From a virus: a DNA stretch of 64,000 bases. The notes beneath the pieces are model-generated. The model was not told the DNA's origin. It did not search any database and saw only the letters and a program-made list of their open reading frames with translations. The translations under genes and the position numbers were made by a program. Where the stretch lies: IMG/VR virus record IMGVR_UViG_3300034137_000024, positions 17,491-81,490 of that record. One strand, written 5' to 3'. Below, one piece after another: positions 1-64,000 of the stretch. How positions within the stretch are numbered: position 1 is the first letter of the stretch; every line of letters starts with the position of its first letter.

Positions 1-4
1 CGCC

Positions 5-181
5 ATGACCGAGAACGAACTCCACCAGCTGCAGGCTGAGGTGCGGGTATTCATTAAGGAATGTCAGGCCTTTGAAGACGTCCCTCACCGCTGGACCGAT
101 GGCTTGCCACAATTTCTGCTCGGGGCGGCCCTGACCGCCTCGCTGGTCCTTCTTTCGGCCGCTGTTCTGAAGTTCGCATAG
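5..181 (+). CDS. Small membrane protein (58 aa), not in ORF track
   Basis: Hand translation MTENELHQLQ...LPQFLLGAALTASLVLLSAAVLKFA*; hydrophobic C-terminus; terminator follows. Confidence 0.6.
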   Translation: MTENELHQLQAEVRVFIKECQAFEDVPHRWTDGLPQFLLGAALTASLVLLSAAVLKFA

Positions 182-213
182 CCCAGCGCAAGAAAAACTT
201 TTCCGAAATATTC

Positions 214-240
214 AGCCCCGCTCAGTCGGGGCTTTTTTTC
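214..240 (+). terminator. Rho-independent terminator
   Basis: AGCCCCG-ctcagt-CGGGGCT followed by T-run. Confidence 0.8.
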
Positions 241-273
241 GTCATGGTCATATAAACCGGGGTTTTCAGAGTA

Positions 274-296
274 ATTCGGAATATTCCGAATAACCC
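274..296. promoter_or_regulatory. Palindromic putative operator ATTCGGAATATTCCGAAT
   Basis: Perfect 18-bp palindrome 274-291; 20/22 copy at 14976-14997. Confidence 0.5.
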
Positions 297-339
297 CCCT
301 CCCCCAGTTACCGCACCTTCGGACCTCCCGTCCGGGGAA

Positions 340-355
340 GTCGTGACGGCACGAT
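340..355 (+). promoter_or_regulatory. Late-type promoter motif GTCGTGAC-GG-CACGAT
   Basis: Matches recurrent consensus, intergenic, points into ORF 403. Confidence 0.6.
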
Positions 356-402
356 CGGCGCTCCATTTGTAACCTCCCGACCACCGCTGACATGACGACC
401 CT

Positions 403-726
403 ATGCCTATCTCACCGTTGGAAGTTCATCCCCAATCGACGTATCCAGTGCGCCGACTGCCGAATCATTGCCGAACCATCGGCCTCCTGCGCGGAGGTCA
501 AGGGCGGCCGTACTTGGGCGAACTTGGAGCCAAGGTCGCGACAGCGGCGCGCCGTGGGCGACCGTCCCTGTTTTCCGTAGAGACGCTGGCCAACGCTTAC
601 GAACTGCGCACCGCCGGCAAGGACTGGCATCGCATAGGCCTGCTGCTCGGCGTCCCCCAAGGACAAATCCACTCAGCGGTGCGCCAGGCCTGTCGCACCG
701 GGATCAGCCAGCGTCTGGCCGGATGA
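403..726 (+). CDS. Hypothetical protein, possible C-terminal HTH
   Basis: RGRP...LANAYELRTAGKDWHRIGLLLGV resembles an HTH; overlaps next gene by 4 nt. Confidence 0.5.
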   Translation: MPISPLEVHPQSTYPVRRLPNHCRTIGLLRGGQGRPYLGELGAKVATAARRGRPSLFSVETLANAYELRTAGKDWHRIGLLLGVPQGQIHSAVRQACRTGISQRLAG

Positions 727-1022
727 CTCCGGACGAACTGCGGGCATCCGCCAGGGACTTGCGCAGGCTCGCCGCGTACGCCGACAGCCGAAGCGGCCGC
801 CTCCATGATCTGGATCGGGCTGCGGAATATGAGCGGCAAGCGATCGCCATGGAGCAACCCGACACCGTCACCCCTGCCGCCATCGATGACGACGACGGCG
901 AGGCTGAATTTCAAGCAAGGCTGAGTGCCACCCGGGCAAGTGAAGCTCTGGCGCGATCAGCGCGAATCCGTAAAGCAATGAGACAGATGGAAGCCTATCT
1001 AGGCCTCCCGCATAAGGACTAA
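723..1022 (+). CDS. Hypothetical phage protein
   Basis: ATGA overlap with previous gene; MTPDELRASARD... Confidence 0.65.
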   Translation: MTPDELRASARDLRRLAAYADSRSGRLHDLDRAAEYERQAIAMEQPDTVTPAAIDDDDGEAEFQARLSATRASEALARSARIRKAMRQMEAYLGLPHKD

Positions 1023-1025
1023 GTA

Positions 1026-1559
1026 ATGACCACTGCAACGCCAACGAATACCCCTATTGCCGCCCCTCGACTCTGGGCGGTTCACTTGAAAGGCGTCGAC
1101 CAGGTCATCGCCATGCTCGACTTTGATGCCGCGACCAAGTGGGCCGACGACACCAACACCGAGTGGGCGCGCCAATCGGCCCGGCACCAACAGACCATCC
1201 CTGGCTTCGAGGCAGTCGTCGTCCACTCCCCGTGGGCAGGCGAAGAACACTACCGAAACTGCGCGCAGATACTTACCCAAGTCATGCAAGCCGGCGACGC
1301 GATGCTGAACAACCTACGTCATCAAGCCGCCAGGCTGCACGCTGACGCGATCCGCTACTACTTCCACCGCGACGTGTCCCTCAATCCAGCGTTGGAAGAA
1401 ACGCTGCAGCCAGTGATGAGCTTTGTGGATGAGTTGGATGAGCCAAAAAACGCCACCGAATACGACGCCTTGATGGACCGCTGCATCCAAGCCGCCCGAC
1501 AAGCAACCTTGTGGCCACCAGCAGCGCCAGAGGCCCCGGCAGTAGAGGTGGCCGCCTAA
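1026..1559 (+). CDS. Hypothetical phage protein
   Basis: Tightly packed operon, normal composition. Confidence 0.75.
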   Translation: MTTATPTNTPIAAPRLWAVHLKGVDQVIAMLDFDAATKWADDTNTEWARQSARHQQTIPGFEAVVVHSPWAGEEHYRNCAQILTQVMQAGDAMLNNLRHQAARLHADAIRYYFHRDVSLNPALEETLQPVMSFVDELDEPKNATEYDALMDRCIQAARQATLWPPAAPEAPAVEVAA

Positions 1560-2506
1560 TGAGCCTGACATGCTGCATTCAACTGCACGGTAAATTCTCA
1601 GCCGGCGAGCGCGGCGTCATCACTGACCCCGTTTTGGTCTTTGCAAGCGACTACACCAATATGGTCGAGAAACTGAGCGCCGAGCGAGACCATTGGAAAG
1701 CCAACCATGACTGCCTGCGCGAACGCGCTCGGTTGCTTCGCGAGCGTCTGGATATGCCAGTCGAGCGCGTCCAGGCATTTGACCAGGTGCAGCACCTGCA
1801 GCAAGAAGTCGCCACGCTGGTACAGACGGTCAATGAGCTGAGCCAGGCGCGCACCGCTTTGGAGATCGAGAACGGCGCCATTGAATCGCAACTGGTAGAG
1901 GCTCGCGCCCTGGCCAGTCAGTACAGCCAAGCCAACAGCCTGCTGTCCCGCACCGTGCAAATGCTGGAAAGCCAAGTCAAGACTTTGCAGGCGCATCCGC
2001 AAAGCTACCAGACCGGCTACAACGAAGGTCGGCGCCTGGGCAGCAAGCTGGCGCACCAGGAACGCAGATCGTTGGGCACCCGATTGGGCGAGCTGCAAAA
2101 ACACGCCGACAGCCTCGAACTGTTCCTTGGCAACAGCGATAAGTACTGCCGCTCACTGGAAATACGCATCGACCGCACCGCCGCGTCCATTCAGCAGGCG
2201 TTTAACGCCAAGTTTGACGAGTGGCACCCGCTGCTCGAAGAAGCTCTGCGCTGCGCGTACAACCCGTCACCGGAAAACGTCCTTTGGAGCCACATCACCA
2301 AGGGCGGTCACTATGCGCTGATCGGTGAGTCCAGCGGCGCCGGCACCAAGCGCGGCGAACACCTGCTGGTCTACCGCGACACCCGAAACGGTGCGCTGTA
2401 CCACCGCACACATTTCGATTTCCGCAGCAGCATGGTCGCAGTCGACCTAAAAGCTCGGGACCAAGCCCTCGGCCAGCCAGCCACCGACATGAGGAAAACC
2501 GCATGA
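1559..2506 (+). CDS. Coiled-coil phage protein with C-terminal DUF1653-like domain
   Basis: TAATG coupling; C-terminal W.H.KGGHY...LVYRD...G.LYHR motif. Confidence 0.7.
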   Translation: MSLTCCIQLHGKFSAGERGVITDPVLVFASDYTNMVEKLSAERDHWKANHDCLRERARLLRERLDMPVERVQAFDQVQHLQQEVATLVQTVNELSQARTALEIENGAIESQLVEARALASQYSQANSLLSRTVQMLESQVKTLQAHPQSYQTGYNEGRRLGSKLAHQERRSLGTRLGELQKHADSLELFLGNSDKYCRSLEIRIDRTAASIQQAFNAKFDEWHPLLEEALRCAYNPSPENVLWSHITKGGHYALIGESSGAGTKRGEHLLVYRDTRNGALYHRTHFDFRSSMVAVDLKARDQALGQPATDMRKTA

Positions 2507-2862
2507 AACTGACAGTACTGACCGGCTTTCGCGAGAACGTCGCGCAGCAGCTGCGCGCCACTGCGGTCGACCCCTTTTGCACCGGAGTTTCGATCGAGGG
2601 CGCCGGCACGCTGAAAGACCTGCTGCTCGACGGCTACCTCGCCATCAAGGCCCAGCCCGAGGATCAGCACATAGGTAAGGCCCTACACGCAGCCGTTTCG
2701 GCGCTGCATCTGGGTGACAGCAGCGACTATGAAGCCGCGTTGTGGGACGTCATCCGCAACATCGCGCCGCACCTGGTTGACCAGATGGAGGTCGACTCCG
2801 GCAGCGTCTACGCCCTGACCCTACCAGAAGTCCAGACCGAGGCAGAGCCGGAGGCTGTATGA
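2503..2862 (+). CDS. Hypothetical phage protein
   Basis: ATGA overlap in operon. Confidence 0.7.
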   Translation: MKLTVLTGFRENVAQQLRATAVDPFCTGVSIEGAGTLKDLLLDGYLAIKAQPEDQHIGKALHAAVSALHLGDSSDYEAALWDVIRNIAPHLVDQMEVDSGSVYALTLPEVQTEAEPEAV

Positions 2863-3710
2863 ACGACGTGGCGCGCTACACGCGATCCGATATCGTCTAC
2901 TCAGGCTTGGAGCATGAGCATCGCCATTTCGTCGATGCTCGTGATTATGACGCGCTGCTCTCCAGGGTTCAGGCCTTGGAGGGCTACAAAGCCGCTATCA
3001 TCAGTACCCTGATGATCAACCACGGCATGAAAGCCGAGCACGAAACCGATCCGCGTCAGGCCTTGGCTGACCTGGTGCATATCGAGTGCGAAATGGCGCT
3101 TGATGCGCGGATCAGCGAACGCGCCCGGCTGACCAGGTACTCCCGGCCGGCCGTCTCTTGGGTATTCATTCAGACACCTCCTGATTGGCAGCTTGTACCT
3201 TGCGAACCAACCCCGCAAATGGTGGCTGCGCCGTTTGCAGGCAAGGTCGAAGCCCAGTGCGTCAGTACGCAGACGCGTAGCCGTCAGCAGATGGCCGAGA
3301 ACTACAAGGCCATGATTGATCACGCGCCAGTGAGCACGATGGGGGATATTTACGCCTACAACGGCGTGCCGGCGCGCAAGAAGGCAACCCAGATGGTCGA
3401 TGGCCTGATGGTGCTGAGCCTGCGCGATGTAGGCTGGAATGCCGCACTGGACCTAATCGCCGGGCAGACCGAACTGGAGCTGACCGACGCGCTCAAGCGC
3501 ATCCTGAACTTTCCCGAGTTCGTCCTGCAGGTCGTCGCGGCGGGCATGCAGAACCGGGGCATTGCCGACTTCGGCGGCATACTCGACCGGTCCAAGGTTC
3601 TGCACTGGATGCTGAGCATTTATCTGCACCACGGCGAAAACTGGGTAGCGATCGCCGCTCACGAACTGGGCGAAGGCTCGGCCTCGGAGATGCTGAGGCG
3701 CCATCAATGA
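2859..3710 (+). CDS. Hypothetical mosaic phage protein
   Basis: ATGA overlaps; DWQLVPCEPT..MV.A segment typical of mosaic early proteins. Confidence 0.7.
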   Translation: MNDVARYTRSDIVYSGLEHEHRHFVDARDYDALLSRVQALEGYKAAIISTLMINHGMKAEHETDPRQALADLVHIECEMALDARISERARLTRYSRPAVSWVFIQTPPDWQLVPCEPTPQMVAAPFAGKVEAQCVSTQTRSRQQMAENYKAMIDHAPVSTMGDIYAYNGVPARKKATQMVDGLMVLSLRDVGWNAALDLIAGQTELELTDALKRILNFPEFVLQVVAAGMQNRGIADFGGILDRSKVLHWMLSIYLHHGENWVAIAAHELGEGSASEMLRRHQ

Positions 3711-3886
3711 ACACCATGCGCGAGCGGTTCGAGCTCACTTATTGCCGGCAGCAGGGGCACGTCGTCCGATCGCGCCTGCTGTTCCGCCGCAACGCTGATG
3801 GGCGCTACAGCAACCGCGCCCTGGAATTGACGTGGTGCCGCTACAAGCGCGGCCACGTCCAGCAACTCACACAAGGGGCCGCATAG
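3707..3886 (+). CDS. Small hypothetical protein (59 aa), not in ORF track
   Basis: ATGA overlap; MNTMRERFELTYC...TQGAA*. Confidence 0.55.
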   Translation: MNTMRERFELTYCRQQGHVVRSRLLFRRNADGRYSNRALELTWCRYKRGHVQQLTQGAA

Positions 3887-3891
3887 TGCCG

Positions 3892-4290
3892 ATGATTCAG
3901 ATTGCCCGGTACCGGCACAGCAAACAGTTCAAATCGGGCCTGCCGGCGATTGTCGGGCCGCGCTCTTACACCAACGCCCAGCGTCGCTGGCAGGCGCGTA
4001 TTTCGGTCAACGTCCCGACCAGGCGAATCGAGATTCACGACCAGGACTTACAGGCCGTCGACACCGGCGGCGTCTTCACTGTGCCCGACTCGCCCGTCGC
4101 GCTGGTGTACGAGAACAGGCCCGAGCAGAGCATGACCGTGAATATCGGCGTTCTGAGCTACTCGCAGGCCTGCGAGGTCATCGCCGATCAGATGCAGGAG
4201 CTGCTCCGCGAGTGTCCGGACTGGACGGACTTTGAATGGCAGGTCTGGACGGAAAAGGGCAAGGCCCCGAAGGTTCGGAGGGCAGGATGA
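3892..4290 (+). CDS. Hypothetical phage protein
   Basis: In operon; MIQIARYRH... Confidence 0.65.
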   Translation: MIQIARYRHSKQFKSGLPAIVGPRSYTNAQRRWQARISVNVPTRRIEIHDQDLQAVDTGGVFTVPDSPVALVYENRPEQSMTVNIGVLSYSQACEVIADQMQELLRECPDWTDFEWQVWTEKGKAPKVRRAG

Positions 4291-4466
4291 AGATCGAGGA
4301 AGACATCTGGGAGTGGCGCCCCGCTGGCAAGGCCTGTACAGGCAAGCACGTCTGGGTAGTATTCCTGAGCCACCGTATCCGTGAGTGCTGCGACTGTGGC
4401 GCCCGGGAGGATCTGCGGGCCGACTTTGGCATCGGCCCCCGGATCCCCAAGTCTAAAGCAGCATGA
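4287..4466 (+). CDS. Small Cys/His protein (59 aa)
   Basis: ATGA overlap; C..KH.W...RECCDCG. Confidence 0.55.
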   Translation: MKIEEDIWEWRPAGKACTGKHVWVVFLSHRIRECCDCGAREDLRADFGIGPRIPKSKAA

Positions 4467-4475
4467 CCAAGTTCC

Positions 4476-4949
4476 TCAAGGCGATGCCATCGCGGAGTTG
4501 AATGCGTTTTGCACAGCTTGGGAAGCGTATTTATTCGAGTCGTGCCCTATGTCGTTGACTTCCCCAAGGTCGGAAATCCCAACAAACTTTTTCTCGGCAT
4601 CGCCAACGTCGCGTTGGCGCACTGTCCAATGGGCTCTCCCCCGAACATCCCGATCCTCATGCCCACCTTGAGCACATGGTGTACCCCATCCTTGGCGGGT
4701 GTATTTGCCCGAGTAATTTGCATAAATATCTGCATTCTTGCCGCTGATAGTGACATCGACGCTGTTGATGGTGATATCCGCACGAAACGTATCGCCCGGG
4801 CAGCCTAGAAGCGTCTTCTGTCGACCGTCGTATGAGGCTGATCCAGTTCGATGCGTTAATCGATCCTTCACAGAATCCTCTGCGTCGGTCGCAAAGATGG
4901 GCAGGGAAATAGTCGACAGCAGCAGAAGCGCACATGCGAGCGTTTTCAT
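4476..4949 (-). CDS. Secreted protein of unknown function (moron)
   Basis: MKTLACALLLLSTISLPIFA signal peptide; lower GC. Confidence 0.7.
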   Translation of the reverse strand: MKTLACALLLLSTISLPIFATDAEDSVKDRLTHRTGSASYDGRQKTLLGCPGDTFRADITINSVDVTISGKNADIYANYSGKYTRQGWGTPCAQGGHEDRDVRGRAHWTVRQRDVGDAEKKFVGISDLGEVNDIGHDSNKYASQAVQNAFNSAMASP

Positions 4950-5139
4950 GGTGTGAACCTTTTTTATGAGATAGTCCTGCGCATTGCGCGTCCTGGTCAC
5001 ATCTCAATTCGGCTCAGCCTCCCGCACAGCGCCCATCAAGTATTGTCGAGAACTGGGATTTTGCTCCGGATACATGACAAAGCCGGCATCGCTGCCGGCT
5101 CTATTTGTTGCTCAACCGCCCCTCAAGCCCCCCTGTAAG

Positions 5140-8034
5140 TCAGAACGGATCATCCCCATCGGGATCGTCGCCCAGAATCGGCATCAGCGGCACCATCACC
5201 GTCTTGGACTTGGCGCCGTTGAACGAAACGGCCTTGTCGCCTTTGGTCGCTTCTTTCACCCGGGTCAGCTGGTTGCGTAGATCCGTGATCGAGGACAGGT
5301 CGCGTACCAGGGATTTCAGATTGGGCACGCTGGTGCCGAACACCAGCACTTTTCTACCGTGGTCCGCGATGATTCCGTGCCGGCGCAACGTGTCCTCAGC
5401 CGTCACTACGTCCACTTTGTTCTGCCGGTGGATTGGGCTGGTCTCGCGCACCAGTTCATAGATCGTCAGATCCGACAGGCCGGAGCCCATGCGTACCTTG
5501 GCGCTCAGCAGCGCGGTAAGCGCCTTGTCCGCCTCGTCCATATCCGCCTCTTCGCGGTGCTCGGACCAGTCGAAGTCTTTGATCATGGCCTCGGCTTCGG
5601 CTTCGGACGGGACATAGTCCTTTTTCAGGCACCAGCAGCCCGCCAGCAGCGTCCCGAACTGGTCGCCGTCCCGTTGCCGGTCGAAGTGCTTGGCCGCTAC
5701 GCGGCGAAACACCTTCACTGAACTGAGGATGACAGGCAGCAGGTTTAGAATACGGGCCATCAGGCGGCTGGCAATAACCGGGTCCTGATCAATAGAGTTT
5801 AGGTAAGCCTCGAGTTCGTCCCAGTTGTTGTTATCGCCGGCCTTCAAGCGCAGGACCGTCAGGCGGTCAATGTCGGCCTTGGTGGGCAGGTTGGTGTTAA
5901 CGGAGGACAGGCAGAACATCGATCGGATGTCGAAGCGCATGCCGCCACCCGTAGTGGTGCCCTTGTACGTCTTGGCCTGAGTTTCCGATGACGTCTGGCG
6001 GATCAGGCTCATGATGTTTTCCACCCGGTGCCGCTCTTTCTCGTCGTTGGACTCGAATTCGTCAATCATCACCGGCAGGGCGTCGCCGGCCAGCACCTGG
6101 CGCAGACCGGCCTCGGTCGAATTGCCCTGTGCATAGACGTTGGTGCCCCGAGTCAGCGCGCCGCAGAACTTCGCCTGCAGCGTAGTTTTACCGGTACCGG
6201 CGCTGCCAGTTAGCCAGATATGCGGTCGCCAGTTGAGCGCACCGCAGATCGGAGCGAGCATCACCCAGCCCGCCATCAGCGCAGCAGAGCCCGGCATCGT
6301 CCAGCGAGGCATCGTGGCCACGTACACCAAGTGCTCGCCTTCCTCGTTGGTCAGCGGTGATGCATGGGGGTTTGGCAACGCCTTGGCGCGGGTATACACG
6401 TAGCCAGACGTGATCTTGGTCAGGTCGACGCGCTGGCCGTCCACGGTTAGGAACGGCCCGTGGTGGTAGATCGCACGGCTGTCGTCGGTCCAGGCGCCCC
6501 GGCCGCGCACGCGGGTCGGATCGTAGATGCCCATGGAGTGTGCCCGGTGAAAGATCCACTCGGCGGCCATGACGTTGTCGACCTTGGCTGCGCCGCCCGC
6601 GGGGAAGTACTCCTGCCACCAGTTCAACGGCGCGTGCTCGATCAACCCCAGCACATTCATATCCCGGCGCTGCATGACCATTACCTGGCCCTTGGCGTGG
6701 TTGAACAGGTAGTAGTTGCCCCCGTCGTATCCCAGGATGGTGAAATACTTATTCTTGACCAGCTCGTCGTCGTCGTATCCGTCCACGGGGTCCATGCCCC
6801 CAGGCTCGGCCGGAGGCGGCGTGTCGTCGAAGGGTGGCTCATCCTCGGACGTGGCCAGCATTGCCGGGCCGTCTTCGAGGTCAACCTCCATCATCTGCGG
6901 GTGTTCTAGGGTCGCGTCCATCACCTGGTCATTTGCCGCGGCGATTTCGTCGACCAGAACGTGCTCCAGGGCGTCGAGGAAAATGTCGGCTACTTGCTCG
7001 AGGTCGGTTGCCGCGTGGTAGTCGTTAAAGTCGGTTGGCCCTATGCGCTTCACGCCCTTTTCGGTAATGGTGTCGTGCCCATGAGCATGGGTAAACGGCG
7101 GAAAAGCCAGACCGGCTGCTACCTGCTTGGCTGCGATCTTGCCGTAGTGAACGCCTGGGTTTTCAATCGGGGTGAGAGTCCACTGATCGTTATCCGCCGC
7201 GATGATGATAATCGCGTCAGCACGCCGCTCGCGGATGCTCTTGGCGACAGGCGCCAAGTTGCTGATGTCGAAGGTGACCAGCACACAGTGCCCGGTCGCC
7301 ATATGGATACTGGCCCCGGTCGCGTAGCCTTCGCAGATGATGAATACCGGGCGCTCGTTAACCATTTGCGGCTTGCCGATCGCGTGGAAGTTTCCGCGCT
7401 TGGCGCCGTATTTCAGATAGTCTTTTCGGCGTTTGAGAAAGTTCGAGTTGTCGGGGAGGATTGCCTGCAGGCTGTGGATCACGTTCTGCCGATCGCGGAT
7501 CGGTATCAGCAGCGCCCGATCGGACACCACGCTGACCTCGCCCGTCTCCTCGTTCAAGTACTCCCAGCGGCCAACGCGCAGGCCGAAGGCTTTGACGCCC
7601 TTCTCGCCCAGATAGGGATAGTCAGAATCGGTAGGTTCGTCAGTGGCAGCATTCCAGAGTGCGACCGCACGCTCGGCGGCCATGCGGTGACGTTCCTGCT
7701 CAGCGGTGATGCGGCGGCGCTCTTGGTCGGCCATTTTGGCCTTCCATTCCCGGCGCTCATCAAGCGACATCGGGCGGTGCTGGGACTTGTCAGTCCAGGA
7801 AAACTTCTCGTCTGGGTATCGGCGGTTACAGCCGAACATGCCCGCAGGCTTGCTGTCCAGGTGCAGGATGTACCAGCCCGACCGATCACTGGTAGCGTCG
7901 CCGGTGATATGAATTCGGTGGAGGTGGCCGTCGCCCAGGATAGGGTCTTGAGTCTCGAGGCCGTACATGCGCATTTCGGCGCAGAACTGATCTAGAGCGC
8001 GGCCGGGATCGGCTGCACTAGGGGATGTGCTCAT
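5140..8034 (-). CDS. DNA primase-helicase (Toprim plus C-terminal P-loop helicase)
   Basis: ICEGYATG and IAADND Toprim motifs; GSAGTGKTT Walker A, MIDEFE Walker B; SD before ATG 8034. Confidence 0.88.
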   Translation of the reverse strand: MSTSPSAADPGRALDQFCAEMRMYGLETQDPILGDGHLHRIHITGDATSDRSGWYILHLDSKPAGMFGCNRRYPDEKFSWTDKSQHRPMSLDERREWKAKMADQERRRITAEQERHRMAAERAVALWNAATDEPTDSDYPYLGEKGVKAFGLRVGRWEYLNEETGEVSVVSDRALLIPIRDRQNVIHSLQAILPDNSNFLKRRKDYLKYGAKRGNFHAIGKPQMVNERPVFIICEGYATGASIHMATGHCVLVTFDISNLAPVAKSIRERRADAIIIIAADNDQWTLTPIENPGVHYGKIAAKQVAAGLAFPPFTHAHGHDTITEKGVKRIGPTDFNDYHAATDLEQVADIFLDALEHVLVDEIAAANDQVMDATLEHPQMMEVDLEDGPAMLATSEDEPPFDDTPPPAEPGGMDPVDGYDDDELVKNKYFTILGYDGGNYYLFNHAKGQVMVMQRRDMNVLGLIEHAPLNWWQEYFPAGGAAKVDNVMAAEWIFHRAHSMGIYDPTRVRGRGAWTDDSRAIYHHGPFLTVDGQRVDLTKITSGYVYTRAKALPNPHASPLTNEEGEHLVYVATMPRWTMPGSAALMAGWVMLAPICGALNWRPHIWLTGSAGTGKTTLQAKFCGALTRGTNVYAQGNSTEAGLRQVLAGDALPVMIDEFESNDEKERHRVENIMSLIRQTSSETQAKTYKGTTTGGGMRFDIRSMFCLSSVNTNLPTKADIDRLTVLRLKAGDNNNWDELEAYLNSIDQDPVIASRLMARILNLLPVILSSVKVFRRVAAKHFDRQRDGDQFGTLLAGCWCLKKDYVPSEAEAEAMIKDFDWSEHREEADMDEADKALTALLSAKVRMGSGLSDLTIYELVRETSPIHRQNKVDVVTAEDTLRRHGIIADHGRKVLVFGTSVPNLKSLVRDLSSITDLRNQLTRVKEATKGDKAVSFNGAKSKTVMVPLMPILGDDPDGDDPF

Positions 8035-8240
8035 GGGTCCTGCGTTCCTTTCCTTTTCCTGTTGAGATAAGCGGGCAGGCGTCAACAGGAAACGCTTTTC
8101 AGAACTGGGTGCGACCCGGCTCTTATCCCAAAACAGTTACACTTGCTGTGGCGGCAAATTCCCGCCCAGTGAATCACAGCAAATAGATCAGCGCACCCAA
8201 GACAATGTATTCAACCCGATACATGCGTTACGTTCTGATT

Positions 8241-8684
8241 TCATGGGGTTTTTGCTCCGTTCGCCTTGAACCAGTCGCGGAAAATCTGCAGAGCGGCCTC
8301 GACCGAGTTAGCGACCCCGGCGATACCCCCTGCATTCTTGACTTGGTCTATAAAGTTGGCCTGGTCGGAGGAGGTCTTGCCCCCCTTTGAGCGCTTAGTT
8401 TCGATGGCTGTATAAATGGGGTACACATTGCCCACCATCTGCGGCGTAACCCGCACCAGGGTCCAGCCTTGGAGGTCGCTCTGGCCGTTGACGGGGTCGC
8501 CATTGACCAGAGAGAGACCGAGCGCCACAGGTCGACCGGCCGGCACAAGTACCGACCCGTCTGTGAGCCTTTTTGCGGGGCCGGCGCCCGATACCCAGGC
8601 CTTGCCCGAGTTCGTTCGGAAAAGCCGCGAGAAACGCCCCAGTGCGAGCCAGACCTGCCGTAATACCGTTGACTCGGCCGCCAT
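8241..8684 (-). CDS. VRR-NUC domain nuclease
   Basis: SDLQG...AIETKRSKGG.TS.DQ.NFI...GGIAGV. Confidence 0.85.
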   Translation of the reverse strand: MAAESTVLRQVWLALGRFSRLFRTNSGKAWVSGAGPAKRLTDGSVLVPAGRPVALGLSLVNGDPVNGQSDLQGWTLVRVTPQMVGNVYPIYTAIETKRSKGGKTSSDQANFIDQVKNAGGIAGVANSVEAALQIFRDWFKANGAKTP

Positions 8685-8989
8685 CAGAGCGGGCCGCTCG
8701 TAAGGCTTGGCTCGCGCTGCTTGGCTTCACACTTGAGGGCGCAATAAGCAATGCCGTCCTCACCGCTGTCCGCGTGATACCCGGGGCGGGTGAACAGGCG
8801 GACGTCTTTCAGTATCTGCATGAAATGCCATCCCTGCGCCTCGGTCAGGTTCGTGCCGTGGTGCAAGTTGAAGATGGCCACCGTCTGCCCCATTGAGCGC
8901 TCGCCTTCCGGCTTGTCGTAGGTACTGGCACGATCGCTCATGTGCCGGTGGGCGGCCTGCAGCAGATCAGGGGCGGAGGCTACTGTCAT
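8684..8989 (-). CDS. DUF6378-like phage protein
   Basis: DRASTYD.PEGERSM...GWHFMQILKDVR...DSGEDGIAY. Confidence 0.7.
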   Translation of the reverse strand: MTVASAPDLLQAAHRHMSDRASTYDKPEGERSMGQTVAIFNLHHGTNLTEAQGWHFMQILKDVRLFTRPGYHADSGEDGIAYCALKCEAKQREPSLTSGPL

Positions 8990-9210
8990 GCAAGCGCCTT
9001 TTTCTGCTGGTCCAGCCAGGCCTCGCGGTTCACCGCAGCACTCATGGTGACGGCTTTGCGCAGAGTCGCCTCGTCGTACTTCATCGCCAGGGCGGCAGCC
9101 ACTACGTCGTTGTCGCTGACCTTTTCTACCGGGCGCTGCACTTCCCGCAGGAAGCGGTGGTGCGCGGCAATGATCGGGTTTTGCGGTTTTTTGGGCTTTC
9201 GGGATTTCAT
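8986..9210 (-). CDS. Hypothetical protein
   Basis: ATGA overlap in replication operon. Confidence 0.65.
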   Translation of the reverse strand: MKSRKPKKPQNPIIAAHHRFLREVQRPVEKVSDNDVVAAALAMKYDEATLRKAVTMSAAVNREAWLDQQKKALA

Positions 9211-9232
9211 GCGGGCTCATACCTCAGACGGT

Positions 9233-9703
9233 CTAAAACGGGATATCTGGGTCGAATTGGTCCTTTTGCTGCTGCGGTTGCGGCGCGGTGCGCTGTGGCG
9301 GCTGCGAACATTGTGGACCTTGCGACTGGCCAGCATTGTTTCCGTCACGACCTTGGCCCTGCGGACTGGTGAGCATTTGCATGGTGCCTTGCATGTCCAC
9401 GACGATCTCGGTGGTGTAACGCTTGACGCCGTCTTTTTCCCACTCCCGAGTCTGCAACTTGCCCTCGATATAGATGCTGGAACCCTTTTTCAGGTACTGG
9501 CCAGCGATCTCGGCGACCTTGCCGAACATGCTCACGCGGTGCCATTCGGTTTTTTCAACCTTCTGACCCGATTGCTTGTCCACCCAGCGCTCGCTGGTTG
9601 CCAAGCTGATATTGGCTACCGCGTTACCGTTAGGTAAGTTGCGCACTTCCGGGTCTTGCCCGAGCGTGCCGACCAAAATCACCTTGTTAACTGAACCTGC
9701 CAT
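9233..9703 (-). CDS. ssb: Single-stranded DNA-binding protein
   Basis: [24 protein letters not shown], acidic DIPF tail. Confidence 0.97.
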
Positions 9704-11284
9704 TTAGTTGCCTCCAGAGGCTTTGGAATGTGTGTCGTAGAAAAATTCTGAGGGCCACGACAACGGCCAACCCTGCTGGGCGGCGACGGCCTCCAGCTGG
9801 GTCAGGGTCATGGCTTCGAGTTCGGTGAGCGAAGGCTCGGGGGGGCGCTTGCGATACTTGTCGCGGGTCCGCTGCTTGGCTTCCCAGGCATTTCGTGCCC
9901 AGCCCGCACTGTAGCCACGCTCGGCGGCGATCTTTTCGAGTTCCGGCAAGGATCGAGCGGTCCGGACCTCTTTCTGTTTCTGGCGCTTCATTGCGGCGAT
10001 CATTTCCGGCGTGATGCGCTCGAGCACCCCGTCCTCTACTTCGATCTTGCGCTGCTTGGCCTCGACGACCTTGCCGCAGTGCGGGCACATCGGCGCCGGC
10101 GCGAACATGCCGAAACAGCCCAGGCATTGCGCGATGTCCACCCGATCGGCGTCGCGTGCTTTCTTCTGGCCTGGCGCCTTCACTTCCCCGTCTTCCAGGG
10201 ACCACTCGCGGTCCTCGTCGGCAAGGCCGTGCTTAAAGGTCAGGCCGCAGTGGTCCAGGACGTAGCAGCAGGTTTTGACGTTGCCAAACGGGTCGGTGTA
10301 TATCCGCAGCCCGCGACCGATCACCTGCAGGTAAGACGACAGGGACATGGTCGGGCGCAGCAGCAGGATGGCGCCAATCGCGGGGCAGTCGACGCCTTCG
10401 ATCAGGATGCCGACAAAGGTGATGACCTTGATTTGCCCGGTTTCCAGCGCCTTGAGCGCCTTGTCCCGGTAGTCGGAGTCGTGCTCGCCGCAGAGCATGA
10501 TCGCCGGTACGCCTGCCGCGTTGAATTCGGCCGCAACATTCGTGGCATGGCCGATGCTGACGCACCAGGCAACTGCCGGCACGCCGTCGCAGATTTTGCG
10601 GTACATCTTGACCGCGTCGCCGGTAATGGTTGGCTTGTCCAGGGCGGCCGCCAGGTCCTGGGTGTTGTAGTCACCTGCCGTCTTGCGCACGCCCGACAGA
10701 TCCAGGCGATTCGCCGGCGCGTAGACCACGGGCCTGACCAGAAACCCACGGTCGATGAGCTGGCTAATAGAGATGCCCTGCACCATCGCGTCGTAGATAC
10801 CGCCGGCCACGCGGCCGAGGGGCTTGTTATCCAGGCGGCAGGGACTGCCCGTCACGCCCAAGACGCGTGCCTTGGGGTAGAAGTCCATGATCTTGCGATA
10901 GGTCGCGGCGGCGGAAAGGTGCGCCTCGTCGATAACGATGAGGTCGGGTACGAATGACATTTTCGCCATTCGCCGAACAACCGTCTGGATCGAGCCGACC
11001 TGAACCCGTGCGCGGAGGTTCGGCGTAAAGCCGGGCATGATGATGCCGTGCGCAACGTCGTAGTCGCGCAGCTTGTGGCTCGCCTGTTTGATCAGCTGGT
11101 CCCGGTGCGCAAGGATCAGGACTTTACTGCCCTTCTCCGCAGCACTGCGGGCGATGTAGCTGAAGATAACCGTCTTGCCAGCGCCCGTCGCCAATACAAT
11201 GAGGACGTAACGCTTGCCCTGCCTGAACTCCATCCGGACGCTTACAACAGCGTCCTCCTGATAGTCCCGTAAAGAAAAAGCCAT
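9704..11284 (-). CDS. SF2 DEAH-box helicase with zinc ribbon
   Basis: ATGAGKT, DEAH, QVIGRGLR, C-terminal CxxC...CPHCG. Confidence 0.92.
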   Translation of the reverse strand: MAFSLRDYQEDAVVSVRMEFRQGKRYVLIVLATGAGKTVIFSYIARSAAEKGSKVLILAHRDQLIKQASHKLRDYDVAHGIIMPGFTPNLRARVQVGSIQTVVRRMAKMSFVPDLIVIDEAHLSAAATYRKIMDFYPKARVLGVTGSPCRLDNKPLGRVAGGIYDAMVQGISISQLIDRGFLVRPVVYAPANRLDLSGVRKTAGDYNTQDLAAALDKPTITGDAVKMYRKICDGVPAVAWCVSIGHATNVAAEFNAAGVPAIMLCGEHDSDYRDKALKALETGQIKVITFVGILIEGVDCPAIGAILLLRPTMSLSSYLQVIGRGLRIYTDPFGNVKTCCYVLDHCGLTFKHGLADEDREWSLEDGEVKAPGQKKARDADRVDIAQCLGCFGMFAPAPMCPHCGKVVEAKQRKIEVEDGVLERITPEMIAAMKRQKQKEVRTARSLPELEKIAAERGYSAGWARNAWEAKQRTRDKYRKRPPEPSLTELEAMTLTQLEAVAAQQGWPLSWPSEFFYDTHSKASGGN

Positions 11285-11325
11285 TGGGTACCGATCGCCA
11301 TGGAATCGGCCCCGCTGGCTCTACA

Positions 11326-11583
11326 TCAGTCGGCGCCGAGTTCTCGTTTTAACTTGTCTTCTTTTGCGGCGACCCACGCAGTCATCTGGTCCAGCTTTGC
11401 GATGGTTGCTGGCACTTCTTCACGCCAACGGTCCGGGGTCGCCCGACCAATCTTGGTGTCACGACAAATGTCCGTGAGGGTCAGGCCCATGCGCTCGGCA
11501 CGGCGCTGGATGTCATCAAGGCGAGCAATAAAGAGCTCGTACATGGAGGGAGGCTGTGGCTGGTTGCGACGGCGGGATGGCAT
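11326..11583 (-). CDS. Cro-like HTH regulator
   Basis: LTLTDICRDTKIGRATPDRW; heads the leftward operon at a divergent AT-rich spacer. Confidence 0.7.
   Translation of the reverse strand: MPSRRRNQPQPPSMYELFIARLDDIQRRAERMGLTLTDICRDTKIGRATPDRWREEVPATIAKLDQMTAWVAAKEDKLKRELGAD
11450..11465 (-). promoter_or_regulatory. Late-type promoter motif GTCGTGAC-AC-CAAGAT inside the Cro-like gene
   Basis: Exact consensus match; points to the helicase/SSB/primase operon. Confidence 0.45.
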
Positions 11584-11752
11584 AAGGGTTATCTCAAACG
11601 GGTGATTTCCCGGGCAGCTTATAGCATCAGGGCATCACCATCCATATTTGAGTAATTACACGATTCATATTTGATCAAAACCAATATTATCCGTTATAGC
11701 CCTAGAAATTACTTGACCGCATAACATTTACGATTAGCATTACACATCATAA
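11584..11752. promoter_or_regulatory. Divergent early control region with two (T/C)CATATTTGA boxes
   Basis: AT-rich; boxes at 11642-11651 and 11665-11674. Confidence 0.65.
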
Positions 11753-12742
11753 ATGAGTAATTACGAAGGGCACCACCGCATGCAAAGCGAGACGCTGCAC
11801 GGCCTGGTTGAGAACACCAACGAGGACTACCACGCGGGTCCAGGCATATCGAAATCCAAGCTGGACACCATCCGTGTCAGCGGCCTGAATTTCTGGGATC
11901 AGTACCTGAACCCCGATCGCGAGGAAAGGGAATACAAACATTGCTTTGCGGTGGGTGACGGCACCCACAAGCTGATCCTCGAGCCCGGCTCGTTCGAGGA
12001 AAGCTATGCGGTTGGCTTCGACAAGTCTGCGTACCCCGATGCCCTCGACACTGTGGCCGACCTGAAAAAAGAGCTGGCAGCCCGAGGCTTGGCTGTTAGC
12101 GGCGCAAAGCCGGAGCTGATCGAACGGCTGATTGAGGAAGGCGAGTATCCCCGCGACAAGGTTCTGGTGCTGCTTGAGCAGGCACACAACAAGGGCATGG
12201 CCGGCAAGACACCAATGCCGGCGGCGGACTACCGGAACATGCTCGCCATGCTTCGAGCGGTCAGCAACCACCACACCGCTGGGGGGCTGATTCGCGGCGC
12301 CTACGCCGAAAAGTCGTTCTACGTGACTGACCCGAACGGCGTCCTGCGTAAGTGCCGCCTCGATCTGTTGACCGCCTGCGGCAATGTTATCGGCGACATC
12401 AAGACCACCGAGGACGTGAGCAAGGAAGGTTTCGGCAAGACCATCGCCCAGCGCCGGTACCACGTACAAGCCGCGTGGTACTTGGACATCCTGAAGATGC
12501 TCTATGGCGATGAGGCCCCGACGCAGTTTGCGTTTATCGCCTGCCAGAAACGGCGCCCGTTCGACGTGGCTGTTCATTTCGCCACCGAAGAACAGATCGC
12601 ACTCGGCCGGATGCTCTATCAGGAAGACCTCGCTCGATTGGCTGAATGCCAGCGCACCGGCATCTGGCACGGCGTCGATGGCGGCAAGGTGATTGCCGCC
12701 GAACTGCCCTACTGGGAAATGCGCCGCCTCGAAGCCGCGTAA
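11753..12742 (+). CDS. RecE/exonuclease VIII-like PD-(D/E)xK nuclease with inserted SAP domain
   Basis: YHAGPGISKS.LD, KCRLD, DIKTT, YHVQAAWY; TVADLKKELAARGLAVSGAKPELIERL. Confidence 0.85.
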   Translation: MSNYEGHHRMQSETLHGLVENTNEDYHAGPGISKSKLDTIRVSGLNFWDQYLNPDREEREYKHCFAVGDGTHKLILEPGSFEESYAVGFDKSAYPDALDTVADLKKELAARGLAVSGAKPELIERLIEEGEYPRDKVLVLLEQAHNKGMAGKTPMPAADYRNMLAMLRAVSNHHTAGGLIRGAYAEKSFYVTDPNGVLRKCRLDLLTACGNVIGDIKTTEDVSKEGFGKTIAQRRYHVQAAWYLDILKMLYGDEAPTQFAFIACQKRRPFDVAVHFATEEQIALGRMLYQEDLARLAECQRTGIWHGVDGGKVIAAELPYWEMRRLEAA

Positions 12743-12801
12743 CCACCACGAATTCCAATTTTGCCCGTCCACAGGGCGGGCGTACGCCACATGAGGCACC
12801 C

Positions 12802-13848
12802 ATGAGCAATTCAGCACTTCAACATTACGAACAGCAGGCGAATCAGGGCCTGTCCCTGCGCGCACCTAATCAACTGGCAAACGGCGTCAACGGCGGCGCC
12901 GTAGCGATCGAGCAGGAACGTGCCATCGCAGAGGCGCAGGGCCAGCTGATCCTCGCCAAGCGCTTCCCACGCGAGATGAACTCGGCCTATGCCGAGCTGA
13001 TGGCTGCTTGTAAGAGCCGCGCCTTTGCCGAAGTGGCTTTCTATGCGGTACCGAATCGGGGCAGCGGCCCGACCATTCGTTTCGCTGAGGAAGTCGCCCG
13101 CGTGTTCGGCAACATGCAGTATGGCCACCGCGAACTCTCCCGCGACGACGGCAAGTCGGAAGTCGAGGTGTACGCCTGGGACATGGAAAAGAACAACCGT
13201 GTCACCCGCCAGATCACCGTCAAGCACGTCCGCGACACCAAAGGCGGTGGCGTTCCGCTGCGAGACGAAGCCGACATCGACAACAAGATCGCCAACGTGG
13301 CCAGCAAGCAGATGCGCGGCCGGATCCTGGCATTGATGCCCAAGTGGTTCGTCGAGGAAGCCGTCCAGGAGTGCAAAAAGACTCTGGCCGGTAATAACGA
13401 CGAGCCTATCGACGTTCGCATCCGCAAGATGACTCAGGTTTTCGCCAAGTTCGGCGTGAAAGTCGAGCACTTGGAGCGCTACCTCGGCCACAAGATGGAC
13501 GAAACCCTGCCCGATGAAATCGCTGAACTGACCGGCGTGTTCAACGCCCTGAAGGATGGCGCCAAAGCGTCTGAATTCTTCGGCAACCTCGACGCAGAGG
13601 CCAAGGCCGAACGCAACGAGCAGGCCGCAGAGGTCGTCGCGCAGGCTTCCAAAGCCGCACCACGCGCACGCCGCAGCGCCGTGGTTACGGACCTGCAGCA
13701 GGCGCGCCAAGAACGCCAGCCTGCCGATCAGCAGCCAGCCCCCGAGCCAGATCCGGCGCCGGAACCTGATCAGGTTGATCAAGCTGACCCAGCACTTGCC
13801 GATGTAGATGATTCGTCTACGAACGGTACCCAACCCGATATATTCTAA
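12802..13848 (+). CDS. Putative single-strand annealing recombinase
   Basis: Directly after the exonuclease; GPTIRFAEEVAR.FGN.QYG; acidic PDIF tail like SSB. Confidence 0.6.
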   Translation: MSNSALQHYEQQANQGLSLRAPNQLANGVNGGAVAIEQERAIAEAQGQLILAKRFPREMNSAYAELMAACKSRAFAEVAFYAVPNRGSGPTIRFAEEVARVFGNMQYGHRELSRDDGKSEVEVYAWDMEKNNRVTRQITVKHVRDTKGGGVPLRDEADIDNKIANVASKQMRGRILALMPKWFVEEAVQECKKTLAGNNDEPIDVRIRKMTQVFAKFGVKVEHLERYLGHKMDETLPDEIAELTGVFNALKDGAKASEFFGNLDAEAKAERNEQAAEVVAQASKAAPRARRSAVVTDLQQARQERQPADQQPAPEPDPAPEPDQVDQADPALADVDDSSTNGTQPDIF

Positions 13849-13908
13849 CCCCCTGTCGCAGGCCTGCCCTGACGGGGGAGGCTTTGGCCCCTACATGGAG
13901 AAACACTG

Positions 13909-14190
13909 ATGTTAAGCAAGAGCAGCATGATCAATGACCTGGCTGAACGTACCGGCGAAAGCAAATCCGCCTGCGAGCGAATGCTGAACGCGCTGGTCGA
14001 GCAGATCACGGAAGAACTCAAGGAAGGCCGAGAGATCACCCTGCACGGCGTTGGCAAGCTACAGCCGGTCGAGCGCGCAGCGCGCAATGGCCGCAATCCG
14101 CAGGACTTGTCGGTTATTCACATCCCGGCCAAGAAGGGCGTGCGCTTCAAGCTGACCAAAGTCCTCGACGACAAGCTCAACGGCCGCTAA
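13909..14190 (+). CDS. HU-family DNA-binding protein
   Basis: ITLHGVGKL...RAARNGRNPQ...IPAK..V.FK. Confidence 0.92.
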   Translation: MLSKSSMINDLAERTGESKSACERMLNALVEQITEELKEGREITLHGVGKLQPVERAARNGRNPQDLSVIHIPAKKGVRFKLTKVLDDKLNGR

Positions 14191-14214
14191 TCGTCCGGGC
14201 AGCACCATTGCGAC

Positions 14215-14239
14215 GAAACCGGCCTTGTGCCGGTTTTTC
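14215..14239 (+). terminator. Rho-independent terminator
   Basis: AAACCGG-ccttgtg-CCGGTTT followed by Ts. Confidence 0.6.
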
Positions 14240-14279
14240 GTTTAAAGTTCAAAGAGGCGAACACGGTGCGGAGACGGCT

Positions 14280-14615
14280 ATGGCAAATGACCAGACGTTG
14301 TACCTCGATCTGAGAGCGGCACGGGCTCGCGTCGACGGCCAGACCCAGTACGGCCACGGTGAATTCACCGATGGAGAGGCTGCGGCGCTTGGCCGGCTGT
14401 TGAAACGTCTGGTCTTCCCCGATTATCGGAGGAATGCGAAAGACGATGCGGAGGCGTATCTGATGGGTTCGGCGATGAGCAAGCTGCGCCACCTGTTAGC
14501 CGACGCAGGAATCACGCAGGGCGCTCTGCTGGGCACGACGACACCTGCACCGGCTCCCCGCCGGCGACTCGGCCCGCCAGGTCAGACCGGCGATCTGTTC
14601 CAGGACTTCAACTGA
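14280..14615 (+). CDS. Hypothetical protein
   Basis: SD-like GGAG upstream; MANDQTLYLDL... Confidence 0.6.
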   Translation: MANDQTLYLDLRAARARVDGQTQYGHGEFTDGEAAALGRLLKRLVFPDYRRNAKDDAEAYLMGSAMSKLRHLLADAGITQGALLGTTTPAPAPRRRLGPPGQTGDLFQDFN

Positions 14616-14655
14616 CCACAACCATTTCGTTCGCAGTGCTCACTGTGCCAGACTA

Positions 14656-14671
14656 CTGTACACCCATACAG
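14656..14671. promoter_or_regulatory. LexA (SOS) box
   Basis: CTGT-ACACCCAT-ACAG matches CTGT-N8-ACAG, 13 nt before ATG 14685. Confidence 0.75.
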
Positions 14672-14684
14672 CTAGGTGCACGCC

Positions 14685-14936
14685 ATGGCCCGCGAACTCC
14701 CCCCGTTTCGACCGATTTTAATAGCCGATCTTCGCAGAATCTGGTCCGAACATCCTGACCCGGATATCCGGCGTTTAACGCTAGAGGTGGAACATTATCG
14801 CCGCATGATGGCTGAGATTGACCGGCTGTACATGACGGTGCATCAGGCTTGGCGCGAGAACGTCGGCGGCAATCTCGTCGCGCTCCATATGCTGCAAACG
14901 GTGCTTTTCAAAGAACGCCAGCGCCTGGCGCGTTGA
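14685..14936 (+). CDS. Small, probably SOS-regulated protein
   Basis: MARELPPFRP...; LexA box upstream. Confidence 0.75.
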   Translation: MARELPPFRPILIADLRRIWSEHPDPDIRRLTLEVEHYRRMMAEIDRLYMTVHQAWRENVGGNLVALHMLQTVLFKERQRLAR

Positions 14937-15212
14937 TGTGACCAAAAAGCGGTATCGCGCACCGCATACGGGTTTTTCGGGAAATTCCGAATAACCCTCC
15001 CCGCCTACCGGATTCTCCGGTAACTGACATGCCGTTACCCTCGGTTCCTCCGCTGGCCAAGACCGCTATAATCTGGCTACAAGCAGTGATGTACATTGCT
15101 CATATTTGATTAACAACCATTGCAATCACTGGGCGTTATAGGGATTATGAAGCAACACGACGAGGCTGGCAGCGTCCAGAAGCTGCGCCCGAAACGACTT
15201 TGAGGAGTCACC

Positions 15213-16379
15213 ATGCCGAAATTGACGAAAACCGCCGTAGACAATGCCCAGCCACCAGCCAGCGGCGACGCCTGGCTCTGGGACAGCGAGCTGGAAGGTT
15301 TCGGCGTGCGAATCATTGCATCGGGCCGCAAGACCTACGTTGTCCGGTACCGAACCAAGGCCGGCAATACCCAGCGCAAAATGACGGTCGCCCGCTGCTC
15401 GGATGTACCGCCAGAGAAGGCTCGCGAACTGGCACGCAAGGTGTTTTCCTTGGTCGCCCAAGGCTTCGACCCGGTAGGCGACAAGCGCATCAAGAAGGAA
15501 TGCCCAACGGTCCAGCAGCTTTGCACGAAGTACATGAAGGAACACGCCAAGCCGTTCAAAAAGAAGCGCAGCGTCGAGCTGGACGAAAAGAACTGGCGCC
15601 TGCACATCCTGCCAGTGCTTGGTGCCGCCGAGGTGGCCGAAGTGAAGCGCTCGGACATTCTCAGCCTGCACGGCAGCCTCGCAGACACACCCGCAACAGC
15701 CAATCAGGTCCTTGCCCTGCTCTCCAAAGCGTTCAACCTTTCCGAGGACTGGGAGTGGCGACCACGCAACTCGAACCCTTGCCACAAAATCAAGAAATAC
15801 GACCTGCAGGAACGCGAAACCATCCTGAGTCTTGCCGACATCAAGCGGCTGTACCAAACGCTGAATGACCTGCTGCAGGAAGGCAAGATTTTGCCCCAGA
15901 TGTACGACTTGATACGCCTGCTGATGCTCACGGGCTGCCGCCTGCGAGAGATCATGAGCGCCAAGCGAAGCTGGGTAGACTTGGAGCGGGCGCTGCTGTT
16001 GCTACCCGACTCCAAGGTGGGCCAGCGCAAAATCTCCCTGCCGGACATTTGCATGACGATCATTGCGGAAATGCCGGACAGCGAATGGCTGATCCCCAAC
16101 CGCACCAACGACGGCCCGCTGGCCGACCCTTACCGCCAATGGAAAGCGATCAAGGTCGCGGCCGGGCTGCCGCTAGAAATGCGGATACACGACCTACGCC
16201 ACACTGCTGGCAGCCTCGCGCATATGGCGGGCATGTCTCAGAAGCAGATCGCGATTCTCCTCGGACACGCCCAGCTTTCTACCACGGCCCGCTACCTGCA
16301 CGGCGCCGCAGGCGACCACGCGGTGGTTGCCACCAAACTGGGGGATGTTATTACCGGGGCTTGGAGCAACGCCGCCTAA
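15213..16379 (+). CDS. int: Tyrosine integrase with N-terminal arm-binding domain
   Basis: WD.ELEGFGVR arm domain; LTGCR..EI, RIHDLRHT, LGH, TTARY; SD GAGGAG. Confidence 0.95.
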   Translation: MPKLTKTAVDNAQPPASGDAWLWDSELEGFGVRIIASGRKTYVVRYRTKAGNTQRKMTVARCSDVPPEKARELARKVFSLVAQGFDPVGDKRIKKECPTVQQLCTKYMKEHAKPFKKKRSVELDEKNWRLHILPVLGAAEVAEVKRSDILSLHGSLADTPATANQVLALLSKAFNLSEDWEWRPRNSNPCHKIKKYDLQERETILSLADIKRLYQTLNDLLQEGKILPQMYDLIRLLMLTGCRLREIMSAKRSWVDLERALLLLPDSKVGQRKISLPDICMTIIAEMPDSEWLIPNRTNDGPLADPYRQWKAIKVAAGLPLEMRIHDLRHTAGSLAHMAGMSQKQIAILLGHAQLSTTARYLHGAAGDHAVVATKLGDVITGAWSNAA

Positions 16380-16395
16380 GTCGTGATGGAAGACT
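16380..16395 (+). promoter_or_regulatory. Late-type promoter motif variant GTCGTGAT-GG-AAGACT
   Basis: One mismatch; intergenic, upstream of the TraR-like gene. Confidence 0.5.
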
Positions 16396-16450
16396 TCGAT
16401 GGATTGGGCGCTGATGTACAGCGCCCTTTTCCATATCGGAGCAAAACACA

Positions 16451-16684
16451 TTGTCGACGGAAGAACAGGCTCAGGTACTTGAGCTCAAAGAATGGGAACG
16501 AATCAACCAGAGTCGCGGAGAGGTGGTGAAGTACTCCCCCGGTGATGAGGGATACGGCCCGGAATATTGCAGCGAAGACGAATGCGGGGTCGAAATGCCG
16601 ACCCCGCGTCGAGAGTGGGGCTTTGCTATTTGCGTGGGCTGTCAGACGCTTGTGGAGCAACAGCAGGCGCAGTATCGGCGCTGA
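16451..16684 (+). CDS. TraR/DksA C4 zinc-finger protein
   Basis: EEQAQ..E..E, C....CG..MP..RR.....CVGCQ; SD GGAG, TTG start. Confidence 0.8.
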   Translation: MSTEEQAQVLELKEWERINQSRGEVVKYSPGDEGYGPEYCSEDECGVEMPTPRREWGFAICVGCQTLVEQQQAQYRR

Positions 16685-16961
16685 TACGGCAGCCAGTGGA
16701 GGCCACCTCCCACGCAATACCGTACTGCTCGGCCTTTTCAAAATCGGAAGCCAGAATCTGGGCCTGTACGGCGTCAGATTCTGGCTTTTCGCCTTTCCCG
16801 AACGCATAAGCAGGCTTGGCCGGCACGACAACACATGGTTCTTTGACCTTGACCTCAACGGTCACTGTCTTGATCGGCTGCACGACCGCCGTGCTCGAGC
16901 AGCCAGACAGCAGGATCGCCAGCACCGCACCGGCACCGACTCCAATCATCAATCGTTTCAT
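16626..16961 (-). CDS. o-spanin lipoprotein (Rz1-like)
   Basis: Lipobox LSGC, Pro-rich, follows the i-spanin. Confidence 0.8.
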   Translation of the reverse strand: MKRLMIGVGAGAVLAILLSGCSSTAVVQPIKTVTVEVKVKEPCVVVPAKPAYAFGKGEKPESDAVQAQILASDFEKAEQYGIAWEVASTGCRISADTAPAVAPQASDSPRK

Positions 16962-17371
16962 CGGCGAAGCTCCCAATAGCTGCTCAAGACCTGTTTACAA
17001 CTGGTGGCCGTCTTGAGCGATTCGCTCAGTTTCATGAGCCGGGACGTGCTCTGCTGGGCCAGCAGCGCGGCTTGGTCTTCGGCGACCTGTTTAGCGGCCT
17101 GCGCCGCTTCCGTCTTTGCTTTAGCAACCTCGACCGCTGTGTTCTGCGTGGCAATGCCAAGCTCCAGCTGGTGCGCGTTGTCCTTGACGGCGCCGATCTG
17201 GACCGTCAGCGCGGAAAGCTGCGATTCGTACAGCGCAGTGCTGCGCCAGGCTTGAACCTTGGCACCAGCGAATGCTGCTGCGAGCAGCACCAGGAGCACG
17301 GCCGCGGCAATGAGGATGTACTTGATCGGGTCCGTCAGGGCCGACAAGTAGGTTTTCAGAATGCTGATCAT
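16958..17371 (-). CDS. i-spanin (Rz-like)
   Basis: N-terminal TM helix then Ala-rich coiled coil, C-terminal Cys. Confidence 0.75.
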   Translation of the reverse strand: MISILKTYLSALTDPIKYILIAAAVLLVLLAAAFAGAKVQAWRSTALYESQLSALTVQIGAVKDNAHQLELGIATQNTAVEVAKAKTEAAQAAKQVAEDQAALLAQQSTSRLMKLSESLKTATSCKQVLSSYWELRR

Positions 17372-17829
17372 TGGGTAATCCAAAGGTGCAGGAAGGGGTA
17401 AGTTGCGGATTCGTTGCGACCGACCAGGTTGTTCTGGAAGCTGATCCGGTTAACAAAGGTGTATTGCCCAGGCGGGAGCGGTGGCACGGTGAAGCCGTAG
17501 CCGGTCTGGGCGCAGCCGCCGTCGATCTGGGACATGCTCACCGGCAAGGGAAAAACGAACCCCTTTGCGCTTTGCAACTCCGGGTAGCTGACCAAGACCT
17601 GGCTGTGGGTCGAGCAGGCTTTCCGATACACCACCGCCAAGTCGCCTGGGCGGAATTCCGATCGCGCCTGGCCCCCACCGTCGAACATGCCGACGTTGTT
17701 GATCGTCAGGGGGTTCCCGCCGGCGATGACCGACCAGCCAATGGCAATCTGGCCCAGGTAGATCGCCACCAGGTACAGAAGCGCCCAGACAAAGGCCCGA
17801 TTGTGCAGGTTCGATCGGAACGTCTTCAT
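17368..17829 (-). CDS. Membrane-anchored periplasmic protein in the lysis cassette
   Basis: N-terminal TM then beta-rich domain with two Cys. Confidence 0.7.
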   Translation of the reverse strand: MKTFRSNLHNRAFVWALLYLVAIYLGQIAIGWSVIAGGNPLTINNVGMFDGGGQARSEFRPGDLAVVYRKACSTHSQVLVSYPELQSAKGFVFPLPVSMSQIDGGCAQTGYGFTVPPLPPGQYTFVNRISFQNNLVGRNESATYPFLHLWITQ

Positions 17830-18047
17830 TTGACGAATACCTTGCTCATAACGGTGCCCAGCACAGAGGCACCCACGGCCGACATCAGTCCGTAAACGAT
17901 CATTTTGATCGGGGCAAACTCGGCCTTAGTGACCAGCAGCTCTATCGTCTTCTGCATGGCTGCCATTTGCTCCTGCAGGCGCACCACCTCCATTTCGGTC
18001 TCGCGCACTACTTCCTCTAGTCGGCGGTTCGGTCGTTCAATTTGCAT
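17826..18047 (-). CDS. Small coiled-coil plus C-terminal TM protein (holin/antiholin candidate)
   Basis: IVYGLMSAVGASVLGTVM TM segment. Confidence 0.65.
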   Translation of the reverse strand: MQIERPNRRLEEVVRETEMEVVRLQEQMAAMQKTIELLVTKAEFAPIKMIVYGLMSAVGASVLGTVMSKVFVK

Positions 18048-18750
18048 CTGGGCTCCCCTTGAAATAGGGCTCGTACTTGAACCGGCGCACCTTCAGGATA
18101 TTGGCGACGTATTCACGGTTGATTTTGAAAAAGGACTGGCCGTAGCCGCGCTGCGCCTTGCGGCTCTTGAGGCTGGTCTGCTCGACGTTGTCGAACCACC
18201 GAGAGGGGTCGCACCCGTCCGTGTTGGCGCATAGGCGACGATCCTGCAGGACGCCTGCCTGGCCGCCGTTGTAAGCCGAAAGGGTGAACGAGAGCCGGTC
18301 CGCAACCGTTGCAGCATCGCGCTGGCGGTCGTACAGGTCTTTGTCCATGACCACGATGGCCAGCAATTGATAACTGGCGTCGTAGCGGCTCGCCCAAGAC
18401 CAGCCGCGGAGGCTTTCGTGCTTCGCCGCCAGAGCGCTGATGGTGTCGAAACGGATCGAGCCGTCCGCTCGGTACGCCCGGGTGAACTGCCCCATGCCCA
18501 CGCCATTTTCCCGACTGGTCTTGAGTTCGGCCCGAGGGTTCCAACACTTCTGGCTGCGCAGGGTTACGCAGGATTCTTGCTCGATCTGGCCCGCCAGGAA
18601 CGAAGGCGTCGGGGCGTCCGGCCAGGTGTTCTGCTGCGCCGTCACCAGGGCAGGTAGGTACTGCTTGGCCCGATCGGGCACTTGGTCAGCAGCGAGCGCC
18701 GCATGTGTGAGGGCTAGCTGCAGCACCAAGGCAGGAAACAGGCGGCGCAT
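18037..18750 (-). CDS. Endolysin, lytic transglycosylase with signal peptide
   Basis: AGQIEQES catalytic Glu, GMGQFT, AYNGG; N-terminal MRRLFPALVLQLALTHAALA. Confidence 0.88.
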   Translation of the reverse strand: MRRLFPALVLQLALTHAALAADQVPDRAKQYLPALVTAQQNTWPDAPTPSFLAGQIEQESCVTLRSQKCWNPRAELKTSRENGVGMGQFTRAYRADGSIRFDTISALAAKHESLRGWSWASRYDASYQLLAIVVMDKDLYDRQRDAATVADRLSFTLSAYNGGQAGVLQDRRLCANTDGCDPSRWFDNVEQTSLKSRKAQRGYGQSFFKINREYVANILKVRRFKYEPYFKGSPDAN

Positions 18751-18751
18751 A

Positions 18752-19072
18752 TCAGGCCTTAGACCAGACGACCATGGCGCAGATAATCACCGCCACGAAC
18801 GCAATCAGGGTGCTGGCCACTAGGCTCGCGGCTACGTTGCCCTTGATCGTTTCGCAGACCAGGGTGGACAGATTGATCTGGGGAAAGACTATCCGGCTCA
18901 CGATCACGGCGACGCCGGCGAGAATCGGGGCGAAGATCAGCCACTGCATCAGGGTCTTGAACATCGCGGGGTCTAGGCCCCACAGCAGGGCGGCCGGGGG
19001 AATGATGAGTAGCCAGCCGGACTTATCGAAAAGTGCCTTGGCCCGTTGCTTCTTGAGTTCGATAGTTTCCAT
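18752..19072 (-). CDS. Putative holin (3 TM)
   Basis: Three hydrophobic helices, first gene of the lysis cassette. Confidence 0.75.
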   Translation of the reverse strand: METIELKKQRAKALFDKSGWLLIIPPAALLWGLDPAMFKTLMQWLIFAPILAGVAVIVSRIVFPQINLSTLVCETIKGNVAASLVASTLIAFVAVIICAMVVWSKA

Positions 19073-19098
19073 GATTCGCTCAAAGTAGATTTCGACGA

Positions 19099-19114
19099 AT
19101 AATGGAGTCACGAC
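19099..19114 (-). promoter_or_regulatory. Late-type promoter GTCGTGAC-TC-CATTAT (lysis operon)
   Basis: Consensus match between a terminator and the holin start. Confidence 0.75.
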
Positions 19115-19135
19115 CCGAGGTGGCCGGGCGCGCAG

Positions 19136-19159
19136 AAAAAAGCCCCCATTGCGGGGGCT
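19136..19159 (-). terminator. Rho-independent terminator (tail operon)
   Basis: AGCCCCC-attgc-GGGGGCT with A-run on + strand. Confidence 0.8.
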
Positions 19160-19166
19160 CTCAAGA

Positions 19167-19787
19167 TCAGGATGTGGTGGACGCATCCTCGTCGGTTTCA
19201 GTCGTTTCCTCCGAGGTGCTCGAGGCCGTATCGGTCGCCGTGGATTCGTCGTCCGTTGCAGCCTCGGCAGCGGCCAACCAATCCGGAGCAATTGGCTTGG
19301 TTGAGTCGGCCGGGAAGTCGGTCACTGTCGGCCAGTCGCGCAAGGCCTGGCGGTAAACCAGGAGCGCCGCGTACTGGTCGCCGGTAAGGGTGGTGGCAGT
19401 GCCCGCGTCGGTCTGGTCGCGATGGCGTTCGACCAGCCACTGACTGGCGGTAATTTCCGCGTCGCGCCAGGCGCGGGCCGTGGCTTCCAGTTCATCGGTG
19501 GTGTAGATCGGCGCCGCATAGGCGGTAATCGTGCCGTAGGTACCTGCCAACAATGCCGCGTACAGTTCCGCCGCGTGAATCTCGGTATCACTGGCGCTAC
19601 AGGTAAAAGGCAACTCACCCAGGACGTCAAACGTCACCGTGGCATTGATTAGGGTTTGCGCCTCATCGACGTAGTGCGGATCTGCGACAGCGGTGTATGT
19701 AAGAGTGGCTACCGGATCCAGTACGACCGACTCGGGCGCGGTGGCGGTGGCGGTGGCGGTGGCGGTGCTTTCAGTCGTATCAGTCAT
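19167..19787 (-). CDS. Tail fibre assembly chaperone
   Basis: ARAWRDAEI..SQWLVERHRD...L.YRQALRDWP; follows the fibre gene. Confidence 0.85.
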   Translation of the reverse strand: MTDTTESTATATATATAPESVVLDPVATLTYTAVADPHYVDEAQTLINATVTFDVLGELPFTCSASDTEIHAAELYAALLAGTYGTITAYAAPIYTTDELEATARAWRDAEITASQWLVERHRDQTDAGTATTLTGDQYAALLVYRQALRDWPTVTDFPADSTKPIAPDWLAAAEAATDDESTATDTASSTSEETTETDEDASTTS

Positions 19788-21581
19788 TTATGCAATTCTC
19801 ACAAAAAGAGTGTGATCGCCCGCAGAGGCGTAACCCAGGCAACGCCAGGTGCCGGACGGCGCCCCGGCATAACTACCGGTACTGCCGTACAGGAGGCTTG
19901 ACCCGGCGTAAGAGGTACCGGTAGTGCAGAGCGCGCCGGTGCCGTTGCGGAAAAAGCCATAGGTTCCCACCCCGCCTGCACCAAGCGCCACCGTGGCGGC
20001 GGGCAGATAGGAGCCGACGTTACCGCTATGCCACAACGCGTATGAAAGGCTGCCCATGCTGTAGCCGCCGACGGAAATCTGGTTATCGGTATTCAGGCCG
20101 AAATAAATCGCGTAATTATTGTCACGGATAAAACACATACCAGCGATGGCGGCATCGTTGGCACCATTACCAATGACTAGGGGGCAGGTGGTGAAGTAAG
20201 CGCTGGTAGCAGATGACATGGCCGGAATGGAGCCGCTATACAGCTCCGTCCCATAAGATGCCTGGATACTGCCCAGGGCCATGCGGGCGCTGATTTTTGT
20301 TTCCAGCGCGACCACCTCGTTGTTAAAGTCGGGAAGGGCCACGGCATCGGTAATCCCATAGCCATTTAAGGTCGTGGCCACGTTGGCCTTGGTGTTGGGG
20401 TTGAAGTTGACCGAATCCCAAGGTGTCGCCCCGGCAAAGGTCGGGCGTACGGTAAAACTGGCAGCGCCTGTCACTGCCAACGTGCTGGCCAAGGTCACTG
20501 CACCGCTTAGCGTGGTCGCCCCAGTCACTGCAAGCGTGCTGCTCAGCGTCGCAGCGCCTGTCACCGCCAAGGTTGTGGCTACCGACAGTAGACCTGCTAA
20601 CGTCGTCGCGCCTGTCACTGCCAACGTGCTGGCCAAGGTCGCCGCACCGGTTAACGTGGTCGCCCCAGTCACCGCAAGCGTGCTTTTCAGCGTCGTCGCG
20701 CCTGTCACTGCCAAGGTGCTGGCCAAGGTCGCCGCACCGCTTAGCGTGGTCGCCCCAGTCACTGCAAGCGTGCTGCTCAGCGTCGCAGCGCCTGTCACTG
20801 CCAACGTGCTGGCCAAGGTCGCCGCACCGCTTAGCGTGGTTGCGCCCGTGACCGCAAGCGTGCTGCTCAGCGTCGCAGCGCCTGTCACCGCCAAGGTTGT
20901 GGCCAACGTAGTCGCGCCGGCTACCGACAGAAGTCCCCCCAGCGAAGTAGCGCCAGTCACAGCCAAGGTGCTGGAGAGAATGGCCGCGCCGCTGACCGAA
21001 AGCGTCGGCACGAAGGTGGTGCCGCTGACTATATTGGTGCCGTCGCAGTACACCCAGCTGCTATAACCCCGGGGGATGGCGATGCCGGTGCCCGATGCCG
21101 TTTTCAGCGTAACGGTGTAGTCGCCGGTGCTGCTATTTGTTACCAGCCACTTGCCTGTAATGCTCGGAAACACCACAGACTTGGCAGCGGTCACTGCTCC
21201 AGACAGAACTAGAAGCGCGTAACCGTACTGCCCCACGACCAGCGTCGTCGTACTGGAGCCAGCAATACTGACCGTCGCCAGGCCGTTAACCGCGTCCTGG
21301 ACAAAGGCAGTGTTGGCGATCTTGGTGCTGTCGTCGCCTACGGCCTGGGTGGGCGTGGTCGGACTACCGGTTAGCGATGGCGAGTCGTTGGTCGCATACG
21401 CCGAGATCAGCGTGGTGCCCGCTTCCAGGGCGTCCATGTGCTGCTTGAGGTACCCGGTCCGGTTCGCCAAGCTCAGCAGCGGGGAGTTGGTGACAGAGCC
21501 GACGCCACCATCTACCGGGTCGGTGGTTTCGATCTGGTAAACGCCCGAGTCGTAGGAAACTACTTCAGGTTGATATGCCAT
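19788..21581 (-). CDS. Tail fibre protein with internal repeats
   Basis: LANRT.YLK, SP.LTG.PT.PT...DDST.IANTAFV, WDS.N, C-terminal GTWRC.G. Confidence 0.9.
   Translation of the reverse strand: MAYQPEVVSYDSGVYQIETTDPVDGGVGSVTNSPLLSLANRTGYLKQHMDALEAGTTLISAYATNDSPSLTGSPTTPTQAVGDDSTKIANTAFVQDAVNGLATVSIAGSSTTTLVVGQYGYALLVLSGAVTAAKSVVFPSITGKWLVTNSSTGDYTVTLKTASGTGIAIPRGYSSWVYCDGTNIVSGTTFVPTLSVSGAAILSSTLAVTGATSLGGLLSVAGATTLATTLAVTGAATLSSTLAVTGATTLSGAATLASTLAVTGAATLSSTLAVTGATTLSGAATLASTLAVTGATTLKSTLAVTGATTLTGAATLASTLAVTGATTLAGLLSVATTLAVTGAATLSSTLAVTGATTLSGAVTLASTLAVTGAASFTVRPTFAGATPWDSVNFNPNTKANVATTLNGYGITDAVALPDFNNEVVALETKISARMALGSIQASYGTELYSGSIPAMSSATSAYFTTCPLVIGNGANDAAIAGMCFIRDNNYAIYFGLNTDNQISVGGYSMGSLSYALWHSGNVGSYLPAATVALGAGGVGTYGFFRNGTGALCTTGTSYAGSSLLYGSTGSYAGAPSGTWRCLGYASAGDHTLFVRIA
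20461..20975 (-). repeat. Tandem 36/54/90-bp coding repeats (TLAVTGAATLSS / TLSGAA units)
   Basis: Near-identical 90-bp units around 20691-20880; about 11 LAVTGA copies. Confidence 0.9.
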
Positions 21582-21590
21582 TGGGGGACC

Positions 21591-22046
21591 TTAGAATGTG
21601 ATGATCCATGTCCCCGAGAAGGACAGATCGGAAGCTTTTGGAATGGCGGCTGTGCGGGTTTTACGGGCATAGAGCGTTCCCCCGGCGGTGAACAGGCCGA
21701 ACTCGCCGATCGACACACCGTTGTTTTCGGTACTTGCGAGGGAAAAGACGAAAGACACCTGGTTAGTAGCTGGGTAGGAAATAGAGTCCAGCGTTTTCAT
21801 GTACGCGCCGGTCAGGCTGGTGTTGCCGACCACGGGGGATGTAAGGCTGGTACCGAAACCGATCTGGGTAACAGACTGGTTGGTAACCGTGCCTCCAAGT
21901 AGCTTGGCGTGAATCTGTTTCGAGCTGGTAACGATCAGATTCTTCTCTTCAAAGACCTCGATCAGTTCGCCATTGCGGAATATTTTCAGTTGGAAAAACC
22001 CGGTAGGGCCTTCCTCATACTGGTCAATAAGTGGTTTGCCGTTCAT
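21591..22046 (-). CDS. Baseplate / tail-fibre attachment protein
   Basis: NLIV, IGFGT, EFGLF..GGTLYAR...WII.F pattern. Confidence 0.7.
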   Translation of the reverse strand: MNGKPLIDQYEEGPTGFFQLKIFRNGELIEVFEEKNLIVTSSKQIHAKLLGGTVTNQSVTQIGFGTSLTSPVVGNTSLTGAYMKTLDSISYPATNQVSFVFSLASTENNGVSIGEFGLFTAGGTLYARKTRTAAIPKASDLSFSGTWIITF

Positions 22047-22051
22047 GCAGC

Positions 22052-22085
22052 CTCCGGTTAATTAACCGGAGTCTGCTGTCACGAC
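22052..22085 (-). promoter_or_regulatory. Late-type promoter GTCGTGAC-AG-CAGACT overlapping a 20-bp palindrome that covers the RBS
   Basis: Motif 22070-22085; palindrome CTCCGGTTAATTAACCGGAG 22052-22071; GGAGG 22055-22051. Confidence 0.75.
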
Positions 22086-22093
22086 GGGAGCGA

Positions 22094-23203
22094 TTAGAGG
22101 GCGCCTGTGATACCGCCGTGGAAGGTGATCGCGCCGTTTCGGTACCGCTTGGAGTCATAGTGGTAGTCGTACACGATCGAGCCCGACAGCGCATTATCGT
22201 CGCTGGGTGCATCCAGGGTGTCGGTGAACGCCGACAGGATCGAAGCCAGGACTACGCTGCCATCGGCTGGCTCGTCCAGGGTGTCGGTGAATAGCGGCGC
22301 CACGGTAAGAGTGCTGAATGTATCGGCTGGCTCGTCCAGGGTGTCGGAGATGGTGCCCGCCTGCAGAGACAGCGAGCGCAGGTGCGTCCCCGCCGAGCGG
22401 ATGGTTTCAATGATCGTCGCTATTCGCGCCGCAAACGCAGTGGGGTCGTCCCCACCAAGCAGGTCGTAGCCATACTCAACATCAAACAAGCCGTACTTTG
22501 GCACGGCCTTCGATATGTAGTTGTACGAGCTATCCCGGGTGATTTGAGAGTTATAGAGTGGCGCGACATCGCTGTAGACCGTCACGTCGGTGACATTGGT
22601 CGACTGGCCGGTGTAGAACGTGATCGCCTGCTCAATGGCAATGTTGTTGCAGCGCGGCCGCAGCGTGGTCGCCACAATGCGCGGGCCATAGCTGGAGTCC
22701 AGTTCATCAGTCTGGCGCGCACAGTTGTAATAGGCGCCCAATTCGTCCAGCCACTCATCGTCCGCCGTCGCCAGGCTCATCTGCTCAATCGCCAGGGGAA
22801 TTTGCGTCGCGGCCGCCTGCAGTTCGAGTGAATACGCCTCCAGGTAAGCCCAGGTCAGGCTGGAATACGCATAGAGCCGATCGCCCTTGTCGTCGGCCAA
22901 GTCACCCGTGGCATCGATCAGTATCCTGGCAGAAAGCGCTTGGTTCGCCGCGCTGGCACCCTTGAGGATCGAATAACCAGGCGCGGCTGAAATGTAGGCG
23001 ATCAGTTCAGCAATCGTGTAATCGGTCAGGTCCAGAGCGAGATCAACGCCCTGGCCTCCGCTAACCGAAGTAGTGAGCACCGCATTACTGACCTCCCAGG
23101 TCAGGCCGTCCCCGTCGTAACCGATCTGCAACGCAAGAAAGCTCTCCGGATCAGGGTCGAACACCCTGTGCAGCAGCCCCAGCAGCTTCTGGGTCAGTTT
23201 CAT
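22094..23203 (-). CDS. Baseplate wedge protein
   Basis: Follows the baseplate J-like gene; WLDELG.YY...R..DE.D..Y..RI; three DTLD(E/A)P repeats. Confidence 0.7.
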   Translation of the reverse strand: MKLTQKLLGLLHRVFDPDPESFLALQIGYDGDGLTWEVSNAVLTTSVSGGQGVDLALDLTDYTIAELIAYISAAPGYSILKGASAANQALSARILIDATGDLADDKGDRLYAYSSLTWAYLEAYSLELQAAATQIPLAIEQMSLATADDEWLDELGAYYNCARQTDELDSSYGPRIVATTLRPRCNNIAIEQAITFYTGQSTNVTDVTVYSDVAPLYNSQITRDSSYNYISKAVPKYGLFDVEYGYDLLGGDDPTAFAARIATIIETIRSAGTHLRSLSLQAGTISDTLDEPADTFSTLTVAPLFTDTLDEPADGSVVLASILSAFTDTLDAPSDDNALSGSIVYDYHYDSKRYRNGAITFHGGITGAL

Positions 23204-24318
23204 GAAATGGTGATCTCCCCGGGCATGAGTTTGACGATTTCGGCGGCAGCAGTATCGGCAGTCGGCGCAGACAGCGTGAAGTTGTAGATGCCCTCAATGG
23301 CCATTACCACGGCAATAAGCTCGGCATACAGGCAGGAGGCGCCGATATCGAGGGCTTGGATGTAGGCATAGATCGCTGAAGATGCGCTCGCCACCAACGT
23401 GGCGTGGTCGTAGCCGTCCTCTTCAACCAGCACGCCGGTGATGTCCACCGCAGTCTCGGTGGCAGCGTAAACGGTGCAGGGAATGCCCGCAGCCTTGTAC
23501 CCGGCAACCTTGGTGCCATCGGTGTCGGTGTATCCGTCCACGATCGTTTGAGCCTGCGCGACCAGTTCAACAGTCGTACTGCCCACTCCATTGTGGATGT
23601 AGCAAGTGACCATGGCGATTGGGTTGGTCACTGAATCATTGACGTAGGGCTCCACCACCACGGCCACTATGACCTGCTCGGTAATGTTCCCGGCCGAATC
23701 CGTCAGGTTGGCGGTCTTGAGCCCATAGACAATGCCGCTCTTGGTTGAGCGGTTGATCGCGTCGATGTACGCCGCAAAGCGCAGCTTGCGCTCGCTGTCG
23801 GTCTCCTCCTCGGAACCGTTAACGAACGCGGCAGGGTTGGTCGCGCTGGAGAAATTCGAGGGCGACGGCGAAAGGGTAAAGGACTCGCCGGCGGAGATAT
23901 TGCCCGCGGTACCGGTGGTATCGGCCTCCGTCTGCACGTCCACATAGGACGCCCCGGCGGCTACCTTGGTGTTCTCCAGGGAGCTATAGGTGCTCGATAG
24001 CCCCGTGCCGGTAAAAGTGGTACCCGCCTCGATCACTGCGTCAGCCGAAGCCGGTTCAACGATGATCCTGATCAAACCGGTCGCGGATACCGCCTCAATC
24101 CGGTCGAAGTCGAACGAGTTGTAGACCGCGACCGGAATAGCTTCTTTGATACCGACGAACATCTGCTGATAGAGCTCATCGATTTCCATGGCGGGCGCTT
24201 CAATCAGCGTGCGAGCCACGCTGCCCACGGTGTAGTCGCTGATTTTGGTCGTGCTCGCCTTCATCCAGTTGATCATGGAGGCGGTTACGCTTACGAAGTT
24301 TTTAAATTGAAAGGCCAA
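23200..24318 (-). CDS. Baseplate J-like protein
   Basis: DY.VGSVARTLIEA, G.EEETD.ER..RF, Y.A.GI. Confidence 0.88.
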   Translation of the reverse strand: MAFQFKNFVSVTASMINWMKASTTKISDYTVGSVARTLIEAPAMEIDELYQQMFVGIKEAIPVAVYNSFDFDRIEAVSATGLIRIIVEPASADAVIEAGTTFTGTGLSSTYSSLENTKVAAGASYVDVQTEADTTGTAGNISAGESFTLSPSPSNFSSATNPAAFVNGSEEETDSERKLRFAAYIDAINRSTKSGIVYGLKTANLTDSAGNITEQVIVAVVVEPYVNDSVTNPIAMVTCYIHNGVGSTTVELVAQAQTIVDGYTDTDGTKVAGYKAAGIPCTVYAATETAVDITGVLVEEDGYDHATLVASASSAIYAYIQALDIGASCLYAELIAVVMAIEGIYNFTLSAPTADTAAAEIVKLMPGEITIS

Positions 24319-24321
24319 GGT

Positions 24322-24942
24322 TTAGACCGTCGCTTCAATGGTGACTGAGTCGCCGGAGATCGGCGTTACTTGGGCGACAACCACCAGGGCATCGCCACTG
24401 GACCCCACGGTGATGCTGTCGATGGTCTTGAGTCGGGCTTCCGAAACGAGCGCGTCCTGCACGTCCATCTGTCCGCGTAGCAGGGTGACCGCGTTGTTTT
24501 TGGCACCTACGCGGCGCTGAATCTTGCAGCCGTAGTCCGGGTGAAACAGGAGTTCCCCCGGGTCGGTCTTGACCAAGTGCCGCAAAGCCTGTTTGAGGTT
24601 GTCCCGGCCGGAAAGCACGGCCAGATCGCCATTGCTGTCGACAGAAAGCCTGCCGCTTACGAGAGAGCAGTCGGTCAACAGGACGTTGGTCGCGCCATCC
24701 GTTGCGGGCTCAGATTCCGCCGTAGAGGACGGGATCTTGATCGGCTGGCCAGCCAGTACGACGCGGTCTCCCGCCAGGTCAGAATCGTCGGTAATGAAGG
24801 GTGGTATTAGGTCGTTGAACCAGACCAGCTTTGCCCAAGAGGCCGCGTCGCCAAGCTCCCGCAGCGCGATCCGTTGCAGGGTGTCGCCCCGGCGGGTATT
24901 GGCGTAGCGGTACCCTGCGTATGTGGTAGCGAAGTCCGTCAT
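24322..24942 (-). CDS. LysM-like plus gp25/GPW baseplate wedge protein
   Basis: GDTLQRIA.RELGDA..W; G.DNLKQAL...T..GEL.FHPDYG. Confidence 0.85.
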   Translation of the reverse strand: MTDFATTYAGYRYANTRRGDTLQRIALRELGDAASWAKLVWFNDLIPPFITDDSDLAGDRVVLAGQPIKIPSSTAESEPATDGATNVLLTDCSLVSGRLSVDSNGDLAVLSGRDNLKQALRHLVKTDPGELLFHPDYGCKIQRRVGAKNNAVTLLRGQMDVQDALVSEARLKTIDSITVGSSGDALVVVAQVTPISGDSVTIEATV

Positions 24943-26243
24943 GCGGCCACCGTCAGGCCGTCATTGATCGTGGCCAAGCTGCTGGAAATGGTCGTAGTCG
25001 AGAGATCCGAGGTGACCAGGTCCACGTCGGCCAATGTTGACAGGGCGGCCGAAGCCTCCGGGGTAACAGTGATGCCGGTTGATGCGCTGGCCGTGATGTA
25101 CTCGAAGGTGTTGGAGGACGAGGCGGCATAGGCAGAAACTGAAGTACCGCCGTTGGTGCTCGAGCAGTTCGAGGCGCCATACACCGAGTCGTAGTCCTCG
25201 TAAGTCGCCGATGACACCTTGGCGTTCGCAAGCAGGCAATACAGGTTGGTGTATTCCCGGGCGACGCTGGATAAGGTGGCACTCGCGATATTCGGGATGC
25301 TGGCCACGAGGGACAGCGCGGTGAAGATATTGCAGGCCGCAGCCGTCGCCAGCTTCGCCACGGTAGCCACCGAGCTGATCAGGGCGACGCCGGTAGACAC
25401 CAAGGTCTTGACGGTCGTCAGCAGCTTGGAAGTGGCCGCAACGAACTTCTTGATAGGCGCGATGATCGTGCTATCCACCCACTGGTAGGCGGACACAAGC
25501 TTGGACGTGATTGCGCTGAGCGACGTCGACAGCGAGTCCAGCCAGGAGCTGGCGGTACTGGTGATGGTGCTGAACCAGCTGGAATTGTCGATCGTGGTCG
25601 ACGAGGTCAGCACCGAGCCGGTCAGGTCCTTGGAGAGCATGACGAAGCTAAACCGGTACATCGCCAGCAGCGGGCGACTTTTGCTGCGCTTGAGGTCGAA
25701 CACACGGGGGGCAATTTCGCGGCCGTAGTTGTTCAAGCTGTCCAACAGAAACAGCTTCACCTGGGTCGGATCGTCACCCCGAGCGATCGCCGCAGCGCGC
25801 TTGGAGTGCCAGCCGGAGTACACAAGCTGCTTGAAGTTGATCAGGCGCTCGATACCGCCGTTATCGGTCAGACTGGCCCGCCATCCGAGGGTGCCGGACA
25901 TGCTCCCCTCTTCAAGGCCCTCACCGAAAGAGTCCACCCAACCGCCGTTTAGGGTTTGGTTGACGGTCAACCGGCTGGGAAAGCCCACGGACAACTCCTC
26001 CGGCCGAATCTGGAGCGTCAACTCCTCGAAGGTTCCGCCGGACTCGTCGTCCAGGACAAAGGTGATGGGGCGAACGTCTGCCTTCTGCGAAACGGCAGAA
26101 CTCGAAGCACTCAAGCCAGCCAGGCTGGCAAGACTGCTGAAGCTGCTGAGGGCGCTACTCAGTCCCGTCGATACGCTGCTGACGGTGCTGGTTACGCTGC
26201 TGACGGTGCTGCTAACGTCGTCGCTAATAGTGCTTAGATCCAT
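24939..26243 (-). CDS. Ser/Thr-rich baseplate / tube-initiator-like protein
   Basis: IRPEEL....PSR..V.QTL.GGWVD.FG.G; ATG 26243. Confidence 0.65.
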   Translation of the reverse strand: MDLSTISDDVSSTVSSVTSTVSSVSTGLSSALSSFSSLASLAGLSASSSAVSQKADVRPITFVLDDESGGTFEELTLQIRPEELSVGFPSRLTVNQTLNGGWVDSFGEGLEEGSMSGTLGWRASLTDNGGIERLINFKQLVYSGWHSKRAAAIARGDDPTQVKLFLLDSLNNYGREIAPRVFDLKRSKSRPLLAMYRFSFVMLSKDLTGSVLTSSTTIDNSSWFSTITSTASSWLDSLSTSLSAITSKLVSAYQWVDSTIIAPIKKFVAATSKLLTTVKTLVSTGVALISSVATVAKLATAAACNIFTALSLVASIPNIASATLSSVAREYTNLYCLLANAKVSSATYEDYDSVYGASNCSSTNGGTSVSAYAASSSNTFEYITASASTGITVTPEASAALSTLADVDLVTSDLSTTTISSSLATINDGLTVAA

Positions 26244-26250
26244 GACGCCA

Positions 26251-26266
26251 AGCATGGCGTCACGAC
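26251..26266 (-). promoter_or_regulatory. Late-type promoter GTCGTGAC-GC-CATGCT (leaderless)
   Basis: ATG 7 nt after the hexamer. Confidence 0.75.
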
Positions 26267-26288
26267 GCTAGGCCCTCGTTGCCCTGCC

Positions 26289-27065
26289 CTACTCCTGCGC
26301 GCTTGGTGGCGACGCGCCGTTGTTGGAGTGGGTATGAGAGTTATAGATTTCGCGATCAGCAGCCATGCTGCGCACGCTATCGGTCACGTTGCCGCCGGCA
26401 GTGATATCAGTTCCCGCCGTCACGTTCTCACTGAACGCGGCAGTGGGGGTGGTGAACGACATGCCACCCGGAAAACTGAAACTGGCCTTGCCGGAGGCGC
26501 TGGTCACTTCCAGATTGCCCGAGGGGTCAATCTGGAAGGTCAGGGCCGGGGTCCCGGCATTTGCCACCACAAGGCACACGTAAGGCGCCGTGGCGGTGTT
26601 GTTGCTGATTGCCCAGTTGCCATCGAAGTCCTTGCCCGTCAGATCCTCATGCCCAGGCGTAGTACCGAAGCGCAGATAGGTACCGCTTGGGTGGTAGAAC
26701 TCGGTATTGCCCTCGCTATCGATCGTTGAATAGACGTCCGAAGCGTGCCGATCAATCCGGCGGTTCTGATCGGCAAAGGTCATCTGGCCGATTTGCGGGA
26801 ACAGGAACCCCTGCACGAACGGCTCTCGGCCCATATACCCGATAACCGCATACAACTGGCGACCCGAGGTCTGCGTCATATCCCATTTAGCGTCGTCGGT
26901 ACCGCGCTTGGGGATCGACAGGTCAGCAAAGCCGGTATTGGTACTGGCCGACTGCGACAGCACCTGGACTCCCGCCAAACGGGCGCCAGAGCGCAGCAGG
27001 GTGACGTCTACAGAGTGATCCTGCGGGTGAACAGCCGTCACAATGGCCTTTTCAAAGTCAGCCAT
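26289..27065 (-). CDS. Baseplate central spike (gpV-like)
   Basis: OB-fold N-terminus; C-terminal AGG.VTD...SM..DR..YNSHTH. Confidence 0.82.
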   Translation of the reverse strand: MADFEKAIVTAVHPQDHSVDVTLLRSGARLAGVQVLSQSASTNTGFADLSIPKRGTDDAKWDMTQTSGRQLYAVIGYMGREPFVQGFLFPQIGQMTFADQNRRIDRHASDVYSTIDSEGNTEFYHPSGTYLRFGTTPGHEDLTGKDFDGNWAISNNTATAPYVCLVVANAGTPALTFQIDPSGNLEVTSASGKASFSFPGGMSFTTPTAAFSENVTAGTDITAGGNVTDSVRSMAADREIYNSHTHSNNGASPPSAQE

Positions 27066-28578
27066 TTGTATCGCTCCCCACGCCAACAAGTTCGTTCAAG
27101 TATGGCGAGCTGACGCCGCCGGTGGACTTGACCCGGTTAGAGAAGCCGAGGCCACGCTCCAAGGTCAGGGTGGTGTAAATCGCCCGGTAGGGCAGGATTT
27201 GGTGTGAAACCGCAACGACGTAGTAAATCGCGGAGAAGCTCCCACGTTTAATTCTTATGTAGTTGCCGGCGCGGATTTTCTCGTTACCCATGATCCGCAG
27301 CGTCCCCGACTCCAATAGAGAGTTGTCTTTGTTCTGCGCGACCAGGAACTCACGTCGACCGCGCTGCCATTCATCCAACGCCAGATTGCGCGTGGTGTGG
27401 TCAGCCATGGCCAAGCCTGACTTGGTGTTGCTGATCGTCGCCGCGCCCAGCGTTGAAGGAACCTCCATCAGGCGCATGCCGTAAAGGGTCTTGGCGCTGT
27501 TGGCATAGTCCGACAGGTCGACGCTGGCGCGATCATCGGCCGAATACCCCATCTGACGGGTGAGGCTGTCGGTATTGAGGTTCCAGCCGTCCGGCTGCAC
27601 CCAGTAATAGTTAGCGACCCCCTGATCCGAACGCTGGACGTTGAGCGAGATTATGTCGCTGTCTGGGATGTCGATCAGCACCAGGCGCGTCGCATCGACC
27701 GCCAGGGTGCCGGCGTAAGGGGAAAGGGTTACCGTGGGTTCCAGCGGGTTACCATCCAGCCCGAGCGCCGGGTTTTGCCGGTAAATGCAATAGACACCAT
27801 CGCTGTCCTCAGTAATGAACAGTTCGTTGAACGCCCCGATATCCATATACGTGCGAAGCAGGTTGTAAACCGAGCCCTCCTGCGACTGAATGCCCGCAAT
27901 GCCAGTGACACCCTCCACCACATTGTCCGTGTTGACGGTCACGCTGGGGAAGCCACAGCCAGAAGGCAGCAGGGTCGCAAGGAATGGGTTAATCAGTTTG
28001 TCGAACGCGATTTGGACAAACTCCTTGTTGGTGAGCGCATTCGAGTAGCCGGCGCCGAACTTCTCCAGCAGCTTGTAACTGGAAAGGATGTCCTCGCCGA
28101 TGATGTAGTTAGGGCCGTAGAAAATCTGGATCATCTGCCAGAGTTTCCCGTAATCCTGACCATTGATAACAACATTGCGCACGGGCGCCCCGTCCGGCCC
28201 TACGGTTTCATTTCGACTGATTTGAGAGACAAACCCGCGCATGACGATCGGCACCACGGTGGACTGGCCCGCCGTGGCGACGTGGCGGAATCGAATCTCC
28301 ACCAAATCCATCGGCTCGATGACGCCATAGAGAGAGTCCAGCCCGAGGCCGTTGTCATACGGGATATCCGGCACGGTGATGCTGAACCCGCCGGCAGGCT
28401 GGCGGATACTCTTGGTGGTGGTAACGGACGACTTGTCACCAAGCCACGGCGCTAAGTCGATAACCTTAGAGGTGCCCTGGAAGCGCGCCGACGTTGGGGT
28501 CGACCCGTCCGTGGTGGTGCGCTTGATGGTTTTGTAGACGGCTACCTGGTACTGCGGAAGGTGAGCGGAAAAGGCCAT
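27058..28578 (-). CDS. Baseplate hub protein
   Basis: Between tape measure and spike; PMD.VEIR, MRGFV..I.R, I.G.DYGK. Confidence 0.7.
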   Translation of the reverse strand: MAFSAHLPQYQVAVYKTIKRTTTDGSTPTSARFQGTSKVIDLAPWLGDKSSVTTTKSIRQPAGGFSITVPDIPYDNGLGLDSLYGVIEPMDLVEIRFRHVATAGQSTVVPIVMRGFVSQISRNETVGPDGAPVRNVVINGQDYGKLWQMIQIFYGPNYIIGEDILSSYKLLEKFGAGYSNALTNKEFVQIAFDKLINPFLATLLPSGCGFPSVTVNTDNVVEGVTGIAGIQSQEGSVYNLLRTYMDIGAFNELFITEDSDGVYCIYRQNPALGLDGNPLEPTVTLSPYAGTLAVDATRLVLIDIPDSDIISLNVQRSDQGVANYYWVQPDGWNLNTDSLTRQMGYSADDRASVDLSDYANSAKTLYGMRLMEVPSTLGAATISNTKSGLAMADHTTRNLALDEWQRGRREFLVAQNKDNSLLESGTLRIMGNEKIRAGNYIRIKRGSFSAIYYVVAVSHQILPYRAIYTTLTLERGLGFSNRVKSTGGVSSPYLNELVGVGSDTNG

Positions 28579-31175
28579 CAGTTCCCCCCACTCACAGCCG
28601 GTTTATAGACGGTGGTGGTCACCAGCGCGGGATCTGCTATTGGGTTGCCGTTGGCGTCAAACTTCACGTTCACGCTGACATTGTGATCGACGGTCTGAGC
28701 GCCGCCACTGCTGCTGGACGCCGCCGACGCCTCTTGCATTTCTTTCATCCGGCGATGGATCGCGGGCACATAGTCCTGATTTTCCTTGCCCCAGTTCTCC
28801 TGATTCCAACCACCGTTGTATTCGCGCAGCATCATATCGGTGTTTTTGCCGTGCTTTTCCTTGAGCTCGTCCATCAACTGCTCGTACATATAGAACCCGT
28901 CCTCGGTATTGGTCGGGTCCAGCTGCCGCTCGCTGCGCCGGGATAGCTCGCGTACGTTGGACGGCATGATTTGGAACAGCCCTTTGGCACCGGCTTTGCT
29001 CTCGGCGTTGGAGTTGAAACTGGACTCTTGAGCCATCAGACCGGCAGTGGTGCCAGGCTCAAACCCATAGCGCTTGTCTTCCTCGGCAGCACGGGCAAGT
29101 ACCGCAGGCGTGGCGACACCGCTGAGCTGGCCGGGCACGTCCGTGACGTTGCGGCCCTTCTCACCCCGCCATCGCATTTTTTCCGACTCCATGGCTGTGT
29201 TGTAATCATCCTGGGCGGCAGTTACCCGATCCTTGGCGAACTGCTGGTCGTCGGACAGGCCTTGGCCGCTAAGGCGCTGCCACAGCGGGGTGATTTTTTC
29301 GTAATCATTTCGGGCCTCGCTAAGGGCCTTTCCCTCTTTGGAACTGATGCCCTCGACCTTGTCCCAATGGTCCTTGTCGATACGCTTGGCGCTAAGCCCC
29401 AGTGGGTCCAGACCGGCGATTTTGAGAATGCCCGCCTGAATGTCAGAGAGCATTGGCAGGCCGTTGTCAGCCAGCCGCACCATAGCGTTAGCCCCGTCGA
29501 TCGAGGCCTTGCGCGCCTCGGAACCCTCGGTTTTCTCTTGGTGCTGGGCCGCCGCCTCGCGAACCTGAGCGTCTTTGTCGGCACTGGACAGGCCGGTGTT
29601 GGCCTCGATGTTCGCCATCCTGGCGATGCCGTCACTGTTCACTGACTTGATATCGATGCCCAGGTGCTGCATTCGCTTGCCGAGCGCGTCGTTTTTGACG
29701 GGATCGGAGGCCAGCCAGGCGGCCGACTGGGTTTTGTTGAGCCCGAAGGTGTTACTGAAGGCGTCGATCTTGAGGTCAGTACGGCCGGCGTAATTTTTCT
29801 CCAGTGCCTCCTGCAGCATGCTGAGGTTGGTTCGGTCGTCGGTCCAGACCGAGCTATGCACCCCACCACCGTCACGGCCATAGAGTCGCGACATTGCCGA
29901 GTTGGAGCCGAAAGCGGACCGGCCCGTGCCGAATGCACCACCCTCCAGCTGTATCGCAGCCTGAATAGGGTTTAGGTCTTCCTGACGCATGAGCACCGAA
30001 GACATGAAATTCTTACTGGCGGCCGTGGTGCCGCCGGCCCGGATCGAGGCGTCGATGGTGCCGATCATGTTGGCACCGTTGCCAGGCGTCATGCCGGGGA
30101 GGTCTAGATTCTGGAGTCCAGCCAGGCGAGAAAGCCAAGCACTCGCGCCGTTGCCGCTTAGGGACGTGCGTGCGTTGTTTTCCATGTAACGGGATAGGCC
30201 ACCCAAAACCTCGCTCATACGGGAGAACTGGCCGGCGCGGGCCACGGATTCGCCGATCGCCAGAGCCAGGCGCTTGCTGTCGTCGGCGCTTTTGGTCACG
30301 CCAATGCCGCGCATCTGCGAGAAGAAATCGACACCGGCAGACGGATCAAGGCCATAGGAACGCGAGAAACCGACCCCTACCCCCACCTCATCACGTAGGC
30401 CTGCCGGGTCCGAGCCATTGGAGCCAGCCTGCCGGGCGTAACGACTGGTGAGCGCCGTCGCCTCGGTGTCGGTCAGGGAAAATTCGTCCGCCAGGTCGCG
30501 GGTATTGGCCTTTAAGTCCGAAAACGAGACGTTCACGTCGCCCAGCTGGCGTTTGAGCGCGTCGACGCTGACGGCAATGTCCTTGGCTTCGCCCAGGCTG
30601 CCCAGCAGACTGGAGATTGCACCGGTAAACGCACCGATCGCAGCGCCTAAAGGGCCACCGGCTAGGCCCCCCGCCAGCGCGCCGGATGCGACACCACCAG
30701 CCAGACCTCCGACCTGACTGGCTACCCCGCCGGCAATGCCGGCAGCGGCGCCAGAGAATGCCCGCTGGCCCGCTCCGGACGACTTCTTGCGGGTACCGGA
30801 CGGCTGCGGCTGCGAGGGCAATACCGTTTCGATCTGATCCGGGCCAAGGTTACCGACCATCGTTTGGGCATGACGCGAGCGCTGGGTGGGGTCAGTCCAG
30901 ACCTTGTCCCAATTCACCTTATCGAACGTCAGGCCGTCCTGCCCGGCACTTTCCAGGCTTTTGCGCAGACCGGGCGACAGGCGCACCATGGTCTCGAACT
31001 CCTTGCGCATCTTCGTGGCGTCGTCCAGCGACATCTTGCTGATCGGCGCAAACTTGATATGCCCAGCCTTCTCGGCGGCTTGCCCGAGGCTGTTAAATGC
31101 CGCTTGTACCTGTTTCAGCTGGTCATTGAGATCCTGCTGATTCAGTTCGGCATTGATCGGGATCTTGATTCCCAT
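28578..31175 (-). CDS. Tape measure protein with C-terminal lytic transglycosylase
   Basis: Ala/Gly-rich helical; GLMAQESSFN..A.S.AGAKGLFQIMP...YNGG. Confidence 0.88.
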   Translation of the reverse strand: MGIKIPINAELNQQDLNDQLKQVQAAFNSLGQAAEKAGHIKFAPISKMSLDDATKMRKEFETMVRLSPGLRKSLESAGQDGLTFDKVNWDKVWTDPTQRSRHAQTMVGNLGPDQIETVLPSQPQPSGTRKKSSGAGQRAFSGAAAGIAGGVASQVGGLAGGVASGALAGGLAGGPLGAAIGAFTGAISSLLGSLGEAKDIAVSVDALKRQLGDVNVSFSDLKANTRDLADEFSLTDTEATALTSRYARQAGSNGSDPAGLRDEVGVGVGFSRSYGLDPSAGVDFFSQMRGIGVTKSADDSKRLALAIGESVARAGQFSRMSEVLGGLSRYMENNARTSLSGNGASAWLSRLAGLQNLDLPGMTPGNGANMIGTIDASIRAGGTTAASKNFMSSVLMRQEDLNPIQAAIQLEGGAFGTGRSAFGSNSAMSRLYGRDGGGVHSSVWTDDRTNLSMLQEALEKNYAGRTDLKIDAFSNTFGLNKTQSAAWLASDPVKNDALGKRMQHLGIDIKSVNSDGIARMANIEANTGLSSADKDAQVREAAAQHQEKTEGSEARKASIDGANAMVRLADNGLPMLSDIQAGILKIAGLDPLGLSAKRIDKDHWDKVEGISSKEGKALSEARNDYEKITPLWQRLSGQGLSDDQQFAKDRVTAAQDDYNTAMESEKMRWRGEKGRNVTDVPGQLSGVATPAVLARAAEEDKRYGFEPGTTAGLMAQESSFNSNAESKAGAKGLFQIMPSNVRELSRRSERQLDPTNTEDGFYMYEQLMDELKEKHGKNTDMMLREYNGGWNQENWGKENQDYVPAIHRRMKEMQEASAASSSSGGAQTVDHNVSVNVKFDANGNPIADPALVTTTVYKPAVSGGN

Positions 31176-31184
31176 GTGGTCAAC

Positions 31185-31457
31185 CTACTCTATGTCTTCC
31201 CAGTCGCCCGGGTCTGGCGGGAATTCAGGCTCGACGGCGGCAGCCGAAGCGACCTCGGCGGCTCTGGCGGCGGCGCGGGCTTCGATCTCGGCCAGGTAAC
31301 CGTCTTCGTCAAAATCCTCGTCCTCGATTTCTTCTGAGGCGGGGTTTTCGAGGTAGTGATAGGCCCAGTACTCGGTCTCGATTTGCGCCATGGTCATGTC
31401 GAGAAAACGCGGGTCAGTCGGGGCCAGCTTGTACTTGTGGCGAAACCAGAAGGTCAT
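31185..31457 (-). CDS. Tail assembly chaperone, second (frameshift) segment
   Basis: WFRHKYKL.P.DPRFLD; lies between chaperone and tape measure. Confidence 0.7.
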   Translation of the reverse strand: MTFWFRHKYKLAPTDPRFLDMTMAQIETEYWAYHYLENPASEEIEDEDFDEDGYLAEIEARAAARAAEVASAAAVEPEFPPDPGDWEDIE

Positions 31458-31473
31458 GCGGCCCGACAGGTCC

Positions 31474-31818
31474 TTACCTGCGCGCTTTGACTCCCGCTTT
31501 CGCTTGGCGGCGAAAGTCCTCCTCCTTAGCACGGAGCGCGCCGTACACCAGGAGGATCTTGTCGTAGCTGTCCTGCTCGAGCGGATCGAGCGTGTCCACG
31601 TCCCAGCCGGTCGGACCTTCGACCAGCAGCACTTTGAGCGTCGCCATCCAGGTACACATCTGCGCCAGGTAGGTCGTCGGGGTGTCGACACCCTCGGTGA
31701 GGCGGGAAAACTCGGCCGCAATACGCATTTCGTCGCGCATCATTCGGCGGGCGAACACGAAGTGCCCCACGTCGTCGACGTCCAGGTGGTAGTCGGTATC
31801 GCTTGCTGATCGGCTCAT
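31474..31818 (-). CDS. Tail assembly chaperone
   Basis: Position after the tube gene; MSRSASDTDY... Confidence 0.75.
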   Translation of the reverse strand: MSRSASDTDYHLDVDDVGHFVFARRMMRDEMRIAAEFSRLTEGVDTPTTYLAQMCTWMATLKVLLVEGPTGWDVDTLDPLEQDSYDKILLVYGALRAKEEDFRRQAKAGVKARR

Positions 31819-31853
31819 GAAAAACCCTTGTGGCAAATTTGGAATAAGCCGGG

Positions 31854-31869
31854 ATTGTCCAGTCACGAC
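31854..31869 (-). promoter_or_regulatory. Late-type promoter GTCGTGAC-TG-GACAAT
   Basis: Consensus match right after a terminator. Confidence 0.7.
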
Positions 31870-31873
31870 ACAA

Positions 31874-31900
31874 ACAAAAAGCCCGCACGGGGCGGGCTTC
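31874..31900 (-). terminator. Rho-independent terminator after the tube gene
   Basis: AAGCCCGC-acggg-GCGGGCTT with A-run on + strand. Confidence 0.8.
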
Positions 31901-31923
31901 TTGTTGGTTCAACGGCCGGGCTG

Positions 31924-32352
31924 TTAGGCGCCGGTACCGGTGACGTCCAGGGCGTAGAAAGTGCCGTTGCTCATCACAATGGCGTGCTTGCTGATTTCCA
32001 GGTCGCCGGAGGCATAGCTCACACCCGTGTAGTTGCGCAGCAAAGTGCCGTCATCCTTGGCGTACACCTCGATGCTGAACACCAGCCCCTGCAGGACAGA
32101 GTCGCCGTCCTCGGGGAAGATGCCCAAGCTACGCATGGTGTCGGCTTCCAACACCATCCGGGACACGCTCAGGGTGTGGCGCGCCATGGTGGGCACGTAC
32201 TCCTGCGCGTGGATGTCACCGATGCCGGAGGCCGGCTCCGGAGAGTAGTCGTCGCTCATGCGTACCGACTGGATCATGCCGAACTGGCTGCCGTCGAAGG
32301 TGACGACAATCCGGTTACCGCTCTGAACCTTTTTGTTCGTGGTCATTGCCAT
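31924..32352 (-). CDS. Tail tube protein
   Basis: 142 aa after the sheath gene; SGIGDIH.QE.VP. Confidence 0.85.
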   Translation of the reverse strand: MAMTTNKKVQSGNRIVVTFDGSQFGMIQSVRMSDDYSPEPASGIGDIHAQEYVPTMARHTLSVSRMVLEADTMRSLGIFPEDGDSVLQGLVFSIEVYAKDDGTLLRNYTGVSYASGDLEISKHAIVMSNGTFYALDVTGTGA

Positions 32353-32365
32353 GTGTCAGCCCTCC

Positions 32366-34084
32366 TTACGAGCTCGCAGTGCCGGTGAAAATCGACAGCG
32401 AGATCGAAACCGGGATGTAGTTGACCGGGATGACCGGAGAACAGGTGAAGGCCACAGCCAACACGTCGCCGCTGGCGGTGACGGTGATGTTTTTGTAGGC
32501 CGGGTTGTCGTCGTCGCCCGCGAGGACGCCAGGACCGGTCGGCTCAGCGACTGCCAGCGCTTTAAGGGCGGCTTTGGTGATGGCGAGAGCGCGAGCCAGG
32601 GTGACCTGGTTGTTCTTCTCGCCGCGCAGCACGTCCAGAGCCTCACGGACGGTTCGGGCGGTGTAGTCGGTTGCCCAGCCGCACGATTGCTCGACACGGT
32701 TGTACTTGGTGTCTTTCAACCAGGTGGAAATTGACTTGACGACCTTGTAACCGGTCTTGGTGTTTTCCAGGCACAGCACACCACCAGTAATCAGCGCGTC
32801 GGTGTCGGTCGGGTTGCGCAGGTTGCGCTCCAGGCCGCTGACGTTGATTGTCTTGTTGGTCAGAGCGGTGCCCGGGTTTACGCCGGCGAACATGCCGCAC
32901 AGCAGAGCGGCCATATACATCGGCGCGAAAAGAACCAAGTTCTCGTTGCTGTCGTAGTCGTAGTAACCCAGGTGAACCAGCGAAGTACGGTCCGAGGCCA
33001 GCGCTTTCGCATAGGCGATCGCTGCGGTGTCGGAGGTGCCAGCCGGAGTGCCAACGATGCTACGGCGCTCCATGCGGCCATACTTGCTCATGTACTGGAC
33101 ATGAGAGTCAGCCATCGACCAGATGGCCGCGCTGCTGCTTACAGGGGAGATCCACTGCGCGTCGATTCCCTGCATGGTGGTGAATGCGCTACTCCACTCA
33201 GTGGTGGTGGTAACGCCTTCGGAGCCGCCAGACAGATAGACAAAGCTGGTGGTGGTCGGGGCAGCGCCGGCGCCGCTTGCGCGGGTAGCGGTGATGTAGC
33301 CCTCACCCGTGCCGTTGAGCCAGTCCACGACAGCCTGCAGGTTCGCAGTGATCGTCACCGCCTCGGTCATGACGTCTACGTTCGTCACATAGTCCAGGCC
33401 GTTCTCGGCGCTGTCATCTTCATCGGCATCGTTCGAGATCGAGGCGCTGAATCCGGTCACGGTGTTGATGTAGTCGACCACTTGCGAGTAGGTCGAGTAG
33501 GTCGCCAAGTCGACGGTTGCCACGGTTGTGCCGCTCGGCGCCTGCAGGATGATCGAGGTACCGGTAACGGTAATGGTCGCCGAGGCCTCGCTGCCGGTGT
33601 ACTGCACGTCGAATGCATCGCGGGCGATATCGTCCTCGGTGTAGTAGTCGTCCACATATTGCGTGGTCACCGCCAGGCCAGTATTGGTGCCGGTTTCAAC
33701 CTTGATTCTGATCTGGCTGGTCCACAGGCCATAGTCGGTCGACACGATGTCGATAACGTCGTTACCGGCAGCGTCCAGCAGAGTGGTCGAGGATTGCAGC
33801 GCCGGGTTAACGCGCACGGCGTACACGGTGGACGGGCCGCCAGTGTCGTCGCTCGGGTCGAACGCTTTCTGGATGGCGGTCAGCAGCGGACCGCTGCGCA
33901 GGGTCGCCAGGGCTTCGGCTTGGGAGCTGAAGGTCAACTGGGTGTTGGGTTCGCCCCCGGTGGAACTGCCGATGAACGCGGCATAGTTGCCCACGCCCGA
34001 ACTCTGGCTAGCCATCGCCGAATCATCGACGCTGGACATAGTGGCAGGCGTAATCCAGAGCTTGCCGTTGAAGAAATACGACAT
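32366..34084 (-). CDS. Tail sheath protein
   Basis: G.S.GGEPN, LRSG.LL.A...AF.PS, C-terminal P..PVNYI. Confidence 0.9.
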   Translation of the reverse strand: MSYFFNGKLWITPATMSSVDDSAMASQSSGVGNYAAFIGSSTGGEPNTQLTFSSQAEALATLRSGPLLTAIQKAFDPSDDTGGPSTVYAVRVNPALQSSTTLLDAAGNDVIDIVSTDYGLWTSQIRIKVETGTNTGLAVTTQYVDDYYTEDDIARDAFDVQYTGSEASATITVTGTSIILQAPSGTTVATVDLATYSTYSQVVDYINTVTGFSASISNDADEDDSAENGLDYVTNVDVMTEAVTITANLQAVVDWLNGTGEGYITATRASGAGAAPTTTSFVYLSGGSEGVTTTTEWSSAFTTMQGIDAQWISPVSSSAAIWSMADSHVQYMSKYGRMERRSIVGTPAGTSDTAAIAYAKALASDRTSLVHLGYYDYDSNENLVLFAPMYMAALLCGMFAGVNPGTALTNKTINVSGLERNLRNPTDTDALITGGVLCLENTKTGYKVVKSISTWLKDTKYNRVEQSCGWATDYTARTVREALDVLRGEKNNQVTLARALAITKAALKALAVAEPTGPGVLAGDDDNPAYKNITVTASGDVLAVAFTCSPVIPVNYIPVSISLSIFTGTASS

Positions 34085-34090
34085 TGGGGA

Positions 34091-34426
34091 TTATTCCTCA
34101 ATAACTTGCTGGGAAAAGGCGATAAAACGGGAGGCAAACTCGGACTCGTAGTCCTTCACCCGGCCGGCGGCGGATTCGGAGTAGTTGAAGGCGTTGATGA
34201 GTTCGACGCGCTTGTCACGGAGGGAGAGCCGCATCATGTATTCGCGCAGGGTTACCTGCGGCTGCGTGCTGGCTATGGTCGTGGTCGAAGTTACAGTCGC
34301 CGTTTCAGCGGTGCCGGCATCTGCCACCGTGGAGGCAGTGCTGGCGGTTGCGGTGGCCGTCGCGGTGGTTTCATCAGCCGTGGCGGTGCTTTCGGAGCTA
34401 TCGTCCGAAGTAGTCGTGTCGGTCAT
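34091..34426 (-). CDS. Hypothetical structural protein, Thr/Ala-rich N-terminus
   Basis: In the tail operon. Confidence 0.7.
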   Translation of the reverse strand: MTDTTTSDDSSESTATADETTATATATASTASTVADAGTAETATVTSTTTIASTQPQVTLREYMMRLSLRDKRVELINAFNYSESAAGRVKDYESEFASRFIAFSQQVIEE

Positions 34427-34481
34427 TGGGAGGTACCTATAGAAAGGGCTGCCCGCAGGCAGCTAAAAGCGGAATTCGGGC

Positions 34482-35306
34482 TCAAATGTTGATCTCGCTC
34501 GTCACTTCGGTGATGGAGCCGAAGCGGCCAACCACGCGGGCCGGGGCGATGCAGGAAAAGGTCCCTACGGTCTGGTACATGGGCGCGTTGAACTCGCCGC
34601 TGACCGCATCAACGTCGGATTGGGAAAAACTGACTTGCTGGAGGCCGAGGCTGTTAAAAACGGCGAGGTTGGCGATCACCAGGCGGCGCAGCGCCTTGCG
34701 AAGCTCGATGCGCTCGTCTGAGTTGAGCGACCAGCCGATGACGCTGATTTGCACGTTGGCAATCCAGCCCTCGGTTTCGAGCCAGTCCTCACCCAGGAAG
34801 TCGTCACCCTGTATGTCCTCGCCGATACCACGCTCGCCCGGGGCTTCGTGCTCGAGCTGGACGGTAACGAGAGGGAACTTGATGCCGTGCTCGACTGACG
34901 GCGGGGCCGTGAAAACCTGTATGTAGCCGAGTTCTGGGGTGAAGTGACCCCGCGTAACTTCGGTCAACAGGCCGCGCTCCAGGCGATCGCGTAGAACAGC
35001 CACAGCGTCGGTGCTGTGGTCTTCGTAACCTGCAGTTGGAGTGCCCGAGGCGGTATCCCCGGCGACCCACGCGCCGCTGACGTAGTAATAGGGCTTGTAG
35101 AAAGCCATTACGTCGTTCAACAGGCTCTGGGCGTCTACGAATTTCTGGTCGGTGCCCAGGTACACACACACCGCACTCGCGTCATCGACACCGGTGAAGG
35201 TGTCCGCGCCTTTGCGCAGCACACGCCAGTAGCTCGCCCCTGTTGGGGGAGAGAGAAACAGTCGCAGGGCGTTGCCTGCTTGTAGGGGCCAGATGCTCGA
35301 AATCAT
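34482..35306 (-). CDS. Tail completion / neck-type protein
   Basis: Upstream of the sheath; own late-type promoter. Confidence 0.65.
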   Translation of the reverse strand: MISSIWPLQAGNALRLFLSPPTGASYWRVLRKGADTFTGVDDASAVCVYLGTDQKFVDAQSLLNDVMAFYKPYYYVSGAWVAGDTASGTPTAGYEDHSTDAVAVLRDRLERGLLTEVTRGHFTPELGYIQVFTAPPSVEHGIKFPLVTVQLEHEAPGERGIGEDIQGDDFLGEDWLETEGWIANVQISVIGWSLNSDERIELRKALRRLVIANLAVFNSLGLQQVSFSQSDVDAVSGEFNAPMYQTVGTFSCIAPARVVGRFGSITEVTSEINI

Positions 35307-35312
35307 GAGCCC

Positions 35313-35359
35313 ATCGTCGTGTCACGACGCTGGCGGCTGTTTCATCGTGACAAGAAGAT
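35313..35359. promoter_or_regulatory. Divergent pair of late-type promoters, both leaderless
   Basis: (-) GTCGTGAC-AC-GACGAT 35328-35313, ATG 35306; (+) ATCGTGAC-AA-GAAGAT 35344-35359, ATG 35366. Confidence 0.75.
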
Positions 35360-35365
35360 TTCGGC

Positions 35366-36214
35366 ATGAACGAACTACAAATCAGCACCAGTATCGATAT
35401 CGGCGGCCTGCTCGACCTACAGGGGATCATCAACAAGCAGGTGTTCCCCCTGCTAAACCAGGCAGTACGCGGCGTCGCCCAGCAAACCGCGTCCAACTGG
35501 CAGGAAAACGTCTACCAGGCCAAGCTCTGGAGCGGTGAAAAGAAGGCCTATGCCAAGTCCATCACCTGGGCGATGACGGGGGATTTCACTGCGCTGGTGC
35601 AGTCCGATTATCAGTACGACAGGGACATCGAGAGCGGCCGCCCGGCTCGGGACCTCAAGAAGATGCTGGACACCAGCAGCAAGGTGCGCCGGACAAAGGA
35701 CGGGCGCCGGTTCCTGATCATCCCGATGCGACACAGCGTGAAGAAACTGGAGGACGCTGGCCTGTACGGCATGGCCCAGTCGTTGGAGGCGTCCAAGGTC
35801 ACTGGGCAGGGGAAGCGCCAGAGCGGCGAGGTCACGCACATATCGCCAAATTCAGGCATGAGCAAGGCAGCGCACCAAACGCCCTACCTGTCGAACACCA
35901 AGACGAAGCAGGCCATGATGGTCAACCAGAACCAGTATGCATGGGGTGGGCACTTATCCCGGGCGGGCATGAAGGCCGCCGGCATAGACGCGGCAACACG
36001 CAAGTGGGCCGCCGGCATGCACCGGTTCGACACCAGCACCCCGGGGGGAGGCAAATCGAGCTCATACCTTTCATTTAGGGTCATGATGGAAAATAGCCAG
36101 GGCTGGATCGTGCCTGCACAGCCAGGCCAGTACATCGCGAAAAAGACCGCGCTGAACATGCAGATTCTTGCCCAAACGGTCTTTGCGGAGGCGGTCAAGC
36201 GCACCCTCAGCTAA
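35366..36214 (+). CDS. Putative neck / virion morphogenesis protein in inverted orientation
   Basis: 282 aa; ..IE.GRP..DLKK.L..S.KVR..K.G.RFLIIP. Confidence 0.7.
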   Translation: MNELQISTSIDIGGLLDLQGIINKQVFPLLNQAVRGVAQQTASNWQENVYQAKLWSGEKKAYAKSITWAMTGDFTALVQSDYQYDRDIESGRPARDLKKMLDTSSKVRRTKDGRRFLIIPMRHSVKKLEDAGLYGMAQSLEASKVTGQGKRQSGEVTHISPNSGMSKAAHQTPYLSNTKTKQAMMVNQNQYAWGGHLSRAGMKAAGIDAATRKWAAGMHRFDTSTPGGGKSSSYLSFRVMMENSQGWIVPAQPGQYIAKKTALNMQILAQTVFAEAVKRTLS

Positions 36215-36234
36215 GGCTTGCAGACCGGGGGCGG

Positions 36235-36429
36235 TCAATAGACCCCATATTCCATGCGCCCAAGGAAGTCGCGCACAAGCTCAAGGTCAGCGTCAGTAGA
36301 CATCATTTCGACGGGCGCCCTGCCATCAAGGCCACGGGCTGGCGTCAACATCCACGCCTCAGCGAGGTCGCGGCCGCCGAGCACTTCGGTTGCCTTGTTT
36401 AGGATTTCCTCGTAGACAGTTGCGCTCAT
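36235..36429 (-). CDS. Orphan MbcA/ParS/Xre-type antitoxin (toxin-binding domain only)
   Basis: A.EVLG....A..WM.TP.RGL.GR.P.EM..T.A..ELV...LGRMEYG. Confidence 0.85.
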   Translation of the reverse strand: MSATVYEEILNKATEVLGGRDLAEAWMLTPARGLDGRAPVEMMSTDADLELVRDFLGRMEYGVY

Positions 36430-36495
36430 GTGTCCCCCTGCGGTCGTTTGCCAATGGCAAATTAGGCCAATCTGCAGGAGGACGCCACACCCCAA

Positions 36496-37131
36496 TCAGC
36501 GACCAAGCAAATCGAATTTGCGCAACACAACCGCTTTAGGCAGGCGGACGCCGTTGTGCAGGTTCCGATTTCGGGGCAGTTCCTGATAGATGAAGTAATC
36601 GATCAGTTTGGTGCCGGTGATCGAGTACGTGGTGCCGTCTGGCGGAGCGCCGTCCGACCAAGACAGGCTTCCCGACACATCCACCGTGGGGATGCCACCC
36701 TCGATCAGGGCGGTACCGGTTGAATCCTTCCAGAACACCCGCTCGATCGACTCCACCCGGAACGACAGGCGCTCATTCGGTGCAGCCCGGATTAAGGGCG
36801 CTGAGAACCGATCGGTCGCATTACGCGCTGTCACCCGGTCAAACTGGCCAGCGTCCCAAATGACAGAGTTCTGTGGCACGCTGAGCACCAAGTCGCCGCT
36901 TTCATAAAGGCCCGATTTGGCCCATTCCATCTGCGTGCGCTGACTGGCGGCGGCCGCGCCTGCCTCGACCGGCTCCAGCCAGTAATGCCCCTTGCCGCTG
37001 CAAATCTTGCAGCGGGCATCCGGTGCGCCCGAGCTTGCGCTGTGACAGGCGCAGGAATAGGACCGCCAGAACAGGAACTGCTGCCCCATGTTCCCCAGGT
37101 GCCGGTCAAACCGCGTTGAACTGAATCGCAT
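36496..37131 (-). CDS. Head completion / neck protein with zinc finger
   Basis: C.C......PD..C.IC.GKG. Confidence 0.7.
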   Translation of the reverse strand: MRFSSTRFDRHLGNMGQQFLFWRSYSCACHSASSGAPDARCKICSGKGHYWLEPVEAGAAAASQRTQMEWAKSGLYESGDLVLSVPQNSVIWDAGQFDRVTARNATDRFSAPLIRAAPNERLSFRVESIERVFWKDSTGTALIEGGIPTVDVSGSLSWSDGAPPDGTTYSITGTKLIDYFIYQELPRNRNLHNGVRLPKAVVLRKFDLLGR

Positions 37132-37143
37132 ATGCCCTCCCCC

Positions 37144-38229
37144 TTAAAGCACCCGGATGCCGTGGATTTGCGTCATAAGGCCGCCGTTCGAGCCCTTCGG
37201 CCCGTTGAGGATTTCGTCGATAGAGTCATGGTAGGCCGACATATCGACCGACAGGGACTCGGACAGGCCGTCCGCCGAGATGGAACCGGACTGAGGCAGA
37301 TAGGCATCGCCTACAATCTTCAACACCGCCAGTTTCTTGATCACGTCCAGCAGTTCGGGGTACTTGGTCGATACGTCCGTCAGGCCGGCGGTGTATTCGA
37401 GCTCTATCATGTTCGGGATGCTCTGCGAGGCAAACATGCCGCCCAGGACGTACACCGACATGGTCGCAAATATCGCCGGGCTGTTTGGTACCAGGCGAAG
37501 GTGGCCATATCGATTGTCGGCCTTGATCCAGTCGGCAGGGATATCCATATAACCGTCGTTACTGGCCGGATAGTTAAAGCGCAGGCGCTCGACCGAGATA
37601 ATCGGTCGTTTCCGAGTAATGAAGTAGCCCCAGCGGTCCCCCTTGAACATCGACGGGTCGTAGTCATAGGGCGGATCAATCTCCCAGGCCATGCCATCCA
37701 AGGCCTCAATCTGGGCATCCGAAGGCGGTAACGGGAAGTAACGGGTGGGAACCAGCGGCACCCGGAGGGTGTGTGTTATTTCAGCCTCAGCCGTTCGCAC
37801 CTTCTCCCACAGGTAGTCGTCCGACACCTTCACGTCCTGCAGGACGCCGGCAGCGGCCGCCATCAGCCGATCGGTCCTGATCTCGTTTACTACGATATCT
37901 TTGATAAACAGGGAGGTTCGCGTGGCAGCGAAAAGCGTCTCGACGATCACGCGAAACCGCTTGATCCCCACGTCGCCGGAAAGGACGAGCATGGCGTCGC
38001 CAGGCGAAAGCGCTGAGGTTTGATCGGCAGTAAAGCTGACAGCCACCACACCGGAAGCCCAATCGGCGCCGGTGGAACTGTCGGAAACTGCAGTGGTTGC
38101 CACCAGTTCCGTTTTGCCGTCCATGCTAAAAATGCGGGCGCTCAGTGCCCCGCTGACTGCCAAGGCGCTGCCGTCTTGCTGCACCTGAACAGTGAAATTC
38201 GCCGCACTGCCGGCTATGAGTGTTGGCAT
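37144..38229 (-). CDS. Head-tail adaptor with extra N-terminal domain
   Basis: ...EAEI...L.V.L.P, EYTAG, S.S.DGLS.S.S. Confidence 0.7.
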   Translation of the reverse strand: MPTLIAGSAANFTVQVQQDGSALAVSGALSARIFSMDGKTELVATTAVSDSSTGADWASGVVAVSFTADQTSALSPGDAMLVLSGDVGIKRFRVIVETLFAATRTSLFIKDIVVNEIRTDRLMAAAAGVLQDVKVSDDYLWEKVRTAEAEITHTLRVPLVPTRYFPLPPSDAQIEALDGMAWEIDPPYDYDPSMFKGDRWGYFITRKRPIISVERLRFNYPASNDGYMDIPADWIKADNRYGHLRLVPNSPAIFATMSVYVLGGMFASQSIPNMIELEYTAGLTDVSTKYPELLDVIKKLAVLKIVGDAYLPQSGSISADGLSESLSVDMSAYHDSIDEILNGPKGSNGGLMTQIHGIRVL

Positions 38230-38244
38230 AGGGTCCACCTATAG

Positions 38245-38268
38245 AAAAGGCCGCACGGGGCGGCCTTT
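38245..38268 (-). terminator. Probable terminator
   Basis: AAAGGCCGC-acggg-GCGGCCTTT. Confidence 0.65.
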
Positions 38269-38285
38269 GTCGTGAAGTGCCAGGG

Positions 38286-39035
38286 TTAGCCGGCGGTGGC
38301 AGTTGTATCGACCGCAGCCGATTCAGTGCTGGCCGAAGCATCAGCTGCAACGGCAGTGTCAGCGACAGCGGTATCGGCTACAGCAGCGGTTTCAACCACG
38401 GCTGCAGTTTCAACAGTCGCCGACGCATCAGCGGCAGTGGTGTCGACCACAGTGGCAGTCTCGTCAGCATCAGCGGTTTCAACCACGGCGGCAGCGTCGT
38501 CAGTAACGGTAGTTTCAGCCACAGCAACAGCGACCGACTCATCAGCCACGGCAGCAGTCTCGACAGCAGCAGTCTCGTCGACCACGGCAACCGTTTCGGC
38601 GACAGCGATATCAGCGACAGCGGCGGACTCATCAGCTACAGCGGTTTCAGTTGCGGCAACAGCCTCGACGGCAACAGCGGCGTCAGCCACGGAAGCAGTG
38701 TCGGCAACCACAGTGGTATCAACCACAGCAGCAGTTTCAGCGACCGCGGACTCATCAGTGGCCACGGTTGCGTCAGCAGTAGCGACAGTGGTGTCGACCA
38801 CGGCGGCGGTTTCAGCCACAGCAACGGCAGCAGTAGCAGCCACGGCAGCGGCAGCCTTTGCCTCGTCCTGGCTTACCAGGTCGGCCAGTTCGCTCTCAGA
38901 GACGACCAGGGCCGCGAACTTCGCCTCGAGGGCCGCCAAGCGATCCTCCAGGTCGCCAAAAATATCACCGAGCGGGATACCGCCAGGCGCTACCTTGTTG
39001 AGCTGTTCGCGTTGGGAAGGGGTTCTGTAAATCAT
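38286..39035 (-). CDS. Low-complexity Ala/Val/Thr/Asp/Glu repeat protein
   Basis: About 60-aa folded N-terminus then about 190 aa of (E/D)TAAV(A/V)-like repeats. Confidence 0.7.
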   Translation of the reverse strand: MIYRTPSQREQLNKVAPGGIPLGDIFGDLEDRLAALEAKFAALVVSESELADLVSQDEAKAAAAVAATAAVAVAETAAVVDTTVATADATVATDESAVAETAAVVDTTVVADTASVADAAVAVEAVAATETAVADESAAVADIAVAETVAVVDETAAVETAAVADESVAVAVAETTVTDDAAAVVETADADETATVVDTTAADASATVETAAVVETAAVADTAVADTAVAADASASTESAAVDTTATAG

Positions 39036-39044
39036 CTGGAATCC

Positions 39045-39482
39045 TTAAAAAAGTGGTGCGTCAGCGGCAGAAGCCGCATCGGAATCAGGCTCTTCAGCCG
39101 AAGCGTCCGTGCCAGTGGCGGACCCGGTTTGATCACCCAGTTCATCGGTAACTGCAGGTTTGTCTCCGCCGGTTACCGCCACGGTAACCTCCGTGTCGTT
39201 ACCCTCAGTTGCCGCGCTCGCACCCGCCTTTGCCGCCGTTTTACGGGCTGGCTTCTGTGCCGCTGTCGCTACCTTCGCCGCTGGAGCGGCAAGGACTTCA
39301 ACCGGTGCCACATAGCCCGGGACTTCTTGATCTTCCGCAATCCTGTAGCCAGGAACTAACAGGAACCGGGCCGCAGTTACCTCGTCAACCTCCACAGAAA
39401 TGGAGCCAGAGGCATGGGTCTCGAACTTGACGCCGTTGAGCCGATCAAGAAGGGTGGGATGCTCGCGAATAACAAAGGGCAT
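39045..39482 (-). CDS. Hypothetical virion protein
   Basis: Follows the capsid gene; NGVKF, FLLVPGY. Confidence 0.7.
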   Translation of the reverse strand: MPFVIREHPTLLDRLNGVKFETHASGSISVEVDEVTAARFLLVPGYRIAEDQEVPGYVAPVEVLAAPAAKVATAAQKPARKTAAKAGASAATEGNDTEVTVAVTGGDKPAVTDELGDQTGSATGTDASAEEPDSDAASAADAPLF

Positions 39483-39500
39483 TGGTCTCTCTCTACTCAG

Positions 39501-39524
39501 AAAAGGGGCGGCCTGAGCCGCCCC
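39501..39524 (-). terminator. Terminator after the major capsid gene
   Basis: GGGGCGGC-ctga-GCCGCCCC with A-run on + strand. Confidence 0.75.
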
Positions 39525-39530
39525 GGTCGA

Positions 39531-40991
39531 TCAGCCGAACGGCAACCAGGTGGAAGTGCTTGGCAGGATGTTCTTGATCAGAACGTGCTGGTTACGCTTG
39601 GTGACGCGCAGATAACCGCAGATCATCTGCAACCACGGGATAACCGGGCTGTTCACCGCTGCCATCGGGATCTTCATCATCGGCAGGAACTGGCGCCAGG
39701 CGATCGCGTGGTCGGCTGGGTTCAGGTTCAGCGCGTAGGAGCACGCGGTGCCCGGAATTTCGCGGTTCAGGTCAGTGAAAGTCGTGGAGGAACCGCTTTT
39801 CGCAATGCGGGTCATTTCACGAACGTCCGACAGAACAGCGGTACCGTCCTTGCGGCCGCGATAGATCACGTAACCAGTCTCGGTCGCACCAGCCGAAGCG
39901 GTGATGGTCAGCGTCACGCTGCCACCGGCGGCGACAGTTACAGCGCCTTCGGCTGCGGTGATGGCTGCCGATTCACCCTTGTGGTTGATGCCTGTCACCC
40001 AGTACACGTACGCACCGGCGTGGGTCGATTCCCAGTAGGAGTCCGAACCGCCATCGGTAACAGCGACAGCGCTGAAGGCGGCAGGCTTGAACGCGGAGTT
40101 TGCAGCGGCGACTACGGCATGCGCGTTGTTGCGCAGTTCAAACGGAACCTGCAGCTTTTGGTCGCGAATGAATACGTCGCTGTTGGTCTTGATGGTGCCG
40201 TACGACGTCTGAATCGCGCTGACGTGGGTGCCCAGGACGGTGGAGCTTGCTGTGTTGCTCAGCAGCACGCGGAACGCCGGGTCCAGTTTCAGGTTGAGGT
40301 CGGTCTGCACGCTTGGCGGCATGTAGATGTCGGTCAGGGTGCCGAAGTTGCCGAAACCGAACACGGTCTCTGCTGCTTTAGCGATCGGGTCGATGCTCGA
40401 CAGCGCGCTGGCACGCATGTCGATAACGTGGTCCGTGCTATCCAGGCTTTCGATCTGCTGACGCAGGCCGGCGAAGGATTTCGGAGTGACCTCGTCGTTA
40501 CCCTCGAACATGCTGAACTCGATAGAGGTCAGTAGCTGCTTGGTACCATTGACCGATTCCAGCGATACAGCGTCCTGGATGTTGTTCTGCGATTGCAGAA
40601 CGATCGGCACCTTACGGTAGGTGGTCATGTACTTGACCTTACCGACACGGCGAGCGTAATCGCCCTCAGTTTCGGAGGCCGAGCCATCTTGGTCGTTGAA
40701 GCTATCGCCCAAGAAACCGCCAATGGACGACTGCTCGCTCCATTCGTCGATCACGGCAGTGGCTTTAGGCTTCTGCAGGGCGTTAAACAGGACGAAATGC
40801 TTGTTGTCCTGCACGGTCGCCTGCAGCGTGGTGTCCAGGGACTGGATACGCAGCGCAGAACCGCCAGTCATGCCAGAAACGTCGGTCTCATAACCGGCAT
40901 TCAGCGACTTTTGCAGTTCCGCCAGTTGATCCATGCCCATATCGCCGGCTTCGGTAGCACCGGAGAGGTTGGGGTTATTCAGGAAATCCAT
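39531..40991 (-). CDS. Major capsid protein (SPO1/phage K-like)
   Basis: LQKSLNAGY...GSALRIQSLD; follows protease and scaffold genes. Confidence 0.9.
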   Translation of the reverse strand: MDFLNNPNLSGATEAGDMGMDQLAELQKSLNAGYETDVSGMTGGSALRIQSLDTTLQATVQDNKHFVLFNALQKPKATAVIDEWSEQSSIGGFLGDSFNDQDGSASETEGDYARRVGKVKYMTTYRKVPIVLQSQNNIQDAVSLESVNGTKQLLTSIEFSMFEGNDEVTPKSFAGLRQQIESLDSTDHVIDMRASALSSIDPIAKAAETVFGFGNFGTLTDIYMPPSVQTDLNLKLDPAFRVLLSNTASSTVLGTHVSAIQTSYGTIKTNSDVFIRDQKLQVPFELRNNAHAVVAAANSAFKPAAFSAVAVTDGGSDSYWESTHAGAYVYWVTGINHKGESAAITAAEGAVTVAAGGSVTLTITASAGATETGYVIYRGRKDGTAVLSDVREMTRIAKSGSSTTFTDLNREIPGTACSYALNLNPADHAIAWRQFLPMMKIPMAAVNSPVIPWLQMICGYLRVTKRNQHVLIKNILPSTSTWLPFG

Positions 40992-41012
40992 CTAATGGGT
41001 GTCTCCGGTAAA

Positions 41013-41630
41013 TTAAATACGGGCCAGAACATCCGCCGGAATGGCGGTGCCGGACTGAATGGCGTTTTCTGCGCGAGCGACGTCGATGCCGCTGATCTTC
41101 CCGGCCTTCTGGGCGTCCAGGGCTTTAGCCAGAATCTCGGCCGGGGCCATCTGTGCGGGCTGGGATTTGCGCAAGGGCTGCTCGCCCGGGGCGGGCTTCT
41201 CGACGATTGCCAAGACGGTTTTGCGGCCGCGACCTTGGCCGGAGAGCTTCTCCAGCTGACCCTGCATCGATTTGAGAAGGGCGCCCTGCCCCTTGATGAG
41301 GTCGAGCATTGGGGTGATCGACTTAACCAGCATCTGGTCTTGGCCTTCGACGCGGTCGGCCAGTTCGTTGAGCGACTTAACCAGCTGCTCGGCATCGACC
41401 ACTTCGACGTTTTCGCCGTCGATGACCATGGATTTCTTGAGGTCAGCCGGGGCTACGCTTTCGTCGCCTTCGCCTTCACCCTTGCCTTTTGCGGCTGGGG
41501 CTTTCTCTTCTTCTTCCTCTTCTTCCTCGTCGTCGCCATCGCCGCCTTCGGCTGGCATGGATTTGGTGAGGGTGCTTTGTTCCGCTGCCAGGGCGTTAAT
41601 TTCGTCCAGCAGTTGGTCAAAATCGCTCAT
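41013..41630 (-). CDS. Capsid scaffolding protein
   Basis: Acidic helical protein with seven L-x-K-(S/A)-type motifs. Confidence 0.75.
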   Translation of the reverse strand: MSDFDQLLDEINALAAEQSTLTKSMPAEGGDGDDEEEEEEEEKAPAAKGKGEGEGDESVAPADLKKSMVIDGENVEVVDAEQLVKSLNELADRVEGQDQMLVKSITPMLDLIKGQGALLKSMQGQLEKLSGQGRGRKTVLAIVEKPAPGEQPLRKSQPAQMAPAEILAKALDAQKAGKISGIDVARAENAIQSGTAIPADVLARI

Positions 41631-42523
41631 TAAGAGCCTCGTTTCGTGAGTCTATTTTTCAAATCGCAAAGGAAGCGATTCACCCATTCAGTGGCCTCGT
41701 CTCCCGAGAGCCCGAATTGCTTGGTCGAATAGGCGATCAATCCCGCAGAGGTCTGAATCTTGGCGTCACGACCCCGCACGGCGGCCGACAGGCGATCGCG
41801 GAAGTCGAAGTAGGATTGAGGGATGCCGCCCATTGACTGAACGCGCAGGGCACTGCCGCCGGTGAGCGTTGCCGAGTCGGTGCCGTAACCGGCATCCAGC
41901 GACTTGAGGAACGCAAACCCGTTCGGGGTCCAGCTTTTCGCCAGCGCTCCGAAAGGAACGGTGGCAATACCGCTGACATGCTGGTTAACCGGCTGTTGAG
42001 AAATGCCGATGTTCGTCCAGCGGACCTTGCTGACAACGCCGATCTTCTGGCCAGTTTTGGGGTCCGTTTGAACCGATTTCGCCAGAACGGCACCACCTAC
42101 GCTGGGGTACCAGCGGCGTGGAGGGTTCAGCTGAGTCATCGACTCCCAAACTTGGTTTGCGCGCTCGGCCATAGGCGTGTCGCCCTTGTACAAGCGCGCT
42201 TTGACGAAGGTTGAGGCGCCCTTGACCACCACCTCATCGGGTACACCGATCTCCCAGAGCTCTGGTTGCGTGATGCCGTGGGCTTTAGCAACGGAGGGCA
42301 TCGACATATGGTTGATGTCAATGTTCCCGTAGCGAAGGAAGGTCTCGGCCGAGTCTTCAAGGGCCTTTGCCAGCACGATCTCGTCTTGCTGGTCACGGGC
42401 CTCGCGGGACGCTTCCAAGTAAATAAAGCGCTCGCCTTTCTCTTCACTGGGGCGCGCTTTGAACATGCCCTCAATGCTGAGGAAGTCGGGGATATGGGCC
42501 AGTAGGCTTTCGTCTTGATTCAT
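41630..42523 (-). CDS. Prohead protease
   Basis: AS.E.RDQQ.EIV, GNI..NH, SVGG; between portal and capsid genes. Confidence 0.82.
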   Translation of the reverse strand: MNQDESLLAHIPDFLSIEGMFKARPSEEKGERFIYLEASREARDQQDEIVLAKALEDSAETFLRYGNIDINHMSMPSVAKAHGITQPELWEIGVPDEVVVKGASTFVKARLYKGDTPMAERANQVWESMTQLNPPRRWYPSVGGAVLAKSVQTDPKTGQKIGVVSKVRWTNIGISQQPVNQHVSGIATVPFGALAKSWTPNGFAFLKSLDAGYGTDSATLTGGSALRVQSMGGIPQSYFDFRDRLSAAVRGRDAKIQTSAGLIAYSTKQFGLSGDEATEWVNRFLCDLKNRLTKRGS

Positions 42524-42530
42524 GGCGCCC

Positions 42531-42610
42531 AGTCTGTTGTCACGACTAGGGCACCGGCCCAGAGGGCTGCGGGGTGCAATTCACGGTTTGAGCGGTCGTG
42601 ACGCGAGGAT
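42531..42610. promoter_or_regulatory. Divergent pair of late-type promoters
   Basis: (-) GTCGTGAC-AA-CAGACT 42546-42531, ATG 7 nt later; (+) GTCGTGAC-GC-GAGGAT 42595-42610. Confidence 0.75.
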
Positions 42611-42642
42611 CACGACATCCCAAGCCTTAGAAATTCCCCCTA

Positions 42643-43302
42643 ATGGAAAGCAACCAATCATCCAAAGTCTGTCCATGCTGCAAGCAGGACAAACCTCTTG
42701 ACCAATTTGGGCGCTTGCGCGACGGCTACCAGCCCCGCTGCAAGCAATGCCGGAATGACCAACGAAAAGCCCGTTACAACGAGAACCGCGAAAAGGAACT
42801 GACCTGGCGCGCCCAGTACGTGACTAACAACCCGGACAAGTGCGCCGCCTATTCCAAGGAGTGGCGAGCCAAAAACCCGGAAAAAGCACGGTCGAAGTCC
42901 CGCGACTATTACCACCGCCATAAGGAGCAGTACCGCCAGCACGCGCTGCGCCTGAGTCGCGAAGCCTGCCGCACGCTGGCCGACAGCTACGTGCGCAAGG
43001 TCATCGCGTCCTTGGTTGGCTACGATGGCCACGAAATCACCCAGGTCGAGATCGAGCACGCCCGTCAGCGAATCCACGACAAGCGCAATGGCGTTGTCAC
43101 CCGCAAGGGGGCGTCCGACCAACGCCAGACGAATCGCGCATATCTGGCCACGGACCGCGCCGAGCTGTCCGACAGCTACGTGCGCCGCCTTATCCAGGCG
43201 TCGAAGGACTACCAGGGCGGCACGATCACCGTCGAGATGATCGAGCAGGCCCGCCAGCGGATCCTGGACAAACGGGACAGGCGGAAGCAGCGCGCCGAGT
43301 GA
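42643..43302 (+). CDS. Zinc-finger protein with duplicated C-terminal domain
   Basis: CPCCK..K....F...RCKQC; two L.DSYVR...IE.ARQRI.DKR repeats; no HNH catalytic motif. Confidence 0.75.
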   Translation: MESNQSSKVCPCCKQDKPLDQFGRLRDGYQPRCKQCRNDQRKARYNENREKELTWRAQYVTNNPDKCAAYSKEWRAKNPEKARSKSRDYYHRHKEQYRQHALRLSREACRTLADSYVRKVIASLVGYDGHEITQVEIEHARQRIHDKRNGVVTRKGASDQRQTNRAYLATDRAELSDSYVRRLIQASKDYQGGTITVEMIEQARQRILDKRDRRKQRAE

Positions 43303-43307
43303 CCATG

Positions 43308-43338
43308 AAAAGCCGCCCTACTGGGCGGCTTTGTTTTT
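43308..43338. terminator. Bidirectional terminator
   Basis: AAAAGCCGCCC-tact-GGGCGGCTTT between convergent genes. Confidence 0.8.
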
Positions 43339-43490
43339 GCTGATCGATTTGTCCAGTTCGTCCAAGGGGTGCCCCAGACCATCCTCGAACGCCTTGATAA
43401 TGGCCTCCATGTACGGGTCTTCGTCGCCCGGACAGGCGAACAAGCACCGATAAATGGCCCAGAACCACAGGCAGAACAGGATGTAGCCGA

Positions 43491-44168
43491 TCATTTGTCG
43501 GCAGCCTCGAGCACGCTGGTGACCTTATCGACCACCAGTCGGCCGCCGATCTTAACGCTCTGGTATTCCAACTTGGTGTACCACTGACCATCCGACTCGA
43601 TGTAGCACTCCCACCACTCATAGTGGCCTTCCAGATGCTTATTTTTGGCATAGAAGTGACAGCTCAGTGCGCCCGCCGGGTAGGTGAAGAGGTACACCAG
43701 GAATCCGACCAGGACAGGGATAATCATCCCTTTCAGCGCCGTCAGCAGGCCTCCAATGATTGCCTGGCGAAGGTTCGATTCGGTGTTGGTTGCGGTTTCG
43801 TTCATCGCGTTGCGTTTCCTCAGAAAATCAATAACGGCTCGGTTGTATTGGGCTTCAATCTCCACATCACCCCGGGCGATCGCCCCGGCCAAGCGATGCA
43901 CCCCATCCTCCACCCACAGGTAAGGCTCGCCAGAGGGCGTGCGATGCACGCGCACCTGAAGGGGAGTCTTGTCGCTGCTCAGGTAGAAAAATGCAGCCCG
44001 GCGCGTGTGAAGTGCCACGTCGGTGTGGTCCTCGCTGGGCTGCAACTGCTCGTACTTGATCTTGCGAGCGGTTGCGTAGGCGATAACCTCGTCCACCAGA
44101 AGGGGGCGCGATTGCCCCCAAACGGCGATGTCATAAGGGGATGGCAGGACGCCAACAGGGAGTTTCAT
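43491..44168 (-). CDS. ParB/Srx-like domain fused to a membrane domain
   Basis: VEDGVHRLAGA; TM segment; internal SD plus ATG at 43805. Confidence 0.65.
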   Translation of the reverse strand: MKLPVGVLPSPYDIAVWGQSRPLLVDEVIAYATARKIKYEQLQPSEDHTDVALHTRRAAFFYLSSDKTPLQVRVHRTPSGEPYLWVEDGVHRLAGAIARGDVEIEAQYNRAVIDFLRKRNAMNETATNTESNLRQAIIGGLLTALKGMIIPVLVGFLVYLFTYPAGALSCHFYAKNKHLEGHYEWWECYIESDGQWYTKLEYQSVKIGGRLVVDKVTSVLEAADK

Positions 44169-44197
44169 GGTCGTGGGTACCGAAGCGGGAAGCCCCC

Positions 44198-44213
44198 AGC
44201 TTGTTGTCACGAC
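44198..44213 (-). promoter_or_regulatory. Late-type promoter GTCGTGAC-AA-CAAGCT
   Basis: Intergenic consensus match. Confidence 0.7.
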
Positions 44214-44239
44214 CAACCAGTAACTGGCGGTAATTCCGG

Positions 44240-45382
44240 TCAGTTACCGGACAGCACTTTTTGCAGATACGCCCCAAATTCGGGGTCGTCACCCTCTAAA
44301 ATCTCCATCACAGCGACCCAGAACCCTCGACAGTTCGGGTGCGCCAGACCAGCAGGCAGGTGCCAAAGTTCGGCCTCTGTGCGCGGTACCAGTTCGTCAC
44401 CCACGCGCTTGCGCGGCGCCGCCGATCGGCCAATGTTGTTTTTCCCGGGCCAAACCATGGTCTCGCCGTCCTTGTCCGGAGCGTCGGCCGCCACAACAGT
44501 GGCCACCCGGCCATGAATTCGCTTGCAGAACGCGCAAGCGGTCTCGTACTGCTCGACGCGCTTAACCTTGGTGCCTGGCTTGAGGCTGGCAATGAAACCT
44601 TGGGTCTGGCATTCGCCGGCCTCGGTGACTGCGATTCGGCGCCAGTCGCGATTAAGGCTGGCGAAGTCGTCGAAAAGCTCGGTTTCAAGCGACGGTAACT
44701 GCCCGGTGGTTTCCGCCAGTTCCAGCTGCTGCATCACGGTCTGGCGCAACTGGTGGCGGGCCTTGTCGGTCAGGGCGCGCACGTTTTCACCGGCGCGCAC
44801 CTCGGCAAACTCCATGGCCGACTTTTGCTGCTTGGATAGATCGAACTGACTGGCAGCCGCCTCCGGCGTCGACGGCAGTGCAGCCAGGATCTTGTCAGCG
44901 TTCTGGGGCGTTACCAGTTTGGCGTCCAGATTTGCCTGGACCTTGCCCATCAGCACCGCCCGAGTCGCCAGCCACTGGGCCTCGGTCTTGAGCTCCTCCG
45001 CTGGCAAGTAGCGCTGCACGACGTAATCGACCGCCATCATGTGGTCCTTGACTCCCCACTTACCCGGCGGCAGCGCTTCCAGGTACAGCTTGACCAGAGA
45101 AAGCTCGTCGTCCGTCCAGCGCACCATCATCCCAGGCGCAGTGGAGGGTTTCGCGTCAGGGTTGTGGTGCTTGCCTTGCTGCCAGGCGGAAAGCTGCGTC
45201 TTGACGTGCTCCAGGCGATCGAGACCGCGCTTTGTGAACAGTTCGATTAGGCGCCGGATGAGCACGGACTCATGGGCGTCCCAAATACCGGCCCCCCGAT
45301 CACCACGGGCGGCGGACTTGTAGATGAACTCCAAGGCGTCATCGGTTGCCAGGGGGCTCAGTAGTTGCAGGTCTATGTACAT
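44240..45382 (-). CDS. Head morphogenesis protein (MuF/SPP1 gp7-like)
   Basis: RDWRRIAVTE, ACAFC, HPNCRG.W; next to the portal. Confidence 0.8.
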   Translation of the reverse strand: MYIDLQLLSPLATDDALEFIYKSAARGDRGAGIWDAHESVLIRRLIELFTKRGLDRLEHVKTQLSAWQQGKHHNPDAKPSTAPGMMVRWTDDELSLVKLYLEALPPGKWGVKDHMMAVDYVVQRYLPAEELKTEAQWLATRAVLMGKVQANLDAKLVTPQNADKILAALPSTPEAAASQFDLSKQQKSAMEFAEVRAGENVRALTDKARHQLRQTVMQQLELAETTGQLPSLETELFDDFASLNRDWRRIAVTEAGECQTQGFIASLKPGTKVKRVEQYETACAFCKRIHGRVATVVAADAPDKDGETMVWPGKNNIGRSAAPRKRVGDELVPRTEAELWHLPAGLAHPNCRGFWVAVMEILEGDDPEFGAYLQKVLSGN

Positions 45383-45405
45383 CGGCGCGATCCAGATCCG
45401 GGGCC

Positions 45406-45615
45406 AAAAAAAAGCCCGACCGTTATGACCCGGCCGGGCTTGGGTGCTTCGATCCGACTACCACGACGAACGTGGCTCAAAGCTGCGGGGTTGCTATGCC
45501 TTCCGTACTGCGTTACCGCAGCCGTCTCCCGAGCAGGGCGGGCTGATAAGTGTCCCAGAGGATTAACCCCCTCTGGCCCGGTAAGGCTTCCCGGGATCGT
45601 TGGGCCGTCTTGCTA
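45406..45615 (-). ncRNA. Candidate structured RNA / attenuator between portal and MuF genes
   Basis: ATG-free on - strand, five hairpins, motif variant upstream (45622-45637), intrinsic terminator 45406-45441. Confidence 0.45.
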
Positions 45616-45652
45616 CAGGCAATTAGGCTGTCACGACCTGAGCCTGCGCCAT

Positions 45653-47350
45653 CTAAACCACGACCCGGAGCGCGGGCAAGCCGAAGGATTTCGCCAGAGC
45701 ATCGGCATCATCACCATCAACGACTGGGTCATCATCGGCGCTCTGGTCCTTGGCCTTGCTCACCTTGTCGACTGCCGCGTCAGCCGGTGGCGGTTGGTCC
45801 TGCTCGTCTCCACCAGGTGCGTCATCGGCGCCAGCCTGCATTTCGCCCTGGAACACGCCCATCAGTGACGGATTGAGCGGAGCCTCGCCCCAGCTGGCCT
45901 TTGTTTCGTCCCAGCCGTTGGCTTTGCGGCCTTCGTTGACCGAAAGCAGTTTCTGCTGCTTGTCCCAGACAACCTGCTCGTTGGCCTCGTCCAGACCGGT
46001 CCAGCGGAACACATAGTCGGGCGAGAAGTCCGCCACGATGAAGTCACTGAAAACGTCCTCGAAGTGCGCCAGCAGCGGCCGCAGGCCTTTGTCCTTGGAG
46101 TTGATCAGCTTCTCTTCGGTATCGCTGCCGCTGAGCGAGCTGGTTCCCGCCGTGAACGATTCAAAGTTGATCTCGTCCGGAGCCATGCCGTAGATCGCGC
46201 AGATGATCGACGTCAGAAACGTCATCCACTTGGCGAACATGATCTCGTTCACGTCAACGCCGAATTTCTCGAAGGCCGCCCGGGACTCTTGGTCCTTGGA
46301 CACCAGGACGGGCATCTGCCAGGAGTTGTTGACGCCTTTAACCATCGCGTTCCAGTAGCGCTTGAAGTTGTTCAAGTCGTTCTGGTCGTAATTGCCGTTG
46401 AGGTGCAGCAGGCCCTTTGGTATGGCGTTGCTGTCGAAATACTTGGTGTTGTAGGTGAAGGCGTTTAGATAGCCGGTGACGACCCGAATCAGCAGCTCGG
46501 TCTCCGACATGCCGTAGCCACCATAAACCACGTCCGTACGCGGATTGCGCGGCACGTAGATCATATCGTCATGGGTATAGGCGGTGCGGATCTGCCCATC
46601 AACCACCTGCAGGGCGAAAATCTCGTCGTCACCCTCATAACCGACCTCGCTGCACAGTCGAACGGTGGCCCCGTCGACGGCGTAGAACCCGTCCATGCCA
46701 CGGCGTTTGTCGCGCTTGAATTCGGTCTCGATTGGCGCACTGTCCATGATCAGGCTGTCGCGGCTGAGCTTCGCCATAAAGGTCGAGAAGTTGTCCCGCT
46801 TGAGCTTGAGACGTGCCCGGGGGTTCGATTCCCAGCCGCAGTTTGTAAAGAAGCCCTCCAGCAACTGGATCGCCTTGAGCTGATCGGCCCCCTGCGGCTT
46901 TGAGGAGTCTTTCTGGCGGATGGCGAAGCCTGGCCCCTTGCCGTTTTCCTGGACGCGGCAAAAGCGTTTTATCTGACGTTGACGGGTCAGGATCACCGAA
47001 CCGAGGATTGGAGTTTGATCGACCATGGTGCGCATGGTGTCGAAGGAAAATGCACTGGGCCGATCATAATAGTCACCCATGGCCTGGACACGATGGTCGT
47101 CCAGCCACACCGACTGCATGCCCGGCTCACCGCGCCGAACGGCGGGACTTGGGAATGGCGCCGCCTGGGGGCGCGTCAAGGATTTTTGAAACTCCTGCTC
47201 TTGATACTGCCGCTGGACGAATTCGACCAGGGGCAACATATCCGGGACCGAGGAAGGCATTGCCGACTGCTGAGCGACACGCATGGCGTCGTCTCGCTCG
47301 TCTTGCGGCGCTGCGGGGTTATGGGCGGTTTGGAGGGCAATGTCAGTCAT
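45653..47350 (-). CDS. Portal protein
   Basis: 565 aa; DG.TVR, YVPRNPR.D...YG.SE.E, N.IPKGLL, VNEGR. Confidence 0.9.
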   Translation of the reverse strand: MTDIALQTAHNPAAPQDERDDAMRVAQQSAMPSSVPDMLPLVEFVQRQYQEQEFQKSLTRPQAAPFPSPAVRRGEPGMQSVWLDDHRVQAMGDYYDRPSAFSFDTMRTMVDQTPILGSVILTRQRQIKRFCRVQENGKGPGFAIRQKDSSKPQGADQLKAIQLLEGFFTNCGWESNPRARLKLKRDNFSTFMAKLSRDSLIMDSAPIETEFKRDKRRGMDGFYAVDGATVRLCSEVGYEGDDEIFALQVVDGQIRTAYTHDDMIYVPRNPRTDVVYGGYGMSETELLIRVVTGYLNAFTYNTKYFDSNAIPKGLLHLNGNYDQNDLNNFKRYWNAMVKGVNNSWQMPVLVSKDQESRAAFEKFGVDVNEIMFAKWMTFLTSIICAIYGMAPDEINFESFTAGTSSLSGSDTEEKLINSKDKGLRPLLAHFEDVFSDFIVADFSPDYVFRWTGLDEANEQVVWDKQQKLLSVNEGRKANGWDETKASWGEAPLNPSLMGVFQGEMQAGADDAPGGDEQDQPPPADAAVDKVSKAKDQSADDDPVVDGDDADALAKSFGLPALRVVV

Positions 47351-47356
47351 GTGGTG

Positions 47357-47409
47357 AGCATGGCGTCACGACGCCCCCGGTACGGCCCCGGCCGTCGTGA
47401 CGACAGGCT
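47357..47409. promoter_or_regulatory. Divergent pair of late-type promoters (portal / dUTPase)
   Basis: (-) GTCGTGAC-GC-CATGCT 47372-47357, ATG 6 nt later; (+) GTCGTGAC-GA-CAGGCT 47394-47409. Confidence 0.75.
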
Positions 47410-47440
47410 AGGCGGAATTTCCCAAACGAGATATCCCGTC

Positions 47441-48106
47441 GTGTTCAGTGTTTTCGAGAAGCAACTGCGTGCCCACTTCGTTCAATCCATTCACGCCGCG
47501 GGCCTGAGCCTCAGCCTCGACACCTTCCCCAGAAGCGGTGAATTCAACGACCCTGTCACCGCCTATATGTATCAAGGGTATGCCTTGCGGGCCAAGGAAT
47601 ATGGGCTGCAACCAGCGGTAACCATCCGCAACCACCCGCAACCGATACTCAAGGTGAAGAAGCTTCACCGCGACGCACAAATGCCTGTCTACGCAACGCC
47701 GGGGGCTGCCTGCTTCGACATCAGCGCAGTGGTCGACGATCCAGAAGGCATTCATGTGCGACCAGGCGTCGCCGCGATTATCGACACCGGGCTCGCGTTC
47801 GAGGTGCCCGAGGGGTGGGTACTCAAGGTGTACTCGCGCAGCGGCATGGGCTTCGGCCACGGTGTACGGCTGGCCAACTGCGTTGGAATCATCGACAGCG
47901 ATTTTCGCGGCGAACTGAAGATCAAGCTGGCCTGTGACCGCGACCAGATCGCCGAGAACTGGAGCTGCAATGGTTTTTCGGTGAATACCGGAAAACGCAT
48001 CGCCCAAGCAATGCTGGTACCCGCGCCACAATTCCCGATCCTAGAGGCCGTGGAACTGGCGGTAACTACCCGTGGTTCCGATGGGTTTGGAAGCACAGGC
48101 GCATAG
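47441..48106 (+). CDS. dut: dUTPase with about 65-aa N-terminal extension
   Basis: ACFD, RSG, GIIDSDFRGE, RIAQ, RG..GFGSTG; start codon uncertain. Confidence 0.9.
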   Translation: MFSVFEKQLRAHFVQSIHAAGLSLSLDTFPRSGEFNDPVTAYMYQGYALRAKEYGLQPAVTIRNHPQPILKVKKLHRDAQMPVYATPGAACFDISAVVDDPEGIHVRPGVAAIIDTGLAFEVPEGWVLKVYSRSGMGFGHGVRLANCVGIIDSDFRGELKIKLACDRDQIAENWSCNGFSVNTGKRIAQAMLVPAPQFPILEAVELAVTTRGSDGFGSTGA

Positions 48107-48122
48107 GTCGTGACCGCAAAGT
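48107..48122 (+). promoter_or_regulatory. Late-type promoter GTCGTGAC-CG-CAAAGT facing non-coding DNA
   Basis: Consensus match right after the dut stop codon. Confidence 0.6.
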
Positions 48123-48128
48123 TCATCC

Positions 48129-48400
48129 ATTGCCGCGCATGACATTGTCAGCAAGCGCCCCGGAAGCGGTCACCGGGAACAGATGACACGGTGAGACCCT
48201 AGCCGGGAGGGCCGCAGCAGCGGATGGTCCGGATGAGGATAAGCGAATGGTGCCTCAGCAGAAAAAACCAGCGCAGCATGGCCACGGAAAACTAAGCCTT
48301 ACTCCTGCCGGGGGCCATCCTGAAAGCTGATAGACCTGACGCATCTGGGCGACGGGGTCAGCAGACAGGTCGCTGACGGCGGGAAAGACCGCACTCCCCT
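48129..48400 (+). ncRNA. Candidate structured RNA
   Basis: No ORF of 60 aa or more, several stems, shares elements with 45406-45615. Confidence 0.45.
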
Positions 48401-48864
48401 CCTCCTTGCGCATGACGCAACGGCGACTGCAAGCCCCTGAATATGAACGAAAGTTAATAGCGCCTATCAGCGATGTTCATTTGACATCACGATCACGACT
48501 TGAGCAAAAAAATAGTTCAAAAATGTTCAAGTTTGCGATCCATTTGTGTCGTTCTTGTTGTAACGTCAGCCCACCGGGAAACAATCGCAAGTGCGCGATT
48601 ATTCTCGGGGTTTTGTAAAGAAACCGTACATTGGCTGATGTTTTTCTTACAAGATCGACACAAAGTAGCGTGCTAAAGCAGATTTCAGATACAAGTTAGA
48701 AAGCACGGGTAAATTTTGGGAAATGAAAGCTGTACCAACCACTCAAGACATTGATTGCTGAGCCGACCGCCACCGGCCCAGCAGCGAAACGCCGACCAGT
48801 TATGACCAGGTCTACGCTTCAACCAATAGTCGCCGCAGTTGCACCTCTAGGAAAGGAAGTGTTC

Positions 48865-49122
48865 ATGAACGAAAAAAGCATGGCGCGTTTTTTAGGCTTG
48901 GCCCCAAAAGCACAACCTACCGCCGTTACACGCGGGCTCGTTGTTGTTATGTCAGTACGCAAGGGTGGTGTCGGCCCGATTCTGCGATACACCCACCCTA
49001 CCAACACCATCAGCCGCCTCGAGGCGCAAATCGAGGCTCAGCAGGCAGCCAGAAGGGAAGGCCTGACGTTCTGGACCCTCCTCGACATCTCTCCACCTGA
49101 TCAAGTTGCCGTCGCGATGTAA
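48865..49122 (+). CDS. Hypothetical protein
   Basis: SD AGGAAAGGA before MNEKSMARF; AT-rich upstream region. Confidence 0.6.
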   Translation: MNEKSMARFLGLAPKAQPTAVTRGLVVVMSVRKGGVGPILRYTHPTNTISRLEAQIEAQQAARREGLTFWTLLDISPPDQVAVAM

Positions 49123-51710
49123 GCCCAACAACCGGGATCTTTTGGCCTCACCGTTGCTTGTAACTCGCGGCAACGGTTGGTAACTGGGTCCCGGTTACTG
49201 CAAGTTCCGCACGTATTCGCCAACGCATACTCGATCTGAGCAACCACAGTTGAAGCTTGGATAGGCAACGCCGCCCTGACCCCCTCCGCAGCAACTCCCT
49301 GCTGATTCGCCGACTCCGGCAAGATAAATGTACTGGTCCCGTGTGCGCGTGAATACGCGACGTCACAGAGCATGTTTGCATAGCTGGTATGAGGGTCAAT
49401 GCCGATCTTGACCACGCGGCGGGTGTATTTCTTCTCTTCCTCATCCTTCTCGGCAATCAGCGCGGTGCGGGTGAAGTGCAAAAACGCCACTTCACGACAC
49501 GCTGCCTTGACCACCATTTCGCCTTTCTCGAAATAGTCCTGCACCAGGGCATCAGGATCCGGGAACAGACACTGGGTCAACTGAATACGCGACATCGCCG
49601 ACTGCATGCACTTGTACTGGTCCAGGCGCACGGTATAGCGAGTCCGGCCATCTTCGGTGGTCCGGCGTTCGGAGGCGTTCAGGCGCGCTGTATCGCCCCA
49701 AATCATCATCTGACCGTCCATGTTGCCGTAGCCGGCCAAGAACACACGCCCCTCATGGCGCTGCGCGAAACGCTGGGCGTCGTTGTAGTTTGGTAGGGCC
49801 TCCACCACGCAGCACTGCACGTTGAAGGCATCCATAAGCTCGGAGGTCCGCGCAAATGGGTCGTTGTTGAAAATGTACTCCAGGTGGACCACAGCCTGAC
49901 GTCCGTCCGGCAAGCGCTTTTTGATGATGGCAACCACGTAGTTACCACCCTGGTCGAGCCCCATGAACGTCTCGCGGTCCGACTTACGCCACAGCAGACC
50001 GTAAGCCATGCCCACGCGGGCACATTCGTTGAGCATCGCCAGATTGACCGGAGTCTGCGACGGGTCGGTGTAGGGCTTGCCGAGCTTCCGGTTATAGAAG
50101 TTCTTCATATCGTCGGCTTCGCGGTACGCCTCGATAATCTCTCGCGGTGAGATCGTCGGCGACAGGAACTGCGGGAAGTGAACCGAGACAATTGCGGCCT
50201 CGGGTACCTTTGCCAGCCATTCACCGGCCTGGGGATCGTCGATCCAGCCCGAACAGACGTGGCAGCGGTACCGATATTCGCCATACGTGGTGGGTATGCC
50301 GTCGCGTTGAACGCGCTGCGGTGCTTCTGGGTCAAAACCAATGCATTGAGGGAAGTGCTCGTCCAGCACCTGACCGGTTTCACAGTGCGGGCAGCGCGTA
50401 TGGAACTGGTGCTGGGTGCCCTTCTTGTACCACCAGTGAATATCGGAATCGGGCCAGTTGGCCGTCGAACCCATGAGCGTGTAACGGATCCGTGAAGCGG
50501 ACAGACGCTCGCGGGTTTTTTCCATATCCGCGATGGTCATTTCCTGCACTTCGTCGAACGACAGAACGTCCATCGGGAACGATTCGGTCGCCGTCTTACC
50601 TGTGGTCCACAGGAAGTGAAACCGAGAAGAACCGAGGTTTCGGATAAGGACGTTACCCTCCCCGCCCTTGGTGCCGCTGGCATTCTTGTCGACCATCATC
50701 CGATACACCTCGGGAATGGTCTTGATGATCGGCATAAAGCGGTGCGTGGACTTGCCGCTGGCCAGCATCTGCGACGGCATGAACATGCCAACCTTGGCCG
50801 GCGCGAATTTGATCGACAGATAGATCATCGCCAGGCATTCGAGCACCGAGAAACCTACCTGGGTGCATTTCATCACCACATGCGTCGTCAGATAGGCCTG
50901 TTTCGGGTCCGATGGGATCAAGCTGTAAATGAACCGCATCGCAGGCCGATCGGAGAGTGTGAACCGTACCCCGTCGACCTTGAGCCCGTCCTTTTCCAGG
51001 CGTTCGCACCACTCCACAAACGACTCGTTTAGCCCGATAAAACGCTGCAAGGGGTCGAGTTCAAAGGCCAACTCCAGGAATTCGGCGTTAAAACGCTGCC
51101 GCCACTCGAATTCCGTGATGCTTTCGGCCTCCTCCGCGCTTTTTCGCGGAAAAAATGGGTTCTCGTAGGCGCTATGGTGCGAGCAACGCCAAGACGGGTC
51201 CTCCAGACCACGCTCGTACAGGCGATAGAAATCGTTTCGCTTGCCGTAGGCATTGGAAAGGAACCAGACCTGACCCTTGTGCGTACGCAGCGACTCGCTA
51301 AGCAGGTCCTCCCACAGATGCAGGAAGTCCGGCACCCGGCAAACGTCGTCGACCACCACCAGGCCGAACTGGTCCAGGGTGTTGATCTTCTCGTCAAGGG
51401 AATAGAAATAGATGCTGTTGCCGTTCTGCAGCTCGACCTGGTGACCGCTGACACGACGGCGTACAAACGAGTCGATCGCACGGATCACGGTGCGTTTTAC
51501 CGCAAGCATTTCCTCACGGGTCGCCGAAAACCAAGCAACAGGCGCCATGCCGGCGATCGCGCCATGCGGAGACGCAACCAGCGCCTCGATGCCGAGTGTT
51601 GTTTTGCCACCCTGCTCGCCTATGCACACGGCATTAAACCGAGCAGCGTTAGACAGGATGCGTTCTTGAACAGGGAAAGGTGCTGGGAGGCGTATTTTTA
51701 ATGGGCTCAT
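49101..51710 (-). CDS. Terminase large subunit (gpA-like) with an extra degenerate N-terminal terminase ATPase domain
   Basis: Domain 1: Q..I...ARF, GEQGGKT, VVVDD; domain 2: MKCTQVGFS, FDEVQEM, GST; CPHC zinc finger; nuclease GLDQG. Confidence 0.9.
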   Translation of the reverse strand: MSPLKIRLPAPFPVQERILSNAARFNAVCIGEQGGKTTLGIEALVASPHGAIAGMAPVAWFSATREEMLAVKRTVIRAIDSFVRRRVSGHQVELQNGNSIYFYSLDEKINTLDQFGLVVVDDVCRVPDFLHLWEDLLSESLRTHKGQVWFLSNAYGKRNDFYRLYERGLEDPSWRCSHHSAYENPFFPRKSAEEAESITEFEWRQRFNAEFLELAFELDPLQRFIGLNESFVEWCERLEKDGLKVDGVRFTLSDRPAMRFIYSLIPSDPKQAYLTTHVVMKCTQVGFSVLECLAMIYLSIKFAPAKVGMFMPSQMLASGKSTHRFMPIIKTIPEVYRMMVDKNASGTKGGEGNVLIRNLGSSRFHFLWTTGKTATESFPMDVLSFDEVQEMTIADMEKTRERLSASRIRYTLMGSTANWPDSDIHWWYKKGTQHQFHTRCPHCETGQVLDEHFPQCIGFDPEAPQRVQRDGIPTTYGEYRYRCHVCSGWIDDPQAGEWLAKVPEAAIVSVHFPQFLSPTISPREIIEAYREADDMKNFYNRKLGKPYTDPSQTPVNLAMLNECARVGMAYGLLWRKSDRETFMGLDQGGNYVVAIIKKRLPDGRQAVVHLEYIFNNDPFARTSELMDAFNVQCCVVEALPNYNDAQRFAQRHEGRVFLAGYGNMDGQMMIWGDTARLNASERRTTEDGRTRYTVRLDQYKCMQSAMSRIQLTQCLFPDPDALVQDYFEKGEMVVKAACREVAFLHFTRTALIAEKDEEEKKYTRRVVKIGIDPHTSYANMLCDVAYSRAHGTSTFILPESANQQGVAAEGVRAALPIQASTVVAQIEYALANTCGTCSNRDPVTNRCRELQATVRPKDPGCWAYIATAT

Positions 51711-51716
51711 AGCCCG

Positions 51717-51732
51717 AGCTTGAAGTCACGAC
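51717..51732 (-). promoter_or_regulatory. Late-type promoter GTCGTGAC-TT-CAAGCT (leaderless terminase)
   Basis: ATG 6 nt after the hexamer, no SD. Confidence 0.78.
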
Positions 51733-52061
51733 AGACCCACGGCCGGAACAGGCACCAGACCTGGACGGCGCCGAGCTGGCCACACTGGGAAGCGGCCCGG
51801 GAATACGTCAGGCGCACCGAGCAGTACGACATGACCGTTTGCAGCGGTTACAGCGAGCGGGAGCGGTGCGCGATGCCTGTAGGAGCGGACGAGATGCGCG
51901 TAACAAACAGGTACGCCGCCCAGTTACGCCGCGAAATGGAGGGGCACTGCGGGTGCGCCGCGGTATTCCAGCGCACGCTCAAGGCCTACACGGCAAGCCT
52001 TCAATACCGGCAGGACATGGCGGAGATTTACCAGGGCTGGCGCCCGCTCCACCGCCGCTAA
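51720..52061 (+). CDS. Hypothetical protein (start uncertain)
   Basis: W..AREY.RRTE.YD..VC.G; TTG start overlaps the promoter motif. Confidence 0.5.
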   Translation: MKSRQTHGRNRHQTWTAPSWPHWEAAREYVRRTEQYDMTVCSGYSERERCAMPVGADEMRVTNRYAAQLRREMEGHCGCAAVFQRTLKAYTASLQYRQDMAEIYQGWRPLHRR

Positions 52062-52173
52062 AGCCCCGACAGTCGCGTGTCCATTGCTCAAATTTGAGGT
52101 AGGGCGTAGGATCAGAGATGCACCTACCCCAAGATGGGGGTTGCATGCTACCTACCCATAAGGGAGAGCCACG

Positions 52174-52338
52174 ATGGCTACGATTCAACGTCAGCGTTCC
52201 GAACAGGCAGCTCGACCAAAACCGCGCGTCAGCAAGAGCAGCGTGAGCCTGACCGAAGCACTGGGCCAGGCGATCAAAGCCGGCGACGCAAAATATGACT
52301 ACTTTGTTCAGAATGGCAGGCTGCCTCTGACTAAGTGA
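52174..52338 (+). CDS. Putative antitoxin (54 aa), not in ORF track
   Basis: SD AGGGAG; MATIQRQRSEQAARPKPRVSKSSVSLTEALGQAIKAGDAKYDYFVQNGRLPLTK*; 6 nt before the toxin. Confidence 0.65.
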   Translation: MATIQRQRSEQAARPKPRVSKSSVSLTEALGQAIKAGDAKYDYFVQNGRLPLTK

Positions 52339-52344
52339 GGGGTT

Positions 52345-52776
52345 TTGTATCCACGCATTGAAGTAACTCAGCAGTTCATGCAAGACGTCCCTGATTGGGG
52401 CGTCATCTACACCGCCTTCTACAACTACAAACTTTGCGGAATTCTCCCGGACAACTTCGGCCGCGACGCTTACATCCATCCCCGCCCCCTGTATCACCTC
52501 CAGGTCACGACGAATCCGATCATCATCGCCCGATGGTCCAAGACCGACGTGATCTTCAAGCGCACAGTTTTGAAAGACGTCGAAGCTGAACATGACCATT
52601 GGCTGCTTTACGCCCATGACGTGCCCGGCAACCGATACCTTTTGCTGGCCATCTTTGGCCCAAATGCCCACCAAGACAAAGACCGCGACAATTACCTGCG
52701 GACTTTGAAGGTCGAAGTCGTTGACCCATGGATGACGGGGACCCTCACCTGCTACGAGCCGCCGGAAGACGACTGA
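52345..52776 (+). CDS. YafO-family toxin
   Basis: FGRD, HWL.YA.....RYLLLAI..P.AH. Confidence 0.75.
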   Translation: MYPRIEVTQQFMQDVPDWGVIYTAFYNYKLCGILPDNFGRDAYIHPRPLYHLQVTTNPIIIARWSKTDVIFKRTVLKDVEAEHDHWLLYAHDVPGNRYLLLAIFGPNAHQDKDRDNYLRTLKVEVVDPWMTGTLTCYEPPEDD

Positions 52777-52846
52777 CCAGACAGCGGCAGGCAGTCGAAG
52801 ACCGCACTAGCCTCAATGCGGCTTCGGCCTCCTGTCCGCCTAAGCT

Positions 52847-53293
52847 CTACTCATAGACCCGTTTATACTTTTCTTTGATGTGGAGCTGTGCGTCGAGTAT
52901 TTCCTCGTCCGCCGTAATAGGCCAAACCAAGTCGGCGCCCATATTCGTCGCCCCTCTGAAAAAGTAATTACGACCGGCCACAAACGCAAAATCACGAGTC
53001 ACGTCTTGAAGCAGGCCTTTGACCATAATGACGGTATGGGCTCCGCCCTCTACTTCTAGATAGAAAAACTCCCCATTGTCTATGTCCGCTGCTTTTTTTC
53101 CGTCAACGACAACATCTGTATCCACCGCCGCGCCGAAAAGCCCTGTGTTCCAGCGGTAAAAATAAAGCCCCGCCTTGCCCGCGGCCGGAGTCGTGAAGTC
53201 TCTAGTGGTATCAATTGTGGTTGCGGGAGGGGTTGCACATCCCGTTAGCGCGATACAGAAGGAAACTAAAACCACTTTGAAATAATGCAACAC
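52847..53293 (-). CDS. DUF2846-like lipoprotein (moron)
   Basis: Lipobox LTGC; KAGLYFYR, V.VDG....I.NG.FFY.EV..G.H; lower GC. Confidence 0.8.
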   Translation of the reverse strand: MLHYFKVVLVSFCIALTGCATPPATTIDTTRDFTTPAAGKAGLYFYRWNTGLFGAAVDTDVVVDGKKAADIDNGEFFYLEVEGGAHTVIMVKGLLQDVTRDFAFVAGRNYFFRGATNMGADLVWPITADEEILDAQLHIKEKYKRVYE

Positions 53294-53650
53294 TTGTAGC
53301 CTCCATGGAGAGTCTCGCTCCCTTCTAGTCAGTATGGGCTATCAATAATAGCAGATTAATATCACCCCTCAGAGCACGCTGCCCTGATAGGCGGAATCGC
53401 GTCAACCTTCAAGGCCCGTGCACCAGAAACACAAACCTCCAGGCTGCCAGTAACAACGAATGTTGATCGACGACTCTAGCGCCGGACCTGATCACCGCGC
53501 ACCCGATAACCGGCTGCAACTACACTTGGTTATTGCGGCTGCAGGACGATGGATGAGCCAGCCTTCACGATAGCTTCAATCCACTCCCCGGCAGAGATGC
53601 TCAACGCTGTTCTAGCTTTAACAACATGAACAGCCAGAGCAGGTCACAGG

Positions 53651-54841
53651 CTATGAGGAATCACTGCCAGGATCAAAGTCCCCTAAAGGCAAGGGCACCC
53701 CCGGTGGGGCAGGTACCTGATGTACACCATAAGGAACATCGGGAGCAGCGACGGCGGAGCGCCCCTTAAACGCGATCACAGCGGCGAATTTCTCGACCTC
53801 TTCGATGATGTGGCGGTGAGCAGCCACGGTCTGCCGTGCAAGGCCCGCCATGCGCGCTATAGCGACGCTGGTGAGCTCTTGGCCCCGCTGCTGCAATAGA
53901 CGGCAAGCGGCCCTCACCTTCGATTCTGTGGCTTGATGGCGCAGGTCGTGGGTGCGCTTGGCTGACATGCGCTGACGCTCGGCCAGTGGCAGGCTGGAAT
54001 CCAGCGCCATGGCGCCACGGTGGACGCGAGAACTGCCGTAATACTTGCTCCACGTCCAGTTCGCCACGGACTTGACCGTCGCACGCAGCGAGGACTCAGG
54101 CAGGTTCGTAGACATGCCCCACTTGGCGAAACCGTTGTTGTTGTGCGCGAACGCACGCAGCAGCGCCAGAAACGAGGAAAAACACCCCGCTTCGCGCTGC
54201 CGGTTAACGATGCTGTATGCGTAATAGCGCAGCTGCTCGAACATCAAGCAGTGCCGGGAGTGACTGACCTCGACCAGAGAGCGGCGGACTGCCCACGGCT
54301 TCGTCGTCTCAAGTTCGACGTATTCAGCCAGGTCGCCGAGATCGTAGACGTGGTCGTGCAGATCCATCGTCGCCCACCACGGATGGCCGGGCGTCTTGGC
54401 GACAGGGCCGCTGTGGTATTCGAGATCCGCGTCCAGCACCAGGGCAAACGCCTGATACACGGCTTTCATGTAGTTGATGGGCGCGTGGCGAGCGTTGTCC
54501 GACGTGCAGACGGGGGCAATGGCGTAGTAGAGGTGGCAATGGCCGTTGTTGCGGTTGCGCACGATCATGTTGGGCGCAGGCAGGCCCTTCTCTTCCCATA
54601 TCAGGGAGTTCGCATGATCGAGGTCGAAGACCAGCCACGACGTCATCCCCGGGCGGTTAACCTGCATATAGGGGTAGTTGACGGCGTACTCCCGCGGACG
54701 AATCCGGGTTGCCGTCTTGTCATCGCTGCAGCGGGCAAGATACGAGGCTTCCTCAAGAACACGGCTCAGGGCCGATCCTTTCAGGTAGTAACGCTCGCCC
54801 GCAGGCTGGACCTTTTCGAGTTTTTTCGGCTTTACCGACAT
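53651..54841 (-). CDS. repA: Plasmid replicase RepA (ColE2/pPT23A type)
   Basis: YMQVNRPG..SWLVFDLDH, LP.PN..VRNR..GH.HL.YAI, KTPGHP.W, C-terminal HTH. Confidence 0.92.
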   Translation of the reverse strand: MSVKPKKLEKVQPAGERYYLKGSALSRVLEEASYLARCSDDKTATRIRPREYAVNYPYMQVNRPGMTSWLVFDLDHANSLIWEEKGLPAPNMIVRNRNNGHCHLYYAIAPVCTSDNARHAPINYMKAVYQAFALVLDADLEYHSGPVAKTPGHPWWATMDLHDHVYDLGDLAEYVELETTKPWAVRRSLVEVSHSRHCLMFEQLRYYAYSIVNRQREAGCFSSFLALLRAFAHNNNGFAKWGMSTNLPESSLRATVKSVANWTWSKYYGSSRVHRGAMALDSSLPLAERQRMSAKRTHDLRHQATESKVRAACRLLQQRGQELTSVAIARMAGLARQTVAAHRHIIEEVEKFAAVIAFKGRSAVAAPDVPYGVHQVPAPPGVPLPLGDFDPGSDSS

Positions 54842-54845
54842 ACCC

Positions 54846-54864
54846 TGCCGCCAAAACGGCGGCA
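54846..54864 (-). promoter_or_regulatory. Hairpin in the repA leader
   Basis: TGCCGCC-aaaac-GGCGGCA, 4 nt before the ATG. Confidence 0.5.
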
Positions 54865-55012
54865 AGCAGACGGACGGACGCAAAAAATAATGCGCCCACA
54901 CTTGCACACGGATGCGCAGGTATCCATAATCTCACCTAGCTGTTACGTGAGCACTACAACGGTTTTCCGCCAAGAAATCTGACGTTGAGTGCTCATTTTT
55001 TTTGCCCCGAGT

Positions 55013-55228
55013 TTATGCTTCGGGGGGCTCATCCAAATCGTAATCTCTTAAATCGAACGACAACTGCGGGTTATCAATGCCCTCGTCTAGTTGCCGGACG
55101 TACTCCTGCACGGCCTCCCGAAGTCTCTTTGACATATTCGTCCCTCTCTCGCGCATCGCAGCATCAAAGCGGCGCTTGGTGCGCTCGTCTATTTTGAAGC
55201 TGGAAACTATGTATCTGGGGCTATCCAA
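55013..55228 (-). CDS. Ribbon-helix-helix (CopG-like) regulator
   Basis: SFKIDE.TK.RF...M..RGTNMS..LREAV.EYV; upstream of repA. Confidence 0.7.
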   Translation of the reverse strand: MDSPRYIVSSFKIDERTKRRFDAAMRERGTNMSKRLREAVQEYVRQLDEGIDNPQLSFDLRDYDLDEPPEA

Positions 55229-55378
55229 TATCTAAATCCTCGGTACTACCGTTTCACCCGTCGTGACGGGCTGGATATCAAGATAGGCCGTGCCCACAGC
55301 CACGTCAAGCGCTGGAGCCCTTGTTTTATATGACTTTGCGGGAACCGAAAGGTGGTTACAGGTAGTTACCCAGAGTTA

Positions 55379-55711
55379 CTACGACCCTCGGACATCCCCA
55401 TCAAACGCCTCAGAGGGCCAGCCCACGGACTCCCGAGCCGGATCGCCATGAATGCGGCAGCGGTTGGTGTTGACGTGTTTAAACCAGCCCACCGGATCAT
55501 CATCGAGGTCAGGCTCAAACGCCTGCATGGCGCTGATCGCCACGCGCATATTCTTATAGCAGTAGCTGTCGCCCGGACCGGCATAGTCCATCCCGACGTG
55601 CAGACGCCAGTTGAAACCCATGCGCAGGACGCCCAGCTGGGTGCCGTCATTCGTGACGCGATGGGCGATGTAGCCCCATTCGGCCAGTTGTTCGTGAGGT
55701 ATAGGAATCAT
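55379..55711 (-). CDS. Hypothetical protein
   Basis: Normal composition ORF. Confidence 0.65.
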   Translation of the reverse strand: MIPIPHEQLAEWGYIAHRVTNDGTQLGVLRMGFNWRLHVGMDYAGPGDSYCYKNMRVAISAMQAFEPDLDDDPVGWFKHVNTNRCRIHGDPARESVGWPSEAFDGDVRGS

Positions 55712-55839
55712 AGATAGAGGTGGCGTTCTTTAGGGTAACCGGGCGTGGTTACCCGGCGTTTCTGTCCAGCAGGAAGGGGTAGGCGCGCAGGATGCGCGGG
55801 ACAATACAAGAGACTGTATGTCCCGGCAAACCGCAAGGG

Positions 55840-56070
55840 TTAGCGAGCCGTCCGGTAGACCTGAGCCTCGATCACCGCTCCCGTTGTCACCTTCCAGAAC
55901 ACTGCAAGGCAATGCGGACATTGCCCCATCGTTTTCCAAGTTTCGCCTGCAGGCGCCGGCAAGGTTTCAATCGCAACCGAGCAGCATGGGCAGGCGTAGG
56001 CGACCAACACCACCCCAGCGGCGCGTAGGCGTTCGTTGTGCCGGAGATAGCGTTGCATCAGCGTGCTCAT
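55840..56070 (-). CDS. Zinc-ribbon protein
   Basis: CPCC...CPHC. Confidence 0.65.
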   Translation of the reverse strand: MSTLMQRYLRHNERLRAAGVVLVAYACPCCSVAIETLPAPAGETWKTMGQCPHCLAVFWKVTTGAVIEAQVYRTAR

Positions 56071-56080
56071 CTGCGCCCCC

Positions 56081-56428
56081 TTAAAGTGGCAAGCCACGCT
56101 GACGGGGGCTTGCGTACGGCGGCACCGGCTGCAGGTCGGCCATGATGTGCCAGACGCGGCCGTAAGCGGTGGCCAGCTTCTTGTCGCCAACAGAGTTTTT
56201 GAAGTTGGGGTAGTTGATCGCCATAGCGAGGTCGGCCAGCTTGGCACCTACTACCGCCTTGGGCAGAACCGCACGGAACTGGTAGTCGTTACCGATGGTT
56301 TCCCGCACGTCAGCGTCAGGGAAAACATTGCGGATGTCTTTCGGGCGGCGGCTGCGCACCAGGAGCTCGTCCGGGCCACAGTCCTTGTTCACGATCGAAA
56401 GGAAAGCGTTGTTGGTGCAGATCCACAT
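56081..56428 (-). CDS. Conserved hypothetical protein
   Basis: MWI..N.AFLSIV, LLVR.R, DY.FRA, Y.NFK.SV; SD AGGAG; operator-like box upstream. Confidence 0.8.
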   Translation of the reverse strand: MWICTNNAFLSIVNKDCGPDELLVRSRRPKDIRNVFPDADVRETIGNDYQFRAVLPKAVVGAKLADLAMAINYPNFKNSVGDKKLATAYGRVWHIMADLQPVPPYASPRQRGLPL

Positions 56429-56499
56429 AGGGGCATCTCCTGTTGAGTTGCCCCTATATTACTCAAATTTGATTAATCATCTAGTGGTTTCTAAGTTAA

Positions 56500-57306
56500 T
56501 CAGTCAAATAAATCAGAATGCTCATTGCCCCACTTCGACTTTTGCGTCGGTGCCTTCTTCGGTGGTTCCGGCGCCGGGCCAGCGCCGATCACTTCGGCGA
56601 TACCGTGATCCGACCACATATTGAGGTGGTCATAGAGTTTGTCCTTTGGAACAAGGTGGACCGCCTGCGACTCCCAGCCCATTGCTGTGGGGGTTCCGCC
56701 GATCCGCTGCGCACGGTAGATGCGCGCTTTCGACATGGTGCGCTCGAAGTCGCCGAGAAAACCGGTAATCCGAACCTTCAAACCGCTCTCTTCAAACGCC
56801 TCCTTGACCGCGTTGGCCTGCAGTGAAAGGCCCTCCTCGGCCGTGCCTTTCGGGAAGCTGGCCTCGTAGCCGCCGAACTGGTTGGACGGCGCAATGAGCC
56901 AGACACGACCGTCCGGCTCCTCGATCACCACACCACTGGCGGCGTACTTCTTGCTCCCCTGGACGAATGGGGGCTCGTCCAGGTCATCGTCAACGCCGTC
57001 GACATAGTCCCAGCCGTCCGCCGTTACAGGATGGTCCTTCCATTCGCGGAACGGGATGCCATTCAGGCCTAACGGCACGTCACCGTCAGGCACGAACGTG
57101 GCGACAGCCTGGGGGTTATGCCATGTGCTCGCCGCGCTCGCATTGGAAGGTGCGTGCAACTTGACCGGCGCGCCCTTGTCATCGAACTGCGGGTGGAAGT
57201 GGTGAGCCGGCGCCGCAGCAGACTGCACCTTGGTGTTGTACGGCTTCACGTAGGTGCCGTCTGCACGGGCGTGGCCTTTGACGTAGGCCTTGGCGAGATC
57301 GGTCAT
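56500..57306 (-). CDS. Nudix hydrolase, probably capsid-packaged
   Basis: Nudix box PKGTAEEGLSLQANAVKEAFEESGL; N-terminal DLAKA-YVKGHARADGTYVKPY. Confidence 0.88.
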   Translation of the reverse strand: MTDLAKAYVKGHARADGTYVKPYNTKVQSAAAPAHHFHPQFDDKGAPVKLHAPSNASAASTWHNPQAVATFVPDGDVPLGLNGIPFREWKDHPVTADGWDYVDGVDDDLDEPPFVQGSKKYAASGVVIEEPDGRVWLIAPSNQFGGYEASFPKGTAEEGLSLQANAVKEAFEESGLKVRITGFLGDFERTMSKARIYRAQRIGGTPTAMGWESQAVHLVPKDKLYDHLNMWSDHGIAEVIGAGPAPEPPKKAPTQKSKWGNEHSDLFD

Positions 57307-57788
57307 CGTTGTGCCCCAGGCTTGCGACCCAGCAGCACGTCAACAGCATCGTCTACGACTTCAGTCAGGCCGGCCTGCACCTCTTCCTCAGTCATCGCCC
57401 CCTCTTCGAGGTTGATCGAGGCCTCCAGCGCCTGCAGCGCTAGGAAATTGAAATAGGCCTCGGCCGGCGTCGCGTAGTCGGCGACATCCGGCGTCGTTAC
57501 GCGCAGGTAAATGCCCAGGCGGTGCGGGCTGTTCCAAGGCTGGGCGGCATAGCTGCTGTTTTCACCCATGACGATCTGTGCGTTTCGGGCGCACATAGCC
57601 GCGATCCGGGCCGATGAGGCATCGCCATCGCCGTCCTGGTGGAACTTGGCGCGCTCGGTGAACACTGCGCCCAGGAACTCGCGCACCAGGTGGTTTATCA
57701 CCTGGGGGTCGCCCAGGTAGTTATTGGTTTCGATGCCGTCTACGGCGGTCTGGAGGCCGTCGCGGCGGTTTGCTTCAAGATTGTCCAT
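57303..57788 (-). CDS. Acidic hypothetical protein (candidate immunity/partner protein)
   Basis: Overlaps both the kinase-ART gene and the Nudix gene. Confidence 0.65.
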   Translation of the reverse strand: MDNLEANRRDGLQTAVDGIETNNYLGDPQVINHLVREFLGAVFTERAKFHQDGDGDASSARIAAMCARNAQIVMGENSSYAAQPWNSPHRLGIYLRVTTPDVADYATPAEAYFNFLALQALEASINLEEGAMTEEEVQAGLTEVVDDAVDVLLGRKPGAQR

Positions 57789-60700
57789 GTTTCCCCTTGT
57801 TCGCTTCCAGTTCGGAAACGTAGGTCTCGTCGGGTGGCAGCATCAGCACGTCGAGTTCAATTCGTTCCTTACCTTTGTGCGGGTCGAAGACCTTCTGGCA
57901 GGACATAATAACGAACCGCTGCCCGGGCAAGGTTGTGATCTCTTTTTCACTGCTGAAAGACCCCGAACCAAAGCTATCAACGGCCTTTGCCCCCTTCGCG
58001 TAACGAATCCGGATCCGGTCAGCCCCGAAACCCGAGGTGCCATTAGGGACGTACGAGCAGCACATCGAGCCGGGGTTTTGAAACACCGTGCCAGGCTGAG
58101 CCTTGAGCATCTGCTGCTTCATATCCCCCGAGAAGTTGATCCACTTATAAATCTCGAAGCCTTCGGGTTTTTCGGTAGCGAACGAATAAGCATCGAGGAC
58201 CATGCCGGTCGCGTCCCGCCCATCGCTTGTGACCATTAAACCATCACGGAAATTGTCGTTGTAGGACCCTGACGACTGAATCCCATTAATAAATCGCTTT
58301 ACCAGGCGATTCGACGCCAGGCCCGCATAAGCCAGCTTTGCAGACGACCGCATGGCCTCCGTTAACGACGGTGTGCCGACAGGGCTGCTTTGGAAGGCCA
58401 AGGTCTTGCTACCGCCTGCAGGAAGCAGCGCGACCGCCGGTTTGGTGTGGCCCAGGGCGATCCAGAACGCCAAGCGGGAGTTGGCGTGTACCTTGTTGAT
58501 GGTGACGCCGTATTTCGCGCTCTGGAAGGCGTCTGAAACCTTCTTGAGGCCGACAGCCATCACCGATTTAAACGCTTTCAGGCGCTCCGGCGGGTGCGCA
58601 ATGTAGTTCAGCGTCGACACCAAGTCCGACCAATACGCCTTTACATGCTGCGACGGGTGCTGCTCGATATGCTGGCTGCCCGCCGCCTCCCCTGTTTCCT
58701 TGTCCACGGCGTCAAAGTGATAGTCCTTCAAGGCAATCAAGTTGCCTTTGGACGCGAACGCCAATAGATCCTGCTCGGCCTTGAGGTTGGTCTCGTTGAC
58801 GTGCGGTTTCGACGACAGGCCGTTACCGGCACCTTTCCAGTTGTGGAAGTCGTGCGGTTGCGGCAGGTCGCTTGCCTTTACGTCGAGCTTGGTCGGGTCT
58901 GGCTTCGGCTTGGCCTTGGATGCTGCGGCCTTTTTGACAGCCTTGGGGAACTGTTCGAGCAAATTCTCTTTGCGAGCAATCAGCGTCTCCACCAGGTGCG
59001 CTTTTTTCGCCAGGTCACCGGGGCCGTGCTTCATCACCAGGTCGTAAATCTCGTCGTCAGACACCGCGACGACCTTAGCCACCGATGCGGTAATGTCGGC
59101 CTTCGTCAGCTTGCCGAAGACCACCGAGGCCGCATGGTTGATTTTCGGGTCGCGCATGGTGTCGATTTCGGTCACTTGGTTTCCGAAAGCCTTCTTACCG
59201 CCCATGGCGCGATATTCAAGGGCGCCGCCGGCGTCCACGCGCACGGCCTTGCCATTGGCATCCAGCTGCAGGTTGTCGTATTCCAGGCCAACCGCGTCCC
59301 AGTTACCCAACCAGGCGTCGACAGCGAAACCAGCGCTGGTACCGTCTGCCTTTGCCATTTCAGCCGGCGGTGCCTTGGTCACCTCCTCCCATTTGCTGGC
59401 AATACCGATCTGCCCGTTATGGGTAACCAACTTGCAGTTCTGTCCAGTTACCCCTGCTGCAGCGTACAGCTGGGCCGCCAGAACTTCGGACTTGGCCATG
59501 TCCTCGTCCTTGGGAAATTTGCAGTACCAAGCCACGCCATCGGGGTCGACATACTTGCCGCCGGGATTCGAGCCGAGCTGACCGCCGACCTTCGACCAGG
59601 CATCCATCGATGGCGGCTTATCCCCCGCTGGAGCAGCTGGCGCCGTTGGTGCAGCAGCCTTGCCCTTGCCCTTCGGCACAGGACCTACGGCAGCCTTTAG
59701 CGCCTCAACATAGTGATACAGGGCGACGTGCGACCCCTCGGGCATGCTGAGGAAGCCGGTAATTTTTACCGATCCGCCCCCCGGCCTCGGCAAGGTGACA
59801 ATCGTCTTACCTGATTTCTTCATCACCTTTGTGGTGCCGACAAGCGCAGCTGGGCCTTCGGCCTTGACCTTTTGCAGCAGCGTGTGGATGCAGCCAGCGA
59901 CCACCTCGGGCTTTTTGAAATCCGTCAGATGCGGCAACGGCACCTGGGCGACCGCATACATGGCCGCTTCGTGGGGATTATCGACGCCAGGAACCTTGTG
60001 CCAATGGCCGTCTTTGAAAACGAGCATTCCATCGGCGCCCTGTTTCATTTCACCCTCAAGCGGCCCGGCAGGATCCGGTGAAGCTGATGCAGGTTTTTCC
60101 GGTGCAGGGGTGGCGGCAGGGGCAGCAGGGGCAGCGGCCGGGCTTTCTTTCAACGCGGCGATTGCGGCGGCGGCGATCTTCGCCTGCTTCTTTCCGTACG
60201 TGTTGCTGCCAAACTTCATCGCCTCGAGGCCGGCCACGTCGCCGGCGTAAGCCAACGCCTTGATCTTCTCGAGCTTGCCGTTATGGCTCTTGGCGTTGGT
60301 GTTGCTCTCGGGCAGTAGCAGGCCATCCCAAGGCATTTTGTCGAGGTTTACGTGAGAGGGTGACTGGCCGGAACTGGCGGTAACCTTCTCCGGTTCCACA
60401 GCGTTCGGGGCGGGCTCCGGCGCCTTGGCGACAGGCGCCGGGGAGGGCGCAAGCGCCGGAGGTGGGGCGAACTTTTGCGGGTCGAGCTCGGAAAGGGCCT
60501 GCTGCGCGTAGACCTGCGCAGCCGGGGAGTACGTCATGCCATCCACTTCTTTGCCGCTGGCAATGTCATGGATCGAATCGGTCTGGAGCTCCGCGTAGTA
60601 ATGGTTGATGGCGTCCTTTTCGGCCTCCATGGCGTCGCCCGGATCCACGTCGCCGAAGTGCTTGGCGGCCGGGTTCATCGCCGCAACCTTGGCCGGATCG

Positions 60701-61908
60701 TGCGGCAGGTGATCCTCATGACCCCACGCGGCGTAAATCTGGTGGATTGCCGCCTGATGCAGGGCAATCAGCTTTTTCGAGTTCGCCGTCTTCCCCGCCC
60801 AGGTCTGCCCCTTGAGCTTGTGTCCGTCTGCCTTGAGGTCTTCCAGGGATACAGCATCCTGATCATGCGCCAAGTCCAGTATCTGCTGGGCTACCTTCTC
60901 GTAATGAGATTTGACCCCGGTGGTGGTTTTCCCCTCGGCGAAGTCGGGCATTTTCAGGGCGCCGGCAGCCGCAGAACTTTCGGTAACTGCCGGTGGTTCC
61001 CCCGCGTTACCGCTGGAGTTAGCCGCGGATATCTTTGAGGCGACCAAAGCGGCGTGGTGAACCGGAGTGCCTTCGGCGTAGGTGTTGAGGAAGTAGTTAA
61101 ACGCCTCTTTATCACCGTCCTCGATCGCTTCGTCCAGAGCGGCCTGTATCTGGGGCGTCATGTGGCCAACGCTGGTCCCGCCGGTTTTCGACTCGCGGGC
61201 TGAATCGGACGCGGCCACGTCTGCAGGCTTAGCCTCGGCGCCGGGCATTGATGCCAACTGACCGGCCTTCGCCTGTTTCACCGCGTCGAAGTCAGCAGTG
61301 CTGGCGAACTTGGAGAGGTAAATCTGCCCGTACATTTGGGCTGCCGACACGCTGGCCGAGTTCTTGATCTTGTCCAGGAGTTCCAGCGCTTCCGGGTTAG
61401 AACTGGCGGTAACTGCGGGCGGTTCCTTCTGGTTGCCGGCAGGGGAGGCCTTTACAGCGGCGTGTTCGCCAGGCTTTTGCCCGGCCGATACCTGGTGCTG
61501 GCTGCCCATTTTACCCAAGAGGAAGTTAGCCACTGCTGCCTGTTTCTTGCCGTGGGTATTCACGCCGTAGCCGTGACCAAGGATGGCCGTGGCGTCGCCG
61601 TTTTCGCCATGGGCGAGCAGCTTGGGCAAATGAACGTCGTTGAAGGCTGCCATTTCCTTGTTGGTGGCGGCCTTGTCCGTGGGGTACTTGAGCTTGTCGA
61701 TCTGTTCGGCCGACAAGGATATAGGGCTGTGCTTACCACCCGCCTCGGGGTGCGCTGCTTGGGGTGCGCCTTTGGGTGCCGGTTTCTCCTGCTTGATAGC
61801 GTGCCATCTACCCTGCAATAGGTAATAGCCCGCTTGGTGGGCAATTTTTGACTTGATCAGCAACAGAACTCGGGGAGCCGCTGCCGTGGGGGCGGTAGGT
61901 ATATTCAT
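57775..61908 (-). CDS. Polyvalent protein: linker-rich N-terminus, HipA/PI3K-like kinase, C-terminal ADP-ribosyltransferase
   Basis: GSNPGG..WYCK, SEVLA, DAWLGNWD, RVDAG; IYKW, SMCCS, SEKE, LPGQRF. Confidence 0.8.
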   Translation of the reverse strand: MNIPTAPTAAAPRVLLLIKSKIAHQAGYYLLQGRWHAIKQEKPAPKGAPQAAHPEAGGKHSPISLSAEQIDKLKYPTDKAATNKEMAAFNDVHLPKLLAHGENGDATAILGHGYGVNTHGKKQAAVANFLLGKMGSQHQVSAGQKPGEHAAVKASPAGNQKEPPAVTASSNPEALELLDKIKNSASVSAAQMYGQIYLSKFASTADFDAVKQAKAGQLASMPGAEAKPADVAASDSARESKTGGTSVGHMTPQIQAALDEAIEDGDKEAFNYFLNTYAEGTPVHHAALVASKISAANSSGNAGEPPAVTESSAAAGALKMPDFAEGKTTTGVKSHYEKVAQQILDLAHDQDAVSLEDLKADGHKLKGQTWAGKTANSKKLIALHQAAIHQIYAAWGHEDHLPHDPAKVAAMNPAAKHFGDVDPGDAMEAEKDAINHYYAELQTDSIHDIASGKEVDGMTYSPAAQVYAQQALSELDPQKFAPPPALAPSPAPVAKAPEPAPNAVEPEKVTASSGQSPSHVNLDKMPWDGLLLPESNTNAKSHNGKLEKIKALAYAGDVAGLEAMKFGSNTYGKKQAKIAAAAIAALKESPAAAPAAPAATPAPEKPASASPDPAGPLEGEMKQGADGMLVFKDGHWHKVPGVDNPHEAAMYAVAQVPLPHLTDFKKPEVVAGCIHTLLQKVKAEGPAALVGTTKVMKKSGKTIVTLPRPGGGSVKITGFLSMPEGSHVALYHYVEALKAAVGPVPKGKGKAAAPTAPAAPAGDKPPSMDAWSKVGGQLGSNPGGKYVDPDGVAWYCKFPKDEDMAKSEVLAAQLYAAAGVTGQNCKLVTHNGQIGIASKWEEVTKAPPAEMAKADGTSAGFAVDAWLGNWDAVGLEYDNLQLDANGKAVRVDAGGALEYRAMGGKKAFGNQVTEIDTMRDPKINHAASVVFGKLTKADITASVAKVVAVSDDEIYDLVMKHGPGDLAKKAHLVETLIARKENLLEQFPKAVKKAAASKAKPKPDPTKLDVKASDLPQPHDFHNWKGAGNGLSSKPHVNETNLKAEQDLLAFASKGNLIALKDYHFDAVDKETGEAAGSQHIEQHPSQHVKAYWSDLVSTLNYIAHPPERLKAFKSVMAVGLKKVSDAFQSAKYGVTINKVHANSRLAFWIALGHTKPAVALLPAGGSKTLAFQSSPVGTPSLTEAMRSSAKLAYAGLASNRLVKRFINGIQSSGSYNDNFRDGLMVTSDGRDATGMVLDAYSFATEKPEGFEIYKWINFSGDMKQQMLKAQPGTVFQNPGSMCCSYVPNGTSGFGADRIRIRYAKGAKAVDSFGSGSFSSEKEITTLPGQRFVIMSCQKVFDPHKGKERIELDVLMLPPDETYVSELEANKGKHGQS

Positions 61909-61914
61909 GACGCG

Positions 61915-61930
61915 ATTCTTGCGTCACGAC
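61915..61930 (-). promoter_or_regulatory. Late-type promoter GTCGTGAC-GC-AAGAAT (leaderless)
   Basis: ATG 6 nt after the hexamer. Confidence 0.78.
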
Positions 61931-62045
61931 GGGGGCCTCACTGCCGACGCCGCGCCCGTCCCGCGCCCGAAGTTTGGGGAAGTTCGGCGCCGGTACCGCA
62001 GCGTAGGCCCATGGCCGCCTTGGTCGTCAGACTTAGGATCAGATG

Positions 62046-62285
62046 TCAGCGATTCCGGGGGATTTGGTCATCGCAATGCGAGCTGTAGGCGGCGTCAGCC
62101 CACTCTAGCCATTCGCGCAGTTCATCATCCGGAACGATCCCGTGCCGGTTCAACTCGAAGGCGCGGTCCCGAAGGCGCAGATGCCAGCCCCCCAGATCAC
62201 GCTGGCGCCCAAGCTCATCATTGAGTATGGCCTCCCATTCAGCCTGGGCGGCCTCGAAACCTGGATGAAGCTCGATGTCGTTCAC
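62046..62285 (-). CDS. Hypothetical protein
   Basis: SD GAGGAG upstream. Confidence 0.7.
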   Translation of the reverse strand: MNDIELHPGFEAAQAEWEAILNDELGRQRDLGGWHLRLRDRAFELNRHGIVPDDELREWLEWADAAYSSHCDDQIPRNR

Positions 62286-62356
62286 ATGCTATCTCCTCGG
62301 TGGATAGCCATATGACCGTGGCTCCGAACCGCCGTGCGGTTTCTCGGGATCCAACG

Positions 62357-62381
62357 AAAAACCCCGCCAAGGCGGCGGGGT
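62357..62381 (-). terminator. Rho-independent terminator
   Basis: ACCCCGCC-aaggc-GGCGGGGT with A-run on + strand. Confidence 0.7.
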
Positions 62382-62404
62382 AGGGTAGCGGGTGGCCGAA
62401 CCGA

Positions 62405-62788
62405 TCAAGGCTCATCCAGAGCCAGGGCGAATGCCTCCAACGGCGTCGGCAAACCAACAGCCCGGCGCGTCAGCCCGTGATGTTCAACGGCCGACTCCAG
62501 TTCGTTGATCAGCTTGGCAGTGCTGGGCCTTCCGATGAATCCACGCAGCAGCGCTGGCGGGAGCGCGGCACACACCGCCGCCCATGCCCGCGACAGGCGC
62601 CACATACACTCAGGCGGAGCGGAAACCACCAAAACGATGTGCTGAATCCAGCTATCGTCCAACCGAACCACAGTCGGGTTATCCGGGTCCCGGAAAAACC
62701 TAAGACGCTCAGGCATAGCCGACAGCACCAGCGAACGCAGGTGCGGCCAATCAACAACGCACAGGCTGTCCTCTCCCAACCGAGTCAT
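62405..62788 (-). CDS. Hypothetical protein
   Basis: ATGA overlap in operon. Confidence 0.6.
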   Translation of the reverse strand: MTRLGEDSLCVVDWPHLRSLVLSAMPERLRFFRDPDNPTVVRLDDSWIQHIVLVVSAPPECMWRLSRAWAAVCAALPPALLRGFIGRPSTAKLINELESAVEHHGLTRRAVGLPTPLEAFALALDEP

Positions 62789-63018
62789 GCAGCCTCAGCC
62801 TCAAGCGCCGCCGGAGCGGGCAGGGCAAGCACTCGGGCGCCCCGAATTTGGTGAACAGGAGCAGGGGCGTCGATCAATGCCCGGTCGACGTTGATGCGGT
62901 ATGTCGTCGCAAAACGGCGCAGTGGGACGGACTGGGAAGTTTCACGGCGAGAGGCGCGACGTCCAGCGGCATAGCCGAACGCGAAGGTGGTAGCGCAAAT
63001 AGCGGCGGTCAAAATCAT
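62785..63018 (-). CDS. Small membrane protein
   Basis: Hydrophobic N-terminus. Confidence 0.6.
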   Translation of the reverse strand: MILTAAICATTFAFGYAAGRRASRRETSQSVPLRRFATTYRINVDRALIDAPAPVHQIRGARVLALPAPAALEAEAA

Positions 63019-63099
63019 GATGCACTCGCAACGAATTCGAGACAGACAAAAACGGCAGGGTCACGAATGAGCCTGCCGCTTGGTTCCAGCAGCGATGAG

Positions 63100-63411
63100 T
63101 TAAGCGGCTTCGCGACCCATGACCGGATCAAGCTCGATCAAAGCAAGCAGCGCGTTGCGATGGCGGTGTGTCAGGTCGCGGAAACGGGCGATCAATTCGC
63201 GCTCACCGGCCGAAAGCTCGGCGGCGTTGACGTGGGTGCCGGCGCGGCCTTCGTAAGCCAAGGTCCGCTCGATGCGAGCAATGATTTCAGAATTCATGCT
63301 GCGATGGTTTTCCCCCGCAACTTCGGAGATGCGATCGCGCATCCCATTCGGTAAGCGGACGACGAACTTATCGGCACTGCGGCTATTTGTCATTTGGTAT
63401 TGCTGAGACAT
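63100..63411 (-). CDS. amrZ: AmrZ (AlgZ)-like Arc/RHH transcription regulator
   Basis: SRSADKFVVRLP.GMR..I.EVA...HRSMNSEIIAR.E and C-terminal ELS..ERELI.RFR.LTHR..NAL.ALI. Confidence 0.88.
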   Translation of the reverse strand: MSQQYQMTNSRSADKFVVRLPNGMRDRISEVAGENHRSMNSEIIARIERTLAYEGRAGTHVNAAELSAGERELIARFRDLTHRHRNALLALIELDPVMGREAA

Positions 63412-63531
63412 TTTCTCTTTCCTTTCCGTTACGGCCGAAGCCGCGTATTGCTGTGGCGTACATTGGTAGTTTACGGGACCTAAGCGGCGTCTAGCCAGCA
63501 CCTATCGGGGGGAACACCGGGGCTGGTTGGT

Positions 63532-63753
63532 TTAAGCGTTACTGCGAAGTGCGGCGCGCAGTTCGCGGTGGTCCATGTTGCGGATGTCAGTCATCCGGAC
63601 GAAGTACGCCTCCCAAGCGTCCGGCGCTTCGACGATGCTCTCAGCAGGGCGGACTAGACGGGCAAACAGTTCGCGGCGAGCTATGGTGCAGAACACCAGC
63701 AAAGCCTCGCCGGCTTGGTTCGGGTTGTAGCCGTGACGTTCGGTGGTGGCCAT
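63532..63753 (-). CDS. Hypothetical protein
   Basis: SD GGAG upstream. Confidence 0.65.
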   Translation of the reverse strand: MATTERHGYNPNQAGEALLVFCTIARRELFARLVRPAESIVEAPDAWEAYFVRMTDIRNMDHRELRAALRSNA

Positions 63754-63771
63754 GTAGGGCGCTCCGTGGGA

Positions 63772-63990
63772 TCAAAAATTGTAGTCGTGGAACTTGCGAG
63801 GCTTCTCTTCACGGCGGAACTTGCTGCCCTGGTTGTACCAGCGGCCATCCTTGCGCAGGTGCAGGCGGATGACTGCGGCGTCCGGTTGGCTGGTGATGAT
63901 CCATTTCTGGCTGCCCTGATTCGAGCAGTGGCCGGCGAAGCCACCAACGTGAATCTCCGGCCTCCAGTTCGAATCAAGGACCGCGGACAT
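63772..63990 (-). CDS. Hypothetical protein (may extend past the window edge)
   Basis: GGFAGHC.NQ..Q.W, RLRKDGRW, FHDYNF. Confidence 0.65.
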   Translation of the reverse strand: MSAVLDSNWRPEIHVGGFAGHCSNQGSQKWIITSQPDAAVIRLHLRKDGRWYNQGSKFRREEKPRKFHDYNF

Positions 63991-64000
63991 AGCGCGCACT

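Follow-up and report, generated by a model that had tools for sequence, protein, structure and literature searches.

We found, in the genome of a soil phage, three overlapping genes that encode a giant polyvalent protein with a kinase and ADP-ribosyltransferase (ART) core, an acidic protein of small size and a Nudix hydrolase. The set is conserved and widespread in one lineage of myoviruses, and its probable function is the modification of host proteins when infection begins. As an explanation of the whole, we lean, on balance, towards a module for host modification, expressed late by a myovirus of ~85 kb and delivered by the virion. The analysed DNA, referred to below as the window, is a stretch of 64,000 nt from virus IMGVR_UViG_3300034137_000024:17491-81490.

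Gene organization and promoter-like motif of the module

The module occupies positions 56500-61908 on the minus strand, where three genes each overlap the next, by 14 nt between genes 1 and 2 and by 4 nt between genes 2 and 3; the initial annotation had described such an operon of overlapping genes, with a product of 1377 aa. Gene 1 (57775..61908, minus strand) encodes the polyvalent protein P0001 of 1377 aa, and its ATG start is backed by homologues that align from residue 1. Gene 2 (57303..57788, minus strand) encodes the orphan P0002, an acidic and helical protein of 161 aa (pI 4.45), and gene 3 (56500..57306, minus strand) encodes the Nudix hydrolase P0003 of 268 aa.

Immediately upstream of gene 1 (61909..61930, minus strand) lies a promoter-like motif made up of GTCGTGAC, a -10-like GCAAGAAT and a 6-nt spacer reaching to the ATG, in the layout GTCGTGAC-N8-N6-ATG. 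The upstream unit ends in a hairpin followed by a T-run, resembling an intrinsic terminator (62361..62381, minus strand). The same motif precedes the genes for TerL (51732), the portal (47372) and a protease (42546) as well as genes at 35306 and 26255, with an equal spacing of 14-15 nt to the ATG in all of them. Where 22 copies of its core 9-mer would be expected there are 36, a number that none of 100 shuffles reached. The earlier reading of the operon as motif-driven, leaderless and late therefore holds: the layout predicts a leaderless or near-leaderless late transcript for gene 1, and the common motif demonstrates, at the level of promoter-like sequence, that the module is co-regulated with the head genes. 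None of the RNA runs contains the stretch.

A further conserved gene, absent from the initial annotation, lies beside the Nudix gene (56081..56428, minus strand) and encodes a basic protein of 115 aa (pI 9.5). It has matches in 40 of 51 loci; in L008/L009 the homologue separates gene 2 from the Nudix gene, and in L043, L044 and L046 it is encoded on the opposite strand. This gene may be a fourth member of the module, or merely syntenic.

A kinase and an ADP-ribosyltransferase in one protein

Residues 764-999 of the gene 1 protein (58912..59619, minus strand) form an atypical protein-kinase-like domain of the CtkA/HipA/CotH kind. Its AF2 model (pLDDT 95.1) matched CtkA in Foldseek with an E value of 1e-6, and structural alignment by VIA gave Z scores of 16.4 to CtkA, 13.6 to CotH and 11.5 to HipA, the best matches being protein kinases (CtkA, CotH, bacterial Ser/Thr kinases, HipA and HipT). 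G779, G783, K797, E808, D864, N869, D871, N879, D892, G894 and K906 are invariant among 121 sequences, and a protein-kinase-like core of Lys, catalytic Asp/Asn and metal-binding Asp is present, with residue roles assigned from motif order rather than from residue-level superposition. The domain had no HipA match in Pfam or NCBIfam; structural matches to HipA begin at HipA residue ~125-150, with no HipA N-terminal subdomain.

At the C-terminus, residues 1157-1362 (57823..58440, minus strand) form an ART domain of the C3/VIP2/iota type. A profile search matched VIP2 in the PDB with the motifs aligned (E 3.5e-6), and the AF2 model (pLDDT 94.6) matched VIP2 in Foldseek (E 3e-8) and gave VIA Z scores of 13.0 to C3 (C3lim) and 12.1 to VIP2, with 177-184 residues aligned at an rmsd of 3.0-3.3. 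The R-S-E signature is atypical. The strand-1 Arg is replaced by K1255, and this position is R in 80 and K in 40 of 121 sequences. The STS site, which aligns with that of VIP2, reads C1283-C1284-S1285; its last Ser is found in 121/121 sequences, its first position is Cys in 115/121, and its middle position is T in 59 and C in 42. The catalytic ExE (E1321-K-E1323) is present in 121/121 sequences and aligns with the EKE of VIP2. Lys at the NAD-binding Arg site may lower or change the activity of the enzyme, and the ExE motif predicts arginine as its target. The best structural matches are protein-arginine, protein-asparagine and protein-actin transferases.

Both the HipA/PI3K-like kinase and the atypical ART of the initial annotation, which had proposed a Foldseek search for each domain, are thus borne out by fold, and every motif that it quoted was located (GSNPGG at 779, WYCK at 794, DAWLGNWD at 864, RVDAGG at 890, YKW at 1254-1256, CCS at 1283-1285 and EKE at 1321-1323).

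Tags, repeats and polyvalent architecture

The gene 1 protein carries an N-terminal tag, LLLIKS..AHQAGYYLLQGRWHAIK..KPAPKG (residues 13-45; 61774..61872, minus strand), and the Nudix protein carries another, LAKAYVKGHARADGTYVKPY (residues 4-24; 57235..57297, minus strand), which is conserved in the Nudix family. The first is N-terminal in 146 of 241 polyvalent homologues, and the Nudix-type variant takes that place in another 36 of the 241. When the two variants were aligned with each other by hhalign (54%, E 1e-4), the result was only suggestive of homology. Within the genome the tags occur only in P0001 and P0003; the gene 2 protein has none. A copy of the tag-like hairpin motif, GPxEGxxKQGADGMLVFKDGHWHKV, also lies inside the gene 1 protein (residues 621-645; 59974..60048, minus strand), and internal copies are found in many homologues, so that the tag need not be a loading signal.

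What had been noted as a duplicated segment is a genuine repeat, a helical module of ~60 aa with 310 domain matches in 173 of 240 homologues and four copies in all in the gene 1 protein. These lie, all on the minus strand, at residues ~60-140 (61489..61731; alignment A4), at residues 318-395 (60724..60957; a divergent copy, alignment A6, hhalign to A4 92.7%, E 4e-7), at residues 525-600 (60109..60336; A4) and, preceding the ART, at residues ~1030-1100 (58609..58821), where the model shows a small alpha/beta unit. The linker EPPAVTASS is private to this protein. It is present in three copies (61396..61431, 60970-61005 and 60367-60402, minus strand), with VT(A/E)SS at residues 166, 308 and 509 as described earlier, while none of 240 homologues has at least two.

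[quoted passage not shown] The homologues range from 500 to 2200 aa, and their N-terminal halves contain WGR (23 of 39), ART-PolyVal (4) or InPase (3).

The acidic partner

In 48/48 IMG/VR loci a gene 2 homologue comes next after the stop of the ART gene, often with a 4-nt overlap, which is the position expected of an immunity gene downstream of a toxin-like domain. The protein had no match in Pfam, the PDB or the Atlas, and no helix-turn-helix or similarity to HipS of the kind expected of a HipB/HipS-type antitoxin. Nor do tip and immunity protein vary together as a cassette, since the ART family (two subtypes) and the gene-2 family are both constant. The role that we assign to gene 2 below is a guess from its position, charge and translational coupling.

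This position raises the question of whether the module acts like a toxin-antitoxin system for addiction or exclusion in a plasmid-like prophage, with the kinase-ART protein as toxin and the gene 2 protein as antitoxin, stabilising the element or killing superinfected cells. Classic toxins include HipA-type kinases and ARTs, and here a small acidic gene directly follows the toxin domain; the genome has a Replicase/PriCT gene of plasmid type as well as an Arc-like regulator, Touem01, a relative with ParA, is predicted to be temperate (PMC11256456), and a solitary gene-2 homologue occurs in Accumulibacter chromosomes. Against this, the promoter motif is that of the structural genes, the module lies within the head and packaging region, the protein is 1377-2250 aa long with many non-toxin modules, the HipA N-domain and a HipB-like DNA-binding partner are missing, and several carriers were isolated as plaque-forming phages. 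We consider such a function highly unlikely.

The Nudix hydrolase

The assignment of gene 3 as a Nudix hydrolase was confirmed by Pfam (PF00293; 4e-10, 40.3 bits against a gathering cut-off of 21.1), and the family profile matched the Aquifex Ap4A hydrolase 3i7u over the whole domain (E 1e-12). The Nudix box (G154..L176; 56779..56847, minus strand) reads G-x5-L-x7-K-E-A-F-E-E-S-G-L. Compared with the consensus GX5EX7REUXEEXGU, the family keeps E, EE and G invariant, has a hydrophobic residue in place of the first Glu, and has K in 33 and R in 6 sequences.

Distribution, linkage and gene fusions

The polyvalent family is large, with >4,500 representatives at E<=1e-3 and 1,137 at <=1e-30, and the kinase-ART core is found in >1,100 metagenomic cluster representatives. 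All 48 IMG/VR loci, and likewise Jeremy, ST4 and ECML-606-1, keep the order ART, gene 2, Nudix, which bears out a conserved three-gene set; the constant order could in part reflect vertical inheritance in one lineage. Among cultured TerL relatives 8/9 carry the module. The lineage has eight cultured members on hosts from Pseudomonas, Aeromonas, Yersinia, E. coli, Enterobacter and Morganella; ECML-606-1, fHe-Yen8-01, Dolphis, Jeremy and ST4 are cultured relatives. In ECML-606-1, a phage of E. coli, the set is complete, and each of its members is annotated as "hypothetical".

In four loci (L004, L006, L024 and L032) Nudix, kinase and ART are encoded in a single ORF (3001-7197 in L004), and in L023 a Nudix is fused to the kinase without an ART (ORF 1043-2485); BFVD entries named Nudix or ART also carry a gene 1-type kinase. 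Because such fusions occur naturally, the functional link between Nudix, kinase and ART is strengthened.

The Nudix-kinase fusions without ART would also suit a system aimed at nucleic acids or nucleotides, in which the ART would act on bases of DNA or RNA or, like T4 ModB, attach NAD-capped RNA, the Nudix on caps or Np4A, and the kinase on a small molecule or nucleic-acid end. The closest solved relatives of the Nudix (Ap4A hydrolase, Ndx1 and RppH) fit this, as do the nucleic-acid-sensing WGR domain in many homologues and the resemblance of the kinase fold to LepB, PI4K, APH and NahK, which are lipid or small-molecule kinases. However, the best structural matches are protein kinases for the one domain and protein-modifying transferases for the other, whose ExE is invariant, and we judge targets of this kind quite improbable.

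In L056 the polyvalent gene comes directly after the portal gene, with gene 2 and then Nudix behind it, and the kinase is matched (E 2e-16) by a BFVD entry of 1201 aa that bears the name portal protein. From these two observations, the late motif and the related tags, we infer that the polyvalent protein and the Nudix may well be packaged. We found no virion proteomics of the phage or its relatives in the literature. The late motif would also fit a scheme in which the three proteins worked late in the producing cell on host or phage proteins, blocking abortive infection, shutting off the host or tuning assembly and lysis, with the Nudix trimming products and gene 2 as regulator; T4 ModA and ModB are phage ARTs that act unpackaged (PMC5512222). 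We regard this as unlikely: it leaves aside the adjacency to the portal gene in L056 and the portal-named entry with a gene 1-type kinase, the size, modular linkers and hallmark polyvalent domains suit injected effectors, and takeover enzymes made only late would come too late for the same infection.

A model for delivery and host modification

The initial annotation had proposed a virion-delivered set of writer, guard and eraser for anti-defence or takeover; in those terms the acidic protein would be a putative guard and the Nudix a putative eraser. In the virion-delivered model that we favour, the polyvalent protein and the Nudix would be synthesised alongside the head proteins, enter the capsid by means of their related N-terminal tags and reach the new host with the injected DNA. 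Ahead of any phage gene expression, the kinase would phosphorylate host proteins and the ART would ADP-ribosylate them on arginine, and the Nudix would cleave an NDP-X compound connected with these reactions, the candidate substrates being the ADP-ribose adduct itself (leaving phosphoribose), free signals derived from ADP-ribose, Ap4A and NAD caps. The untagged gene 2 protein would stay in the producer cell and keep either the ART or the entire effector inactive, or competent for loading, until packaging. Classic toxin-immunity cassettes are polymorphic, whereas the ART here is conserved, and this counts against the proposal.

A more specific version can be formulated, which we put forward as a long shot. 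The tag (LLxLKA..GYxRxDGxxVxPH / GYYLLNGRWHK) would be a portable capsid-loading signal that both the Nudix and the kinase-ART effector carry. Once injected, the ART would form ADP-ribosyl-arginine and the Nudix would then trim it to phosphoribosyl-arginine, which host macrodomain or ARH erasers could not remove, while the kinase hit a second site simultaneously. The untagged acidic protein would be an ART inhibitor of new fold, and its solitary chromosomal copies (for example in Accumulibacter) would shield bacteria from the injected enzyme.

If the favoured model is true, myoviruses of ~90 kb that form a very abundant lineage bring a nucleotide hydrolase and a two-enzyme writer, for phosphorylation and arginine ADP-ribosylation, into the cell at DNA entry, extending the T4 Alt paradigm to a kinase-ART fusion; the gene 2 protein could represent a new family of ART inhibitors, and a candidate capsid-loading tag would be gained. 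The complete set in ECML-606-1 makes the model directly testable in a standard laboratory host, E. coli.

Comparison with known systems

Polyvalent proteins have been described as giant phage polypeptides of unrelated enzymes with predicted co-delivery with the DNA (Iyer, Burroughs, Anand, de Souza, Aravind 2017; PMC5512222), and packaging of ARTs and Nudix enzymes has been predicted for myoviruses (PMC5512222, PMC9503650). The initial annotation had judged that the combination looked uncharacterised and was the best candidate for a new system; it is experimentally uncharacterised as far as we searched, but "new system" overstates the case, as the concept is published and some homologues are already annotated "ADP-ribosyltransferase" in GenBank.

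The kinase shares its fold with CtkA, HipA/HipT and CotH, and with them the order of Gly-rich loop, Lys, Glu, D..N catalytic loop and DxG metal site, at only 10-17% sequence identity. It differs from all of them in being embedded in a 1377-aa phage protein, and from HipA/HipT in lacking both the HipA N-domain and a partner of the HipB or HipS kind. The ART has the fold of C3 exoenzymes, VIP2, iota/CDTa/C2-I, Vis and Tre1 (~175-185 residues, Z 11-13), with the STS-like serine and ExE aligned; it departs from this class in K for R, as in a third of its family, and in C-(T/C)-S for S-T-S, no delivery component of a binary toxin accompanies it, and it belongs to a bacteriophage. Gene 3 has the fold of Ap4A hydrolase/RppH-type Nudix enzymes, with the catalytic E and EE of the box intact, and T4 NudE is a phage precedent; unusual are the L and K that replace the Glu/Arg pair, the conserved 120-aa N-terminal extension with its tag, and the tight linkage, sometimes fusion, to a kinase-ART protein.

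Polymorphic toxin-immunity pairs such as Tre1-Tri1, and MuF-fused phage toxins, likewise have a small coupled gene after a C-terminal toxin-like domain. Here, unlike their swapped tips, the C-terminal domain is conserved, and gene 2 has no known immunity fold. The Dar system of phage P1, in which DarB and its partners are packaged in the head, likewise belongs to a ~90-kb myovirus with plasmid-type replication genes and combines very large multi-enzyme proteins with small helpers, but DarB is a methylase/helicase, and we found no sequence relation to the module.

T4 Alt is a phage R-S-E ART with ExE that is made alongside virion proteins, packaged in the head and injected, and is thus a model for early host modification. 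It was absent from the top 30 Swiss-Prot structural matches of the gene 1 ART. Unlike Alt, this ART shares its polypeptide with a kinase, carries K at the R site and comes with its own partner genes. As in published phage polyvalent proteins, the architecture varies among relatives, and ART-PolyVal, InPase and WGR appear in gene 1 homologues; what sets gene 1 apart from these is the fixed C-terminal core of its product, in which a CtkA/HipA-like kinase is joined to a C3/VIP2-type ART, and its pair of obligate partner genes.

A three-gene operon under a virion-gene motif

The genome is a single viral contig of 84,651 bp from a biocrust metagenome (92% complete by CheckV estimate), 64 kb of which make up the window. 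The phage is a myovirus, with genes for tail sheath, major head protein, portal, large terminase (869 aa), head maturation protease, primase and helicase, nearly all on the minus strand. A megablast DNA search against phages returned no match, and among sequencing runs the DNA of the window was present in the source metagenome only, with 0 RNA runs carrying it. In the terminase (49101-51710, minus strand), residues 10-224 match one large-terminase PHROG family and residues 229-794 another, a tandem arrangement that agrees with the doubled ATPase region remarked on in the initial annotation; a MuF assignment made there for 44240-45382 found no support from Pfam or PHROG.

The module consists of three minus-strand ORFs, encoding the 1377-aa P0001 (57775-61908), the 161-aa P0002 (57303-57788) and the 268-aa P0003 (56500-57306), which overlap by 14 nt (P0001/P0002) and 4 nt (P0002/P0003). 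Every sequence motif quoted in the initial annotation was found at the place it named. A terminator-like hairpin (62381-62361, minus strand) ends the upstream transcription unit, and an Arc-like regulator is encoded further upstream (63100-63501, minus strand).

No promoter turned up in a sigma-70 consensus scan of the region upstream of the operon. An initial promoter-motif candidate, GACGCAAGAAT, was not enriched, and GTCGTGAC took its place. This motif stands 14 nt ahead of the P0001 start codon, with a -10-like octamer and then a 6-nt spacer after it; this layout (GTCGTGAC, 8 nt with a -10-like nAnnnT, 6 nt, ATG) precedes six genes with equal spacing, namely those for TerL, portal, head protease, two further minus-strand genes and the polyvalent gene (minus-strand motif sites at 61930, 51732, 47372, 42546, 35328 and 26266, plus other sites). 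Its core 9-mer was expected 22 times and is present 36 times, a count reached in 0 of 100 shuffles. Additional copies at 45637, 41772, 11465 and 48107+ face ORF-free stretches. Since promoter-like motif and spacing are common to both, the polyvalent gene and the virion genes very probably share their regulation. None of the six genes has a Shine-Dalgarno sequence, which, with the motif so close to the ATG, implies leaderless late mRNAs; the polyvalent transcript is very probably leaderless or near-leaderless. Of the late, motif-driven operon of overlapping genes described in the initial annotation, motif and overlaps are thus confirmed; the late timing is what we infer.

A kinase and an ADP-ribosyltransferase in P0001

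The whole of P0001 gave nothing meaningful against Pfam, NCBIfam, PHROGs and PDB sequences. Its residues 740-1377 have 4,570 related cluster representatives at E<=1e-3 (1,137 at <=1e-30), which vary in their N-terminal halves and span 500-2200 aa in total length. We aligned 120 representatives to each half of this conserved core (alignments A1 and A2) and folded both halves, with high model confidence for the kinase (residues 755-1100, pLDDT 95.1) and for the ADP-ribosyltransferase (ART; 1090-1377, pLDDT 94.6). Foldseek by domain, a check proposed in the initial annotation, upheld both assignments.

Residues 764-999 form an atypical protein-kinase-like domain closest to Helicobacter pylori CtkA (Foldseek E 1e-6; VIA Z 16.4, 212 residues aligned, rmsd 3.5). 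Next in VIA Z come CotH (13.6), two bacterial Ser/Thr kinases (11.5-11.8), LepB (11.6), HipA and HipT (11.4-11.5) and actin-fragmin kinase (10.0). The fold search alone succeeded here, as the kinase profile had no match among PDB sequences. Eleven residues (G779, G783, K797, E808, D864, N869, D871, N879, D892, G894 and K906), whose catalytic roles we assigned by motif order without residue-level superposition, are invariant in the 121 sequences that include P0001, and the domain is therefore consistent with an active enzyme.

The second enzyme domain, residues 1157-1362, belongs to the C3/VIP2/iota class of ARTs. In the PDB, the family profile matches VIP2 with all three motifs aligned (E 3.5e-6), and the fold matches agree (Foldseek E 3e-8; VIA Z 13.0 to C3 and 12.1 to VIP2). 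S1285, E1321 and E1323 are invariant in the 121 sequences. At the arginine site 80 sequences have R and 40, including P0001 (K1255), have K, and since lysine recurs in 40 of 121 beside an otherwise intact site, the variant is a clade-level trait. The top reviewed-protein matches were arginine-specific transferases for the most part. Under the mechanism we favour, the kinase and an arginine-type ART would modify host proteins; a role for the same domains on nucleic acids or nucleotides seems to us rather improbable.

In the related contig L055, the module directly adjoins a gene (6097-6726, minus strand) whose 209-aa product has an RNA polymerase alpha C-terminal domain (PF03118). This domain is the target modified by T4 Alt and ModA. 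The genome of our phage contains no such gene, so we draw no link from it.

The variable N-terminal half

The N-terminal 760 residues of P0001 contain four kinds of element: an N-terminal tag; a module of about 60 aa in four copies (consensus LPxSNxNAxSHNK..KIKA.A.AGDVAGL..K.G.NTYGKKQ); a short hairpin motif, an internal repeat of the tag; and segments 176-300 and 400-490 with three EPPAVT(A/E)SS linkers, essentially private to this phage. Neither the repeat module nor the region 612-765 had matches in PDB or Pfam, and Atlas feature searches with residues 176-300 and 40-160 gave nothing. The linkers, of the form N..EP(P/E)(A/K)VT(A/E)SS, lie ahead of successive modules (61396-61431, 60970-61005 and 60367-60402, minus strand). 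None of 240 homologues has two or more copies, and because the repeats are private to P0001 we dropped the idea that PPAVT(A/E)SS marks conserved protease sites; they might stem from duplication within the protein in the recent past, or mark a processing site specific to this phage.

Among 39 long homologues of P0001, WGR domains occur in 23, ART-PolyVal in four and InPase in three. The last two are hallmark domains of polyvalent proteins as defined by Iyer et al. 2017 (PMC5512222), which places P0001, by the domain content of its homologues, among the polyvalent proteins.

Conserved partners and natural fusions

P0003 scores above the Pfam cut-off for Nudix, and its family profile is closest to the Aquifex Ap4A hydrolase (E 1e-12), then to Ndx1 and RppH. 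In its Nudix box (G-x5-L-x7-K-E-A-F-E-E-S-G-L) the catalytic glutamates are invariant in the family, which also shares the unusual L and K. P0002 is acidic (pI 4.45) and belongs to no recognisable family: we found no usable ESM Atlas match, no PDB match with the profile, and no Pfam match on 41 members.

The ART profile retrieved 48 IMG/VR loci, and in all 48 a P0002 homologue directly follows the ART stop codon (ten were detected by HMM only), and a Nudix gene comes next. The trio is also found in Pseudomonas phage Jeremy, Aeromonas phage ST4 and the cultured Escherichia coli phage ECML-606-1 (OL631484.1). The last carries the full set at 988-9097, with a 2253-aa polyvalent protein of kinase and canonical R/STS/ExE ART followed by gene-2 and Nudix homologues, all three labelled "hypothetical". 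Of nine cultured phages whose terminase is related, eight have the module and Bordetella phage PHB04 lacks it.

Conserved gene order by itself could be common descent, and natural fusions are stronger evidence for a functional unit. In four related contigs (L004, at 3001-7197, L006, L024 and L032), Nudix, kinase and ART form one ORF of about 1400 aa, with the acidic gene still next after it. A further contig joins Nudix and kinase in a 480-aa protein (L023:1043-2485), and the kinase also occurs in BFVD entries named Nudix or ART.

A basic protein of 115 aa (pI 9.5; 56081-56428, minus strand; pattern MWIC.NNAFLSIV...LLVRARR..DI..VFP), without Pfam or PDB matches, neighbours the Nudix gene; of 51 related loci, 40 conserve it there, and in three loci it is encoded on the opposite strand. 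It could belong to the module as a fourth member or be only a syntenic core gene.

A solitary gene-2 homologue (7001-7534; profile E 8e-24 with 51 member sequences) was found in three Accumulibacter-like contigs, L052-L054, surrounded by bacterial chromosomal genes (hisG/hisD ... ssb, uvrA) with no ART, kinase or Nudix beside it. It may be an orphan 'immunity'-like copy. A plasmid-type Replicase (PF03090) and PriCT_1 gene (53651-54907, minus strand) lies between module and terminase, and the relative Touem01, for which a temperate lifestyle is predicted, is reported to carry a ParA-like gene (PMC11256456). Life as a plasmid-prophage is possible for the lineage. It is conceivable that the set serves such a plasmid-like prophage as a toxin-antitoxin or exclusion module; alongside the motif common to the polyvalent and virion genes, we consider this the least probable of the readings.

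Proposed delivery with the virion

The Nudix family begins with (L)LFLKAHVKGYTRKDGTYVKPH. Among 241 polyvalent homologues, 36 begin with this Nudix-type tag and 146 with the variant LLLIKS..AHQAGYYLLNGRWHK, as P0001 does. For homology between the two variants the evidence is no more than suggestive (hhalign 54%, E 1e-4), and a tag-like hairpin also recurs inside proteins, beyond the N-terminus. Within this genome the tag is carried by P0001 and P0003 only; gene 2 has none. In the related contig L056, the portal, polyvalent, acidic and Nudix genes directly adjoin in this order, and a 1201-aa BFVD entry, a portal protein by entry name only ("Phage portal protein, HK97"), matches the kinase model (E 2e-16). 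The polyvalent gene shares its promoter-like motif with head genes, and the phage encodes a head maturation protease. From this context we infer that the polyvalent and Nudix proteins would be loaded into the head. On contextual grounds, Iyer et al. 2022 (PMC9503650) had already argued for frequent packaging of ARTs and Nudix enzymes in myoviruses; a literature search on relatives found no virion proteomics, RNA data, biochemistry or description of a kinase-ART-Nudix set.

We lean, if only slightly, towards an effector set that would be made late, loaded into the head and injected. At entry, kinase and ART would act on host proteins, the Nudix enzyme would process a linked NDP-X compound, and the untagged acidic protein would restrain the ART, or the entire effector, in the producing cell. 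A late promoter motif would also suit proteins acting late inside the cell without packaging; beside the portal association we regard this as unlikely.

Comparison with known systems

The initial annotation had read the genes as a virion-delivered writer/guard/eraser set and a new system. Folds, conserved motif residues, co-regulation, linkage and fusions support that interpretation in part; novelty of kind does not stand, because GenBank entries for homologues bear the name ADP-ribosyltransferase and the concept in general has been published. The module is accessible in an E. coli phage, ECML-606-1. Compared with the polyvalent proteins of Iyer et al., the P0001 family is a distinct variant in its fixed core of CtkA-like kinase and C3/VIP2-like ART. 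As far as we searched, this core is new, as are the apparently obligate acidic partner of no recognised fold, the tagged Nudix enzyme and the fusions.

Follow-up and report, generated by a model that had tools for sequence, protein, structure and literature searches.

What is a gene for AmrZ, a regulator known from bacterial chromosomes, doing in the genome of a phage? AmrZ (AlgZ) of P. aeruginosa, a protein of 108 aa with a solved structure (PDB 3QOQ), is encoded on the chromosome and exerts global control over the genes for alginate, motility, Psl and c-di-GMP (PMC3325190, PMC3946381). We analysed a stretch of 64,000 nucleotides, referred to as the window, which spans positions 17,491 to 81,490 of the IMG/VR virus record IMGVR_UViG_3300034137_000024. 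An amrZ-like gene of 103 codons and a stop lies on its minus strand at 63100..63411. Phage-borne look-alikes of AmrZ have already been published: what is unusual about the present one is its full length and its operator. The reading we favour, with a probability of roughly 0.6, is that the phage captured the gene for a complete AmrZ-type regulator from a Pseudomonadaceae host and has kept it under selection.

The gene was delimited by its open reading frame and by Pfam, structure and BLASTP matches. The frame opens with an ATG at 63411-63409 and runs on the minus strand to 63100, including the stop codon. An alternative GTG start of the same frame would give a product of 133 aa. We prefer the ATG, because it yields an N-terminal arm of AmrZ length and is preceded by a ribosome-binding site: a purine-rich region, GGAAAGGAAAGAG, read from the sequence at 63415..63427 on the minus strand, places AGGA 8 nt 5′ of the ATG. 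The predicted product is an Arc-type ribbon-helix-helix (RHH) protein. Residues 10-57 match the Pfam family Arc (PF03869, E = 5.7e-21), and the closest solved structure is that of AmrZ (3QOQ, E = 3e-16, residues 7-56), with the solved structures of Arc (about 1e-5) and Mnt (0.013) matching far more weakly. In an AF2 monomer model the RHH helices occupy residues 24-35 and 39-56, followed by a long C-terminal helix at 68-102. The pLDDT is 85-88 across residues 70-90, in a model of low global confidence (pLDDT 68.7, pTM 0.31). The model contains no beta strand, as is expected of the monomer of an obligate dimer.

The likeness to AmrZ was followed residue by residue. The reference P. aeruginosa sequence was taken from GenBank OQ572413.1 ('phage Y12'), which carries the host amrZ locus; residue numbers in the phage protein equal those of AmrZ minus 3. 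Identical positions number 2/12 in the N-terminal arm, 34/54 in the RHH domain and 21/42 in the C-terminal domain. These counts bear out the first-pass annotation, which had held that the match to AmrZ covers both the RHH domain and the C-terminal oligomerisation region. The BLAST comparison with AmrZ that it proposed gives the same picture: residues 9-103 align with an AmrZ-type protein of P. putida (P0012) at 57/99 identities (E = 7e-37), and the alignment covers the C-terminal pattern ELS..EREL..RFR.L.HR..NAL.ALI. AmrZ and the phage protein thus have in common an N-terminal arm with the equivalent of Arg14, the Arc-type RHH and the C-terminal tetramerisation region. They differ in that their identity is only about 53-58%, the linker of the phage protein is 4 residues shorter and its N-terminal arm is not conserved.

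The positions that matter most for AmrZ function are largely retained. Twenty-one chromosomal sequences define 44 invariant columns, and the phage protein keeps 40 of them, 26/28 in the RHH and 14/16 in the C-terminal domain; the four altered columns are A32S, Q56Y, Q91H and Q92R. The base-reading residues Lys18, Val20 and Arg22 (AmrZ numbering) are identical in the alignment, as are Arg14, Arg28 and Asn43 and the dimer-dimer residues His39, Arg40 and Glu51, and H38, which makes a backbone-mediated contact in AmrZ, is replaced by Asn (roles of the DNA-contact and dimer-dimer residues according to PMC3325190). The C-terminal tetramerisation domain of AmrZ comprises residues 67-108 (its role as cited in PMC10146422; Xu et al. 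2016, PMC4769699, as cited in PMC10146422 and PMC13650114). At the level of sequence, the phage protein possesses this domain.

A search of 5.8 billion proteins recovered 829 relatives. The best of them are chromosomal Pseudomonadaceae proteins of 105-108 aa with 55-64% identity over 84-94% of the query, none being closer, and some of these carry the title AmrZ or alginate biosynthesis transcriptional activator. By these alignments, the phage protein is a full-length, diverged homologue of AmrZ, with a likeness far beyond chance. A maximum-likelihood tree of 29 full-length sequences places it with the chromosomal AmrZ of Pseudomonadaceae and a jumbo-phage copy (support 99/98), apart from a group found on approximately 30-43-kb viral contigs. 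Its placement within the AmrZ clade lacks resolution, and its terminal branch is long (1.33 vs a median of 0.083). Together with the four altered invariants, the long branch implies that specificity or the choice of partner may have drifted. The codon usage and GC content of the gene are phage-like (CAI 0.61 vs 0.65 ± 0.06). This agrees with the long branch and points to a gene acquired long ago. In bacterial genomes, full-length relatives are confined to Pseudomonas, Thiopseudomonas, Denitrificimonas and their allies, a distribution that offers the best clue available to the group of the host.

Among 50,697 deposited phage genomes, we detected no genuine phage gene spanning at least 80% of AmrZ. 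One candidate, in OQ572413.1 ('UNVERIFIED Pseudomonas phage Y12'), was rejected. Positions 8870-19166 of this record contain a GntR/UTRA regulator, an ABC transporter, amrZ, a short-chain dehydrogenase, TrmO and a NosR-like gene; these flanks are the chromosomal amrZ neighbourhood of P. aeruginosa, so the stretch is host DNA and its amrZ is not a phage gene. The proteins of PaBG (138 aa) and phi3 (81 aa) have only the RHH in common with ours, their C-termini being unrelated, and the AmrZ look-alikes of several jumbo-phage contigs likewise have unrelated C-termini. Copies with an AmrZ-like C-terminus occur in IMG/VR, in a jumbo phage (54% identity) and on the approximately 30-43-kb contigs (41-49%). 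The proteins on the latter (L004 5989-6267; L003, L009, L018, L020-L022) are 91-93 aa long and have a diverged AmrZ-type C-terminus; on L004, the gene is flanked by an FtsK-like/NinB region and an Rz-like spanin gene. Unlike the PaBG and phi3 copies, the protein described here retains the host C-terminal domain and a host-type operator. With the copies of PaBG, phi3 and JBD68 and with Gp53, it shares a phage-borne AmrZ-like RHH with conserved DNA-contact residues. In being encoded on a mobile element and conserving these residues, it corresponds to the mobile homologues of Pseudomonas phages and plasmids as delimited by Borges et al.

A candidate auto-operator of the amrZ1 type precedes the phage gene. 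The published amrZ1 auto-operator, TGGCAAAACGCC, consists of two GGC half-sites with a 5-bp A/T-rich linker (PMC3325190). We scanned the 300 bp 5′ of amrZ-type genes; the published P. aeruginosa amrZ1 site was recovered as a positive control, and the same scan in other Pseudomonas species returned TGGCTAAACGCC or near variants. The phage candidate, GGTGCTGGCTAGACGCC, is located at 63486..63502 on the minus strand, with its GGC-N5-GCC half-sites at 63486-63496 and TGGCTAGACGCC centred 80 bp 5′ of the ATG. It is one base off GGTGCTGGCTAAACGCC, a promoter element of ten chromosomal amrZ loci. Its flank, GGT(G/A)CTGGC, is common to five further Pseudomonas genomes and P. aeruginosa, and the element is present in 16 chromosomal loci in all (L051-L058, L062, L079, L111-L115 and L036, each 5′ of a chromosomal amrZ). 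When up to two mismatches are allowed, the operator is the sole match to the 17-mer in the 64-kb window, for which 0.01 matches are expected by chance. A local alignment of the phage upstream region with an amrZ promoter of Pseudomonas sp. is identical at 18/20 positions, better than 500/500 shuffles; past about 20 nt, the similarity of phage and chromosomal amrZ promoters is not significant in the shuffle test. We therefore claim an operator, and not the capture of a whole promoter. The phage site and P. aeruginosa amrZ1 are both GGC-N5-GCC with the same left flank, whereas the distance from operator to ATG is 80 bp in the phage and 153-230 bp in the chromosomes. No second operator was found near the phage gene; P. 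aeruginosa amrZ has two.

In the 16 Pseudomonas genomes, the amrZ promoter retains GATAAT(T/A)GGT(G/A)CTGGC-N5-GCCTTTA, the 5-bp linker being variable. The window has just one more GGC-N5-GCC site that combines an A4/T4 linker with a TGGC flank, TGGCTTTTCGCCT at 16783-16795, just downstream of the integrase gene.

The amrZ-like gene appears to form a unit of its own. A hairpin resembling a terminator lies directly 3′ of the stop codon, at 63048..63081 on the minus strand (fold −23.6 kcal/mol, z −2.24): a GC-rich 10-bp stem encloses an inner 3-bp stem and is followed by a U5 run. The pattern scanner missed it, probably on account of its long loop. A second, canonical intrinsic terminator, detected by the terminator scan at 62361..62381 on the minus strand, ends a cluster of small genes before the late ADP-ribosyltransferase operon. 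The late-promoter motif of the phage has 22 matches against 3.4 expected, and none stands ahead of the amrZ-like gene. The copy closest to the gene in the motif scan (61915..61930, minus strand) is downstream of the unit, in front of the large ADP-ribosyltransferase gene; it stands at the head of the late effector operon and so delimits the accessory region. A scan of 61800-64000 yielded no sigma-70 promoter. The AlgU (sigma-22) promoter GAACTT-N15-18-TCTGA is absent 5′ of the phage gene in a scan that is not fully sensitive, since it missed the P. aeruginosa locus too; it was found in the two Pseudomonas sp. loci L051 and L062, the promoters scanned for it, where an AlgU-like GAACTT-N18-TCTGA stands just ahead of the conserved element in both. 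An Rfam search of the flanks found nothing.

Two neighbouring reading frames deserve mention. A 77-aa ORF at 62785-63018 (minus strand), between the amrZ-like gene and a 127-aa ORF, has a codon-position GC of 0.69/0.61/0.61; this pattern is unlike that of the phage genes, and we did not count the ORF as a gene, as it is probably non-coding. The minus-strand frame at 57775-61908 gives a product of 1377 aa for which neither Pfam nor PHROG returned a match; Dolphis and ST4 have homologues that bear the annotation ADP-ribosyltransferase.

The record itself comes from an uncultured virus and is linear, 84,651 bp long and judged 92% complete. It encodes a primase, a helicase, a tail sheath, a major head protein, a portal and a large terminase as well as a tyrosine integrase, which together indicate a myovirus with the means for lysogeny. 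No tRNA genes were found in the window. Among cultured phages, those most closely related to the virus are Aeromonas phage ST4, the P. putida phages Dolphis and Jeremy and Bordetella phage PHB04. A related capsid gene was not found in 3 + 401 Pseudomonas genomes. A search of Dolphis, ST4 and four IMG/VR relatives found no homologue of the amrZ-like gene or of its five neighbours. The region 5′ of the ADP-ribosyltransferase gene is occupied by other accessory genes in the closest IMG/VR relative as well as in Dolphis and ST4: methyltransferases, an AraC regulator, MazEF and small genes of unknown function. The lack of a counterpart in these relatives marks the amrZ-like gene as a lineage-specific accessory gene rather than a core regulator. 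The location also differs from that of AmrZ itself, which occupies a conserved chromosomal locus of the host.

Could the gene simply be the amrZ of the host, left on a piece of host DNA at one end of a provirus record with imprecise boundaries or of a chimeric assembly? The record is linear with the gene about 4 kb from its right end, its last 3 kb bear repeats and have a low coding density, and the GenBank 'phage' record Y12 shows that a host amrZ locus can be deposited as phage sequence. We nevertheless consider this very improbable. The flanking ORFs match phage-only families (phrog_19789 upstream, E = 7e-10; phrog_6137 downstream, E = 7e-5), none of the chromosomal amrZ neighbours is present, and no bacterial genome has a copy of more than 64% identity. 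The phage-like codon usage and GC content described above speak against host DNA as well. Host flanks would find no room in a record of 84.7 kb (92% complete), given that its relatives are longer (88-95 kb). Its left end opens with a phage ParB-methyltransferase; the relatives have a DNA methyltransferase upstream of the accessory region, and the two observations together fit a permuted genome. The gene is thus unlikely to be host DNA. The next question is whether it serves the phage alone. RHH repressors are common among phage regulators, the PHROG matches of the protein are to Arc-like regulators, and the sole clear operator precedes its own gene, all of which would suit a regulator of the Arc/Mnt type that acts on phage promoters only (its own and perhaps that of a neighbour) and resembles AmrZ by shared ancestry and not by mimicry of the host. 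Arc and Mnt of phage P22 (immI) belong to the same Pfam family, have the same fold and bind operator DNA as tetramers, and Mnt also has a C-terminal tetramerisation helix. However, their similarity to the phage protein is slight (E from 1e-5 to 1e-2, against 3e-16 for AmrZ), and the conservation of the phage protein tracks the invariants of chromosomal AmrZ, including those of a C-terminal domain that is of the AmrZ type and not that of the immI repressors. Nor is there an antirepressor gene nearby, as in immI, or any other recognisable partner among the neighbours. The phage genome is not enriched in GGC-N5-GCC sites (63 seen vs 61 ± 8 expected; with an AT-rich linker, 22 vs 21 ± 6), an observation that speaks against widespread control of phage genes by the protein, and a second site is lacking near the gene. 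Its absence from related phages further indicates that it is not a core switch. A purely internal regulator is therefore unlikely in our judgement.

A third explanation, put forward in the first-pass annotation, is that of an early anti-CRISPR transcriptional repressor, which would have been selected to shut down the expression of host type I-F (or other) cas genes. Many soil pseudomonads have no CRISPR-Cas, which weighs against such a function as the reason for keeping the gene. The literature invoked for it is real: Borges et al. (bioRxiv 10.1101/673095) reported that the level of type I-F Csy is reduced by AmrZ and by its homologues from PaBG, phi3 and JBD68, and the conserved DNA-contacting residues by which they recognised such homologues are found in the phage protein. 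In the same work, however, an amrZ deletion was complemented by 5/6 mobile homologues while Csy was lowered by only 3/6. The locus contains no pointer to defence or counter-defence, its neighbours having no family matches, and nothing that we found supports an anti-CRISPR function. The early timing fares no better: the only evidence on timing is the absence of the late-promoter motif, and neither a sigma-70 nor an AlgU promoter was detected. Selection for cas repression as such seems to us improbable. The other role suggested in the first-pass annotation, lysogenic conversion, is plausible, given the tyrosine integrase and a self-contained unit with operator and hairpin in a variable accessory region.

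We return to the captured, complete AmrZ-type regulator. Given the retained DNA-reading residues, both conserved interfaces and the operator, the protein very likely recognises DNA sites of the AmrZ type as an oligomer and is self-repressing. It would bind GGC-N5-GCC as a dimer of dimers or tetramer and, through the upstream operator, repress its own transcription. Since the operator type is common to host amrZ promoters, the phage and host copies should cross-regulate, each protein acting as a repressor on the gene of the other. With both interfaces conserved, mixed oligomers with host AmrZ are possible. The phage protein should also occupy other AmrZ targets, such as the flagellar master regulator and the exopolysaccharide and c-di-GMP genes, and a lysogen or infected cell would thereby be shifted to a state that favours the phage. 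If, and only if, the host has a CRISPR-Cas system under AmrZ control, repression of that system may be among the outputs. Binding to host AmrZ target promoters is the mode of action expected of phage AmrZ-like proteins, for which the homologues of Borges et al. and Gp53 set a precedent: Gp53 of PhiPA1019 binds the fleQ, pslA, amrZ and ftsZ promoters, its targets overlapping those of AmrZ without the two being functionally equivalent (PMC13650114). A further step is conceivable, although we lean against it: phage and host AmrZ may constitute one cross-repressing and possibly hetero-oligomerising circuit, by which the prophage would sense the AmrZ state of the host (sessile or motile, stress) and override it, with defence genes among the outputs.

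Phage copies of AmrZ are a documented route to the reprogramming of Pseudomonas, including its CRISPR-Cas expression. Where such copies are known from deposited phage genomes, they have retained the DNA-binding head alone, whereas the present one also has the oligomerisation tail and a host-type operator. Tail and operator make it possible to test two ideas directly: one is that a phage regulator can plug into the autoregulatory loop of the host, the other that it can mix with the host protein. As a naturally diverged AmrZ (58% identity) that keeps the invariant core, the protein may also be useful for mapping the residues responsible for specificity and tetramer formation.

The right end of the record has a structure of its own. 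The last 3 kb, which are of low coding density and returned no Rfam match, contain two 95-nt direct repeats, 96% identical and 1066 bp apart, just to the right of the window (record positions 82327-82421 and 83393-83487; L049 928-1022 and 1994-2088), together with further repeats of 48-49 nt.
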